A stretch of DNA of 64,000 nt from Eledone cirrhosa (lineage: Eukaryota): the NCBI GenBank assembly GCA_964016885.1, contig OZ024753.1, positions 62,001 through 126,000 on the forward strand, given 5' to 3'. A program made the position numbers and the translations under genes. Numbering within the stretch: the first letter of the stretch is position 1; each line of letters starts with the position of its first letter. Of this stretch, positions 1 through 64,000 are shown piece after piece. Under the pieces are notes generated by a model. That model searched no databases. It was not told the origin of the DNA and was given only the letters and a program-made list of their open reading frames with translations.

Positions 1-363
1 CACAATTCTCACGTATGTTGCATTATCACAAAAAAGAAAATATTAAAATATTAAATGAAAGGTGTCTGTTTGCTGGCAACTGTGTCTACAAAGAAATTCT
101 ACAGTCATGTGAAACAGCTATCACTCTTTTAGTTGAAATGCATTTCAGTTTCTTTTTAAATGATAGAAAAGGGACACTACAAAAACTTATGTCTATATAT
201 ACTAGCAGAAAAACGCCCAAAGGGCAGTTCTTCAGCTAGCATATATAAATATATGTCGTCTCTCTCGGTGTATGTGTGCATATATATATAATGATAAAAT
301 GCGAAATACTTTCAGATGTTAAAGTCCTTTATTGATAATGCTGCGATACATATTTGTATGACG

Positions 364-394
<31 letters not shown>

Positions 395-469
395 TAACAG
401 GGGAGAGTCATATTGTTATAAATATTGCAAGAAATAATAACAGAACACACGGTTTGGTTTGGGTTGTTT

Positions 470-745
470 TTCGGTGTAGGTGTTGATGAATGGCTTGTGA
501 GGACATTGCAAGCTTTGTACAGAGGTGCTGTCAGTAAAGTGAGGGTAGGAATGGAGTTTAGTGACAAATTCCAGATACAAGTAGGAATACATCCTGTTTA
601 CAGAAACTTATCTATGCTGATGATAAAATCAGTAGAAGAGCTTGAGAATAAATTCTGGCTATGAAAACAGAGTTGGAATTAAGAGGACTGAGAGTGAACA
701 TAGCTAAGACAAAATTGTTGATGAGTAGAAAAGAGGACAAAACTC
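470..745 (+). pseudogene. RTE-clade LINE reverse transcriptase fragment (internally deleted)
   Basis: Translates GVDEWLVRTLQALYRGAVSKVRVGMEFSDKFQIQVGIH, then YADD-like and KGLRVNIAKTK; homologous to the 49.4-52.1 kb ORF. Confidence 0.85.
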
Positions 746-751
746 AGCGGA

Positions 752-1582
752 GAAGGAAACTATGAATAAAATGGCAAGCTGTGTGGTTGCATTTAAGTAT
801 AATGAAAAGAAAAGTTATGGGCAAAAGAGGGCAATATCCATCGTCAGTTGTCTGCTAGGAATCATAGGCATTTCTTCGCGTTAGAGACAAGATGCCTCAA
901 CCTAGGGCGAACAATAACTAAAATAAGTTATTGGAATAAAAAAAGGGGGAGAGAGAAAAATGGATACACACATGAAGGGTGAAGAAACGAAAAGAGGAAA
1001 AATCAAGTCAACAACTCATTTTGAACATAAGTTCTGGTGGGTTTAACGAGAAAAAAAAATGCATGTCTTCACTGTAGCAGTGTGAGTGAGAGAAGAGACT
1101 GCTTTAGAAGTGGCAGGTTAGCCGAGAGAAGGTGACTAGCAGAAGAGGGAGAAGGGGGAGAGAGAGCATAGCAACAAGGGGATAGAAGAGAGATGGGTCA
1201 CAACTGAGAAGAAAACTATGTGAATAAAATGGCAAGCTGTGTGGTTGCATTGAAATATAATCAAAATAAAAGTTACGGGCAAAAGAGGGCAATATCCATC
1301 GTCAGTTGTCTGCTAGGAATCATAGGCATTTCTTCGCGTTAGAGACAAGATGCCTCAACCTAGGCCGAACAATAACTAAAATAAGTTATTGGGATAAAAA
1401 AGAGGGGAGAGAGAGAGAAAAATATAAACAGACACAAAGGCTGAAGCAACAAAAAGAAAGGAAAAAAAAAAAAAAAAAAAAAAAAACGAGTGAACAATTG
1501 ATTTCGAACACAAGTTCTGGCGGGTTTGATAAGAAAAAAAGACACATTCACTGTAGAAGTGTGAGCAAGAGAAGAGACAGTT
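752..1582. repeat. Tandem direct duplication, period ~458 bp
   Basis: aaactatg..aataaaatggcaagctgtgtggttgcatt through gagaagagac occurs at ~752-1103 and ~1208-1582. Confidence 0.9.
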
Positions 1583-1744
1583 ACGGACGAGGAAGGAAGT
1601 GAGCTAGCGGAGGAGTGAGTGAAAATAAGAGAAAGCCAGAAACATACATATATATATATATATATATATACATACATACAAATATATGCATATATACATA
1701 CATATAAATATATACATATATACATATATATGGTGGTTGCCAAC

Positions 1745-2335
1745 TCTTTTTCGAGTACGGCCCCTACTTTATATCCATGTAGGAGAACCCCTACCGATGG
1801 GCTGAACGAGTGTGACGTTTTAGTCCAGCCAGTGACTTGAAAACTCTGGTACAAACACTACACTTGTGACAATTATTGACAGTGCTGGGCCAATCGTACC
1901 ATGTGACGACGAGTGCAGAGAGATCTCCAGATATAAAGCAATGCCTGTGCTGTGAAGCTTTTATAGTGAGCAAAGGCACTGCACAAAGCCAGTCCCACTC
2001 TCTTAACCAAGATGATATTTACCAAAAAGCAAAACAAGTCAACATCATTGGATACCATCAGGGTTGCAGGTGTTATATCAGAGTTTTCCTTCTAGAATTC
2101 TGCCTTGACACAGGCTAAGGGGTCATCTCTCCCGGTGATTTTGGATGGCCATTGACTCTTAAGAGCTCCTTTGCCCTTTGACAGGTTTTGTTTTTAGTCC
2201 TGCAGGATGTCCAAAGTCACCCTCCTCACCAAGAAACCTTAGTGGGGTTGCCAGTTTAGTCGCCAACGACCCGACCATGAGACAGGTTGTACTGGGATAC
2301 ATGTTACCAGTAGCACCAACTGGTGACCTGACATA
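1745..2335 (-). mobile_element. Short, probably bipartite non-autonomous RTE-type element (5'UTR-like part joined to a 3' end encoding a C2H2 finger)
   Basis: Minus ORF ends HKCSVCTRVFKSLAGLKRHTRSAHR* (CxxC-x12-HxxxxH); the same 3' end recurs at 29561-29688; upstream part has GAAGGAAAACTCTG, a motif I recall from RTE 5'UTRs. Confidence 0.55.
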
Positions 2336-2351
2336 ATATATATGTATGTAC

Positions 2352-2382
<31 letters not shown>

Positions 2383-2383
2383 A

Positions 2384-2822
2384 GTGAGATGCGCGACGCT
2401 GCATGGTAGTGAGACATGGACAGCAACTGCAGAGGGTATGCGATGGCTGGAGAGAAATGAAGCAAGCACGCTCCGTTGGATGTGCAATGTCAATGTGCGG
2501 GAACGACCAAGCATAAACGAGTTGAGAGAGAAACTGTGTTTAAGAGGGATAAGTTGTGGTGTGCAAGAGAGGACTGAGATGGTATGGGCATGTGATGCGC
2601 ATGGAGGTTGAGCGCTGGGTAAAGAAGGGAGACGCAGTAGAGGAAGACCACGAAAAACATGGGTGGAGGTGGTGAGAGCCGACTTCAGATCGCTGAAACT
2701 CACCAAGGAGATGACGAAGGACCGTGACAAGTGAAGAGATGCTTTGCTCAAGAGGACCTGTCCCACCCTTTCAAGCAGGGAAAAGCGGACGTAAAATGAT
2801 GAACAGACGATGATAATGATGC
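2384..2822 (+). pseudogene. RTE LINE 3' end (RT C-terminus plus short-type tail); repeated in every array unit
   Basis: LHGSETWTATAEGMRWLERNEASTLRWMCN...RGRPRKTW; ends cccacccttt caagcagggaaaagcggacgtaaa atgatga. Confidence 0.9.
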
Positions 2823-3289
2823 TCTCTATATATCTATCTCTCTATCAATCTATCCAGATATCTGTGCATCAGTCTATCTATTTACCTGCACTTCTCACTC
2901 CGTCTCAGGATCACCGAGACATCACCAACAACCAACCCACGCTGTGGGAAACAGTCCTCCCCGGGGCACACCCTGGTACTTCACACCATCTGTCTGTCTC
3001 GCTGCCTAACTACCGAGAAATCCGGCTTCTGTGCTTGCCTAATTTGTAGGTTATTAGGCAGTTGGCAGGTTTGCGGAAGTTGGTTTTGCAAATGGTTAAA
3101 ACACTTGCATCACGAAATTCAAATAGCATCACTCCTTGTTTTATCTTTCTCGTCTTTACCCAGGCCTGCATAAGTTAGTGTTACGGTTAGTGTTACTGTT
3201 AGCGTTACGGCTAGTTTTAGGGTTAATTGAGAGCAAGAAACTGCTGCTAGGTAAAGACAAGAAATTCTGCATTTACAAGCAATTTTTAC

Positions 3290-4285
3290 AAACAGCCACA
3301 ATGACAGGACGGAGACATCGTTATGCTAGCAGGGGATTTCAATGGTCATGTTGGACAGCTCTACGATGGTTACACCGAGGTACATGTTGGGCACACTTAC
3401 GGCTTAAGAAATGAAGCAGTGAAACTTCTTGAATTTTGCGATGCAATTGCACTAACCATCTACAACACTAACTTACACAAATCTGCCAACCACCTAATAA
3501 CCTACAAATCAGGCAAGCACATAAGCCAGATTGACTTCTTGCTAGTTAGGCAGCGGGACAGGCAGATGGTGTCAAATACAAAGGCATACCCCGGGGAAGA
3601 ATGTACCCCACAGCATAGGTTAGTCGTTAGTGATATCTCATTAAGCAAGAGACTGAATGAGACATACAGGAAGGTGTGGAAAAAAGAAAGGTCTGGAAGC
3701 TAAAAGAGCTCTCACTAAAATACAAATTTAGGAAAGCCCTTCAATATGTGTATGATGAAAAAGAAGACGATTTAGAGTCGTACAACATAGATGATAACTG
3801 GAATTTCTTATGCGATACCTTACCGCAGGTTACTGATGAAACTTGTGGCTGGATCAGAGTTCCAACCAGACAGAGAGTGACATGGTGGTGGGACAGCACG
3901 GTAGATCGGGCCATTGGAGACTAAAGACTAGCATGGAATGCTTGCAAAATTAGTGCGAGTAGAGAAGAATATACAGCCGCTAAGAGAGAAGCTAGACGTC
4001 AGGTGTACTTAGCATGCAAGGAGGCTGCTCGACGACGTGCGCTGTTCCGTACTGCAAGGCAGTGTGTCAGTGAAAATCGGGATTAAGTCTGCCCGCAATG
4101 ATGCCGCTGTACTTTGTGTCACGAATGAGTGTTGATGAGTAGAAAAGAGGACAAAACTCTATTCCGTCAGGGAAATGGCCATGTTCGATATGCAGAAACG
4201 GAACTGGCATAAATTATATAAAACGTACACAAAAGATCGAGTGCGATAGCAGGCACGTAGTGGGATAGCAGGCAAACTAACAGCA
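3290..4285 (+). pseudogene. RTE apurinic-like endonuclease/linker fragment fused to a PHD remnant; repeated in every array unit
   Basis: AGDFNGHVG, SQIDFLLVR, QHRLVV, VTWWWD motifs with frameshifts; jumps at ~4125 to SGKWPCSICR. Confidence 0.9.
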
Positions 4286-5264
4286 TATTTTGATTATAAT
4301 AAAACAAATAATAATAGTAATAATAATAATAATAATCGTCATTGTTCTTTTCTTCTGTGCCTTTCTTTGCCTTCTCTGTCATCTGAATAACAAAAATAAA
4401 AGAAAAAAAGAATCTTAAACATATGTTGCCTTTACAAAGTGCTGTGATCAAAGTAGCTTTTAAGCAATTTCCTAACTAACAAACAACATCAACAAAATAT
4501 ATACAAATATCTTTGAATGTCAAGTCCACCAAGAGAAAATAGTCATAATGTACTTACAGATACAATGCTAGGGACTCGCATCAATGAGTTTTAGTAGAAA
4601 ATGACTGACTGACTGTTGAGGGGACAGAGGTGTGTTTTCAAATATTTATCAATTCACAACAAAGCCTCACAAAGCTACATCATAATGCAAACTCACAACA
4701 CCCTTCTTATGCAACCTCACCAAGCAACCCCACAACACAACCTCACGTTCACAATTCACAACACTCAACAAGGCATTCGTTATCTAGGGTTTACAGTAAA
4801 CATAGCGAGGTAAAACACCCAGTACACTCTGTAAAGTGGTCATTAGGTTAAGATTAAACTGAAATCATACCTCCATTGTCGTTGGCGTATATTTTCTCTA
4901 AAACTTAATTTCATTGCTTTCATTTCTCTTCTTTTTCTTCTATTCCATCTAAATATGAAAAAAAAATTATACAGGTCATTTCGTCTTATCAAGAGGTCCA
5001 TTTAAAAAAAAAAAAAAAAAAAAAAAAAACCGAGATAATACCTTAAAATAATGGTAAAAAAAGTGTTTAATTACGAAAATCCTTTGAAATAACTTCCTCG
5101 CTCTTACTGGTCATACCTGCAAAACACAAAACACTAGCGTTAGCGTGAACAGTGCAGTGCAGTGCAGTGCAGTGCAGTGCAGTGCAATTTAGTATGGTGC
5201 AGTTTAGTGGCACAGTACACTGTAAAACATTTAGCCAATCTCTCAGACATTTACAAATCTTTCA

Positions 5265-5296
<32 letters not shown>

Positions 5297-5300
<4 letters not shown>

Positions 5301-5803
5301 GAGAGAGAGAAATTACCCTCAGTAGATCAGACAGAGGGACCAGCTATTGAGATTAACGAATATAGGGTCCAAGAGGCGATTAAGGAAATGAAAAATGGTG
5401 AGGCTGCTGGACCATCGGAGATAGTTGCTGAGATGCTGAAGGCCTCAGGGGACGTAGGCACTAAACTGGTTGCACACATCATCAATCAGGCTATATATGG
5501 CAGTGTCATACCCAAAGACTAGTGCAAAAGTAAAGGGGACGCTCTTGAGAGGAGAAATTATAGGGATATAAAACTGATGGATCAGGTTATGAAAGTGGCA
5601 GAAAGGATATTAGCACAACTAATTAGAGAAAGGGTCAAACTAGATGAGATGCAGTTTGGTTTTGTGCCTGGGAATAGTACAACAGATGCCCTCTTCTTGA
5701 TGAGACAATTACAAGAGAGGTTCTTAGAGAAAAATAAGCCACTATACTTAGCCTTTGTTGACCTAGAGAAGGCCTTTGATAGGGTACGCCGATCTGTCAT
5801 CTT
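5297..5803 (+). pseudogene. RTE RT N-terminal fragment; repeated in array units
   Basis: GEAAGPSEIVAEMLKASG, NYRGIKLMDQVMK, QFGFVPG, AFVDLEKAFDRV. Confidence 0.92.
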
Positions 5804-5807
5804 ATTA

Positions 5808-5962
5808 TTTAACCTATAAATGGGGCCCCAACAGGTACTACTACACCAGGCCAGAGCAGACCTGGGAGTTATGACAACTAAGGGGGTAACTCCACGTTCC
5901 CCACAGTTCCTCCTGAACTTGAGCCTTGCCACTGGATGTAGTTTAATGTCATACCCAGGACA
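5808..5962 (-). mobile_element. SINE-like interspersed repeat fragment; in each array unit and at ~23630-23785
   Basis: GC-richer 155-bp block (minus: tgtcctgggtatgacattaaac...actcccaggtctgctctggcctggtgtagtagtacctg) interrupting the RT and followed by a TA microsatellite; resembles a recalled abundant molluscan SINE body. Confidence 0.55.
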
Positions 5963-8659
5963 AATATATACATACATATATATATATACATACACACATA
6001 TATATATATATATATATACATATATACAAATATATATATGCGTACGAAAGTGTGGTTACATGATGCCTATGCGAGATGTGCGACCCTGCATGGTAGTGAG
6101 ACATGGACAGCAACTGCAGAGGGTATGCGATGGCTGGAGAGAAATGAAGCAAGCACGCTCCGTTGGATGTGCAATGTCAATGTGCGGGAACGACCAAGCA
6201 TAAACGAGTTGAGAGAGAAACTGTGTTTAAGAGGGATAAGTTGTGGTGTGCAAGAGAGGACTGAGATGGTATGGGCATGTGATGCGCATGGAGGTTGAGC
6301 GCTGGGTAAAGAAGGGAGACGCAGTAGAGGAAGACCACGAAAAACATGGGTGGAGGTGGTGAGAGCCGACTTCAGATCGCTGAAACTCACCAAGGAGATG
6401 ACGAAGGACCGTGACAAGTGAAGAGATGCTTTGCTCAAGAGGACCTGTCCCACCCTTTCAAGCAGGGAAAAGCGGACGTAAAATGATGAACAGACGATGA
6501 TAATGATGCTCTCTATATATCTATCTCTCTATCAATCTATCCAGATATCTGTGCATCAGTCTATCTATTTACCTATAAACACCCTCCTCACTCCGTCTCA
6601 GGATCACCGAGACATCACCAACAACCAACCCACGCTGTGGGAAACAGTCCTCCCCGGGGCACACCCTGCTACTTCACACCATCTGTCTGTCTCGCTGCCT
6701 AACTACCGAGAAATCCGGCTTCTGTGCTTGCCTAATTCGTAGGTTATTAGGCAGTTGGCAGGTTTGCGGAAGTTGGTTTTGCAAATGGTTAAAACACTTG
6801 CATCACAAAATTCAAATAGCATCACTCCTTGTTTTATCTTTCTCGTCTTTACCTAGGCCTGCATAAGTTAGTGTTACGGTTAGTGTTACTGTTAGCGTTA
6901 CGGCTAGTTTTAGGGTTAATTGAGAGCAAGAAACTGCTGCTAGGTAAAGACAAGAAATTCTGCATTTACAAGCAATTTTTACAAACAGCCACAATGACAG
7001 GACGGAGACATCGTTATGCTAGCAGGGGATTTCAATGGTCATGTTGGACAGCTCTACGATGGTTACACCGAGGTACGTGTTGGGCACACTTACGGCTTAA
7101 GAAATGAAGCAGTGAAACTTCTTGAATTTTGCGATGCAATTGCACTAACCATCTACAACACTAACTTACACAAATCTGCCAACCACCTAATAACCTACAA
7201 ATCAGGCAAGCACATAAGCCAGATTGACTTCTTGCTAGTGAGGCAGCGGGACAGGCAGATGGTGTCAAATACAAAGGCATACCCCGGGGAAGAATGTACC
7301 CCAAGCAAGAGACTGAATGAGACATACAGGAAGGTGTGGAAAAAAGAAAGGTCTGGAAGCTAAAAGAGCTCTCACTAAAATACAAATTTAGGAAAGCCCT
7401 TCAATACGTGTATGATGAAAAAGAAGACGATTTAGAGTCGTACAACATAGATGATAACTGGAATTTCTTATGCGATACCTTACTGCAGGTTACTGATGAA
7501 ACTTGTGGCTGGATCAGAGTTCCAACCAGACAGAGAGTGACATGGTGGTGGGACAGCACGGTAGATCGGGCCATTGGAGACTAAAGACTAGCATGGAATG
7601 CTTGCAAAATTAGTGCGAGTAGAGAAGAATATACAGCCGCTAAGAGAGAAGCTAGACGTCAGGTGTACTTAGCATGCAAGGAGGCTGCTCGACGACGTGC
7701 GCTGTTCCGTACTGCAAGGCAGTGTGTCAGTGCAAATCGGGATTAAGTCTGTCCGCAATGATGCCGCTGTACTTTGTGTCACGAATGAGTGTTGATGAGT
7801 AGAAAAGAGGACAAAACTCTATTCCGTCAGGGAAATGGCCATGTTCGATATGCAGAAACGGAACTGGCATAAATTATATAAAACGTACACAAAAGATCGA
7901 GTGCGATAGCAGGCACGTAGTGGGATAGCAGGCAAACTAACAGCATATTTTGATTATAATAAAACAAATAATAATAGTAATAATAATAATAATAATCGTC
8001 ATTGTTCTTTTCTTCTGTGCCTTTCTTTGCCTTCTCTGTCATCTGAATAACAAAAATAAAAGAAAAAAAGAATCTTAAACATATGTTGCCTTTACAAAGT
8101 GCTGTGATCAAAGTAGCTTTTAAGCAATTTCCTAACTAACAAACAACATCAACAAAATATATACAAATATCTTTGAATGTCAAGTCCACCAAGAGAAAAT
8201 AGTCATAATGTACTTACAGATACAATGCTAGGGACTCGCATCAATGAGTTTTAGTAGAAAATGACTGACTGACTGTTGAGGGGACAGAGGTGTGTTTTCA
8301 AATATTTATCAATTCACAACAAAGCCTCACAAAGCTACATCATAATGCAAACTCACAACACCCTTCTTATGCAACCTCACCAAGCAACCCCACAACACAA
8401 CCTCATGTTCACAATTCACAACACTCAACAAGGCATTCGTTATCTAGGGTTTACAGTAAACATAGCGAGGTAAAACACCCAGTACACTCTGTAAAGTGGT
8501 CATTAGGTTAAGATTAAACTGAAATCATACCTCCATTGTCGTTGGCGTATATTTTCTCTAAAACTTAATTTCATTGCTTTCATTTCTCTTCTTTTTCTTC
8601 TATTCCATCTAAATATGAAAAAAAAATTATACAGGTCATTTCGTCTTATCAAGAGGTCC

Positions 8660-8690
<31 letters not shown>

Positions 8691-11600
8691 CCGAGATAAT
8701 ACCTTAAAATAATGGTAAAAAAAGTGTTTAATTACGAAAATCCTTTGAAATAACTTCCTCGCTCTTACTGGTCATACCTACAAAACACAAAACACTAGCG
8801 TTAGCGTGAACAGTGCAGTGCAGTGCAGTGCAGTGTAATTTAGTATGGTGCAGTTTAGTGGCACAGTACACTGTAAAACATTTAGCCAATCTCTCAGACA
8901 TTTACAAATCTTTCAAGATATATATATATATATGGGAGAGAGAGAAATTACCCTCAGTAGATCAGACAGAGGGACCAGCTATTGAGATTGACGAATATAG
9001 GGTCCAAGAGGCGATTAAGGAAATGAAAAATGGTGAGGCTGCTGGACCATCGGAGATAGTTGCTGAGATGCTGAAGGCCTCAGGGGACGTAGGCACTAAA
9101 CTGGTTGCACACATCATCAATCAGGCTATATATGGCAGTGTCATACCCAAAGACTAGTGCAAAAGTAAAGGGGACGCTCTTGAGAGGAGAAATTATAGGG
9201 ATATAAAACTGATGGATCAGGTTATGAAAGTGGCAGAAAGGATATTAGCACAACTAATTAGAGAAAGGGTCAAACTAGATGAGATGCAGTTTGGTTTTGT
9301 GCCTGGGAATAGTACAACAGATGCCCTCTTCTTGATGAGACAATTACAAGAGAGGTTCTTAGAGAAAAATAAGCCACTATACTTTGCCTTTGTTGACCTA
9401 GAGAAGGCCTTTGATAGGGTACGCCGATCTGTCATCTTATTATTTAACCTATAAATGGGGCCCCAACAGGTACTACTACACCAGGCCAGAGCAGACCTGG
9501 GAGTTATGACAACTAAGGGGGTAACTCCACGTTCCCCACAGTTCCTCCTGAACTTGAGCCTTGCCACTGGATGTAGTTTAATGTCATACCCAGGACAAAT
9601 ATATACATACATATATATATATACATACACACATATATATATATATATATATACATATATACAAATATATATATGCGTACGAAAGTGTGGTTACATGATG
9701 CCTATGCGAGATGTGCGACCCTGCATGGTAGTGAGACATGGACAGCAACTGCAGAGGGTATGCGATGGCTGGAGAGAAATGAAGCAAGCACGCTCCGTTG
9801 GATGTGCAATGTCAATGTGCGGGAACGACCAAGCATAAACGAGTTGAGAGAGAAACTGTGTTTAAGAGGGATAAGTTGTGGTGTGCAAGAGAGGACTGAG
9901 ATGGTATGGGCATGTGATGCGCATGGAGGTTGAGCGCTGGGTAAAGAAGGGAGACGCAGTAGAGGAAGACCACGAAAAACATGGGTGGAGGTGGTGAGAG
10001 CCGACTTCAGATCGCTGAAACTCACCAAGGAGATGACGAAGGACTGTGACAAGTGAAGAGATGCTTTGCTCAAGAGGACCTGTCCCACCCTTTCAAGCAG
10101 GGAAAAGCGGACGTAAAATGATGAACAGACGATGATAATGATGCTCTCTATATATCTATCTCTCTATCAATCTATCCAGATATCTGTGCATCAGTCTATC
10201 TATTTACCTACACTTCTCACTCCGTCTCAGGATCACCGAGACATCACCAACAACCAACCCACGCTGTGGGAAACAGTCCTCCCCGGGGCACACCCTGCTA
10301 CTTCACACCATCTGTCTGTCTCGCTGCCTAACTACCGAGAAATCCGGCTTCTGTGCTTGCCTAATTCGTAGGTTATTAGGCAGTTGGCAGGTTTGCGGAA
10401 GTTGGTTTTGCAAATGGTTAAAACACTTGCATCACAAAATTCAAATAGCATCACTCCTTGTTTTATCTTTCTCGTCTTTACCTAGGCCTGCATAAGTTAG
10501 TGTTACGGTTAGTGTTACTGTTAGCGTTACGGCTAGTTTTAGGGTTAATTGAGAGCAAGAAACTGCTGCTAGGTAAAGAAAAGAAATTCTGCATTTACAA
10601 GCAATTTTTACAAACAGCCACAATGACAGGACGGAGACATCGTTATGCTAGCAGGGGATTTCAATGGTCATGTTGGACAGCTCTACGATGGTTACACCGA
10701 GGTACGTGTTGGGCACACTTACGGCTTAAGAAATGAAGCAGTGAAACTTCTTGAATTTTGCGATGCAATTGCACTAACCATCTACAACACTAACTTACAC
10801 AAATCTGCCAACCACCTAATAACCTACAAATCAGGCAAGCACATAAGCCAGATTGACTTCTTGCTAGTGAGGCAGCGGGACAGGCAGATGGTGTCAAATA
10901 CAAAGGCATACCCCGGGGAAGAATGTACCCCAAGCAAGAGACTGAATGAGACATACAGGAAGGTGTGGAAAAAAGAAAGGTCTGGAAGCTAAAAGAGCTC
11001 TCACTAAAATACAAATTTAGGAAAGCCCTTCAATATGTGTATGATGAAAAAGAAGACGATTTAGAGTCGTACAACATAGATGATAACTGGAATTTCTTAT
11101 CCGATACCTTACTGCAGGTTACTGATGAAACTTGTGGCTGGATCAGAGTTCCAACCAGACAGAGAGTGACATGGTGGTGGGACAGCACGGTAGATCGGGC
11201 CATTGGAGACTAAAGACTAGCATGGAATGCTTGCAAAATTAGTGCGAGTAGAGAAGAATATACAGCCGCTAAGAGAGAAGCTAGATGTCAGGTGTACTTA
11301 GCATGCAAGGAGGCTGCTCGACGACGTGCGCTGTTCCGTACTGCAAGGCAGTGTGTCAGTGCAAATCGGGATTAAGTCTGTCCGCAATGATGCCGCTGTA
11401 CTTTGTGTCACGAATGAGTGTTGATGAGTAGAAAAGAGGACAAAACTCTATTCCGTCAGGGAAATGGCCATGTTCGATATGCAGAAACGGAACTGGCATA
11501 AATTATATAAAACGTACACAAAAGATCGAGTGCGATAGCAGGCACGTAGTGGGATAGCAGGCAAACTAACAGCATATTTTGATTATAATAAAACAAATAA

Positions 11601-12288
11601 TAATAGTAATAATAATAATAATAATCGTCATTGTTCTTTTCTTCTGTGCCTTTCTTTGCCTTCTCTGTCATCTGAATAACAAAAATAAAAGAAAAAAAGA
11701 ATCTTAAACATATGTTGCCTTTACAAAGTGCTGTGATCAAAGTAGCTTTTAAGCAATTTCCTAACTAACAAACAACATCAACAAAATATATACAAATATC
11801 TTTGAATGTCAAGTCCACCAAGAGAAAATAGTCATAATGTACTTACAGATACAATGCTAGGGACTCGCATCAATGAGTTTTAGTAGAAAATGACTGACTG
11901 ACTGTTGAGGGGACAGAGGTGTGTTTTCAAATATTTATCAATTCACAACAAAGCCTCACAAAGCTACATCATAATGCAAACTCACAACACCCTTCTTATG
12001 CAACCTCACCAAGCAACCCCACAACACAACCTCACGTTCACAATTCACAACACTCAACAAGGCATTCGTTATCTAGGGTTTACAGTAAACATAGCGAGGT
12101 AAAACACCCAGTACACTCTGTAAAGTGGTCATTAGGTTAAGATTAAACTGAAATCATACCTCCATTGTCGTTGGCGTATATTTTCTCTAAAACTTAATTT
12201 CATTGCTTTCATTTCTCTTCTTTTTCTTCTATTCCATCTAAATATGAAAAAAAAATTATACAGGTCATTTCGTCTTATCAAGAGGTCC

Positions 12289-12322
<34 letters not shown>

Positions 12323-12555
12323 GAGATAATACCTTAAAATAATGGTAAAAAAAGTGTTTAATTACGAAAATCCTTTGAAATAACTTCCTCGCTCTTACTG
12401 GTCATACCTGCAAAACACAAAACACTAGCGTTAGCGTGAACAGTGCAGTGCAGTGCAGTGCAGTGCAGTGCAGTGCAATTTAGTATGGTGCAGTTTAGTG
12501 GCACAGTACACTGTAAAACATTTAGCCAATCTCTCAGACATTTACAAATCTTTCA

Positions 12556-12589
<34 letters not shown>

Positions 12590-15500
12590 GAGAGAGAGAA
12601 ATTACCCTCAGTAGATCAGACAGAGGGACCAGCTATTGAGATTAACGAATATAGGGTCCAAGAGGCGATTAAGGAAATGAAAAATGGTGAGGCTGCTGGA
12701 CCATCGGAGATAGTTGCTGAGATGCTGAAGGCCTCAGGGGACGTAGGCACTAAACTGGTTGCACACATCATCAATCAGGCTATATATGGCAGTGTCATAC
12801 CCAAAGACTAGTGCAAAAGTAAAGGGGACGCTCTTGAGAGGAGAAATTATAGGGATATAAAACTGATGGATCAGGTTATGAAAGTGGCAGAAAGGATATT
12901 AGCACAACTAATTAGAGAAAGGGTCAAACTAGATGAGATGCAGTTTGGTTTTGTGCCTGGGAATAGTACAACAGATGCCCTCTTCTTGATGAGACAATTA
13001 CAAGAGAGGTTCTTAGAGAAAAATAAGCCACTATACTTTGCCTTTGTTGACCTAGAGAAGGCCTTTGATAGGGTACGCCGATCTGTCATCTTATTATTTA
13101 ACCTATAAATGGGGCCCCAACAGGTACTACTACACCAGGCCAGAGCAGACCTGGGAGTTATGACAACTAAGGGGGTAACTCCACGTTCCCCACAGTTCCT
13201 CCTGAACTTGAGCCTTGCCACTGGATGTAGTTTAATGTCATACCCAGGACAAATATATACATACATATATATATATACATACACACATATATATATATAT
13301 ATATATACATATATACAAATATATATATGCGTACGAAAGTGTGGTTACATGATGCCTATGCGAGATGTGCGACCCTGCATGGTAGTGAGACATGGACAGC
13401 AACTGCAGAGGGTATGCGATGGCTGGAGAGAAATGAAGCAAGCACGCTCCGTTGGATGTGCAATGTCAATGTGCGGGAACGACCAAGCATAAACGAGTTG
13501 AGAGAGAAACTGTGTTTAAGAGGGATAAGTTGTGGTGTGCAAGAGAGGACTGAGATGGTATGGGCATGTGATGCGCATGGAGGTTGAGCGCTGGGTAAAG
13601 AAGGGAGACGCAGTAGAGGAAGACCACGAAAAACATGGGTGGAGGTGGTGAGAGCCGACTTCAGATCGCTGAAACTCACCAAGGAGATGACGAAGGACTG
13701 TGACAAGTGAAGAGATGCTTTGCTCAAGAGGACCTGTCCCACCCTTTCAAGCAGGGAAAAGCGGACGTAAAATGATGAACAGACGATGATAATGATGCTC
13801 TCTATATATCTATCTCTCTATCAATCTATCCAGATATCTGTGCATCAGTCTATCTATTTACCTACACTTCTCACTCCGTCTCAGGATCACCGAGACATCA
13901 CCAACAACCAACCCACGCTGTGGGAAACAGTCCTCCCCGGGGCACACCCTGCTACTTCACACCATCTGTCTGTCTCGCTGCCTAACTACCGAGAAATCCG
14001 GCTTCTGTGCTTGCCTAATTCGTAGGTTATTAGGCAGTTGGCAGGTTTGCGGAAGTTGGTTTTGCAAATGGTTAAAACACTTGCATCACAAAATTCAAAT
14101 AGCATCACTCCTTGTTTTATCTTTCTCGTCTTTACCTAGGCCTGCATAAGTTAGTGTTACGGTTAGTGTTACTGTTAGCGTTACGGCTAGTTTTAGGGTT
14201 AATTGAGAGCAAGAAACTGCTGCTAGGTAAAGAAAAGAAATTCTGCATTTACAAGCAATTTTTACAAACAGCCACAATGACAGGACGGAGACATCGTTAT
14301 GCTAGCAGGGGATTTCAATGGTCATGTTGGACAGCTCTACGATGGTTACACCGAGGTACGTGTTGGGCACACTTACGGCTTAAGAAATGAAGCAGTGAAA
14401 CTTCTTGAATTTTGCGATGCAATTGCACTAACCATCTACAACACTAACTTACACAAATCTGCCAACCACCTAATAACCTACAAATCAGGCAAGCACATAA
14501 GCCAGATTGACTTCTTGCTAGTGAGGCAGCGGGACAGGCAGATGGTGTCAAATACAAAGGCATACCCCGGGGAAGAATGTACCCCAAGCAAGAGACTGAA
14601 TGAGACATACAGGAAGGTGTGGAAAAAAGAAAGGTCTGGAAGCTAAAAGAGCTCTCACTAAAATACAAATTTAGGAAAGCCCTTCAATACGTGTATGATG
14701 AAAAAGAAGACGATTTAGAGTCGTACAACATAGATGATAACTGGAATTTCTTATGCGATACCTTACTGCAGGTTACTGATGAAACTTGTGGCTGGATCAG
14801 AGTTCCAACCAGACAGAGAGTGACATGGTGGTGGGACAGCACGGTAGATCGGGCCATTGGAGACTAAAGACTAGCATGGAATGCTTGCAAAATTAGTGCG
14901 AGTAGAGAAGAATATACAGCCGCTAAGAGAGAAGCTAGACGTCAGGTGTACTTAGCATGCAAGGAGGCTGCTCGACGACGTGCGCTGTTCCGTACTGCAA
15001 GGCAGTGTGTCAGTGCAAATCGGGATTAAGTCTGTCCGCAATGATGCCGCTGTACTTTGTGTCACGAATGAGTGTTGATGAGTAGAAAAGAGGACAAAAC
15101 TCTATTCCGTCAGGGAAATGGCCATGTTCGATATGCAGAAACGGAACTGGCATAAATTATATAAAACGTACACAAAAGATCGAGTGCGATAGCAGGCACG
15201 TAGTGGGATAGCAGGCAAACTAACAGCATATTTTGATTATAATAAAACAAATAATAATAGTAATAATAATAATAATAATCGTCATTGTTCTTTTCTTCTG
15301 TGCCTTTCTTTGCCTTCTCTGTCATCTGAATAACAAAAATAAAAGAAAAAAAGAATCTTAAACATATGTTGCCTTTACAAAGTGCTGTGATCAAAGTAGC
15401 TTTTAAGCAATTTCCTAACTAACAAACAACATCAACAAAATATATACAAATATCTTTGAATGTCAAGTCCACCAAGAGAAAATAGTCATAATGTACTTAC

Positions 15501-15942
15501 AGATACAATGCTAGGGACTCGCATCAATGAGTTTTAGTAGAAAATGACTGACTGACTGTTGAGGGGACAGAGGTGTGTTTTCAAATATTTATCAATTCAC
15601 AACAAAGCCTCACAAAGCTACATCATAATGCAAACTCACAACACCCTTCTTATGCAACCTCACCAAGCAACCCCACAACACAACCTCATGTTCACAATTC
15701 ACAACACTCAACAAGGCATTCGTTATCTAGGGTTTACAGTAAACATAGCGAGGTAAAACACCCAGTACACTCTGTAAAGTGGTCATTAGGTTAAGATTAA
15801 ACTGAAATCATACCTCCATTGTCGTTGGCGTATATTTTCTCTAAAACTTAATTTCATTGCTTTCATTTCTCTTCTTTTTCTTCTATTCCATCTAAATATG
15901 AAAAAAAAATTATACAGGTCATTTCGTCTTATCAAGAGGTCC

Positions 15943-15976
<34 letters not shown>

Positions 15977-18900
15977 GAGATAATACCTTAAAATAATGGT
16001 AAAAAAAGTGTTTAATTACGAAAATCCTTTGAAATAACTTCCTCGCTCTTACTGGTCATACCTGCAAAACACAAAACACTAGCGTTAGCGTGAACAGTGC
16101 AGTGCAGTGCAGTGCAGTGTAATTTAGTATGGTGCAGTTTAGTGGCACAGTACACTGTAAAACATTTAGCCAATCTCTCAGACATTTACAAATCTTTCAA
16201 GATATATATATATATATGGGAGAGAGAGAAATTACCCTCAGTAGATCAGACAGAGGGACCAGCTATTGAGATTGACGAATATAGGGTCCAAGAGGCGATT
16301 AAGGAAATGAAAAATGGTGAGGCTGCTGGACCATCGGAGATAGTTGCTGAGATGCTGAAGGCCTCAGGGGACGTAGGCACTAAACTGGTTGCACACATCA
16401 TCAATCAGGCTATATATGGCAGTGTCATACCCAAAGACTAGTGCAAAAGTAAAGGGGACGCTCTTGAGAGGAGAAATTATAGGGATATAAAACTGATGGA
16501 TCAGGTTATGAAAGTGGCAGAAAGGATATTAGCACAACTAATTAGAGAAAGGGTCAAACTAGATGAGATGCAGTTTGGTTTTGTGCCTGGGAATAGTACA
16601 ACAGATGCCCTCTTCTTGATGAGACAATTACAAGAGAGGTTCTTAGAGAAAAATAAGCCACTATACTTTGCCTTTGTTGACCTAGAGAAGGCCTTTGATA
16701 GGGTACGCCGATCTGTCATCTTATTATTTAACCTATAAATGGGGCCCCAACAGGTACTACTACACCAGGCCAGAGCAGACCTGGGAGTTATGACAACTAA
16801 GGGGGTAACTCCACGTTCCCCACAGTTCCTCCTGAACTTGAGCCTTGCCACTGGATGTAGTTTAATGTCATACCCAGGACAAATATATACATACATATAT
16901 ATATATACATACACACATATATATATATATATATATACATATATACAAATATATATATGCGTACGAAAGTGTGGTTACATGATGCCTATGCGAGATGTGC
17001 GACCCTGCATGGTAGTGAGACATGGACAGCAACTGCAGAGGGTATGCGATGGCTGGAGAGAAATGAAGCAAGCACGCTCCGTTGGATGTGCAATGTCAAT
17101 GTGCGGGAACGACCAAGCATAAACGAGTTGAGAGAGAAACTGTGTTTAAGAGGGATAAGTTGTGGTGTGCAAGAGAGGACTGAGATGGTATGGGCATGTG
17201 ATGCGCATGGAGGTTGAGCGCTGGGTAAAGAAGGGAGACGCAGTAGAGGAAGACCACGAAAAACATGGGTGGAGGTGGTGAGAGCCGACTTCAGATCGCT
17301 GAAACTCACCAAGGAGATGACGAAGGACTGTGACAAGTGAAGAGATGCTTTGCTCAAGAGGACCTGTCCCACCCTTTCAAGCAGGGAAAAGCGGACGTAA
17401 AATGATGAACAGACGATGATAATGATGCTCTCTATATATCTATCTCTCTATCAATCTATCCAGATATCTGTGCATCAGTCTATCTATTTACCTACACTTC
17501 TCACTCCGTCTCAGGATCACCGAGACATCACCAACAACCAACCCACGCTGTGGGAAACAGTCCTCCCCGGGGCACACCCTGCTACTTCACACCATCTGTC
17601 TGTCTCGCTGCCTAACTACCGAGAAATCCGGCTTCTGTGCTTGCCTAATTCGTAGGTTATTAGGCAGTTGGCAGGTTTGCGGAAGTTGGTTTTGCAAATG
17701 GTTAAAACACTTGCATCACAAAATTCAAATAGCATCACTCCTTGTTTTATCTTTCTCGTCTTTACCTAGGCCTGCATAAGTTAGTGTTACGGTTAGTGTT
17801 ACTGTTAGCGTTACGGCTAGTTTTAGGGTTAATTGAGAGCAAGAAACTGCTGCTAGGTAAAGAAAAGAAATTCTGCATTTACAAGCAATTTTTACAAACA
17901 GCCACAATGACAGGACGGAGACATCGTTATGCTAGCAGGGGATTTCAATGGTCATGTTGGACAGCTCTACGATGGTTACACCGAGGTACGTGTTGGGCAC
18001 ACTTACGGCTTAAGAAATGAAGCAGTGAAACTTCTTGAATTTTGCGATGCAATTGCACTAACCATCTACAACACTAACTTACACAAATCTGCCAACCACC
18101 TAATAACCTACAAATCAGGCAAGCACATAAGCCAGATTGACTTCTTGCTAGTGAGGCAGCGGGACAGGCAGATGGTGTCAAATACAAAGGCATACCCCGG
18201 GGAAGAATGTACCCCAAGCAAGAGACTGAATGAGACATACAGGAAGGTGTGGAAAAAAGAAAGGTCTGGAAGCTAAAAGAGCTCTCACTAAAATACAAAT
18301 TTAGGAAAGCCCTTCAATATGTGTATGATGAAAAAGAAGACGATTTAGAGTCGTACAACATAGATGATAACTGGAATTTCTTATCCGATACCTTACTGCA
18401 GGTTACTGATGAAACTTGTGGCTGGATCAGAGTTCCAACCAGACAGAGAGTGACATGGTGGTGGGACAGCACGGTAGATCGGGCCATTGGAGACTAAAGA
18501 CTAGCATGGAATGCTTGCAAAATTAGTGCGAGTAGAGAAGAATATACAGCCGCTAAGAGAGAAGCTAGATGTCAGGTGTACTTAGCATGCAAGGAGGCTG
18601 CTCGACGACGTGCGCTGTTCCGTACTGCAAGGCAGTGTGTCAGTGCAAATCGGGATTAAGTCTGTCCGCAATGATGCCGCTGTACTTTGTGTCACGAATG
18701 AGTGTTGATGAGTAGAAAAGAGGACAAAACTCTATTCCGTCAGGGAAATGGCCATGTTCGATATGCAGAAACGGAACTGGCATAAATTATATAAAACGTA
18801 CACAAAAGATCGAGTGCGATAGCAGGCACGTAGTGGGATAGCAGGCAAACTAACAGCATATTTTGATTATAATAAAACAAATAATAATAGTAATAATAAT

Positions 18901-19572
18901 AATAATAATCGTCATTGTTCTTTTCTTCTGTGCCTTTCTTTGCCTTCTCTGTCATCTGAATAACAAAAATAAAAGAAAAAAAGAATCTTAAACATATGTT
19001 GCCTTTACAAAGTGCTGTGATCAAAGTAGCTTTTAAGCAATTTCCTAACTAACAAACAACATCAACAAAATATATACAAATATCTTTGAATGTCAAGTCC
19101 ACCAAGAGAAAATAGTCATAATGTACTTACAGATACAATGCTAGGGACTCGCATCAATGAGTTTTAGTAGAAAATGACTGACTGACTGTTGAGGGGACAG
19201 AGGTGTGTTTTCAAATATTTATCAATTCACAACAAAGCCTCACAAAGCTACATCATAATGCAAACTCACAACACCCTTCTTATGCAACCTCACCAAGCAA
19301 CCCCACAACACAACCTCACGTTCACAATTCACAACACTCAACAAGGCATTCGTTATCTAGGGTTTACAGTAAACATAGCGAGGTAAAACACCCAGTACAC
19401 TCTGTAAAGTGGTCATTAGGTTAAGATTAAACTGAAATCATACCTCCATTGTCGTTGGCGTATATTTTCTCTAAAACTTAATTTCATTGCTTTCATTTCT
19501 CTTCTTTTTCTTCTATTCCATCTAAATATGAAAAAAAAATTATACAGGTCATTTCGTCTTATCAAGAGGTCC

Positions 19573-19606
<34 letters not shown>

Positions 19607-19839
19607 GAGATAATACCTTAAAATAATGGTAAAAAAAGTGTTTAATTACGAAAATCCTTTGAAATAACTTCCTCGCTCTTACTGGTCATACCTGCAAAAC
19701 ACAAAACACTAGCGTTAGCGTGAACAGTGCAGTGCAGTGCAGTGCAGTGCAGTGCAGTGCAATTTAGTATGGTGCAGTTTAGTGGCACAGTACACTGTAA
19801 AACATTTAGCCAATCTCTCAGACATTTACAAATCTTTCA

Positions 19840-19873
<34 letters not shown>

Positions 19874-22223
19874 GAGAGAGAGAAATTACCCTCAGTAGAT
19901 CAGACAGAGGGACCAGCTATTGAGATTAACGAATATAGGGTCCAAGAGGCGATTAAGGAAATGAAAAATGGTGAGGCTGCTGGACCATCGGAGATAGTTG
20001 CTGAGATGCTGAAGGCCTCAGGGGACGTAGGCACTAAACTGGTTGCACACATCATCAATCAGGCTATATATGGCAGTGTCATACCCAAAGACTAGTGCAA
20101 AAGTAAAGGGGACGCTCTTGAGAGGAGAAATTATAGGGATATAAAACTGATGGATCAGGTTATGAAAGTGGCAGAAAGGATATTAGCACAACTAATTAGA
20201 GAAAGGGTCAAACTAGATGAGATGCAGTTTGGTTTTGTGCCTGGGAATAGTACAACAGATGCCCTCTTCTTGATGAGACAATTACAAGAGAGGTTCTTAG
20301 AGAAAAATAAGCCACTATACTTTGCCTTTGTTGACCTAGAGAAGGCCTTTGATAGGGTACGCCGATCTGTCATCTTATTATTTAACCTATAAATGGGGCC
20401 CCAACAGGTACTACTACACCAGGCCAGAGCAGACCTGGGAGTTATGACAACTAAGGGGGTAACTCCACGTTCCCCACAGTTCCTCCTGAACTTGAGCCTT
20501 GCCACTGGATGTAGTTTAATGTCATACCCAGGACAAATATATACATACATATATATATATACATACACACATATATATATATATATATATACATATATAC
20601 AAATATATATATGCGTACGAAAGTGTGGTTACATGATGCCTATGCGAGATGTGCGACCCTGCATGGTAGTGAGACATGGACAGCAACTGCAGAGGGTATG
20701 CGATGGCTGGAGAGAAATGAAGCAAGCACGCTCCGTTGGATGTGCAATGTCAATGTGCGGGAACGACCAAGCATAAACGAGTTGAGAGAGAAACTGTGTT
20801 TAAGAGGGATAAGTTGTGGTGTGCAAGAGAGGACTGAGATGGTATGGGCATGTGATGCGCATGGAGGTTGAGCGCTGGGTAAAGAAGGGAGACGCAGTAG
20901 AGGAAGACCACGAAAAACATGGGTGGAGGTGGTGAGAGCCGACTTCAGATCGCTGAAACTCACCAAGGAGATGACGAAGGACTGTGACAAGTGAAGAGAT
21001 GCTTTGCTCAAGAGGACCTGTCCCACCCTTTCAAGCAGGGAAAAGCGGACGTAAAATGATGAACAGACGATGATAATGATGCTCTCTATATATCTATCTC
21101 TCTATCAATCTATCCAGATATCTGTGCATCAGTCTATCTATTTACCTACACTTCTCACTCCGTCTCAGGATCACCGAGACATCACCAACAACCAACCCAC
21201 GCTGTGGGAAACAGTCCTCCCCGGGGCACACCCTGCTACTTCACACCATCTGTCTGTCTCGCTGCCTAACTACCGAGAAATCCGGCTTCTGTGCTTGCCT
21301 AATTCGTAGGTTATTAGGCAGTTGGCAGGTTTGCGGAAGTTGGTTTTGCAAATGGTTAAAACACTTGCATCACAAAATTCAAATAGCATCACTCCTTGTT
21401 TTATCTTTCTCGTCTTTACCTAGGCCTGCATAAGTTAGTGTTACGGTTAGTGTTACTGTTAGCGTTACGGCTAGTTTTAGGGTTAATTGAGAGCAAGAAA
21501 CTGCTGCTAGGTAAAGAAAAGAAATTCTGCATTTACAAGCAATTTTTACAAACAGCCACAATGACAGGACGGAGACATCGTTATGCTAGCAGGGGATTTC
21601 AATGGTCATGTTGGACAGCTCTACGATGGTTACACCGAGGTACGTGTTGGGCACACTTACGGCTTAAGAAATGAAGCAGTGAAACTTCTTGAATTTTGCG
21701 ATGCAATTGCACTAACCATCTACAACACTAACTTACACAAATCTGCCAACCACCTAATAACCTACAAATCAGGCAAGCACATAAGCCAGATTGACTTCTT
21801 GCTAGTGAGGCAGCGGGACAGGCAGATGGTGTCAAATACAAAGGCATACCCCGGGGAAGAATGTACCCCAAGCAAGAGACTGAATGAGACATACAGGAAG
21901 GTGTGGAAAAAAGAAAGGTCTGGAAGCTAAAAGAGCTCTCACTAAAATACAAATTTAGGAAAGCCCTTCAATACGTGTATGATGAAAAAGAAGACGATTT
22001 AGAGTCGTACAACATAGATGATAACTGGAATTTCTTATGCGATACCTTACTGCAGGTTACTGATGAAACTTGTGGCTGGATCAGAGTTCCAACCAGACAG
22101 AGAGTGACATGGTGGTGGGACAGCACGGTAGATCGGGCCATTGGAGACTAAAGACTAGCATGGAATGCTTGCAAAATTAGTGCGAGTAGAGAAGAATATA
22201 CAGCCGCTAAGAGAGAAGCTAGA

Positions 22224-22908
22224 GGTTAGGTGTACTTAGCACGCAAGGAGGCTGCTCGACAAGAAGATCAAAGACGCGCCGTGTTCCGTATTGCGAGGCT
22301 GTGTGTCAGTGCAAATCGAGATTAAGTTTGTCTGCTTAATGATGCCGGCGTACTTAGTTTTACGGATGGTCAGAAAAAAAAGGCCTGGAAATGTCATTAA
22401 GAGAGACTGATGAATGTGGAGACCCAATGTGAGAAAGAGAGAAATTACCCCCCCAGTACATCCGACAGAGGGATCAGCTATTCAGATTGACGAATATATG
22501 GTCTAAGAGGCGATTAAGGAAATGAATAATGGTAAGGCCGCTGGACCGTCAGGAATAGTTGCCGAGATGCTGCAGGCATCAGGGGAAATAGGCACTCAAC
22601 TGGTTGCACGCTTCATCAAATCAGGCTATATATGTCGGTTTTGTACTCAAAGACTGCTGCAGCAATATTCTCGTAAATTGCTACAAAGGTAAAGGAGATG
22701 CTCTGGACATGAGCAATTATAGAGGAATAAAGCTGATGGATCAGGTTGTGAAAGTGGCAGAAAGGATATTAGCGCAACTAATTATAGAAAGGGTGCAACT
22801 AGATGCGATGCAGTTTGGTTATGTGCCTGGGAAAAGTGCAACAGATACCCTCTTAGCGAGACAACTACAAGAGAGGTTATTAGAAGCCACTATACTTAGC
22901 TTTTGTTG
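22224..22908 (+). pseudogene. Diverged RTE linker-RT segment flanking the array
   Basis: Continues collinearly from the endonuclease into RT (NCYKGKGDALDMSNYRGIKLMDQ...AFVE) without the deletion seen in array units. Confidence 0.88.
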
Positions 22909-23078
22909 AAATAACTTCCTTTCTCTTACTGATCATAACTGCAAAATAGAAAACAGTAGCGTTAGCGTGAACAGTACAGTGCAGTGTAGTGTAGTGTGAT
23001 TTAGTATGGTGCAGTTTAGTGGCACAGTACACTGTAAAACATTTAGCCAATCTCTCAGACATTTACAAATATTTCAAG

Positions 23079-23115
<37 letters not shown>

Positions 23116-23790
23116 ATATACATGGGAGAGAGAGAAATTACCCTCAGTAGATCAGACAGAAGAACCAGCTATTGAGATTGACGAATATAGGGTCCAAGAG
23201 GCAATTAAGGAAATGAAAAATGGTGAGGCTGCTGGACCATCGGAGATAGTTGTTGAGATGCTGAAGGCCTCAGGGGACGTAGGCACTAAACTGGTTGCAC
23301 ACATCAATCAGGCTATATATGGCAGTGTCATACCCAAAGACTAGTGCAAAAGTAAAGGGGATGCTCTTGAGAGGAGAAATTATAGGGGTATAAAACTGAT
23401 GGATCAGGTTATGAAAGTGGCAGAAAGGATATTAGCACAACTAATTAGAGAAAGGGTCAAACTAGATGAGATGCAGTTTGGTTTTGTGCCTGGGAATAGT
23501 ACAACAGATGCCCTCTTCTTGATGAGACAATTACAAGAGAGGTTCTTAGAGAAAAATAAGCCACTATACTTAGCCTTTGTTGACCTAGAGAAGGCCTTTG
23601 ATAGGGGTACCCCGATCTGTCATCTTATTATTTAACCTATAAAAGGGGCCCTAACAGGTACTACTACACCAGGCCAGAGCAGACCTGGGAGTTATGACAA
23701 CTAAGGGGGTAACTCCACGTTCCCCACAGTTCCTCCTGAACTTGAGCCTTGCCACTGGATGTAGTTTAATGTCATACCCAGGACAAATAT
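22909..23790 (+). repeat. Older, diverged partial copy of the array unit (equivalent to ~5087-5970)
   Basis: gaaataacttcct...CAGTG repeats...RT fragment...SINE-like block with scattered substitutions. Confidence 0.9.
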
Positions 23791-23814
23791 ATACACACAC
23801 ACATATATATATAT

Positions 23815-24111
23815 CAAAATTGATGGAAGTTACGGAGTAGGCAGACCCAGAAAAACCTGGGACGATCTGATAAATTCCGACCTTACATACATCTCTCCAA
23901 GACAATGTCACTGGACAGAGATCTTTGGCACTACGCAGTAATACAGAAGACCTGATTTGTCTATGTACAACGCGAAACCTCGTCAGTAGGCACCTCTTAA
24001 CCAAAAATACACCCGCATCCCACTACCCTCTCCTCCAACCTCTCTCTGTAAAGTTATGTTGGTACCACAACATCCAGCCCTAAATAAATGAGGTCGTGTA
24101 GATGTCACGAC

Positions 24112-24143
<32 letters not shown>

Positions 24144-24350
24144 CCACGCTGTAATGTGCCCGTGTAGGTAACACGGTAAAAACCTCCCAGTCCACACTAA
24201 ACGTGGTTGGTGTTAGGAAGGGCACCCAACCGTAGAAAACCTGCCAGACAGTCCTATACGAGCGAGAAAAACCAATCTTGCCTCAAGTGGGACATCTCCC
24301 GTCTAAACCCATGCTAGCGTGGAAGATAGACTTTAAACGATGATGATGAT
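23815..24350 (+). mobile_element. RTE LINE 3' end with long-type 3'UTR and (GAT)n tail
   Basis: IDGSYGVGRPRKTWDDLINSDL; UTR contains ggttggtgttaggaagggca; ends aacccatgctagcgtggaa...aaacgatgatgatgat. Confidence 0.88.
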
Positions 24351-24513
24351 ATATACACATGGGATAACAAGTTATCGTTTTAGGTAATCCAGTGAGAGGT
24401 TTCCTTACTTAGGTAGCGAGTTTGCAATAATTCCCATGCAGGTCGATCTTGGAGTAATAGTAGTGAAAGAATGAAGAGTAAGATGGTCGGCTGTATAAAA
24501 AGGGTTTTATTTA

Positions 24514-24613
24514 CAGTACTAACAATTGTTTCATTGAACAGGTGAGTCTAAAAGTCGCTAATCACTCGACCTTAAATACAGTGTGTGGCTCTGATAAAAT
24601 CATCGGAATACTG
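24514..24613 (-). ncRNA. Degenerate type I hammerhead ribozyme-like motif (Penelope-type)
   Basis: Minus strand: cagtatt-CCGATGA-(67 nt, poorly paired stem II)-GAAA-caattg-TT-agtactg, followed by AATAAA. Confidence 0.45.
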
Positions 24614-24999
24614 GAGGGTGTAACACATGGCATTAGCATTTATAGATACATCAGAGAATCGAGTGAATGAAAACGAAAACATCAATAATAAAAGATAAAC
24701 AATAATAAAAGTATAAAGAAGAAAGAATGACGATATAAAAAATAAGTACAAAATACGGTTTCTGATAATAGTAGAAGTTATAGTGTAAGTGGATGTGTAA
24801 AATAGTGATGACAATAATGATAACAATAACATGAAAAGGAATACGATATATGTTTCAGCAAAATAAAAAGGCAAGTTGTATAATAAAATATCAAAGGATT
24901 AAATAAATAATAAAAAGTAAGAGATAGAGAGATAAGGAATAGGAGACAGGGACTGAGAATATGGATTCGAGGATGAGACAAAGGGTAGGAATAAGGAGA

Positions 25000-25440
25000 G
25001 GGACTAAAAGTTATGTTTTTCTTAACGATGATAATACAAAATTAGAGGAATCAAAAGAGAATTACAGTACTATTCACATGTAGTGCAACTGGTGAAAAGT
25101 TTAAACCCCTTTTTACTGAAAAAAGCCTTAAACCTCGTTGTTTCAAGAATATTGACATTTCTAAACAGGAATTTTATTATAAAAAGAACATTACGGATGG
25201 ATGACAGACAATATATTTTCATTTTACCTAAAAGAAATCAATTACGAATTTTTTAAACAATAGAGAAAAGTATTATTGCTCCTTGATAATGCAGCATGCC
25301 ACAAACAAAGCTTTTAAAATATAAAACTTTTTTTTTTCTACCCTCGAACACAACTACAAAATTACAACCTTTAGACCAAGGAATAATTTGGTCATTCAAA
25401 AGCAACTACAATACGATTTTTATTAATAAAGTTGGTTAAT
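25000..25440 (+). pseudogene. pogo/Tigger (CENP-B-like DDE_1) transposase fragment
   Basis: RITVLFTCSATGEK, KSLKPRCFKN, VLLLLDNAACH, LPSNTTTKLQPLDQGIIWSFKSNY across frameshifts. Confidence 0.9.
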
Positions 25441-25496
25441 AAAGATGTGAAAGTGTCAATTTAAAAGGAACGTCATGAGTTACGCCCCTTTATTTT

Positions 25497-25562
25497 CCGA
25501 GTTCAACTTGGCCTTTCATCCTTATAGGGTCGATAAATAAAGTACCAGTGATGCACTGGAAT
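25497..25562 (+). mobile_element. SINE fragment with Deu/Nin-type central domain
   Basis: gcctttcatccttatagggtcgataaataaagtaccagt; related pieces at ~28352-28410 (+) and 36545-36670 (-). Confidence 0.65.
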
Positions 25563-26614
25563 AATTGCTGGCAAAAGTAAAAACAGTTATTGCATGGTAT
25601 TTTTGGTCAGTCCAGGCATGGGATTCGGTTGTAAAAGAGAATTGTAAATTGCTGGGAAAAGTCAGGTCTACGAATACAGAATTCAATGAGTGAAGATTCG
25701 GTTGCAAAAGCATTGTGTTTAGAAAATGGGGAATACGAGCTGAAATACGCACTTAAGGAACTCAAGGAACTAAAATATGATAATGTTACTTTTACAATTA
25801 AAACTTAAATTTAAATTTTTATGTCTTGTTTTTAGTTTGGGGAGGGGGGGGGGATGTCAAAATAACCAACTTTTCTTTTAAAATGTTAATTAAGGTAAAC
25901 ATGACAACTTAAATTCAAGTTTTTTGTCAAAAAAAAAAAAAAAAGGTCATTATTGACATTTTTACACACACATATATATACATACATACTTATATATACA
26001 TACATACACTAGCTACACTCTACGCTATATATATATATACTACGAGTGGTTTTCTGCTAGCATGTGTAGTGTGTATATTGATATTATACGCAAGTATATA
26101 TACATGGAGATATGATACGTCAAATAAAATCGCAATTGACAATATACACATTAGTTGAACGAAGACTGTGTTACACTGTCTTATGTGATAAATGATGCAT
26201 TTATAGATAAGGATGAGGGGCTAAATATTATCTATATGATTTTACATTGTTGTTATAGGTCTTCGAAGGATATTAGTTATAAGTGATATAATTGAAATAC
26301 CTTAATCGAAGAGTTGGTAGCTTCTTATCGGTAGTAAATGCTGCTGACTTCCAGGATATAAATAAATAGCTCTTCAATGCTCACTCCTCTATAAATATAA
26401 TTTTATTTGTCGAAAAGGATTGTAGGAGTCATTTTACAATAAATTTTCGCGCGATGTATCATCTGCAAGTCAGTTCGGTCTGTCATACGCAACTTCCCAT
26501 TGGTCAGTTTGATGTATGTTGAAAGTAAAGGAGTGTTTGAATGTGATTGTGGTGTTTGCGGTGGTGCTTGTATTGACACATTGTAGCAGAGGGGAGTATG
26601 AGGCTCTGATGTGA

Positions 26615-26830
26615 GAGCATCTGTGTAGGCCCGCTTTAGTCTGTCAATAGAGTGTGTCTTTATGTCCATTAAAGTCAAAGGTGAAATGTTTATCTCTACG
26701 TGCAAGTACACGATAGGGTCCAGAATAAGGTGGAGTGAGAGGTCTTCTCACCGTCATTTCTGACAAAAACATGGGTCCACGAGGAAAGTCCCTCGGAACA
26801 GAATATTTAAAGGTTTGTTGCCTAGTTTTC
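26615..26830 (-). pseudogene. Ty3/Gypsy integrase C-terminal fragment (GPY/F module)
   Basis: VRRPLTPPYSGPYRVLARRDKHFTFDFNGHKDT / SIDRLKRAY. Confidence 0.85.
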
Positions 26831-27524
26831 ATGCAAGTCGTGAAGGCGTAGTAGTGGTCGAATTGCCGGAGTACTCCAAAATGTTATCAGCGTAAGAGCT
26901 GTGTAGGTGTATAGTCGCCAAGGTGTTCATCAAAGACGTTCGTAAACTTTAACAAAATAGTTGCGAACAAAACATTTAAAAATAATCTTTTGAAGTCCGT
27001 AGTATCCTTGAAACAGTAAAGAGTGCGCTTATGTTGGCCAAAGTAAAAGCGCGGGAATAAGTGATGAAGAAATAGGAGGTGAGTCGCCACATTGGACAAA
27101 AATGCCATGTGCAAACAAAATATTGTGTTATTGTAAACTCGACATTTTTTTTTATGTGTGTGAAGGATGTATTCTTTACAGCCAGGTCACCATTTTTTAT
27201 AGATACATCTTCACGCGTCAACTGTGTCGGTCTGTCTGATACGCGTCAACTGTGTCGGGTTTTTAACAAGAGAGTGAGACTGCCCATGTATTCATACGCA
27301 ACCTCCCATTGGTCAGTTTGACATTATTTCGTATGCAAATGTTTGTTTTAATGCGTAGTGGAACTACGTCGCACTTCACAATACCAACATTTGCATAGAC
27401 GATATTATATATAAACTGCATTAGAACAACTACATTTTTTTCGAAACATTTACCTTCACCAGTTGGATACGTGACATTGCCACTGAAACTCCCTTAAATA
27501 CGACTGAAATATTGGTCGGCTGGT

Positions 27525-27690
27525 ACACCCCTCAATATTTTGCGTGTGTGTACTTGATATGGGATCAACGAAATGCTTTGAACGATTGACAGTGAGATGT
27601 GTATAACGACCAGGCATACCCGCCACTCATCTGTATGGATCATAGATCCATTTGCACAGTGCCTTTCAATGAGAGGCAGCAGTCTCGGCA
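27525..27690 (-). pseudogene. Merlin (IS1595/IS1016-like) transposase fragment
   Basis: LLPLIERHCANGSMIHTDEWR, then after a frameshift GYTHLTVNRSKHFVDPISSTHTQNIEG. Confidence 0.85.
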
Positions 27691-28094
27691 GAATCAAGAC
27701 CACCGAGTATCGCCGGATTTTGCTCAACCCATTCACTACATACATCACGCATAAAATTGCACCGGTAAAAAAAATTTACTGTATATCGCAACAATATAGT
27801 GTTTAAAGAATTTTTTTTCTGTTAAAAACTGTAAATCTGTTAAAAAAAAAAAAATGTATTTCGCAGCAATATTTTTTCTGTTAAAAACTGTAAATAAATA
27901 TTCATGTAAAAATGAAGCATAGTTTTTCTGTGAAAAACTGTAAATAAATATTTATTTTGTTAAAAAATTAAATCAAAAATCTAATTTTCTCTGTTAATAT
28001 TTTAATAAATATTTATTCTAAAAATTCAATGTTTTTTCGTGTAAAAATGAAGCATGTCAGAAAATTAACATGTAAAAATCAAGCAGCAGGCACG

Positions 28095-28157
28095 CGCTAG
28101 CTCGTATCTAAAAAAAAATCGTATGTCGGTTCACTCGTATCTCAAGGTACCACTGTA
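28095..28157. mobile_element. Orphan pogo/Tigger-like terminal inverted repeat end with TA target
   Basis: ...actcgtatctcaaggtaccactg|TA (reverse complement TA|CAGTGGTACCTTGAGATACGAG). Confidence 0.6.
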
Positions 28158-28570
28158 TTTAAAACATATTTATGTTATTCTACTGTAAATTTATTTATAT
28201 GCTCTGTTTATATTTTCATTCTGAAAGAATTGCAAACGATTTCTAATGTTATTTATACAACTGAATAAAAGAGAAATTTGATAGTTTGTTAACAACTAAA
28301 TACATTTGGAACAATTATTTACATCTTACAATTTGAAATGTTATTATATATTAAATAAAGTACCAGTAATACACTGAATATTTGCCGGCCTTGTGCCAAA
28401 AGTAGAAACACTTATTATATATTAAATAACGTTACAAATGGGAGTGAAAATATAAACACATATGATATATACAAAGAATATAAATAAATTTACAGTAGAA
28501 TAACATAAATGTTTTAAATATATACATAACACTACAAATGCTTAAGTAACAGTATAAATTGAAGGGGTGG

Positions 28571-28838
28571 AAAACGGAGCCAACACCAGAGCAAAAGACA
28601 GCAGCCAGGGGTACTGGGCAACCTCTCTAATGATTTTTAAGGCAAGCCAGCACACTGGCAGTGTTACCTCGAGTGATGGCGAGGCTGGGGTGCTGGAAGA
28701 AACAAGCGCCCTCGCCAGTTACCTCTATTAGGCGAGCCGCCAGTGAAGAGAGGAACCTCGCAGTCAGCGGCCCGACTCCCCACAGGCTGAAAAATTTACC
28801 CCTCGCTGCTGTCTTTTGCTCTGATGTTCAACCGTTCC
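28571..28838. mobile_element. MITE-like GC-rich element with ~42-bp inverted repeats
   Basis: aacaccagagcaaaagacagcagccaggggta (left) pairs with tacccctcgctgctgtcttttgctctgatgtt (right). Confidence 0.7.
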
Positions 28839-29560
28839 TTTGCATTTTCATAAATAAATTGACAGTTTTTCGAAGCTAGAAATCAAATAGAGATATTTTT
28901 ATACACATTGTATTATGTGTTTTTATTTTCATTCTGAAAGAACTGAACAATTTGTAATGTTAATTAAACACATGTTTAGCATACCTTTGTCTTCCTCGTC
29001 TTGCTTCATTGAGAAATTCTAGTTTCCTCTCTTAATTCATTTCTTCTTTCTTCTGTTAAATTTCCTCTGAACTTTTTCCTTATATCATTAATATTATTGT
29101 TGTTTAAGTTGTTGCATTGAAATGGTTATCACTATTATGTGCTGTATCAATATTGATAGCGTAATTTTCTGAAGTGACTCTCTTGTAAAATAAATGTCTT
29201 ATTTGCTCCCATGGACGAGAAAGGAGGGTAAGAATAAATAAAAAAAAGTTTCCAGAAGAAATAATAGTGGTCCGTTTGTTCAAACAATGAAACACAACTT
29301 GTTACGTTTTCACCGAAAATCAAATTCAGCGCCGTTCGTCTACCATTGCTGTATGTGGGTGTGTCTAAGTTTGTTTGGTGTGTACGCACGTGTCAAAGTC
29401 AATCATGTAATTATCTCCCCTTGGCAAACAAGTATGATATGGCGTAAGAGGGTGTTTAACATCTCAAGATAGACGTTGCAAAAGGTTTTGAGATACATAA
29501 ATAGATATGTAGGTAGATAGATATATAATTGATAGATATGTAGGTAGATAGATAGATATA

Positions 29561-29688
29561 TAATTATCACAAGTGTAGTGTTTGTACAAGAGTTTTCAAG
29601 TCGCTGGCTGGACTAAAAAGTCACACTCGTTCAGCGCATCGGTAGGGGTTCTCCTACATGAATATAATGTAGTGGCCGTACTCGAAAT
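29561..29688 (+). mobile_element. 3' end of the C2H2-finger RTE-type family (paralogue of 1745-1875)
   Basis: HKCSVCTRVFKSLAGLKSHTRSAHR* followed by the same short UTR. Confidence 0.8.
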
Positions 29689-29840
29689 ACTGATATATAT
29701 ATATATATATGTATGGGTACTGGTATGTATATGTATGTGTGAATACTAATGTATGTGTATGTATGTATGTGTGTATGTATGTGTGTATGTGTATGTGTGT
29801 ATATGTATATATGTGTATGTATGTATATATGTATATATGT

Positions 29841-32800
29841 ATCATCATCATGATCTTCGTTTAACGTCCATATTCCACGCTCGCATGGGTTTGGACGGGA
29901 ATTTTCCCACTTGAGGCAAGAGTGGTTGTCTTGCTCGCATAGGACTGTCTGGCGGGTTTTCTACGGTTGGATGCCCTTCCTAACACCAACCACATTTACA
30001 GTGTGGAACTGGGAGGTTTTTACCGTGTTACCTACACGCCCACATTACAGCGTGGACTGTGTGTGCTTTTGTCGTGACACCTACACGACCTCATTTGTTT
30101 CGGGCTGGATGTTGTGGTACCAACATAACTTTACATTGAAAGGGGTGGTGTGGATGGAGTGGGGGTAATGGGACGGGGGTGTATTTTGTTAGAGGTGCCT
30201 ACTGACTGTAGTAGGTTTCACTTTGTACTTAGGTAAGGCGGGTCTTCTCTATTACTGTGTAGCGCCAAAGAACTCGATCCAGTGACATTGTCTTGGAGAG
30301 GTGTAAGTGTGTGAGGTCGGAATTTATCAAGTCGTCCCAGGTTTTTCTGGGTCTGCCTACTCCGTGGCTACCGTTTATTTTTATTGCCCTGCACATTTTT
30401 ATACAGCTGTCGTCTTTCATGCGCATCACATGACCATACCAACATAGTCTTCTCTCGAGTAAACATCTGATCCCTCTTATTTCTAATTTCTCCCTTATTT
30501 CGTTTATGCTTTGCCGTTCACGTATATTACTATTACACATCCAGCGGAGCATGCAAGCTTCGTTTCTCTCCAGCCTGCGTATATCCTCTGCACACAATGC
30601 CTAGGTCTCACTGCCATGTAACATTGCTGTTCGTATGCAGGCATCATACAGCCTGCCTTTCATTTTTAGAGAGAACCCTTTAACGGCCAATAGTAGTATA
30701 AGCTCTCTTAACTTTTTCCATCCCGTTCTGACTCTAGCTACTGTACTTTCAGAGCACCCTCCCCCACTGCTGATTTTATCACCCAGGTAACGGAAGCTGT
30801 CCACTATTTCTATAGAACCATCTGTGCAATGGAATGAGTTAGTATTCTGTGGGCACTTGTGTGCTACTTATTGCACCAGAGCACCGGCCACATATAAAAT
30901 CTATATTCTTAGTTAGCTTTCCTGTGATCCAACTACATCTTTTATGTAGCCATACTTTGCATTTGGGACATAAAATGGAGTTTCTACCTACGCCTTTCCT
31001 ACACACTGAGCATGGCCATTTCCCAGATGGGACCGGTGCCCTATTTTCCTTCCTACAAACTTTAGTCTTAGACAAGTTAACTTTAAGGCCTTTTGATTCT
31101 AGGCCATGCTTCCATGTTTGGAATTTATTTTCTAGTTCAGCCATTGATTCAGCTATGAGCGTTAGATCATCTGCATATAGGAGTTCCCATGGGCAGCCGG
31201 TCTTGAACTCCTCTGTTATAGCCTGAAGAGCAATAATAAATAGTAGGGGGCTAAGGACGGAGCCCTGATGAACACCAACTTTTACGCTAAACTCTTCACT
31301 ATATTCGTTGTTAATTCTAACCTTGCTGACTGTTTCTTTATACATGGCTTGTATAGCTCTCACAAGCCATTCATCAACACCTAGTTTTCTAAGGGCTCAC
31401 CAGATAATCAAGCGGGGTACTCTGTCAAAGGCTTTCTCCAAGTCAACAAAAGCTAAGTATAGGGGTTTACTTTTAGCTAGGTACTTCTCCTGTAGATGTT
31501 GTACAATGAAAAGAGCGTCTGTTGTACTTTTACCTGACACAAACCCGAACTGCATTTCGTCTAGATCAATTCGCTCTCTGATTAGTTGCGCTATTACTTT
31601 TTCTGTGACCTTCATGACCTGGTCAATTAATTTAATGCCTCTATAGTTTCCCCCTATCTAGGGCATCACCTTTACCCTTGTAGCAGTTAATGATGATGCT
31701 GCTGCGCCAGTCCTTCGGAACGACCCCATTCTGTATGACTTGGTTTACTATCCGGGTGACCATACTGTGTCCCACCGTTCCAGATGCTTTCAGCATTTCG
31801 GCAACTATTTCCGAAGGCCCGGACGCCTTGCCCGTCTTCATGTCTTTGATCGCCTTACTTATTATACTACCTTCAAATTTCACTGCTGGTCCCTCTATTG
31901 GGTCGATGTGGGGGAGACTGTCTTTCTCCCAATTATTCTCCTCATTTAGTAGCCTTTCGTAGTGACACTTCCAAGCTACCTTCTTATCAGCGTCAGTGAT
32001 GGCAAGTACACCATCATCATTTAGGACACACTTCTCCCCGACAATATCACTGTGTTCCTTGACACATTGCCTAGCAATCCTGAACACCTCACGTTTTTGG
32101 TCCTCGCGTTGTAGAACATGCTTGAACTTTCTTTCCTCTGCTTCCCTTCTTGCGAAGTACACTTGTCTCCTAGCTTCCCTCCTGGCCACTTGATAGTCTT
32201 CTCTACTTCCCCCATCCCGCCATGCTTTCCAGCCTTGATTGACCTCTCCACCACCAAGTTACTCTCCTCCTGTCTAGAGGCCTGCTCCAGCCACAGGTTT
32301 CATCTGTCGCCTTCAACAGGTTAGCTTTCAGGAATTCCCACTCTTCCTCTATATTGTACAACTCTAATTGCTCTTCCTTACTATCAAAAGCATCAAGTAA
32401 TATGCTTTTAAATTTATTACTGGCTGTGGGGTCCTTTAATTTCCATATTTTTCTCCTGAGGATAGTCCTCTTCTGTTGTCGAATACGTCTCGTCCTGACT
32501 ATGAGGTCGCTAATTATGAGTCTATGTTGAGACGTGCATTCTTCATGGGGGAGGGATTTAGTGTTTACAACAGACACTCTGTCACGTCTCCTGGTAAGGA
32601 TATAATCTACCTGGCTTGTGTGTCCCCCTATCTATAGGTGATCAAGTGATTGTCTCGTTTTTTGAAGTTAGTGTTACAGATAGTTAGGTTATTTGCGTCA
32701 CAGAATTCCAGGATTCTGGAGCCTTCCTCATTTCTAGTACCAAACCCATAGCCTCCATGGATTCCGTCATAGCCGTCACAATGTTGTCCAACGTGACCAT

Positions 32801-33345
32801 TTAGGTTGCCAGCAATAATTATATAGTCACTGTTGGTTATTTGGGAGGTAGTGAGCATCAGTGTCTCATAGAATCTGTCTTTTATAGTGCCGGGCAGTCC
32901 GGATTGGGGTGCGTACGCAGATATTACTGTCACCGTAGTTCTATTGAGGACAAGTCTTATTTTAATTATTCTGTCGTTCACTCTATTTACGTCTATTATC
33001 TTATCTGCCCACTTTTCTGCTACCATGATTCCTACTCCACCCAGCCCATCGTCATTTCCCACCAAGAAAAGCTTATAGCATCGTTCTTTACCCACGATGA
33101 ATCTAGCAGACCCACCCCTCCACCTGGTCTCTTGAATACAACAAACATCGACCTCCTTACGTTCAAGCATTTCTACAACCTCATTAGAGCGACCCTTTAA
33201 GGTGCCTACATTCATGGTACCAACTCTGAAGTTTTGGATTGCGTTTGGAGGGTGGGAGCGGGGGGAAATGGGGGAGATGGGTTATGTTAGCCATCCACGA
33301 CCGAAACAAAGAGGAGCCCTTGCATTCTCGTCCATGAGGTGAATT
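29841..33345 (-). mobile_element. Near full-length RTE LINE (APE-RT with PHD), disrupted by frameshifts and stops
   Basis: Successive minus ORFs NVGTLKGRS..QETRW, AGNLNGHVG, QFGFVSG, DLEKAFD, HQGSVLSP, YADD, PHD, GRPRKTW; long 3'UTR and (GAT)n tail. Confidence 0.96.
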
Positions 33346-33349
33346 TGTT

Positions 33350-34149
33350 TTTATGTATGTATATATATATATGTATGCATATGTGTGTGTATGTATGTAT
33401 ATATATGTGTATATGTATATATGTGTGTATGTATATATGTGTGTATGTGTATATGTATATATGTGTATATGTATATATGTGTATATGTATATATGTGTAT
33501 GTATATGTATATGTATGTATGTATATGTATGTATGTGTATATGTGTGTATATGTATGTGTATGTGTATATGTGTATATGTATGTATATGTGTATGTGTAT
33601 ATGTATGTATATGTGTGTATGTATATGTATATATGTATGTATATGTATATATGTATGTATGTGTATATATGTATGTATATGTATGTATATGTATATATGT
33701 ATGTATGTATATGTATATATGTATGTATGTATATGTATATATGTATGTATGTATATGTATATATACTTGTGTATATGTATATATACTTGTGTATATGTAT
33801 ATATACTTGTGTATATGTATATATACTTGTGTATATGTATATATACTCGTGTATATGTATATATACTCGTGTATATGTATATATACTCGTGTATATGTAT
33901 ATATACTCGTGTATATGTATATATACTCGTGTATATGTATATATACTTGTGTATATGTATATATACTTGTGTATATGTATATATACTTGTGTATATGTAT
34001 ATATGCTTGTGTATATGTGTATATGAATGTGTATATGCTTATGTGTATGTATGTATGTATATGTATATTATGTATATATATATGTATGTGTGTATGTATG
34101 TGTATGTATGTATGTATGTATATGTATGTATATGTATTTATATGTATAT
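33350..34149. repeat. Compound TA/TG microsatellite with an embedded 20-bp minisatellite
   Basis: (gtatatgtatatatactYgt)n at ~33750-34010. Confidence 0.95.
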
Positions 34150-34478
34150 GGAGGCACATGGCTTAGTGGTTAGAGCATTGGCCTGGCAATCAAAAGATTG
34201 TGATTTCAATTCTCACACCGGGTGATGTGTTGTTTCCTTGAGCAAGACACTTTATTTCACATTGCTCCTGTTTACTCAGCTGTAAAAATGAGATGATAGG
34301 ACAGGGGTCCCTATCATTCCACTGTAAAGTGGACGTGTAGGCGCCACGGATATAAAGCACCCAGCACTCACTGTAAATGAGGTTGGTGTTAGGAAGGGCA
34401 TCCGGCTGTAGAAATCAAGCCAGAATCAGTTCACGTCCCACCCTTGCAAACAGGGAAAAGCGGATGTAAAATGATGAT
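34150..34478 (+). mobile_element. tRNA-derived SINE with RTE-derived tail
   Basis: A-box tggcttagtgg, degenerate B-box, CORE-like ccttgagcaagacact, aggaagggcatcc domain, tail ccacccttgcaaacagggaaaagcggatgtaaaatgatga. Confidence 0.9.
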
Positions 34479-36095
34479 TCGTTGTTAATTCTAACCTTGC
34501 TGACTTTTTCTTCATACATGGTTTGTATAGCTCTGACAAGCAATTCATCAACACCTAGTTTTCTAAAAGTCCACCAGATAATGGAGCGGGGGACTCTGTC
34601 AAAGGCTTTCTCCAAGTCAACAAAAGCTAAGTATCGGGGTTTACTTTTAGCTAGGTACTTCTCCTGTAGTTGTCGTACAAGGAAAAGAGCGTCTGTGGTA
34701 CTTTTACTTGACACAAACCCAAACGGCATTTCGTCTAGATCAATTCGCTCTCTTATTAATTGCGCTATAACTCTTTCTGTGACCTTCATGACCTGGTCAA
34801 TTAATTTAATGCCTCTATAGTTTCCCCTATATAGGGCATCTCCTTTACCCTTGTAGCAGTTAATGATGATGATGCCATTATGCCAGTCATTTGGTATAAC
34901 CCCATTCTGTATGACATGGTTTACTATCCGGGTGACCATAGAATGTCCCACCGATCCAGATGCTTTCAACATTTCAGCAACTATCTCTGAAGGCCCAGCT
35001 GCTTTGCCTGTCTCCATATCTTTGATTGCCTTACTTATTATACAACCTTCAACTTGCACTGCTGGTTCCTCTATTGGATTGTTTTGGGGCAGACTATCTT
35101 TTTCCCACTTATTCTCCTCATTTAGTAGCCTCTCATAGTGACACTTCCAAGCTACCTTTTTATCTGTATCAGTGATGACAAGTATACCATCATCATTACG
35201 GGCACACTTCTCCCCGACAATATCACGGTTTTCCTTGACACATTGCCTAGCAATCCTGAACACCTCACGTTTTTGGTCCTCACGTTGTAGAACATGCTTG
35301 AACTTTATTTCTTCTGCTTCCCTTCTTGCAAAGTACACTTGTCTCCTAGCTTCCCTCCTGGCCACTTGATAGGCTTCTCTGCTTCCCCCCATCCCGCCAT
35401 GCTTTCCAAGCTCTCTTTTTGGCCTTGATTGACTCCTCCTGCCTATAGGTCTGCTCCAGCTACAGATTTCATCTGTTGCCTTCAGCAAGTTAACTTTCAG
35501 GAATTCCCACTGTTCCTCTATACTGTATGTCTCTAATTGCTCTTCTTTACTGTCAAAAGCATCAAGTAATTTGCTTTTAAATTTGTTACTGGCTGTGGGG
35601 TCCTTTAACTTTCATATTCTTCTTCTCAGGGTAGTCCTCCTCTGTTGTCGAATACGTCTCGTCCTGACTATGAGGTCACTAACTATGAGCTATGTTGGGA
35701 GGTGCATTCTTCACGGGGGAGGGAAATAGTGTTTACAACAGACACTTTTTCACATCTTCTGGTAAGGATATAATCTATCTGACTGCCATGTTCCCCTGAT
35801 CTATAGGTGATCAAGTGATTGTCTGGTTTTTAAAGTTTGTGTTACAGATAGTTAGGTTATTAGAGTTACAGAATTCCAGGATTCTAAAGCCTTCCTCATT
35901 TCTGGTACCAAACCTGTAGCCACCATGGATTCCATCATAGCTATCACAATGTTGTCCAACATGACCATTTAGGTCGGCAACAATTATGTTGTCACTGTCG
36001 GTTAGTTGGGAGGTAGTGAGCATTAGCGACTCATAGAATCTGTCTTTAATAACGCCAGGCAGTCCACATTGGGGTGTGTAAGCAGATATTATTGT
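34479..36095 (-). pseudogene. Internal RTE LINE fragment (APE to RT motif 3)
   Basis: 357-aa minus ORF with NYRGIKLIDQ and DLEKAFDRVP; upstream DLNGHVGQH and ISAYTPQ. Confidence 0.93.
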
Positions 36096-36544
36096 CCCCC
36101 TTTGCCCACCCGTCTCTTAAAGTAGCAGTAAAACATTGAACAATATTGAGTCAGCTTTTATAAAGTCGTTTGTCAAACGAGAGAACAGAGAGACAATACC
36201 AGTAACCACGAGAGAGACAACCAACCAACCATAATTATATAATAAATCAAAGTGAAAACAAAACAATATAATTCAACAGATTTTTCCAGATAAATCTTGC
36301 AAAACAATTTTTACCACCACCAACACCAACATAATTTCATCAACACACATATTATACATATATATCTTTCATTTTCTAACCTTAATCCCTAACAAATCCC
36401 ACCCCCTCCAGTTCTAAAAATAGCAAATTCTTCCAGAAAGATAGACAGGGAAGAGAGGAAACACAGAGAAGAGAGGAACCCAGTATTTGACTGGTACTTT
36501 TATTCATAAAAAGATAAAGTGAGAAAAATAAAGAGAGGAAGAAT

Positions 36545-36670
36545 TCACATCAGTATTTCACTGGTACTTTTTTTATCAACTTCCAAGGGATGAAAGGCAA
36601 AATTGACCTCGGCGGGATTTCAACTCAGAGAGCATAGAACAAAAAGGAATACTGCAAAGTATTCTAATAA
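36545..36670 (-). mobile_element. SINE fragment (Deu/Nin-type domain)
   Basis: ctggtactttttttatcaacttccaagggatgaaaggcaaaattgacctcggcgggatttcaactc is the reverse complement of the 25497 motif. Confidence 0.65.
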
Positions 36671-36784
36671 CTCCCACCTTATATGACATTTCATATATAT
36701 ATATATAACAATTGTATATATGCATGTGTGTATATACAACAAAATGATGAAATTAATTAAATGGAAAATTTTTCCCCAATACAA

Positions 36785-36960
36785 AACGTAAAAATAAATT
36801 TAACAAAGCTTTTTTTTTAAGAAATTAATTATATTTAATTTTTTTTTTAAGAAATAAATGAAATTAAACTTTTTATTTTTTAAGAAAAAAATTAAATTGA
36901 ACTTTTTTTTAAGAAATAAATTAAACAAATTTTATTTTTTAAGAAATAAATTAAATATAA
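36785..36960. repeat. AT-rich minisatellite, ~5 units of ~30 bp
   Basis: ttttttttaagaaataaattaaa repeated. Confidence 0.8.
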
Positions 36961-37020
36961 ATCTGACTGACCTGCAGCCATTTGACTTCCCGTGAGTGAT
37001 TATGAACACACACCCACTAA

Positions 37021-37445
37021 TATCATCATCATTTTACGTCCGCTTTTCCCTGCTTGCAAGGGTTGGACGGGTCCTATTCAGCACAGCATCTCTCCACTTG
37101 TCACGGTCCTTCGTCATCTCCTCGGTGAGATTTGAGGTCTGCTCTCACCACCTCCGCCCATGTTTTTCGTGGTCTACCTCTACTGCATCTTCCTTCTACT
37201 GGGATTTCTTGGCACTTCTTTAGCCGGCGGTCATCCTACATTCGCATCACATGTCCATACCATCTCAGCCTTCTCTCCTGCACACCACAACTTATCCCTC
37301 TTATACCCAGTTTCTTTCTCAACTCGTCTATGCTTGGTCGTTCACGCACTTTGGCATTGCACATCCAATGGAGCATGCTTGCTTCATTTCTCTCTAGCCG
37401 TCGCATATCTTCTGCAGTTGCTGCCCATGTCTCACTACCATCTCA
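37021..37445 (-). mobile_element. RTE LINE 3' end, short-type tail
   Basis: Reverse complement homologue of 2400-2800, including the (GAT)n tail. Confidence 0.9.
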
Positions 37446-38630
37446 CACATGTGTGTATGTATGAATCTGTGTGTGTGTGTATAATTGTGAACCTGGTGGT
37501 GGGGATGGAGGTGGTAGTAGTTGTTTGGGCGGAAATTTCATTGAGATGAAAGAAGTTTTGCCAGTCAGTGTGGGTATGTGTGTGTATGTGTAACAACAAC
37601 AACACAAACACCGCCACCACTCACAACAACACCGCCAATCCAAACAACACCAGCAAAAACTAAAACATGATTTATTATTCTGTGAAGAAATTAAATATTT
37701 TGATCAGAACAATGTGAAATATATGTGTGTGTGTGAGTGTATGCATGTATGTGTGTACTTGTATATCGTAATTTCTATGTCTATATTTATGAGAAAGAAG
37801 GATAGAGAATCAACAGATCATGTATATAAATAGCTATTCAGTTTCATATATACACACCCACCCAAAAATTAAAACTTAACCCTATCAATTCTTCTACAAA
37901 TTGATGAATCCTGTCTTATCTAAGTGACAATCATATTTAAACAATAAAATACAACCCCAAACCTTGAAAATACCTAACCTGTTGCAGTAATTATGTCACA
38001 TGAAATATCTTTCTTTTAACAGCATACAATTAGCACTGACTGAGACCGAACCAGCCTTAACAAGGCATAAATTCAATCACAGTTTTATCAAACGACAACA
38101 TTTCCGGATAAAAGGGAAACAACTCCAATAATTTTATTAAAATATTGTAGAGTAATCTCCCTTTGCTAATTGGAATGCTGCATAAACAGATTTGTAGTCT
38201 TATGTAAACACACAAACACTATACACAATAACATATATATATATATGTAGATATACATATAGATATACATATACGTGTATACATACATACATATATAGAT
38301 ATATGTACACATAAGTATATACATACATGACAATATACTATACCCCCACATCAAAACTAAAGCGCAACTATTTCAACGCTGGCAATCTAGCTCAACTTAT
38401 CAGAGCTACAAGTCAAAATGTCAGAGTAAAAAGAAAAAAAAATTAAGCTTTTTAAACAAACGAGTTTTAGGAAATATATAAAATATAACCGGTGGCAATG
38501 TAATCCATCTTAGCAATTAATTATTATTGAAATTATATATTAAAAACAAATAGATATTTAGTGCTCAATGTCTGTTCATGTGAGTGAGAGAGTGTATGTG
38601 TGTGTTTTCTTCTTTCATTTTTTCACAAAT

Positions 38631-40230
38631 TATTATCCGATAGAGGGACCAGCTATTCACAAAGACGAATATAGGGTTAGGGCATCAAAAGTAGCTACTA
38701 AACTGGTTGCACGCATCGTCAATCAAGTTATATATATGGCTGAGTCATACCCAAAGACTGGTGCAGCAGTATTCTTATAAATTGCGACAAAGGTAGAAAG
38801 GGATGCTCTGGAAATGAGCAATTATAGGGGCATCAAACTGATGGATCCGGTTATGAAAGTGACAGAAAGAATACTATTGCAACTAATTAGAGAAAGGGCC
38901 AAACTAAATGAGATGCAGTTTGGTTTTATGCCTGGGAAAAGTACAACAGATGCCCTCTTCTTAGTGATACAACTACAAGAGAGGTTCTTAGAGAAGAATA
39001 AGCCACTATACTTAGCTTTTGATGACTTAGAGGAGGTCTTTGATAGTGTACCACGATCTGTCATCTGGTGGTCTCTAAGGAAAATAGGTGTAGAGGAATG
39101 GCTTGTGAGGACAGTGCAAGCTAAGTACAGAGGTTCTGTCAGTAAAGTGAGAGAAGTAATGGAGTTTAATGAGGAATTCCAGATACAAGTAGGAGTGCAT
39201 CAGGGCTCTGTCCTCAGCCCGATCTTATTCATTATAATTCTCCAAGCCATAACACGAGTTTAAGACTGACTGCCCATGGGAACTTCTCTAGGCTGACGAT
39301 CTGGTACTTATAGCAGATTCAGTAGAGGAACTAGAGAAGAAATTCTGTCTATGGAAAAATCAGTTGGAATCAAGAGGACTGAGAGTGAACCTAGCTAAGA
39401 CAAAAGTATTGATAAGTAGAGAAGAGGACAAAACTCTGATTCCATCAGGGAAATGGTCATGTTCAATATGTAGAAAAGGAGTTGGGATAAATTCTATAAA
39501 ATGTACACAATGCAGATCCTGGGTACACAAGAGATGTAGTGGGATAGCAGGCAAACTAACAAGTAGAGAGAAATACGTATGCAGTAGTTGTACAGAACTT
39601 GACAGTAGAAGACGCAGTGATAGACACATTTACCACATGAAGGTGGGTTCTAAAGAAGTGGGTGATAGCTTCCGCTACCTAGGTGATCTGATTAGAATGG
39701 GAGGGGTGTTCCGAGACCATAATATCTAGAATAAGGACAGGTCGGAAGAAATTTAGGGAGCTGCTTCCTCTGTTGACAAAGAAGGATTTCTCCCTGCGTA
39801 CGAAAGGATGGTTATATGATGACTGTGTGAGATGCGCGATGCTGCATGATAGTGAGACTTGGGCAGCAACTGCAGAGGATATGCGATGGCTGGAGAGAAA
39901 TGAACGACTAGGCATGGAGGACTTCAGGGAGAAACTGTTTAACTGGGATAAGTTGTAGTGTGCAGGAGAGAAGACTATGTTGGTATAGACATGTGATGCG
40001 CATGGAGGATGACACCTAGGTAAAGAAGTGCCAAGAAATCCCAGTAGAAGGACAACGCAGTAGAGGAAGACCACGAAAAATACGGGCGGAGCTGGTGTGA
40101 GCAGACCTCAAATCTCTAAAGCTCAATGAGGAGATGACGAAGGACCGTGACAAGTGGAGAGATACTGTGCTCAATAGGTTCGTCCCACCCTTGCAAGCAA
40201 GGAAAAGCGGACGTAAAGTGATGAAGATAA
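38631..40230 (+). mobile_element. 5'-truncated decayed RTE LINE (RT with PHD, short-type tail)
   Basis: NYRGIKLMDP, HQGSVLSP, *ADD, GKWSCSICRKGVGINSIKCTQCRSWVHKRC, tail cccttgcaagcaaggaaaagcggacgtaaa. Confidence 0.93.
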
Positions 40231-41167
40231 GACTTGTTGAAATTTAAACATCAACTAGGTAGATATGTATGCATGTGTGTGCAGCTATCCATCTATTTGT
40301 GTGTGCTTGTGTTCCTTTTCACTTATGTGTGCATCTGTATATGCTTAGTATTTAGATGCACATCATCTCCAATGTTTCAAATATTTTTTATCATACTTAC
40401 ATCGATTATACTTCGAATTACAAATATAGTCGTCTTCTTTCTATTTCTCTAAAGCAAAGCTTCACAACTAATATGAACGTATAGTCAGGGTCGACCATGT
40501 GCAAATGTTTCCTTATTTCTGCATAGAGAGTAATATAGATAAACAAATTATATTATCTTCACCAACAAACGCTATATTGTCTCTCACTTTCAAGGATACG
40601 CTTTTGCAATAAAACAACAGGAAATAAAGACAAACTATCTGATTCCCTAATATATAATATTATATTGGTATCTGCTTGGCAGCGAACTCCAACTGCTGGG
40701 CGTCGTCTGTTATGCTTCCGATTCATTGCTTTTCACCGGAACAATCCACAACTACTCTTTCTATGTCTTAAAACGTTTGCTGTAACTCCCAATGTTTACT
40801 CTCGGGGATGACCTTTCTAGGGATTGCATTCTTCACACTTTTCGCCACATCTTTCCACAGCTTCTTCACATCGGTCACATCTTCAATGTTCAATCTGCAC
40901 AATTTCCACTTCTTTTCACATCTAGGTCTTTTGTGTACATCCCTATCTATTCTGTGACTCAGTTAGTCTTAGTTTCAAGTTCTTATATTGTAAAATAATC
41001 TTTCAACATGGGAGACAATATAGCACTTGTTGCTGAAGATAGACTTTTATCCTCTATATTATTCTCACTCTCCAGCTTCCAGGTAACATATCCATGCATA
41101 ATATTTGTGTGTGTGTGTCGTAATTTGTCTATATTTGAGAAAAGGATAATGATAAAAAGATATATAC

Positions 41168-41470
41168 AGGGAGGAGGAGAGTGACTTGGTGGTGGAACAA
41201 TATGGTAGATGAGGCAGTTAAGGTTAAGCGACAGGCATGGAAAGAATGGAAGAACAGGGCACATTACATAGAGACCAGGAGGGAAGCTAGGCGACAAGTA
41301 TACTTAGCTAGAAGGGAGGTAGAGGATAGGAAATTCAAGCATGTTTTGCAACACGAGGAACAGAAACAGGAGGTGTTCCAGATTACGAGGCAGTGTGTCA
41401 GAGAGAATTGTGATGTCATTGGAGAGAAGTGTTTCCAGAATGATAAAGGTGAGCTTGCATTCACAAGTGC
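41168..41470 (+). pseudogene. RTE linker fragment, close to the 49.4 kb copy
   Basis: RRRVTWWWNNMVDEAVK...NDKGELAFTSA. Confidence 0.9.
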
Positions 41471-42968
41471 CCTATCCATATAGGAGGTAGCAGAGCGGAA
41501 GCCAAACAACATAGGCCAGTCTCCCTGACGTCACATATCAGTAAGGTCATGGAGCGAATCGTCAGAAAGAAACTGATCACTTTCCTCGAGGAAAATGACT
41601 GCCTGACTAACACACAGCATGGCTTTCACCCAGGAAGAAGCTGCCTTACACAGCTGCTACATCATTAAGACTGGGTACTGAAACAACTGCTTGACAGCTC
41701 ACATGTGGACATGATATATCTGGACTTTGCGAAGGCCTTTGACAAAGTCGACCACGGAATGATATGTCACAAACTACACGGACTCACCATAACTAGAAAA
41801 GTAGGTGAGTGGCTGCACGACTTCTTAAAGGAGAGAAGCCAGACAGTCGCAGCAAACGGGGGCCCTCTCAAAGGAATTATCAATAACAAGTGGGGTTCCC
41901 CAAGGCACAGTCCTGGGACCACTACTGTTTTTGGTGGCTCTCTCAGACATACCCTCTGTAGTACATACAACAACATCCCTCACTAGCTATGCTGATGACA
42001 CTAAGGTAGCACAGGAAATCAAAAACCCGGCTGACTCTGCCCTTTTACAACAAGGGCTGTATGCCATATACAAATGGGCAGAAGACAACAACATGCAGTT
42101 TAATGCTGGCAAATTCCAAGTGCTACGCAATTCCTGCAAACACAAATACAGTACAACACAGTTACACCGGACCAGGAGGGACCGATATGACCGATATCCC
42201 TGGGTAAAAATCGATATGAGACTTGGGTATAGACATGAGCGATGATGCATCTTTTTCCTCTCACATCATGAAAGTGGCGACAATGTGCAGACGACTCGCT
42301 GGCTGGATCTTGAAGACTTTCCGGACAAGAGACCGAGACACCATGTTGACACTATGGAGGACATTTGTCCTAAGCCGCCTGGACTATTGCTCCCAGTTGT
42401 GGTCACCCCATAGTGTCAAACTAACCACGGAGCTTGAGGCAATCCAGCGAAGCTACACCAAGAAGATTGTGACTATGAAGGAGATAAGCTACTGGGCGAG
42501 GCTAAAAGAACTGAACCTCTACTCCTTGGAATGAAGACGGGAGAGATACGCAGTGATCTACATGTGGAAAATCCTGGAGGGACTAGCACCAAACTTTGGC
42601 ATTGGCAGCTGGACCAACTGCCGAACAGGACGTCATTGTGTGGTGCCAAAGATCCCGTCTTCCATATCTAGAATAAGGAGCAGATATTGCAAAAGTCTGG
42701 GGTTCAAGGACCCTCAACTCTTCAACAAGCTGCCAAGGGATTTGAGAGATCTGCATGGTGTGGATGTCTTCAAGAAACATGTCGACACCTTGCTATACAA
42801 GATCCTAGATGAGCCCACAGCAAGGCACGAGGGAAACCTAAGGGCAGCAGCAATGAACTCCCTGTTGCACCAGTGGTCAACCAATACAGGCTGGAGATTA
42901 AATGTGTAGCAACAAGGGCGGTGCCCCAGCATAGCCTCAGCCGGATGGCTGGAACAGGTAAAAAGAGT
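41471..42968 (+). mobile_element. 5'-truncated CR1-group LINE (ORF2 RT plus 3' end), decayed
   Basis: RPVSLTSHISKVMERI, QHGF.PGRSCLTQLL, YLDFAKAFDKVDH, GVPQG, YADDTK, RLDYCSQLWSPH, LYSLE*RRERY; tail ggtgccccagcat...aggtaaaaagagta. Confidence 0.92.
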
Positions 42969-42969
42969 A

Positions 42970-43004
<35 letters not shown>

Positions 43005-43009
<5 letters not shown>

Positions 43010-43382
43010 AAGTGTTAAAACGATCAAATTTTAGTTTAGAACATTTATTTGCTGACAATTGTTTCTTCCAGAAACATGTTACTAAAATCCTATCATTCAG
43101 AACATTTAAGATACATAATTGTTATTAGTGTCAAAGGCATCATGTGGAGAATCAGGAGTTAAAAAGATGTTCTGCTTGAAAGAACACAATTACAGGCAGC
43201 ACTGGTTGGAAGTGTAATAGGTATAAGTAAAAAGCACAAGCAAAAAAATCACAGGCATAAAAGTTATAAGCAATGTTTCAACATTCCTTATGCTCCGATG
43301 ATTCCAGACTTCCCTCTGGAAGAAACAATTGTCAGCAAATAAATGTTCTAAAGTAAAATTTGATCATTTTAACACTTTGTAT
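43005..43382. mobile_element. 378-bp element with 68-bp inverted repeats containing a hammerhead (Penelope-like inverted pLTR arrangement)
   Basis: 43005-43072 is the reverse complement of 43315-43382 with 2 mismatches. Confidence 0.75.
43291..43337 (+). ncRNA. Minimal type I hammerhead ribozyme, variant core CCGAUGA
   Basis: Stem I tgct/agca; CCGATGA; stem II ttccaga-cttccc-tctggaa; GAAA; palindromic stem III caattg; GUC cleavage triplet; AATAAA follows. Confidence 0.75.
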
Positions 43383-43459
43383 CTCGGTTCTGTAAAACAC
43401 TTGAAAACTTGCATTGAGCCTTTTGTCATACCGGTAACCTTCCAGATCATTATATGGAA

Positions 43460-43690
43460 GGTCATCTTCAGGGCTAAGAGAAAGAAAATACAGCGATCTG
43501 AAGAAAGTGAAGAAGTTTGGCATGCCCGTCTAGCTGCTAACAGAGCCCAAACAGCTTTACCAAGAGCACACAGTTTGGATGAAAGGGAACAAAGGACTAC
43601 TGCTACTCGAGAACAACAAATTAAGGAACAACAGCAAATCAGACGAAATGCTAATCAAGCACATCGTTTTACTGCCTGAGCAGGAGAACA
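43460..43690 (+). pseudogene. Possible Helitron Rep-helicase N-terminal fragment (Arg/Glu/Gln-rich)
   Basis: RSEESEEVWHARLAANRAQTA...DEREQR resembles ET.EER.ARL repeats of Helitron proteins; no Rep or helicase motif seen. Confidence 0.35.
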
Positions 43691-43800
43691 AGCCACAAGT
43701 AGAATAAACTGGCTGATGGGGGCTTTTTCTGATGGGGTTATGTTAGCCATCCGAAACAAAGAGGAGCCCTTGCATTCTCGTCCATGAGGTGAATTTGTCT

Positions 43801-44552
43801 TTATGTATGTGTACGTATGTGTGTGTATGTATGTATATGCATGTATGTGTATGTATGTATGTATATGCATGTATGTATATGCATGTATGTATATGCATGT
43901 ATGTGTATGTATGTATGTATGTGTATGTATGTATGTATATGTATATATGTATGTGTATATATGTGTATATGTATATGTATGTATGTATATATGTGTGTAT
44001 GTATGTATGTGTGTATGTATGTATGTGTGTATGTATGTATATGTGTGTATGTATGTATATGTGTGTATGTATGTATATATGTATGTGTGTATGTATGTAT
44101 ATATATATGTGTGTGTATGTAAATATGTATGTGTGTATGTATATATGTATGTGTGTGTATATATGTATGTGTATATATATATGTATGTGTATATATATAT
44201 GTATGTGTATATATATATGTATGTGTATATATATATGTATGTGTATATATATATGTATGTGTATATATGTATGTATGTGTATATATGTATGTATGTGTAT
44301 ATATGTATGTATGTGTATATATGTATGTATGTGTATATATGTGTGTGTGTGTATGTATGTGTGTGTGTGTATGTATGTATGTATATGTATGTATGTATAT
44401 GTATATATACTTGTGTATATGCTTATGTATGCGTATGTATGTATATGTATATATATATGTATGTATGTATATGTATGTATATGTGTATGTATATGTGTAT
44501 GTATGTATGTATGTGTGTGTATGTATGTATGTATGTGTATGTATATGTATAT
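43801..44552. repeat. Compound TA/TG microsatellite (paralogue at 53063-53535)
   Basis: tatg/tgta/tata arrays. Confidence 0.95.
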
Positions 44553-44880
44553 GGAGGCACATGGCTTAGTGGTTAGAGCATTGGCCTGGCAATCGAAAGG
44601 TTGTGAGTTCAATTCTCAGACCGGGTGATGTGTTGTTTCCTTGAGCAAAACACTTTATTTCACATTGCTCCAGTTTACTCAGCTGTAGAAATGAGATGAT
44701 AGGGACTAGGGTCCATATCATTCCACTGCAAAGTGGTCGTGGAGGTGCCATGGCAAAAAAGCACCCAGCACTCACTGTAAATGAGGTTGGTGTTAGGAAG
44801 GGCATCCAGCTGTAGAAATCAAGCCAGAATCAGTTCCCGTCCCACCCTTGCAAGCAGGGAAAAAGCGGACTTAAAACGAA

Positions 44881-44912
<32 letters not shown>
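44553..44912 (+). mobile_element. tRNA-derived SINE with RTE tail and (GAT)n
   Basis: ggaggcacatggcttagtggttagagc...gagttcaattc; same family as 34150. Confidence 0.92.
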
Positions 44913-44913
<1 letters not shown>

Positions 44914-45169
44914 TATGTATGTATGTGTATATGTATGTATGTATGTATATGTATGTATGTGTATGAGATGCAGCTTGGTTTTGTGCCGCTGAAAAGTGCA
45001 ACAGATGCCCTCTTCTTAGTGAGACAACTACAAAAGAGGTTCTTAGAGAAAAATAAGCCACTAAACTTAGCTTTGGACATAGAGAAGGCTTTTGATAGAG
45101 AACTCTTATAAATGACAACATATATATACGTGTGTGTATATATATGTTTTTTTTAAAACTATATATTTA

Positions 45170-45480
45170 TTACTCCCTTAAGCAGAAGAAATATATTCCC
45201 AGATATCGAAGATTACCACAATAACTAGGGAGCGGAAGTCAAAAGATGCTGGACATTGCTGCTGAGGGTAGGATGACCTGATGAGCTGGCTCCTGTGGTG
45301 GATACCTAAACATAGTAAGACCCAAGTGGGATGACTGAGGTTCACCTACATATATCAGATGTCTCTGGATCTCCAGCTAGAGATTAATGATCTCAGGAAT
45401 GCCATGAAAAATCGTGACATCTAAAAAAGAAGAGTAGAATTGTTCTGGCCAATCCACCTGACCTAATAAACAATAATAAT
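45170..45480 (+). pseudogene. RTEX-like LINE ORF2 C-terminal relic (paralogue ~54150-54460)
   Basis: KITTITRERKSKDAGHC, LLWWIPKHSK.QVG, TYIYQM...DLRNAMKNRD. Confidence 0.6.
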
Positions 45481-45559
45481 ATTAATATATATTGATGAAA
45501 ATTAATTATGGTGAAATATCTTAGAAATCATTCTCAGAGGTTTTGTATTGTAATCCACA

Positions 45560-47558
45560 CTTGCTCATTGTGGCTTCTGATGCAGACATCATGTCCGCCA
45601 TCAGGTCCTTCCCAGCTAGCAGCTGCGGAGATGTTGATGGTCTCTGACCAGGCCTCCTCAAGGAGTTCATATCTCCCCTCTCCGCTGAGGCCGGGCGCCG
45701 CCTTCTGAGTGCAATTGTGGCGCTCACCAATAGGCTCATCCATGGCGCCCTGGACTCTTATGCTCGAGGCCTCTTTTTTTCGGCCAGCCTCACCGCTCTC
45801 AGGAAGAAAGAGGATGGCATACGCCCCATTGCTGTGGGCAATGTCTTCCGGAGGCTGGCTGCCAAGGTAATCTGCAAGTCCGTAACACTCGGAACCGGCA
45901 TCCAGGGCCTCCAGCCACCTCATTGTCAAGTTTGACATGAGGAATGCCTTCAACTCTTTACGCTGGGATCATCTGCTCGAGGCCTGCCTCAGCCGAGCCC
46001 CCTCTGCCTACCTGTCATATGGAGCCCCAAGCATGCGCCATGCTGCTGATACGGTCATACCCTTGGCTACTGGGATCCAACAGGGCAACCCTTTGGGACC
46101 CCTCCTGTTCACCCTTGGTATTGACCACATCGCCTGGAGTATAACGGCCCCTCTCAACGTTTGGTATCTGGATGATGCTACTTTGGGTGGGCCCGTACAG
46201 GCGGTCTGCCATGACCTTCAATCGGTGGTTCCTGCCCTGGCGGGAATCGACCTCCAGGTCAACTCAGCCAAGTCGGAGGTGGTGAATGTCAGCCTCGATG
46301 CTGCAAGCTTTGCAGTCTCCGTCTTGGACGTGCGGTCCATTCTCCGCCAGGTTCAGGTGACCCCCCAAAGAGGATGCCCTCACCGATCCACCCGCCGGCC
46401 ATCCGCTCCTCCATCAAGTCCAGACTCTCACGAGCCGACTGGGCTTGATTGATGGCCACCCAGTTCTCTTTCTGCTGAGGAACTGCTACGCCATGCCGAA
46501 GCTCCTCTATACACTCTGTGCTACACCTAAACTTGTATCCGAGAAGCAGCCGATGAGATATGCAACTTTACCTGTCAGGTATGGCGGCCTTCGCCTCCAG
46601 TCCCCGATCTCACTAGCTTTGCCGGCATATCTTTCGTCGGTAACCTTGTACCACGTCCTCCTCAGCAGGGTTCTTCAAAACACAACAGAACCCTCTGTGT
46701 TCAGAGAACGCGTGGCCGCCTGTGAGACGTGGGACCGGCTGGGACTTAGCCCAGTAGACGTTCCTCCTCTTTCTCCCCCTGTTGACGTCAAGTCCCCCCC
46801 AACACACTTGGGATGCCATCCAGTGCAGCCTGGCCTCAGACAGGCTCACGCGCCAGCTCGACCAGCACCGCCTTGTTTGTTTTCGTGCAGCCTCCAAACC
46901 CCACAGTGGGGCCTGGCTCCATGCCCTGCCCTCCTTCTCCACTCGCACGCAGCTAGACAACAATAGCTTGCGCATCGGCGTTTCCCTGAGGCTCGGCCTC
47001 ACACCAATGTCGCTGCCGTTCCACCATGGACTCTTTCGGCCTCCACCCGCTTTCCTGTCGCCACAGTGCCAGCCGCAATCCACGCCATGCTGCCCTCAAC
47101 GAAGTCATTAAGCATGGCTTGGACGCTGCAGGCTTCCCTTCCCAGCTCGAGAGGACGGCAAAAGGCTAGATGGCATGACCATCTTCCCGTTCCGCGGTGG
47201 CAAACCCCTCGTCTGGGATGCCACTTGCACCGACACTTTCTGCAGCCGCAACCTGGTGCAGTCTGCGACTGGCCCAGGTTCTGCTGCACGTCAGGCTGAG
47301 AGGGCCAAACTCCTCACATATCGTTCACTCTCCGACAGGTTTGCGGTCGTACCCCTGGAAGTGGAGACTTCTGGTGTCCTCGGCCCCAGGGCTACCTCCT
47401 TACTCACCACCATAGGCGCTGAGCTGGCCAGCCGCAGGTGTGAGCCCCGCGAGTTGGAGTGGCTTTTCCAGCGCGTCTCCCTTGCCGTGCTCCGGGGAAA
47501 CGCCTTCTCCATTCTGTCCGCCGGGGCTGTGGGTGGGTCCCATCGCGTACCATTATGA
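45560..47558 (+). mobile_element. CRE-clade non-LTR retrotransposon relic (RT plus restriction-like endonuclease), 5'-truncated and frameshifted
   Basis: RSFPASS, RPIAVGNVFRRLAAK, DMRNAFNSL, GIQQGNPLGPLLF, WYLDDATLGG, LPVRYGGL, SGAWLHALP, DGMTIFPFRGGKPLVWDATCTDT, AERAK..Y, VETSG, FQRVSLAVLRGNA. Confidence 0.9.
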
Positions 47559-48551
47559 ATGTATACAAAACAACTAAATCTCTTAAATAACTTCACTTAT
47601 ATCCAAAACATGATTTGTATGTACATCAACAGTGACTCATTATTATACGCCAGTCACGACCCCACTGCAAAAACGATATCTATATAACAACCCCACCGTA
47701 AAACTACTCTTCCCCACTTTACAAACACTTTATATTATTTGTCATTAAGGTTTCTTAAAATAAATATATATACGTATGTGTAGTAATTAGTACGGGGGCT
47801 CAGAGAAGGGACTAGAGTGCCTTTATGGAGGGCACATGGGACCAGCAAAGTCCTAAAAGTAGAGACCAGTAAATGAGATAAGGTCCTAGCTATGTTAAGA
47901 ATATAAATAAGAAACATGTTCTATACATTTAAGAAGACAAGAGAAACATGTTCTAAACAGTTAAGAAATAATTATTTACCTCTTTCATGTCGGTAATATA
48001 GCGGTGTTATAAAACTAATTATAACGACCGGTGTTAAAATAGAGAGAGATAGACAGATAAATGTGTGTCACACTCTCACCCTCTCTTTAAATCTTTTACA
48101 CTATCTAACTCGTACTTCTCACACTCTCTTTAAATCTTTTACTCTATCTACCTCTCATTTCTATCTGTGTATGTATGTATGTATCTGTCTATGTGTAACT
48201 CGGTGTACTGGAGCAATATGAAGTGAAGTGTCTTGCTCAAGAAGACATTTTGTGGAGTTATATCATCGTTTCTTGTTATAAAGCTACTTATACTACCGGC
48301 GTAACAGTGGCTATAGGTGATAGATGTAGAAATAAAAGGCTGTAACAGCGATATAAATATAGATGAAATAGTTTACCACGAGACTAAGAATGAATGTTTA
48401 ATGGAATTAAGTGTAATCTAATAGGAAATAAGAGGCTAGAGCAGCGAAATGTTTACGTAAAATAAAAGAACAACAAACAAGAGTGCAACATTGAAATTTT
48501 TTTTTTTTTTTTGTCGATATAAGCGTTATTTTATGCGCGATTTGCCTTGCT

Positions 48552-48640
48552 GCCGGCGCTGCTTAGTCAGTAGCAGCCCCGCTTACGAAGTTCAGGAGCC
48601 AACGACTTTACATGGTTCGAATCTCACCCTCTCCGCTCTT
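48552..48640 (+). mobile_element. tRNA-like SINE head (paralogue 57555-57640)
   Basis: A-box-like gttgctcagtcagtag (copy 2) and B-box-like ggttcgaatct ~55 nt apart; no proper cloverleaf. Confidence 0.45.
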
Positions 48641-49363
48641 GTCGAGTTATCTCCTACTCTTTTTACTTAGTTCCAGGTCATTAAAATAGAGCAAAGAGGG
48701 CGCGGCGATCGGCATATGCACTGGCTACAATGTTGTACTTTGGTACTGACTGCGTAGTTGAACGTTCCACATACCAACCGCCCAACTGGCCAGTCAACCG
48801 CATATGCGGCTGGCTGGCCGGTTGGGTAGTTGGCATATGTACTGGCTACCATGCTGAAAATTGTACTGACTGTCAAGTTGAACGTTCTAACCCTCTCTTT
48901 ACATCTATTACTCTATCTACCGCTTAGTTCTCCCCCTCTCTTTACTTCTATAACTCTATCTCCCACTCTCTTTACATCTATTACAGTGTCTCCCTGTATA
49001 TATACACGTATATATGCACTAGATTTTATAAGAAATCTACGTAATAATATAATTAACAATAGTTGATGAATTAGACCAGAGTTAATTAAACAATAAATAT
49101 GAATGAAATAGCAGTAGATGGCGAAACTTGAGTGTTGTGTGTGCATACATATATATGAGGTAAACTGGTTCAAATACTGTCAGGATTATATTGGATCAAA
49201 GACTGTATTAAATAGAAAGTAAAAAATGAAGTGAAAATATAAAAACAAACTGAAAATTTCCCCATCCCTAGAAAAATTCATATCTTGTTATATATAGATA
49301 ATTGGCGCTTTAAATTGAATAAATATTCATTTATATATATATATATGTATATATATATGTACA

Positions 49364-52120
49364 CTGAATAAGACAATTACCACAATAATATCAGCTTACG
49401 CACCCCAATCGGGGCTGCCAGACGAACTTAAGGATAGGTTTTACGAGTCCCTAATACACACTACTGCTCTAACAGACGACAAGGACTTCCTAATCATTGC
49501 AGGAGATTTTAACGGACACGTAGGTAAACACTGCGACGGCTTCAATAGAGTACATGGAGGCCATGGAGTTGGCACAAGGAATGAGGAAGGATTCAGACTT
49601 CTAGAATTCTGCGACGCCAATGACATGTCGATATGTAACACAAACTTTAAAAAACCCGACAACCACCTGATCACCTATAGATCAGGGGAGCACTCTAGTC
49701 AGTTAGATTTTATCCTCATCAGAGGACGTGACAGATGGACGGTCGTAAACACAAAAGCCTTCCCTAGTGAGGAATGTACATCCCAACATAGCTTAGTTGT
49801 CAGCGACCTCACGGTCAGAACTAGACGAGCCCTGAAACAGAGGCCAACCTGGAGAAGAAAGATCTGGAAGCTGAAAGTCCCCTCAACCAGTAACAGATTT
49901 AAAGATATTTTACTCAACGCCTACGACAGTAAAGAAGAACAGATAGAGACATTTAACGTAGAAGAGAACTGGGAGTTCCTAAAAAATAACTTACTAGAGG
50001 CGACGGATGAGGTTTGTGGCTGGAGTAAGACCTCAAGCAGGAGGAGAGTGACTTGGTGGTGGAACAATAAGGTAGATGAAGCAGTCAAGGCCAAGAGACA
50101 GGCATGGAAAGAATGGAAGAACGGGGGGAGCAGGGTACATTACATAGAGACCAAGAGGGAAGCTAGGCGACAAGTATACTTAGCTAGGAGGGAAGCAGAG
50201 GATAGAAAATTCAAGCATGTTTTACAACGTGAGGACCAGAAACAGGAGGTATTCAAGATTGCGAGGCAGTGTGTCAGAGATAGTTGTGATGTCATTGGAG
50301 AGAAGTGTATCCGGAATGATAAAGGTGAGCTTGCCCTCACAAGTGCTGAGAAGAAAGATGCATGGAAGAGTCATTATGATAGATTACTAAATGAGGAGAA
50401 TGCATGGGAAGAAGAGACCCTACCCCACGTAGACCCTATAGAGGGACCAGCAGTACAAGTCAGCGGCAGCGTAGTAAGTAAGGCAATCAGAGATATGAAG
50501 ATAGGGAAGGCAACCGGTCCATCGGGTATAGCTGCCGAGATGCTGAAGGCATCTGGGTCTGTAGGTCACACTATAACCACACGTATCGTTAACCAGGTAA
50601 TACTAGAGGGGGCCATACCAAAAGATTGGTGCAGTAGCATCATTGTCAACTGCTACAAAGGTAAAGGCGATGCACTAGATAGAGGAAACTATAGAGGTAT
50701 AAAGTTGATGGACCAGGTCATGAAAGTAACAGAAAGAGTTATAGCACAGCTGATTAGGGACCGGGTGAATATAGACGAGATGCAATTTGGGTTTGTACCA
50801 GGGAAAGGCACCACTGATGCGCTCTTCCTTGTGAGGCAATTACAGGAAAAGTACCTAGCTAAAAGTAAGCCACTCTACTTGGCATTTGTCGACCTTGAGA
50901 AAGCCTTTGACAGAGTTCCACGTGCAGTAATCTGGTGGGCTCTTAGAAAACTAGGAGTAGATGAATGGCTTGTGAAAGCGGTACAAGCCATGTATAGGGG
51001 AGCAGTCAGCAAAGTTAGGATTGGCAATGAGTATAGCGAGGAATTTAGCGTACAGGTTGGGGTCCACCAGGGCTCTGTTCTTAGCCCTCTCCTGTTCATC
51101 ATAGTCCTGCAGGCAATAACGGAGGAGTTTAAGACCGGATGCCCATGGGAACTCCTGTATGCTGATGACCTCGCACTCATAGCTGAATCTATGGTAGAAC
51201 TAGAGAATAAATTCCAAACCTGGAAGCAGGGACTAGAGAGAAAGGGCCTCAAAGTCAACATGACAAAGACTAAGGTCCTTATAAGTAGACGAGAAAACAG
51301 AACCCAGATCCCCTCAGGGAAATGGCCTTGCTCAGTATGTAGGAAAGGTGTAGGTAGGAACTCCATTCTTTGCCCCAAATGCAAACAATGGGTACACAAG
51401 AGATGTAGCGGGATCTCAGGAAGCTTAATTAAGAATGTAGGATTCACATGCAGCAGCTGTGCTGAAACAGCAAGCAAACAGCCACAGGAAACAAGTACCA
51501 CCAATCTCTGGGAGGGCCCTGTAGAAACAGTAGACAGCTTCTGCTACCTAGGTGACCGAATTAGCAACGGAGGTGGGTGCTCAGAAAGTACAATAACTAG
51601 GGTAAGAACGGGATGGAAGAAGTTTAGGGAACTACTACCACTGCTAGCTGCAAAAGGCTTCTCCCTCAGAATGAAAGGCAGACTGTATGATGCGTGTATC
51701 CGAACAGCGATGTTGCATGGTAGTGAGACCTGGGCGCTGAAGGTGGAATACCTACGTAGATTAGAGAGAAACGAAGCCTGCATGCTCCGATGGATGTGTA
51801 ACAGTAATATACGTGAACGACAAAGCATAAATGAATTGAGAGAGAGACTGAGCATAAGAGGAATCAAATGCTGCGTGCAGGAGAGGCGGTTACGCTGGTA
51901 TGGACATGTGATGCGTATGAAGGATGACAGCTGCATAAAAAGGTGCAGAGCACTAGAAGTTGATGGAAACCGCGGAGTGGGGAGACCCAAGATGACTTGG
52001 GATGAGGTGATAAAAGCCGACCTTACCCAACTACACCTCTCAAAGTCAATGACACACGACCGTGACTTCTGGCGTCACGCAGTAATACAGGGTACCCGAC
52101 CTCCCATGGGTACATGCTGA
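49364..52120 (+). CDS. RTE ORF: partial APE endonuclease, RT with inserted PHD finger; open for ~918 codons (831 aa from first Met at 49625), N-terminus lost
   Basis: Frame is open upstream of the called Met (ISAYAPQ, AGDFNGHVG); QFGF, DLEKAFD, HQGSVLSP, YADD, FCYLG, GRPKMTW all intact. Confidence 0.93.
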   Translation: MNKTITTIISAYAPQSGLPDELKDRFYESLIHTTALTDDKDFLIIAGDFNGHVGKHCDGFNRVHGGHGVGTRNEEGFRLLEFCDANDMSICNTNFKKPDNHLITYRSGEHSSQLDFILIRGRDRWTVVNTKAFPSEECTSQHSLVVSDLTVRTRRALKQRPTWRRKIWKLKVPSTSNRFKDILLNAYDSKEEQIETFNVEENWEFLKNNLLEATDEVCGWSKTSSRRRVTWWWNNKVDEAVKAKRQAWKEWKNGGSRVHYIETKREARRQVYLARREAEDRKFKHVLQREDQKQEVFKIARQCVRDSCDVIGEKCIRNDKGELALTSAEKKDAWKSHYDRLLNEENAWEEETLPHVDPIEGPAVQVSGSVVSKAIRDMKIGKATGPSGIAAEMLKASGSVGHTITTRIVNQVILEGAIPKDWCSSIIVNCYKGKGDALDRGNYRGIKLMDQVMKVTERVIAQLIRDRVNIDEMQFGFVPGKGTTDALFLVRQLQEKYLAKSKPLYLAFVDLEKAFDRVPRAVIWWALRKLGVDEWLVKAVQAMYRGAVSKVRIGNEYSEEFSVQVGVHQGSVLSPLLFIIVLQAITEEFKTGCPWELLYADDLALIAESMVELENKFQTWKQGLERKGLKVNMTKTKVLISRRENRTQIPSGKWPCSVCRKGVGRNSILCPKCKQWVHKRCSGISGSLIKNVGFTCSSCAETASKQPQETSTTNLWEGPVETVDSFCYLGDRISNGGGCSESTITRVRTGWKKFRELLPLLAAKGFSLRMKGRLYDACIRTAMLHGSETWALKVEYLRRLERNEACMLRWMCNSNIRERQSINELRERLSIRGIKCCVQERRLRWYGHVMRMKDDSCIKRCRALEVDGNRGVGRPKMTWDEVIKADLTQLHLSKSMTHDRDFWRHAVIQGTRPPMGTC

Positions 52121-52419
52121 AGCATATAAACAATATGCCCCCCCCCCCCCCCCCCCACCGCAAGGTGGTCGTGGAGGTGCCACGGCAAAAAAGCACCCAG
52201 CCCACACTGTAAAGTGGACGTGTAGGCGCCACGAAAAAGCACCCAGCACTCACTGTAAATGAGGTTGGTGTTAGGAAGGGCATCCAGCTGTAGAAATCAA
52301 GCCAGATCAGTTCCTGTATGAGCAAGGCATGGTCAGCCGACCAGACACTGCCCACAACAGGACAACCCGTCTAACCCATGCTAGCGTGGAAGAACGGACG
52401 TAAAACGGTGATGATGATG
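49368..52419 (+). mobile_element. Young 5'-truncated RTE LINE insertion with ACTGA target-site duplication
   Basis: ACTGA at 49363-49367 and 52420-52424; single ACTGA at the empty paralogous site 58354-58358; (GAT)n tail. Confidence 0.95.
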
Positions 52420-52462
52420 ACTGATATATATGTGTGTATATATATATATGTGTATATATATA

Positions 52463-52509
<47 letters not shown>

Positions 52510-52514
52510 ATATC

Positions 52515-53060
52515 AACTTCATAATATGTCCGCTTTTCCATGCTTGCAAGGGTGGGGTGGGAGCTGATTCTGGATTGGTTTCTACAGCTGGGTGCCCTTC
52601 CTGACGCCAACCCCGTTTGCAGTGAGTGCTGGGTGCTTTTTTTTTTCCGTGGCACCTCCACGTCAGCTTTACAGTGTGGGCTGGGTGCTTTTTTGCCGCG
52701 GCGCCTCCACGACCACTTTGCGGTGGGGTGGTGGGGTGGTATGTGTATACCCAGCCCATTGTCATTTGCCACACAGAAAAGCTTATAGCATCGTTCTTTA
52801 CCCACGATGAATCTAGCAGACCCACCCCTCCACCTGGTCTCTTGAATACAACAAACATCGACCTCCTTACGTTCAAGCATTTCTACAACCTCGTTAGAGC
52901 CACCCTATAAGGTGCCTACATTAATGGTACCAACTCTGAAGTTTTGGATTGCGTTTGGAGGTTGGGAGCGGTGGGGAGCGGGGATGGGGTTAGGGTTAGC
53001 CATCCGCGGCCGAAACAAAGAGGAGGAGCCCTTGCATTCTCGTCCATGAGGTGGATTTGT
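52515..53060 (-). mobile_element. Bipartite (internally deleted) RTE: 5' end fused to 3'UTR/tail; truncated paralogue at 58450-58788
   Basis: APE N-terminus (QETRWRGGS...NDNGLG) joins at ~52745 to the aaagtggtcgtggagg repeats, aggaagggca domain and RTE tail. Confidence 0.85.
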
Positions 53061-53535
53061 CTTTATGTATGTATATGTATATATGTATGTATGTGTGTGT
53101 ATGTATGTATATGTATATATGAGTGTATATGTGTATATGTATGTGTATGTATGTGTATATATGTGTATATGTATGTGTTTGTATATATGTGTGTGTATGT
53201 ATATATGTGTGTGTATGTATATATATATATGTATGTATGTGTATATGTATGTATATGTATGTATGTGTATATGTATATATGTGTGTATGTATGTATATAT
53301 GTATGTATGTGTATATATGTATGTATGTATATGTATATATACGTGTGTATATGTATATATACTTATGTGTATATGCTTATGTATGTGTATGTATGTATAT
53401 TTATATTATGTATATATATATATCTATGTATGTATATGTATGTATATGTGTATGTATGTGTATGTATGTATGTGTATATATGTATGTATGTATATATATA
53501 TGTATGTGTATGTATATGTATATGTATATGTATAT

Positions 53536-53889
53536 GGAGGCACATGGCTTAGTGGTTCGAGCATTGGCCTGGCAATCGAAAGGTTGTGAGTTCAATTCTC
53601 AGACCGGGTGATGTGTTGTTTCCTTGAGCAAGACACTTTATTTCACATTGCTCCAGTTTACTCAGCTGTAGAAATGAGATGATAGGGACTGGGGTCCATA
53701 TCATTCCACTGCAAAGTGGTCGTGGAGGTGCCACGGCAAAAAAGCACTCAGCACTCACTGTAAATGAGGTTGGTGTTAGGAAGGGCATCCAGCTGTAGAA
53801 ATCAAGCCAGAATCAGTTCCCGTCCCACCCTTACAAGCAGGGAAAAAGCGGACTTAAAACGAAATGATGATGATGATGATGATGATGAT
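53536..53889 (+). mobile_element. tRNA-derived SINE with RTE tail
   Basis: Paralogue of 44553-44912. Confidence 0.92.
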
Positions 53890-54540
53890 GTATGTATGTA
53901 TGTGTATATGTATGTATGTATGTATGTATATGTATGTATGTGTATGAGATGCAGTTTGGTTTTGTGCCGCTGAAAAGTGCAACAGATGCCCTCTTCTTAG
54001 TGAGACAACTACAAAAGAGGTTCTTAGAGAAAAATAAGCCACTATACTTAGCTTTGGACATAGAGAAGGCTTTTGATAGAGAACTCTTATAAATGACAAC
54101 ATATATATATGTGTGTGTATATATATGTTTTTTTTTAAACTATATATTTATTACTCCCTTAAGCAGAAGAAATATATTCCCAGATATCGAAGATTACCAC
54201 AATAACTAGGGAGCGGAAATCAATAGATGCTGGACATTGCTGCTGAGGGTAGGATGACCTGATGAGCTGGCTCCTGTGGTGGATACCTAAACATAGTAAG
54301 AGCCAAGTGGGATGACTGAGGTTCACCTACATACATCAGATGTCTCTGGATCTCCAGCTGGAGATTAATGATCTCAGGAATGCCATGAAAAATCGTGACA
54401 TCTAAAAAAGAAGAGTAGAATTGTTCTGGCCAATCCACCTGACCTAATAAACAATAATAATATTAATATATATTGATGAAAATTAATTATGGTGAAATAT
54501 CTTAGAAATCATTCTCAGAGGTTTTGTATTGTAATCCACA

Positions 54541-56539
54541 CTTGCTCCTTGTGGCTTCTGATGCAGACATCATGTCCGCCATCAGGTCCTTCCCAGCTAG
54601 CAGCTGCGGAGATGTTGATGGTCTCTGACCAGGCCTCCTCAAGGAGTTGATATCTCCCCTCTCCGCTGAGGCCGGGCGCCGCCTTCTGAGTGCAATTGTG
54701 GCGCTCACCAATAGGCTCATCCATGGCGCCCTGGACTCTTATGCTCGAGGCCTCTTTTTTTCGGCCAGCCTCACCGCTCTCAGGAAGAAAGAGGATGGCA
54801 TATGCCCCATTGCTGTGGGCAATGTCTTCCGGAGGCTGGCTGCCAAGGTAATCTGCAAGTCCGTAACACTCGGAACCGGCATCCAGGGCCTCCAGCCACC
54901 TCATTGTCAAGTTTGACATGAGGAATGCCTTCAACTCTTTACGCTGGGATCATCTGCTCGAGGCCTGCCTCAGCCGAGCCCCCTCTGCCTACCTGTCATA
55001 TGGAGCCCCAAGCATGCGCCATGCTGCTGATACGGTCATACCCTTGGCTACTGGGATCCAACAGGGCAACCCTTTGGGACCCCTCCTGTTTACCCTTGGT
55101 ATTGACCACATCGCCTGGAGTATAACGGCCCCTCTCAACGTTTGGTATCTGGATGATGCTACTTTGGGTGGGCCCGTACAGGCGTTCTGCCATGACCTTC
55201 AATCGGTGGTTCCTGCCCTGGCGGGAATCGACCTCCAGGTCAACTCAGCCAAGTCGGAGGTGGTGAATGTCAGCCTCGATGCTGCAAGCTTTGCAGTCTC
55301 CGTCTTGGACGTGCGGTCCATTCTCCGCCAGGTTCAGGTGACCCCCCAAAGAGGATGCCCTCACCGATCCACCCGCCGGCCATCCGCTCCTCCATCAAGT
55401 CCAGACTCTCACGAGCCGACTGGGCTTGATTGATGGCCACCCAGTTCTCTTTCTGCTGAGGAACTGCTACGCCATGCCGAAGCTCCTCTATACACTCTGT
55501 GCTACACCTAAACTTGTATCCGAGCAGCAGCCGATGAGATATGCAACTTTACCTGTCAGGTATGGCGGCCTTCGCCTCCAGTCCCCGATCTCACTAGCTT
55601 TGCCGGCATATCTTTCGTCGGTAACCTCGTACCACGTCCTCTTCAGCAGGGTTCTTCAAAACACAACAGAACCTTCTGTGTTCAGAGAACGCGTGGCCGC
55701 CTGTGAGACGTGGGACCGGCTGGGACTTAGCCCAGTAGACGTTCCTCCTCCTTCTCCCCCTGTTGACGTCAAGTCCCCCCCAACACACTTGGGATGCCAT
55801 CCAGTGCAGCCTGGCCTCAGACAGGCTCACGTGCCAGCTCGACCAGCACCGCCTTGTTTGTTTTCGTGCAGCCTCCAAACCCCACAGTGGGGCCTGGCTC
55901 CATGCCCTGCCCTCCTTCTCCACTCGCACGCAGCTAGACAACAATAGCTTGCGCATCGGCGTTTCCCTGAGGCTCGGCCTCACACCAATGTCGCTGCCGT
56001 TCCACCATGGACTCTTTCGGCCTCCACCCGCTTTCCTGTCGCCACAGTGCCAGCCGCAATCCACGCCATGCTGCCCTCAACGAAATCATTAAGCATGGCT
56101 TGGACGCTGCAGGCTTCCCTTCCCAGCTCCAGGGGACGGCAAAAGGCCAGATGGCATGACCATCTTCCCGTTCCGCGGTGGCAAACCCCTCGTCTGGGAT
56201 GCCACTTGCACCGACACTTTCTGCAGCCGCAACCTGGTGCAGTCTGCGACTGGCCCAGGTTCTGCTGCACGTCAGGCTGAGAGGGCCAAACTCCTCACAT
56301 ATCGTTCACTCTCCGACAGGTTTTCGGTCGTACCCCTGGAAGTGGAGACTTCTGGTGTCCTCGACCCCAGGGCTACCTCCTTACTCACCACCATAGGCGC
56401 TGAGCTGGCCAGTCGCAGGTGTGAGCCCCGCGAGTTGGAGTGGCTTTTCCAGCGCGTCTCCCTTGCCGTGCTCCGGGGAAACGCCTTCTCCATTCTGTCC
56501 GCCGGGGCTGTGGGTGGGCCCCATCGCGTACCGTTATAG
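54541..56539 (+). mobile_element. CRE-clade retrotransposon relic, second copy
   Basis: Same motifs and the same frameshifts as 45560-47558. Confidence 0.9.
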
Positions 56540-58312
56540 TTGTTGAAGAAGAAACAGGGAGACAACAACTGGAATGTATACAAAACAACTAAATCTCTTA
56601 AATAACTTCACTTATATCCAAAATATGATTTGTATATACATCAACAGTGACTCATTATTATACGCCAGTCACGACCCCACTGCAAAAACGATATCTATAT
56701 AACAACCCCACCGTAAAACTACTCTTCCCCACTTTACAAACACTTTATATTATTTGTCATTAAGGTTTCTTAAAATAAATATATATACGTATGTGTAGTA
56801 ATTAGTACGGAGACTGAGAGAGAAGGGGCGAGTGTGTCTTCATGGAGGGCACATGGGACCAGCAAAGCCCTAAAAGTAGAGACCAGTAAATGAGATAAGG
56901 TCCTAGCTATGTTAAGAATATAAATAAGAAACATGTTCTATACATTTAAGAAGACAAGAGAAACATGTTCTAAACATTTAAGAAATAATTATTTACCTCT
57001 TTCATGTCGGTAATATAGCGGTGTTATAAAACTAATTATAACGACCGGTGTTAAAATAGAGAGAGATAGACAGATAAATGTGTGTCACACTCTCACCCTC
57101 TCTTTAAATCTTTTACACTATCTTTACATCTTTTACTCTATCTCCCTCTTATTTCTATCTGTGTACATATATATGTGTATGTATGTATCTGTCTATGTGT
57201 AACTCGGTGTACTGGAGCAATATGAGGTGAAGTGTCTTGCTGAAGAAGACATTTTGTGGAGTTATATCATCGTTTCTTGTTATAAAGCTACTTATACTAC
57301 CGGCGTAACTGTGGCTATAGGTGATAGATGTAGAAATAAAAGGCTGTAACAGCGATATAAATATAGATGAAATAGTTTACCACGAGACTAAGAATGAATG
57401 TTTAATGGAATTAAGTGTAATCTAATAGGAAATAAGAGGCTAGAGCAGCGAAATGTTTACGTAAAATAAAAGAACAACAAACAAAAGTGCAACATTGAAA
57501 TTTTTGTTTTATTTTCTCGATATAAGCGTTATTTTATGCGCGATTTGCCTTGCTGCCGGCGTTGCTCAGTCAGTAGCAGCCCCGCTTACGAAGTTCAGGA
57601 GCCAACGACTTTACATGGTTCGAATCTCACCCTCTCCGCTCTTGTCGAGTTATCTCCTACTCTTTTTACTTAGTTCCAGGTCATTTAAATAGAGCAAAGA
57701 GGTCGCGGCGATCGGCATATGCACTGGCTACAATGTTGAACTTTGGTACTGACTGCATAGTTGAACGTTCCACATACCAACCGCCCAACTGGCCAGTCAA
57801 CCGCAAATACGGCTGGCTGGCCGGTTGGGTAGTTGGCATATGTACTGACTGTCAAGTTGAACGTTCTAACCCTCTCTTTACATCTATTGCTCTATCTACC
57901 GCTTATTTCTCCCCCTCTCTTTACTTCTATAACTCTATCTCCCACTCTCTTTACATCTATTACACAGTGTCTCCCTGTATATATACACGTATATATGCAC
58001 TAGATTTTATAAGAAATCTACGTAATAATATAATTAACAATAGTTGATGAATTAGACCAGAGTTAATTAAACAATAAATATGAATGAAATAGCAGTAGAT
58101 GGCGAAACTTGAGTGTTGTGTGTGCATACATATATATGAGGTAAACTGGTTCAAATACTGTCAGGATTATATTGGATCAAAGACTGTATTAAATAGAAAG
58201 TAAAAAATGAAGTGAAAATATAAAAACAAACTGAAAATTTCCCCATCCCTAGAAAAATTCATATCTTGTTATATATAGATAATTGGCGCTTTAAATTGAA
58301 TAAATATTCATT

Positions 58313-58349
<37 letters not shown>

Positions 58350-58788
58350 GTACACTGATATATATGTGTGTGTATATATATATATATATGTATGTGTATA
58401 TGTGTACATATGTATGTGTATATATATACTAATATATATATATATATATCAACTTCATCATACGTCCGCTTTTCCATGCTTGCAAGGGTGGGGTGGGAGC
58501 TGATTCTGGATTGGTTTCTACAGCTGGGTGCCCTTCCTGACGCCAACCCCGTTTGCAGTGAGTGCTGGGTGCTTTTTTTTTTCCGTGGCACCTCCACGTC
58601 AGCTTTACAGTGTGGGCTGGGTGCTTTTTGGCCGCGGCGCCTCCACGACCACTTTGCGGTGGGGAGGTGGGGTGGTATGTGTATACCCAGCCCATTGTCA
58701 TTTCCCACCCAGAAAAGTTCATAGCACCGTTCTTTACCCACGATGAATCTAGCAGACCCACCCCTCCACCTGGTCTCTTGAATACAAC

Positions 58789-59906
58789 AGTGGTTTCACT
58801 AAAATAAAAATTAAATTAAATTAAATTAAATTAATTATATTAGATAAATAGACATTGGGGTTCTCACCAAAGATTTTCAGTTATTTCTAAGAGATGTAAA
58901 AGGAAAATTAAAAAAAGATTAATAGGACACATTAGACATGTCTCCAAGCAAGAATTGAACTTACAGACAAGGATCTCACCATCTCTGGTACTTCCCACTA
59001 AGCCACCAAGACTGCTACAAAGGTCTATTGAAAATTAATATTTATAAACCTACTTTCAAAATATAACTAATTTAATTAAAAATAAAATAAAATAAATAGA
59101 CATTGGCGTTCTCACAAAACTTTTTCAGTTCTTTTTTCTAAGAAATGTCAAAGGAATATATATATATATATATTTTATTTTTAATTTTATTTTGAAAGTA
59201 GGTTTATAAATATTAAATTTCAGTACATCTTTGTATCAGTCTCGGTAGCTTAGTGGGAAGTACCAGAGATGGTGAGATCCTGTTCTGGGTGTTCAATCCT
59301 GGTCTGAGGGTTGAATTGGGGACTCAGGTTCAATCCTGGTCCATGAGATACATGTAAGGTGTCATGTTAATCTTTTATAATTTTCTTTCTATATCTCTTT
59401 GAAAAAGAGAACCCCTATTTATTTAATTATATTGAATTTAATTTTTTATTTTAGTTAAATTGTCGAAAACACTGAAGATCTAAAGGTTGAGGAGACAATA
59501 TGTCTATTTTATCTGTCTCCTCTAACTTTAGATCACCAGTGGTTTTGACAATTTAACTAAAGTAAAATAAAATAAATTAAATTATATTAGATAAATAGAC
59601 ATTGGGGTTCTCACCAAAGATTTTCAGTTTTTTCTGATGAAAATTTAAAAAAAGATTAACAGGACACATTACAGCAATGATTGAACTCCCAGACCAGGAT
59701 TGAACCTACAGACAAGGACCTCACCATCTCTGGTACTTCCCACTAAGCCGCCAAGACTGCTACAAAGGTCTGCTGATAATTAATATTTATAAACCTAATT
59801 TCAAAATAAAATTAATGTTATTAATTTTATTTAAAAATAAAATAAAATAAATAAACATTGGGGTTCTCACAAAACTTTTTCATTTTTTTTCTAAGAAATG
59901 TCAAAG

Positions 59907-59920
<14 letters not shown>
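58789..59920. repeat. Foldback element (~59175-59840) with tRNA-like arms, plus an extra copy of its right arm (58789-59165)
   Basis: 59185-59280 is the reverse complement of 58971-59065 and of ~59716-59810; central hairpin at 59450-59561. Confidence 0.85.
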
Positions 59921-59938
<18 letters not shown>

Positions 59939-59942
<4 letters not shown>

Positions 59943-61865
59943 TCATCATCATCATCATCGTTTAACGTCCATATTCCACGCTTGCATGGGTTTGGACGGG
60001 AATTTTCCCACTTGAGGCAAGAGTGGTTGTCTTGCTCGCATAGCACTGTCTGGCGGGTTTTCTACAGCTGGATGCCCTTCCTAACACCAACCGCATTTAC
60101 AGTGTGGGACTGAGAGGTTTTTACCGTGTTACCTACACGGCCACATTACTGCGTGGACTGTGTTTTTTTTTTTTGTCGTGACACCTACACGACCTCATTT
60201 GTTTCGGCCTGGATGTTGTGGCACCAACATAACTTTACATTGAAAGGGGCGGTGTGGATGGGGTGGGGGTGTATTTTGTTAGAGGTGCCTACTGACTGTA
60301 GTAGGTTTTACTTTGTATCTAGGTAAGGCGGGTCTTCTCTATTACTGAGTACCGCCAAAGATCTCGGTCCAGTGACATTGTCTTGGAGAGGTGTAAGTGT
60401 GTGAGGTCGGAATTTATCAAGTCGTCCCAGGTTTTTCTGGGTCTGCCTACTCCGTGGCTACCGTCTATCTTTATTGCCCTGCATTTTTTTTATACAGCTG
60501 TCGTCTTTCATCCGCATCACGTGGACCATACCAACGTAGTCTTCTCTCGAGTACACAACATCTGATCCCTCTTATTTCTAATTTTTCCCTTAGTTCGTTT
60601 ATGCTTTGCCGTTCACATATATTACTATTACACATCCAGCGAAGCATGCAAGCTTCGTTCCTCTCTAGTCTGCGTATATCCTCTGCACACAATGCCCAGG
60701 TCTCACTGCCATGCAACATTGCTGTTCATATGCAGGCATCATACAACCTGCCTTTCATTTTTAGGGAGAACCCTTTAGCGGCTAATAGTGGTATAAGCTC
60801 TCTGAACTTTTTCCATCCAGTTCTGACTCTAGCTACTGTACTTTCAGAGCACCCTCCCCCACTGCTGATTTTGTCACCCAGGTAACGGAAGCTGTCCACT
60901 ATTTCTATAGAACCCTCTGCGCAATTGAAAGAGCTAGTATTTTGTGGGCACTTGCTGCTACTTATTGCACCAGAGCACCGGCCACATGTAAAATCTATGT
61001 TCTTAGTTAGCTTACCTGTGATCCCACTACATCTTTTATGAACCCATACTTTGCATTTGGGACATAAAATGGAGTTTCTACCTACGCCTTTCCTACACAC
61101 TGAGCATGGCCATTTCCCGGAAGGGACCGGCGCCTTATTTTCTTTCCTACAAACTAGAACTTTAGTCTTAGCCAGGTTAATTTTAAGGCCTTCTGATTCT
61201 AGGCCTTGCTTCCATGTTTGGAATTTCTTCTCTAGCTCGGCCATTGATTCAGCTATGAGCGTTAGATCATCTGCGTATAGGAGTTCCCATGGGCAGCCGG
61301 TCTTGAACTCCACTGTTATAGCCTGAAGGGCAATAATAAATAGTAGGGGGCTAAGGACGGAGCCCTGATGAACACCAACTTTTACGCTAAACTCTTCACT
61401 ATATTCGTTGTTAATTCTAACCTTGCTGACTGTTTCTTTATACATGGCTCGTATAGCTCTCACAAGCCATTCCTCAACACCTAGTTTTCTAAGAGCCCAC
61501 CAGATAATGGAACGGGGGACTCTGTCGAAGGCTTTCTCCAAGTCAACAAAAGCTAAGTATAGGGGTTTACTTTTAACTAGGTACTTCTCCTGTAGTTGTC
61601 GTACAATGAAAAGAGCGTCTGTGGTACTTTTACCTGACACAAACCCGAACTGCATTTCATCTAGATCAATTCTCTCTCTGATTAGTTGCGCTATTACTTT
61701 TTCCGTGACCTTCATGACCTGGTCGATTAATTTAATGCCTCTATAGTTACTCCTATCTAGGGCATCTCCTTTACCCTTGTAACAGTTAATGATGATGCTG
61801 CTACGCCAGTCCTTCAGAACAACCCCATTCTGTATGACTTGGTTTACTATCCGGGTGACCATTAC
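59939..61865 (-). mobile_element. 5'-truncated RTE LINE (RT with PHD, long 3'UTR), same subfamily as 29841-33345
   Basis: 418-aa minus ORF with full RT motifs and PHD; near-identical UTR; (GAT)n tail. Confidence 0.95.
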
Positions 61866-62332
61866 GTGTATACATCTGAAAATGTATATATGTATGCAAA
61901 GATATAAGTAAACATACATGTATACATATAGATGGACAGTTATGCATATACAATAACTTATTTCTATACATACATATACCACAAGTAAGGCATGGTGCTG
62001 CCAACTAACCAGACCTCCCTCATAATGGACCAGCTAGATCCCAAAATACAGGCCTGCTTGCCAACACACAGTCCCAATAAGTGTAAGTTACAGCGCAGCT
62101 ATCTGGACAGACTTGTCTTAAGACTACACACTATCCCACTACATCTTTTGTATACTATATATATACTGTTTATATATATATATATACTATATATATATAT
62201 ACTGTTTATATATATATATACTATATATATATATACTGTTTATATATATATACACACATATAATTGTGTATTCACACATTATCTTAGTAATGAAATAATT
62301 AATAATTTTAGTAAATTGTTCAAAATTCTTCA

Positions 62333-62572
62333 TTAACCCTTTTGGTAGAAACCCAGCCAAAATTAGTTCTCGTACTATGGAAATGGTTCCTATCTAAATT
62401 AAAGTCTTCCAACAAAATTCTATATAACAACCATATGGTAAGTTACTATGTTAGTAATTAACTAACAATTGTGATAAATAGCTCAAAATTATTCATAATT
62501 AATTGAATTATAAGGTTCATAATTATAATAAAATCTTCAAATAGGCTACGAAACCGGTAAACCTGAAAGGTA
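62333..62572. mobile_element. Degenerate piggyBac-like MITE
   Basis: Starts TTAA|CCCTTT and ends ...gaaagg-ta; internal AT-rich sequence related to ~63590-63745. Confidence 0.45.
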
Positions 62573-62689
62573 CACAACACACACACATTGCTATAGCGTT
62601 TCACCAGCCCCTTCCTTCCTGAATTATTACAGAGATGTGTGTGTATGTAATAATTATTTGTATAATGTGTGTCTATTTATGAATATGTA

Positions 62690-63400
62690 TGAGTAGATGT
62701 GTGTGTGTGTATCACAGTAGATGTGTATGTAACACAGTAGATGTGTATATGTAACAGAGTAGATGTGTGTTTGCATGTAACTCAGTATATGTGTATGTAA
62801 CTCAGTAGATGTGTGTGTGTAACACGGTAGATGTGTGTGTGTAACACGGTTGATGTGTGTATGTAACACGGTAGATGTGTGTGTGTAACACGGTAGATGT
62901 GTGTATGTAACAGTAGATGTGTATGTATGTAACACAGTAGATGTGTATGTATGTAACACAGTAGATGTGTGTATGTAACACAGTACATGTGTGTGTATGT
63001 AACTCAGTAGATGTGTGTGTATGTAACTCAGTAGATGTGTGTATGTAACACAGTAGATTGTGTGTATGTAACATAGAAGATGTGTGTAACACAGTAGATG
63101 TGTGTGTATGTAACACAGTAGATCTGTGTGTATGTAACTCAGTAGATGTGTGTGTATGTAACACAGGTGTGTGTATGTAACACAGTAGATGTGTGTATGT
63201 AACATAGTAGATGTGTGTGTAACACAGTAGATGTGTATGTAACGCAGTAGATGTGTGTGTATGTAACACAGTAGATGTGTGTGTAACACAGTAGATGTGT
63301 ATGTAACGCAGTAGATGTGTGTGTATATAACCCAGTTGATGTGTGTGTATGTAACACAGTAGATGTGTGTATGTAACATAGTATATGTGTATGTAACTAA
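62690..63400. repeat. Minisatellite, ~18-24-bp unit atgtaacacagtagatgtgtgtgt
   Basis: About 30 variant copies differing in TG count. Confidence 0.95.
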
Positions 63401-63760
63401 AGTGTAACGTACGTTACAAATGGACGACAAAATGATTTTAACTTGTTTTTTAACAATTGATGGTGGAAAAGATTTTAAATTGTCTTAACTCAGACCATAA
63501 AGGGCCGCAACACATGGAGTCTGACACTCTTACCGGCTACATAGCCTGGGCGTCTATTTTACCGCGACCGGCTACATTGCATCTTCCTAAAATCTTCCAA
63601 CATAATTTTATACAAGAACCACATGTTAAGTTACTAATAAAATAATTAATAAATAAAAACATTAGTAAGTCCTTCAAATGATATCTCAGTAATGAAATAA
63701 TTAATAATTGTTATAAATACCTCAAAATTCCTCATTAATTAAACCTCATTAATTAATTAA

Positions 63761-64000
63761 GCCGCTGAAAAGTGCAACAGATGCCCTCTTCTTAGTGAGA
63801 CAACTACAAAAGAGGTTCTTAGAGAAAAATAAGCCACTATACTTAGCTTTGGACATAGAGAAGGCTTTTGATAGAGAACTCTTATAAATGACAACATATA
63901 TATATGTGTGTGTATATATATGTTTTTTTTAAAACTATATATTTATTACTCCCTTAAGCAGAAGAAATATATTCCCAGATATCGAAGATTACCACAATAA
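63761..64000 (+). repeat. Start of a third copy of the duplicated segment (matches ~44985-45224 and 53966-54205)
   Basis: gccgctgaaaagtgcaacagatgccc...cagatatcgaagattaccacaataa. Confidence 0.93.

What the first reader, a model, noticed from the sequence alone, without database searches (positions are those of the whole stretch)
43005..43382. Small inverted-repeat element carrying a minimal hammerhead ribozyme with a non-canonical CCGAUGA core
Seen: a complete type I hammerhead fold at 43291-43337 (4-bp stem I, perfect 7-bp stem II, GAAA, palindromic CAAUUG stem III, GUC triplet, AATAAA just downstream), with U4 of CUGAUGA replaced by C. Its 3' part is duplicated in inverted orientation as a 68-bp arm abutting a (TA)n run. 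Known: minimal type I hammerheads with palindromic stem III mark Penelope-like pLTRs and retrozymes and can cleave as dimers; inverted truncated pLTRs are typical of Penelope insertions. Inference: a non-coding, Penelope-mobilised ribozyme element; the antisense arm could sequester the ribozyme in a read-through transcript and act as an off-switch.
Basis: partly seen in the sequence, partly recalled or inferred. Interest (0 to 1): 0.75.

Follow-up and report, generated by a model that had tools for sequence, protein, structure and literature searches.

The report
Altered-core hammerhead in Hydra-clade retrotransposon
This stretch is a broken leftover of a Penelope-like jumping gene whose whole lineage, thousands of copies including young intact ones, carries a hammerhead RNA fold with a C at a core position that is normally U, and it likely still cuts itself slowly as a pair of RNAs, though cutting is untested.

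Summary
The type I hammerhead fold (43291-43337) and the 68-bp inverted repeat are real. The stretch is not a stand-alone non-coding element. It is a decayed, 5'-truncated, tail-to-tail insertion of a Hydra-clade Penelope-like retrotransposon (PLE) at a (TA)n run, later multiplied by segmental duplication. C4 is the lineage norm: 5,813 C4 against 258 U4 and 132 G5A motif matches genome-wide. It is kept in at least three diverged subfamilies, including young copies (98-99.9% identical) with intact 832-aa RT/GIY-YIG frames. Helix III stays self-complementary through five variants, including a change at the central pair that can only pair between two RNAs. All 26 published Hydra hammerhead rows have U4; the only natural U4C I found in print is a viroid variant. 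The off-switch is unsupported: the left arm is an inverted copy with a 36-37-nt deletion seen only in duplicates of this locus. Cleavage is untested and no RNA run was listed. New variant of a known kind; moderate interest.

The parts
42968..43007 (.). (TA)n microsatellite at the left insertion end, the preferred target of Hydra PLEs
   Evidence: 35 of 75 family copies end in (TA)n without tail; Hydra target per PMC8557442
43005..43273 (-). Inverted copy of the element's 3' UTR/pLTR end; 36-37-nt internal deletion (at about 43072/43073) removes the 5' strand of stem I, the core and the 5' strand of stem II
   Evidence: alignment to intact copy L039; deletion mapped
43005..43072 (-).
43273..43439 (+). 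5'-truncated copy of the pLTR end, 95-96% identical to dispersed copies
43291..43337 (+). Type I hammerhead fold with palindromic helix III; predicted cut after 43333
43295..43301 (+). Core CCGATGA with C at position 4 (43296)
43326..43331 (+). Self-complementary helix III hexamer, predicted to pair between two RNA copies
43280..43347 (+). Extended stem I (43280-43285 with 43342-43347) around the ribozyme
43383..43439 (+). Optional PLE 'tail' extension, present at one end only, cut short here
   Evidence: 31 of 75 copies carry it; tail described in PMC8557442 and PMC11167929

Best explanation
This is a decayed tail-to-tail insertion of a Hydra-clade Penelope-like retrotransposon whose terminal repeat carries a type I hammerhead fold with C instead of U at core position 4 throughout the lineage, and that fold likely cleaves slowly, as a dimer of two repeats paired through the palindromic helix III. 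Shown: family membership, C4 as consensus in old and young subfamilies, covariation of helices II and III, and the inverted-copy anatomy. Inferred: in full-length elements the two pLTR hammerheads about 4.2 kb apart would pair through helix III and cut after GUC/GUA, 254 nt upstream of the first ATG, trimming the element from read-through RNA, possibly only with help from the element's own protein; C4 would lower the rate. This genomic copy has one intact ribozyme, no ORF and a complementary arm upstream, so it is most likely inert.
For: Motif counts C4 5,813 / U4 258 / G5A 132; 21-mer of this subfamily 538 / 107 / 27, C3U 12. At loci fetched by the endonuclease protein search, with the 7 core letters left free, 28 of 30 hammerhead rows have C4 (one locus counted twice). 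All 11 core positions are identical among three ORF-anchored subfamilies whose upstream flanks are 46-61% identical against a 54% shuffled baseline. Eight loci with stop-free 832-aa frames are 97.9-99.9% identical and their 16 matched hammerheads all have C4. Helix III hexamer is self-complementary (G-U allowed) in 68 of 74 copies, with five recurrent variants; both-side changes at helix II column 17/26 (13 of 37) and helix III 37/40 (4) and 38/39 (2); covariation score above 500 of 500 shuffles and above all slid controls. The ORF has DKT, RWR (RWK-like), CxCX5C, CxxC and CxH motifs, matching the Hydra definition; homologues carry GIY-YIG and RVT_1 hits. Dimeric, weak, protein-assisted cleavage is reported for other PLE hammerheads.
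Against: No cleavage assay exists for this RNA. U4C is reported to reduce activity considerably in vitro (PMC3088659). PLE hammerhead cleavage was not needed for insertion in vitro in an Anolis Poseidon element (PMC11167929), so persistence of the family does not prove catalysis. Covariation cells count related sequences, not events; the number of pairs with both-side change (3) did not beat shuffles (188 of 500); the 5' strands were fixed by my search patterns. U4 is about twice as common as the G5A control (4-fold in this subfamily), which simple symmetric CpG decay does not explain.
Confidence: 0.62

Rival explanations
1. Same element, but the C4 fold no longer cleaves at a useful rate. It is kept as a structural module, for RNA dimerisation through helix III or as a protein-binding fold during retrotransposition.
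For: U4C lowers activity; cleavage dispensable for insertion in vitro in another PLE; Naiads spread without canonical hammerheads; helix III self-complementarity is kept.
Against: The other core positions are unchanged across subfamilies while N7 (U/A) and H17 (C/A/U) vary exactly as a catalytic core allows. A viroid with U4C still cleaves enough in vivo to infect (citing Ambros and Flores 1998, not read).
Confidence: 0.3
2. One reading: a small non-coding ribozyme element whose antisense arm is a selected off-switch.
For: In a plus-strand read-through transcript the arms would pair and remove the 3' half of the ribozyme (378-nt fold -135.9 kcal/mol, z -13). The arrangement is present in at least 30 near-identical loci.
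Against: Those 30 loci also share at least 2.1 kb of surrounding DNA with the window, most of it flanking LINE and microsatellite sequence (one, L008, only on the right side), so they are segmental duplicates, many near contig ends. Independent insertions have variable arms, mostly with two whole ribozymes, and none of 22 has this deletion. Inverted truncated copies are the normal PLE insertion product.
Confidence: 0.04
3. C4 is a chance mutation of this copy in a canonical CUGAUGA family.
For: A minority of copies have U4 (258), up to 21 of 55 in the oldest-looking subfamilies.
Against: C4 outnumbers U4 about 22 to 1, is the majority even in the old subfamilies (29 of 55), and U4 is scattered on the tree (25 changes for 45 rows, at least 17 forced by well-supported branches).
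Confidence: 0.01

Closest known systems
Hydra-clade Penelope-like elements and their hammerheads (Craig et al. 2021, PMC8557442; read: passages, section 11, supplement parts 2 and 54 of 59, term searches)
   Same: Single ORF with RT then GIY-YIG; DKT, RWK-like, CxCX5C, CxxC and CxH motifs; (TA)n targets; inverted 5'-truncated copies; type I hammerhead near the 3' end with short helix III and often a non-G-C pair at the foot of stem II.
   Different: All 26 Hydra rows of File S2 have CTGA; this lineage has CCGA. Unit about 4.2 kb with a 3' UTR of about 1.7 kb against the usual <3 kb. ORF 33-41% identical to its best database relatives.
Minimal/palindromic type I hammerheads of metazoan PLEs (Cervera and De la Pena 2014, PMC4209133; read: main text parts 1-2 of 4, supplement file 2 part 2 of 3)
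   Same: Long helix II, short helix I, palindromic helix III, AU-rich flanks, predicted dimer.
   Different: Consensus is CUGANGAH with G10.1-C11.1; all 44 Fig. S3 rows in the part I read have U4. The reported core variant is U3-A8, not C4.
Natural U4C hammerhead variant of a viroid (Ambros and Flores 1998, seen only as cited in Perreault et al. 2011, PMC3088659, passages and section 8)
   Same: Same core substitution; reported to cleave poorly in vitro yet enough in vivo.
   Different: A rare variant of one viroid, whereas here it is the consensus of a multi-thousand-copy genomic retroelement lineage in a dimer-type ribozyme.
Non-LTR retrozymes (bioRxiv 10.64898/2026.07.22.740005, part 1 of 5 read)
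   Same: Type I hammerhead of PLE origin in non-coding DNA.
   Different: Retrozymes are head-to-tail tandems with a ribozyme in each unit; this locus is an inverted pair with one intact ribozyme.

Membership tests
Hydra-clade PLE | Single ORF with RT and C-terminal GIY-YIG endonuclease linked to this pLTR | tested here: met
   832-aa frames flanked by the C4 hammerhead; window-identical hammerhead downstream of a frameshifted frame covering residues 14-830 at L172. Pfam did not hit the ORF itself; homologues hit GIY-YIG and RVT_1. The window copy itself has no ORF.
Hydra-clade PLE | DKT in place of DKG, and RWK motif | tested here: met
   ADKTN at 135; RVRWR at 49, R for K
Hydra-clade PLE | CxCX5C linker; CxxC and CxH at the C terminus | tested here: met
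   691, 789, 817 in the young ORF; same motifs in the window's subfamily at L102, linker at L172
Hydra-clade PLE | Insertion into (TA)n; pLTR direct repeats; inverted truncated copies; tail | tested here: met
Hydra-clade PLE | Placement inside the Hydra clade on an RT tree | not tested
   Only motif match and by-eye likeness to published Hydra RT rows; no tree with reference PLEs was built
Neptune-clade PLE | CX2-5CxxC linker | tested here: not met
   Linker is CxCX5C, unlike the Neptune rows of Fig. S2; my first guess of Neptune, from recall, was dropped
Type I hammerhead ribozyme | Three-helix junction with covarying stems | tested here: met
Type I hammerhead ribozyme | Core C3 U4 G5 A6 N7 G8 A9 / G12 A13 A14 / A15.1-U16.1 / H17 | tested here: not met
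   10 of 11 conserved positions canonical; position 4 is C. No Rfam hammerhead hit. Filed as a variant for this reason.
Type I hammerhead ribozyme | Site-specific self-cleavage | not testable with these tools
   Needs an assay or raw RNA reads
Non-LTR retrozyme | Head-to-tail tandem units each with a hammerhead | tested here: not met
   Inverted pair, one intact ribozyme in the window

The most novel reading that the evidence does not exclude
A recently active retrotransposon lineage has run through several subfamily turnovers on a hammerhead with the nearly invariant U4 replaced by C, while selection keeps an intermolecular helix III. Either the element's protein or the dimer rescues the core, or the ribozyme has become an RNA-pairing module. 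Searches with CUGANGA would miss a whole class of such PLE ribozymes.
Probability: 0.45. Interest if true: 0.62.

Novelty: new variant of a known kind. Interest (0 to 1): 0.42.

Why it matters
Whether PLE hammerheads need to cleave at all is open: one purified PLE inserts without cleavage and Naiads lack canonical hammerheads. This lineage gives a natural test: young intact elements with a fixed weakening core change, spontaneous U4 copies for comparison, and covariation that points to pairing between two RNAs. It also shows that descriptor searches fixed on CUGANGA can overlook more than 5,800 motifs in one genome. The locus in the window is itself ordinary debris.

Tried and rejected
Rfam: no hammerhead match. 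Pfam and PDB sequence searches with the 832-aa ORF: nothing significant; Pfam on six ORF fragments: nothing. Neptune assignment, from recalled motifs, rejected. The 100%-identical hits first looked like a young burst but are segmental duplicates. Sequencing runs: no RNA holder listed; laid contigs of four runs of unrecorded kind list no other letter at position 4 above 5%, but they cannot show ends or expression and may not be independent. The monomer energy printed used a mis-registered stem I extension and is not used; the constrained dimer energy there (-27.2) is above the free dimer optimum (-32.0), so folding energy does not by itself favour the active dimer. Paired U4 arms (7 pairs in the first 100 rows) could mean U4 source elements, but G5A pairs also occur and gene conversion can give the same, so this was left undecided. 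The tree (138 rows, 180 columns, enriched for U4 and G5A rows by design, midpoint root, bootstrap not converged) does not date the origin of C4. Literature searches for a PLE C4 core found only the viroid case and one virome paper using a CYGANGA descriptor (PMC13481778, passages). Lunse et al. 2017, Ambros and Flores 1998 and Nelson and Uhlenbeck 2008 were not held; Lunse et al. surveys PLE hammerhead variants and could already list C4. File 1 of the PMC4209133 supplement could not be searched. PMC6765202 and PMC3907566 passages added nothing on C4. Earlier scan notes returned concern scrambled Naiad-type hammerheads and group I introns, not this motif.

Full report
Observation. Stem I extends by six further pairs. 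The 68-nt inverted repeat is 97% complementary and abuts (TA)n. Rfam returns no hammerhead family.

What the copies are. A DNA search of the 3.0-Gb own genome gave 82 matches from 40 scored of 1,755 candidates. The 30 best share at least 2.1 kb around the element, including flanking LINE and microsatellite DNA, and many lie near contig ends, so they are segmental duplicates of one insertion. More diverged matches are independent insertions with long inverted arms. Against an intact copy, the window holds a minus-strand copy 43005-43273 and a plus-strand copy 43273-43439. The minus-strand copy has lost 36-37 nt covering the 5' half of the ribozyme, which is why only 68 bp look like an arm. Of 90 loci examined, 34 had both orientations; 7 are this locus or its duplicates with the same deletion. 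Of 22 independent loci where both orientations cover the ribozyme region, 17 have two whole ribozymes, 5 have one damaged arm in other ways, and none has this deletion. The other 5 two-orientation loci covered too little to score. Of 75 copies, 35 end in (TA)n, 31 carry the tail extension and 9 neither. This is the published PLE insertion anatomy (PMC8557442; PMC11167929).

The parent element. Upstream of family copies lie RT and endonuclease fragments. Searching with the endonuclease part gave 150 scored matches, including a subfamily at about 68% identity with stop-free 832-aa frames. I fetched eight such loci; they are 97.9-99.9% identical over about 4.2 kb, with direct-repeat pLTRs and inverted partners. 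At L172 a 47-nt hammerhead identical to the window's lies 1.47 kb downstream of a frameshifted frame covering residues 14-830 of that ORF at 49-62% identity. The ORF itself hits nothing in Pfam or PDB, but its homologues (818 of 7,994 scored; best 33-41% identical) include GIY-YIG and RVT_1 hits. Its motifs (DKT, RWR, CxCX5C, CxxC, CxH) match the Hydra clade as defined in PMC8557442 section 11 and its RT region resembles the Hydra rows of the supplement by eye. No RT tree with references was built.

C4 is the lineage state. Exact 21-mers of this subfamily: C4 538, U4 107, G5A 27, C3U 12. A degenerate 19-mer spanning subfamilies: 5,813, 258 and 132, with 0 in reversed controls. In older subfamilies: 29 C4, 21 U4, 5 G5A of 55. 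At ORF-anchored loci, with the core left free, 28 of 30 rows have C4, as do all 16 matched hammerheads at the eight intact-ORF loci. On a 138-row tree U4 needs 25 changes and is interleaved with C4, though more clustered than shuffled labels. C4-G5 is a CpG, so U4 and G5A are the two expected decay products (established knowledge); the two- to four-fold excess of U4 over G5A is unexplained and may reflect some U4 source elements.

Signs of selection. Among three ORF-anchored subfamilies all 11 conserved core positions are identical, the 47-nt motif is 74-81% identical, and upstream flanks are near the shuffled baseline; downstream flanks are 56-76% identical. N7 and H17 vary. Helix II shows a G-C to A-U change in 13 of 37 rows; helix III shows A-U, G-U and G-C at columns 37/40 and at the adjacent columns 38/39. 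Adjacent bases cannot pair within one hairpin, so a compensated change there is best read as pairing between two molecules (inference). The hexamer is self-complementary in 68 of 74 copies. Caveats: related rows inflate cell counts, the count of covarying pairs did not beat shuffles, and the 5' strands were fixed by my patterns.

How it likely works. In a full-length element, two pLTR ribozymes about 4.2 kb apart would pair through helix III and cut 254 nt upstream of the first ATG and again near the 3' end. Weak dimeric cleavage is reported for PLE hammerheads (PMC4209133) and protein-assisted cleavage for an Anolis element, where cleavage was not needed for insertion. U4C is reported to reduce activity but to suffice in a viroid in vivo (PMC3088659). 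I put slow dimeric cleavage at about 0.6 and a non-cleaving structural role at about 0.3. The window copy is probably inert: it has one ribozyme, and in a read-through transcript the left arm would pair with its 3' half, but as an accident of insertion and deletion.

Novelty. PLE hammerheads, dimers, inverted copies and the Hydra clade are known. All 26 Hydra rows of File S2 and the 44 Fig. S3 rows I read in PMC4209133 have U4; those surveys used CUGANGA-type descriptors, so they could not have shown C4. Seven literature searches found no PLE with C4; one virome study allows Y at this position. Lunse et al. 2017 could not be read and may bear on this. Verdict: new variant of a known kind, interest 0.42.

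Noticed in passing
window 3643-22368: Tandem array of about 3.65-kb units, 98.6-99.6% identical, made of LINE fragments and microsatellites.
   Followed up: no
window 49319-52120 (+), 60726-62033 (-), 30839-33281 (-): LINE frames with endonuclease, RVT_1 and a PHD finger C-terminal to the RT; the 933-aa frame is stop-free.
   Followed up: partly
window 41500-42960 (+): 3' part of a broken LINE with RT-like motifs ending just left of the (TA)n target.
   Followed up: partly
window 44036-49361 and 53052-58340: Direct duplication of about 5.3 kb at 95% identity, 9 kb apart.
   Followed up: no
G000:C58:136751-167299 (L016-L019): The window's element recurs in a tandem array with a period of about 10.07 kb; similar blocks sit about 100 kb from the ends of several large contigs.
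   Followed up: partly
L161 4073-5772: The young subfamily has a 3' UTR of about 1.7 kb, long for Hydra elements, and an A/G pair of letters at the foot of stem II where the window's subfamily has U-A.
   Followed up: no
L102 9163-9801 (-): A second, more distant PLE endonuclease fragment (35% identity to the young ORF) with a CxCX5C linker; its hammerhead was not examined.
   Followed up: no
versus one search match lists: U4 copies look relatively more frequent on the smaller contigs (C20-C27) than on C1 (8 U4 against 67 C4), which could reflect regional CpG methylation; not tested.
   Followed up: no
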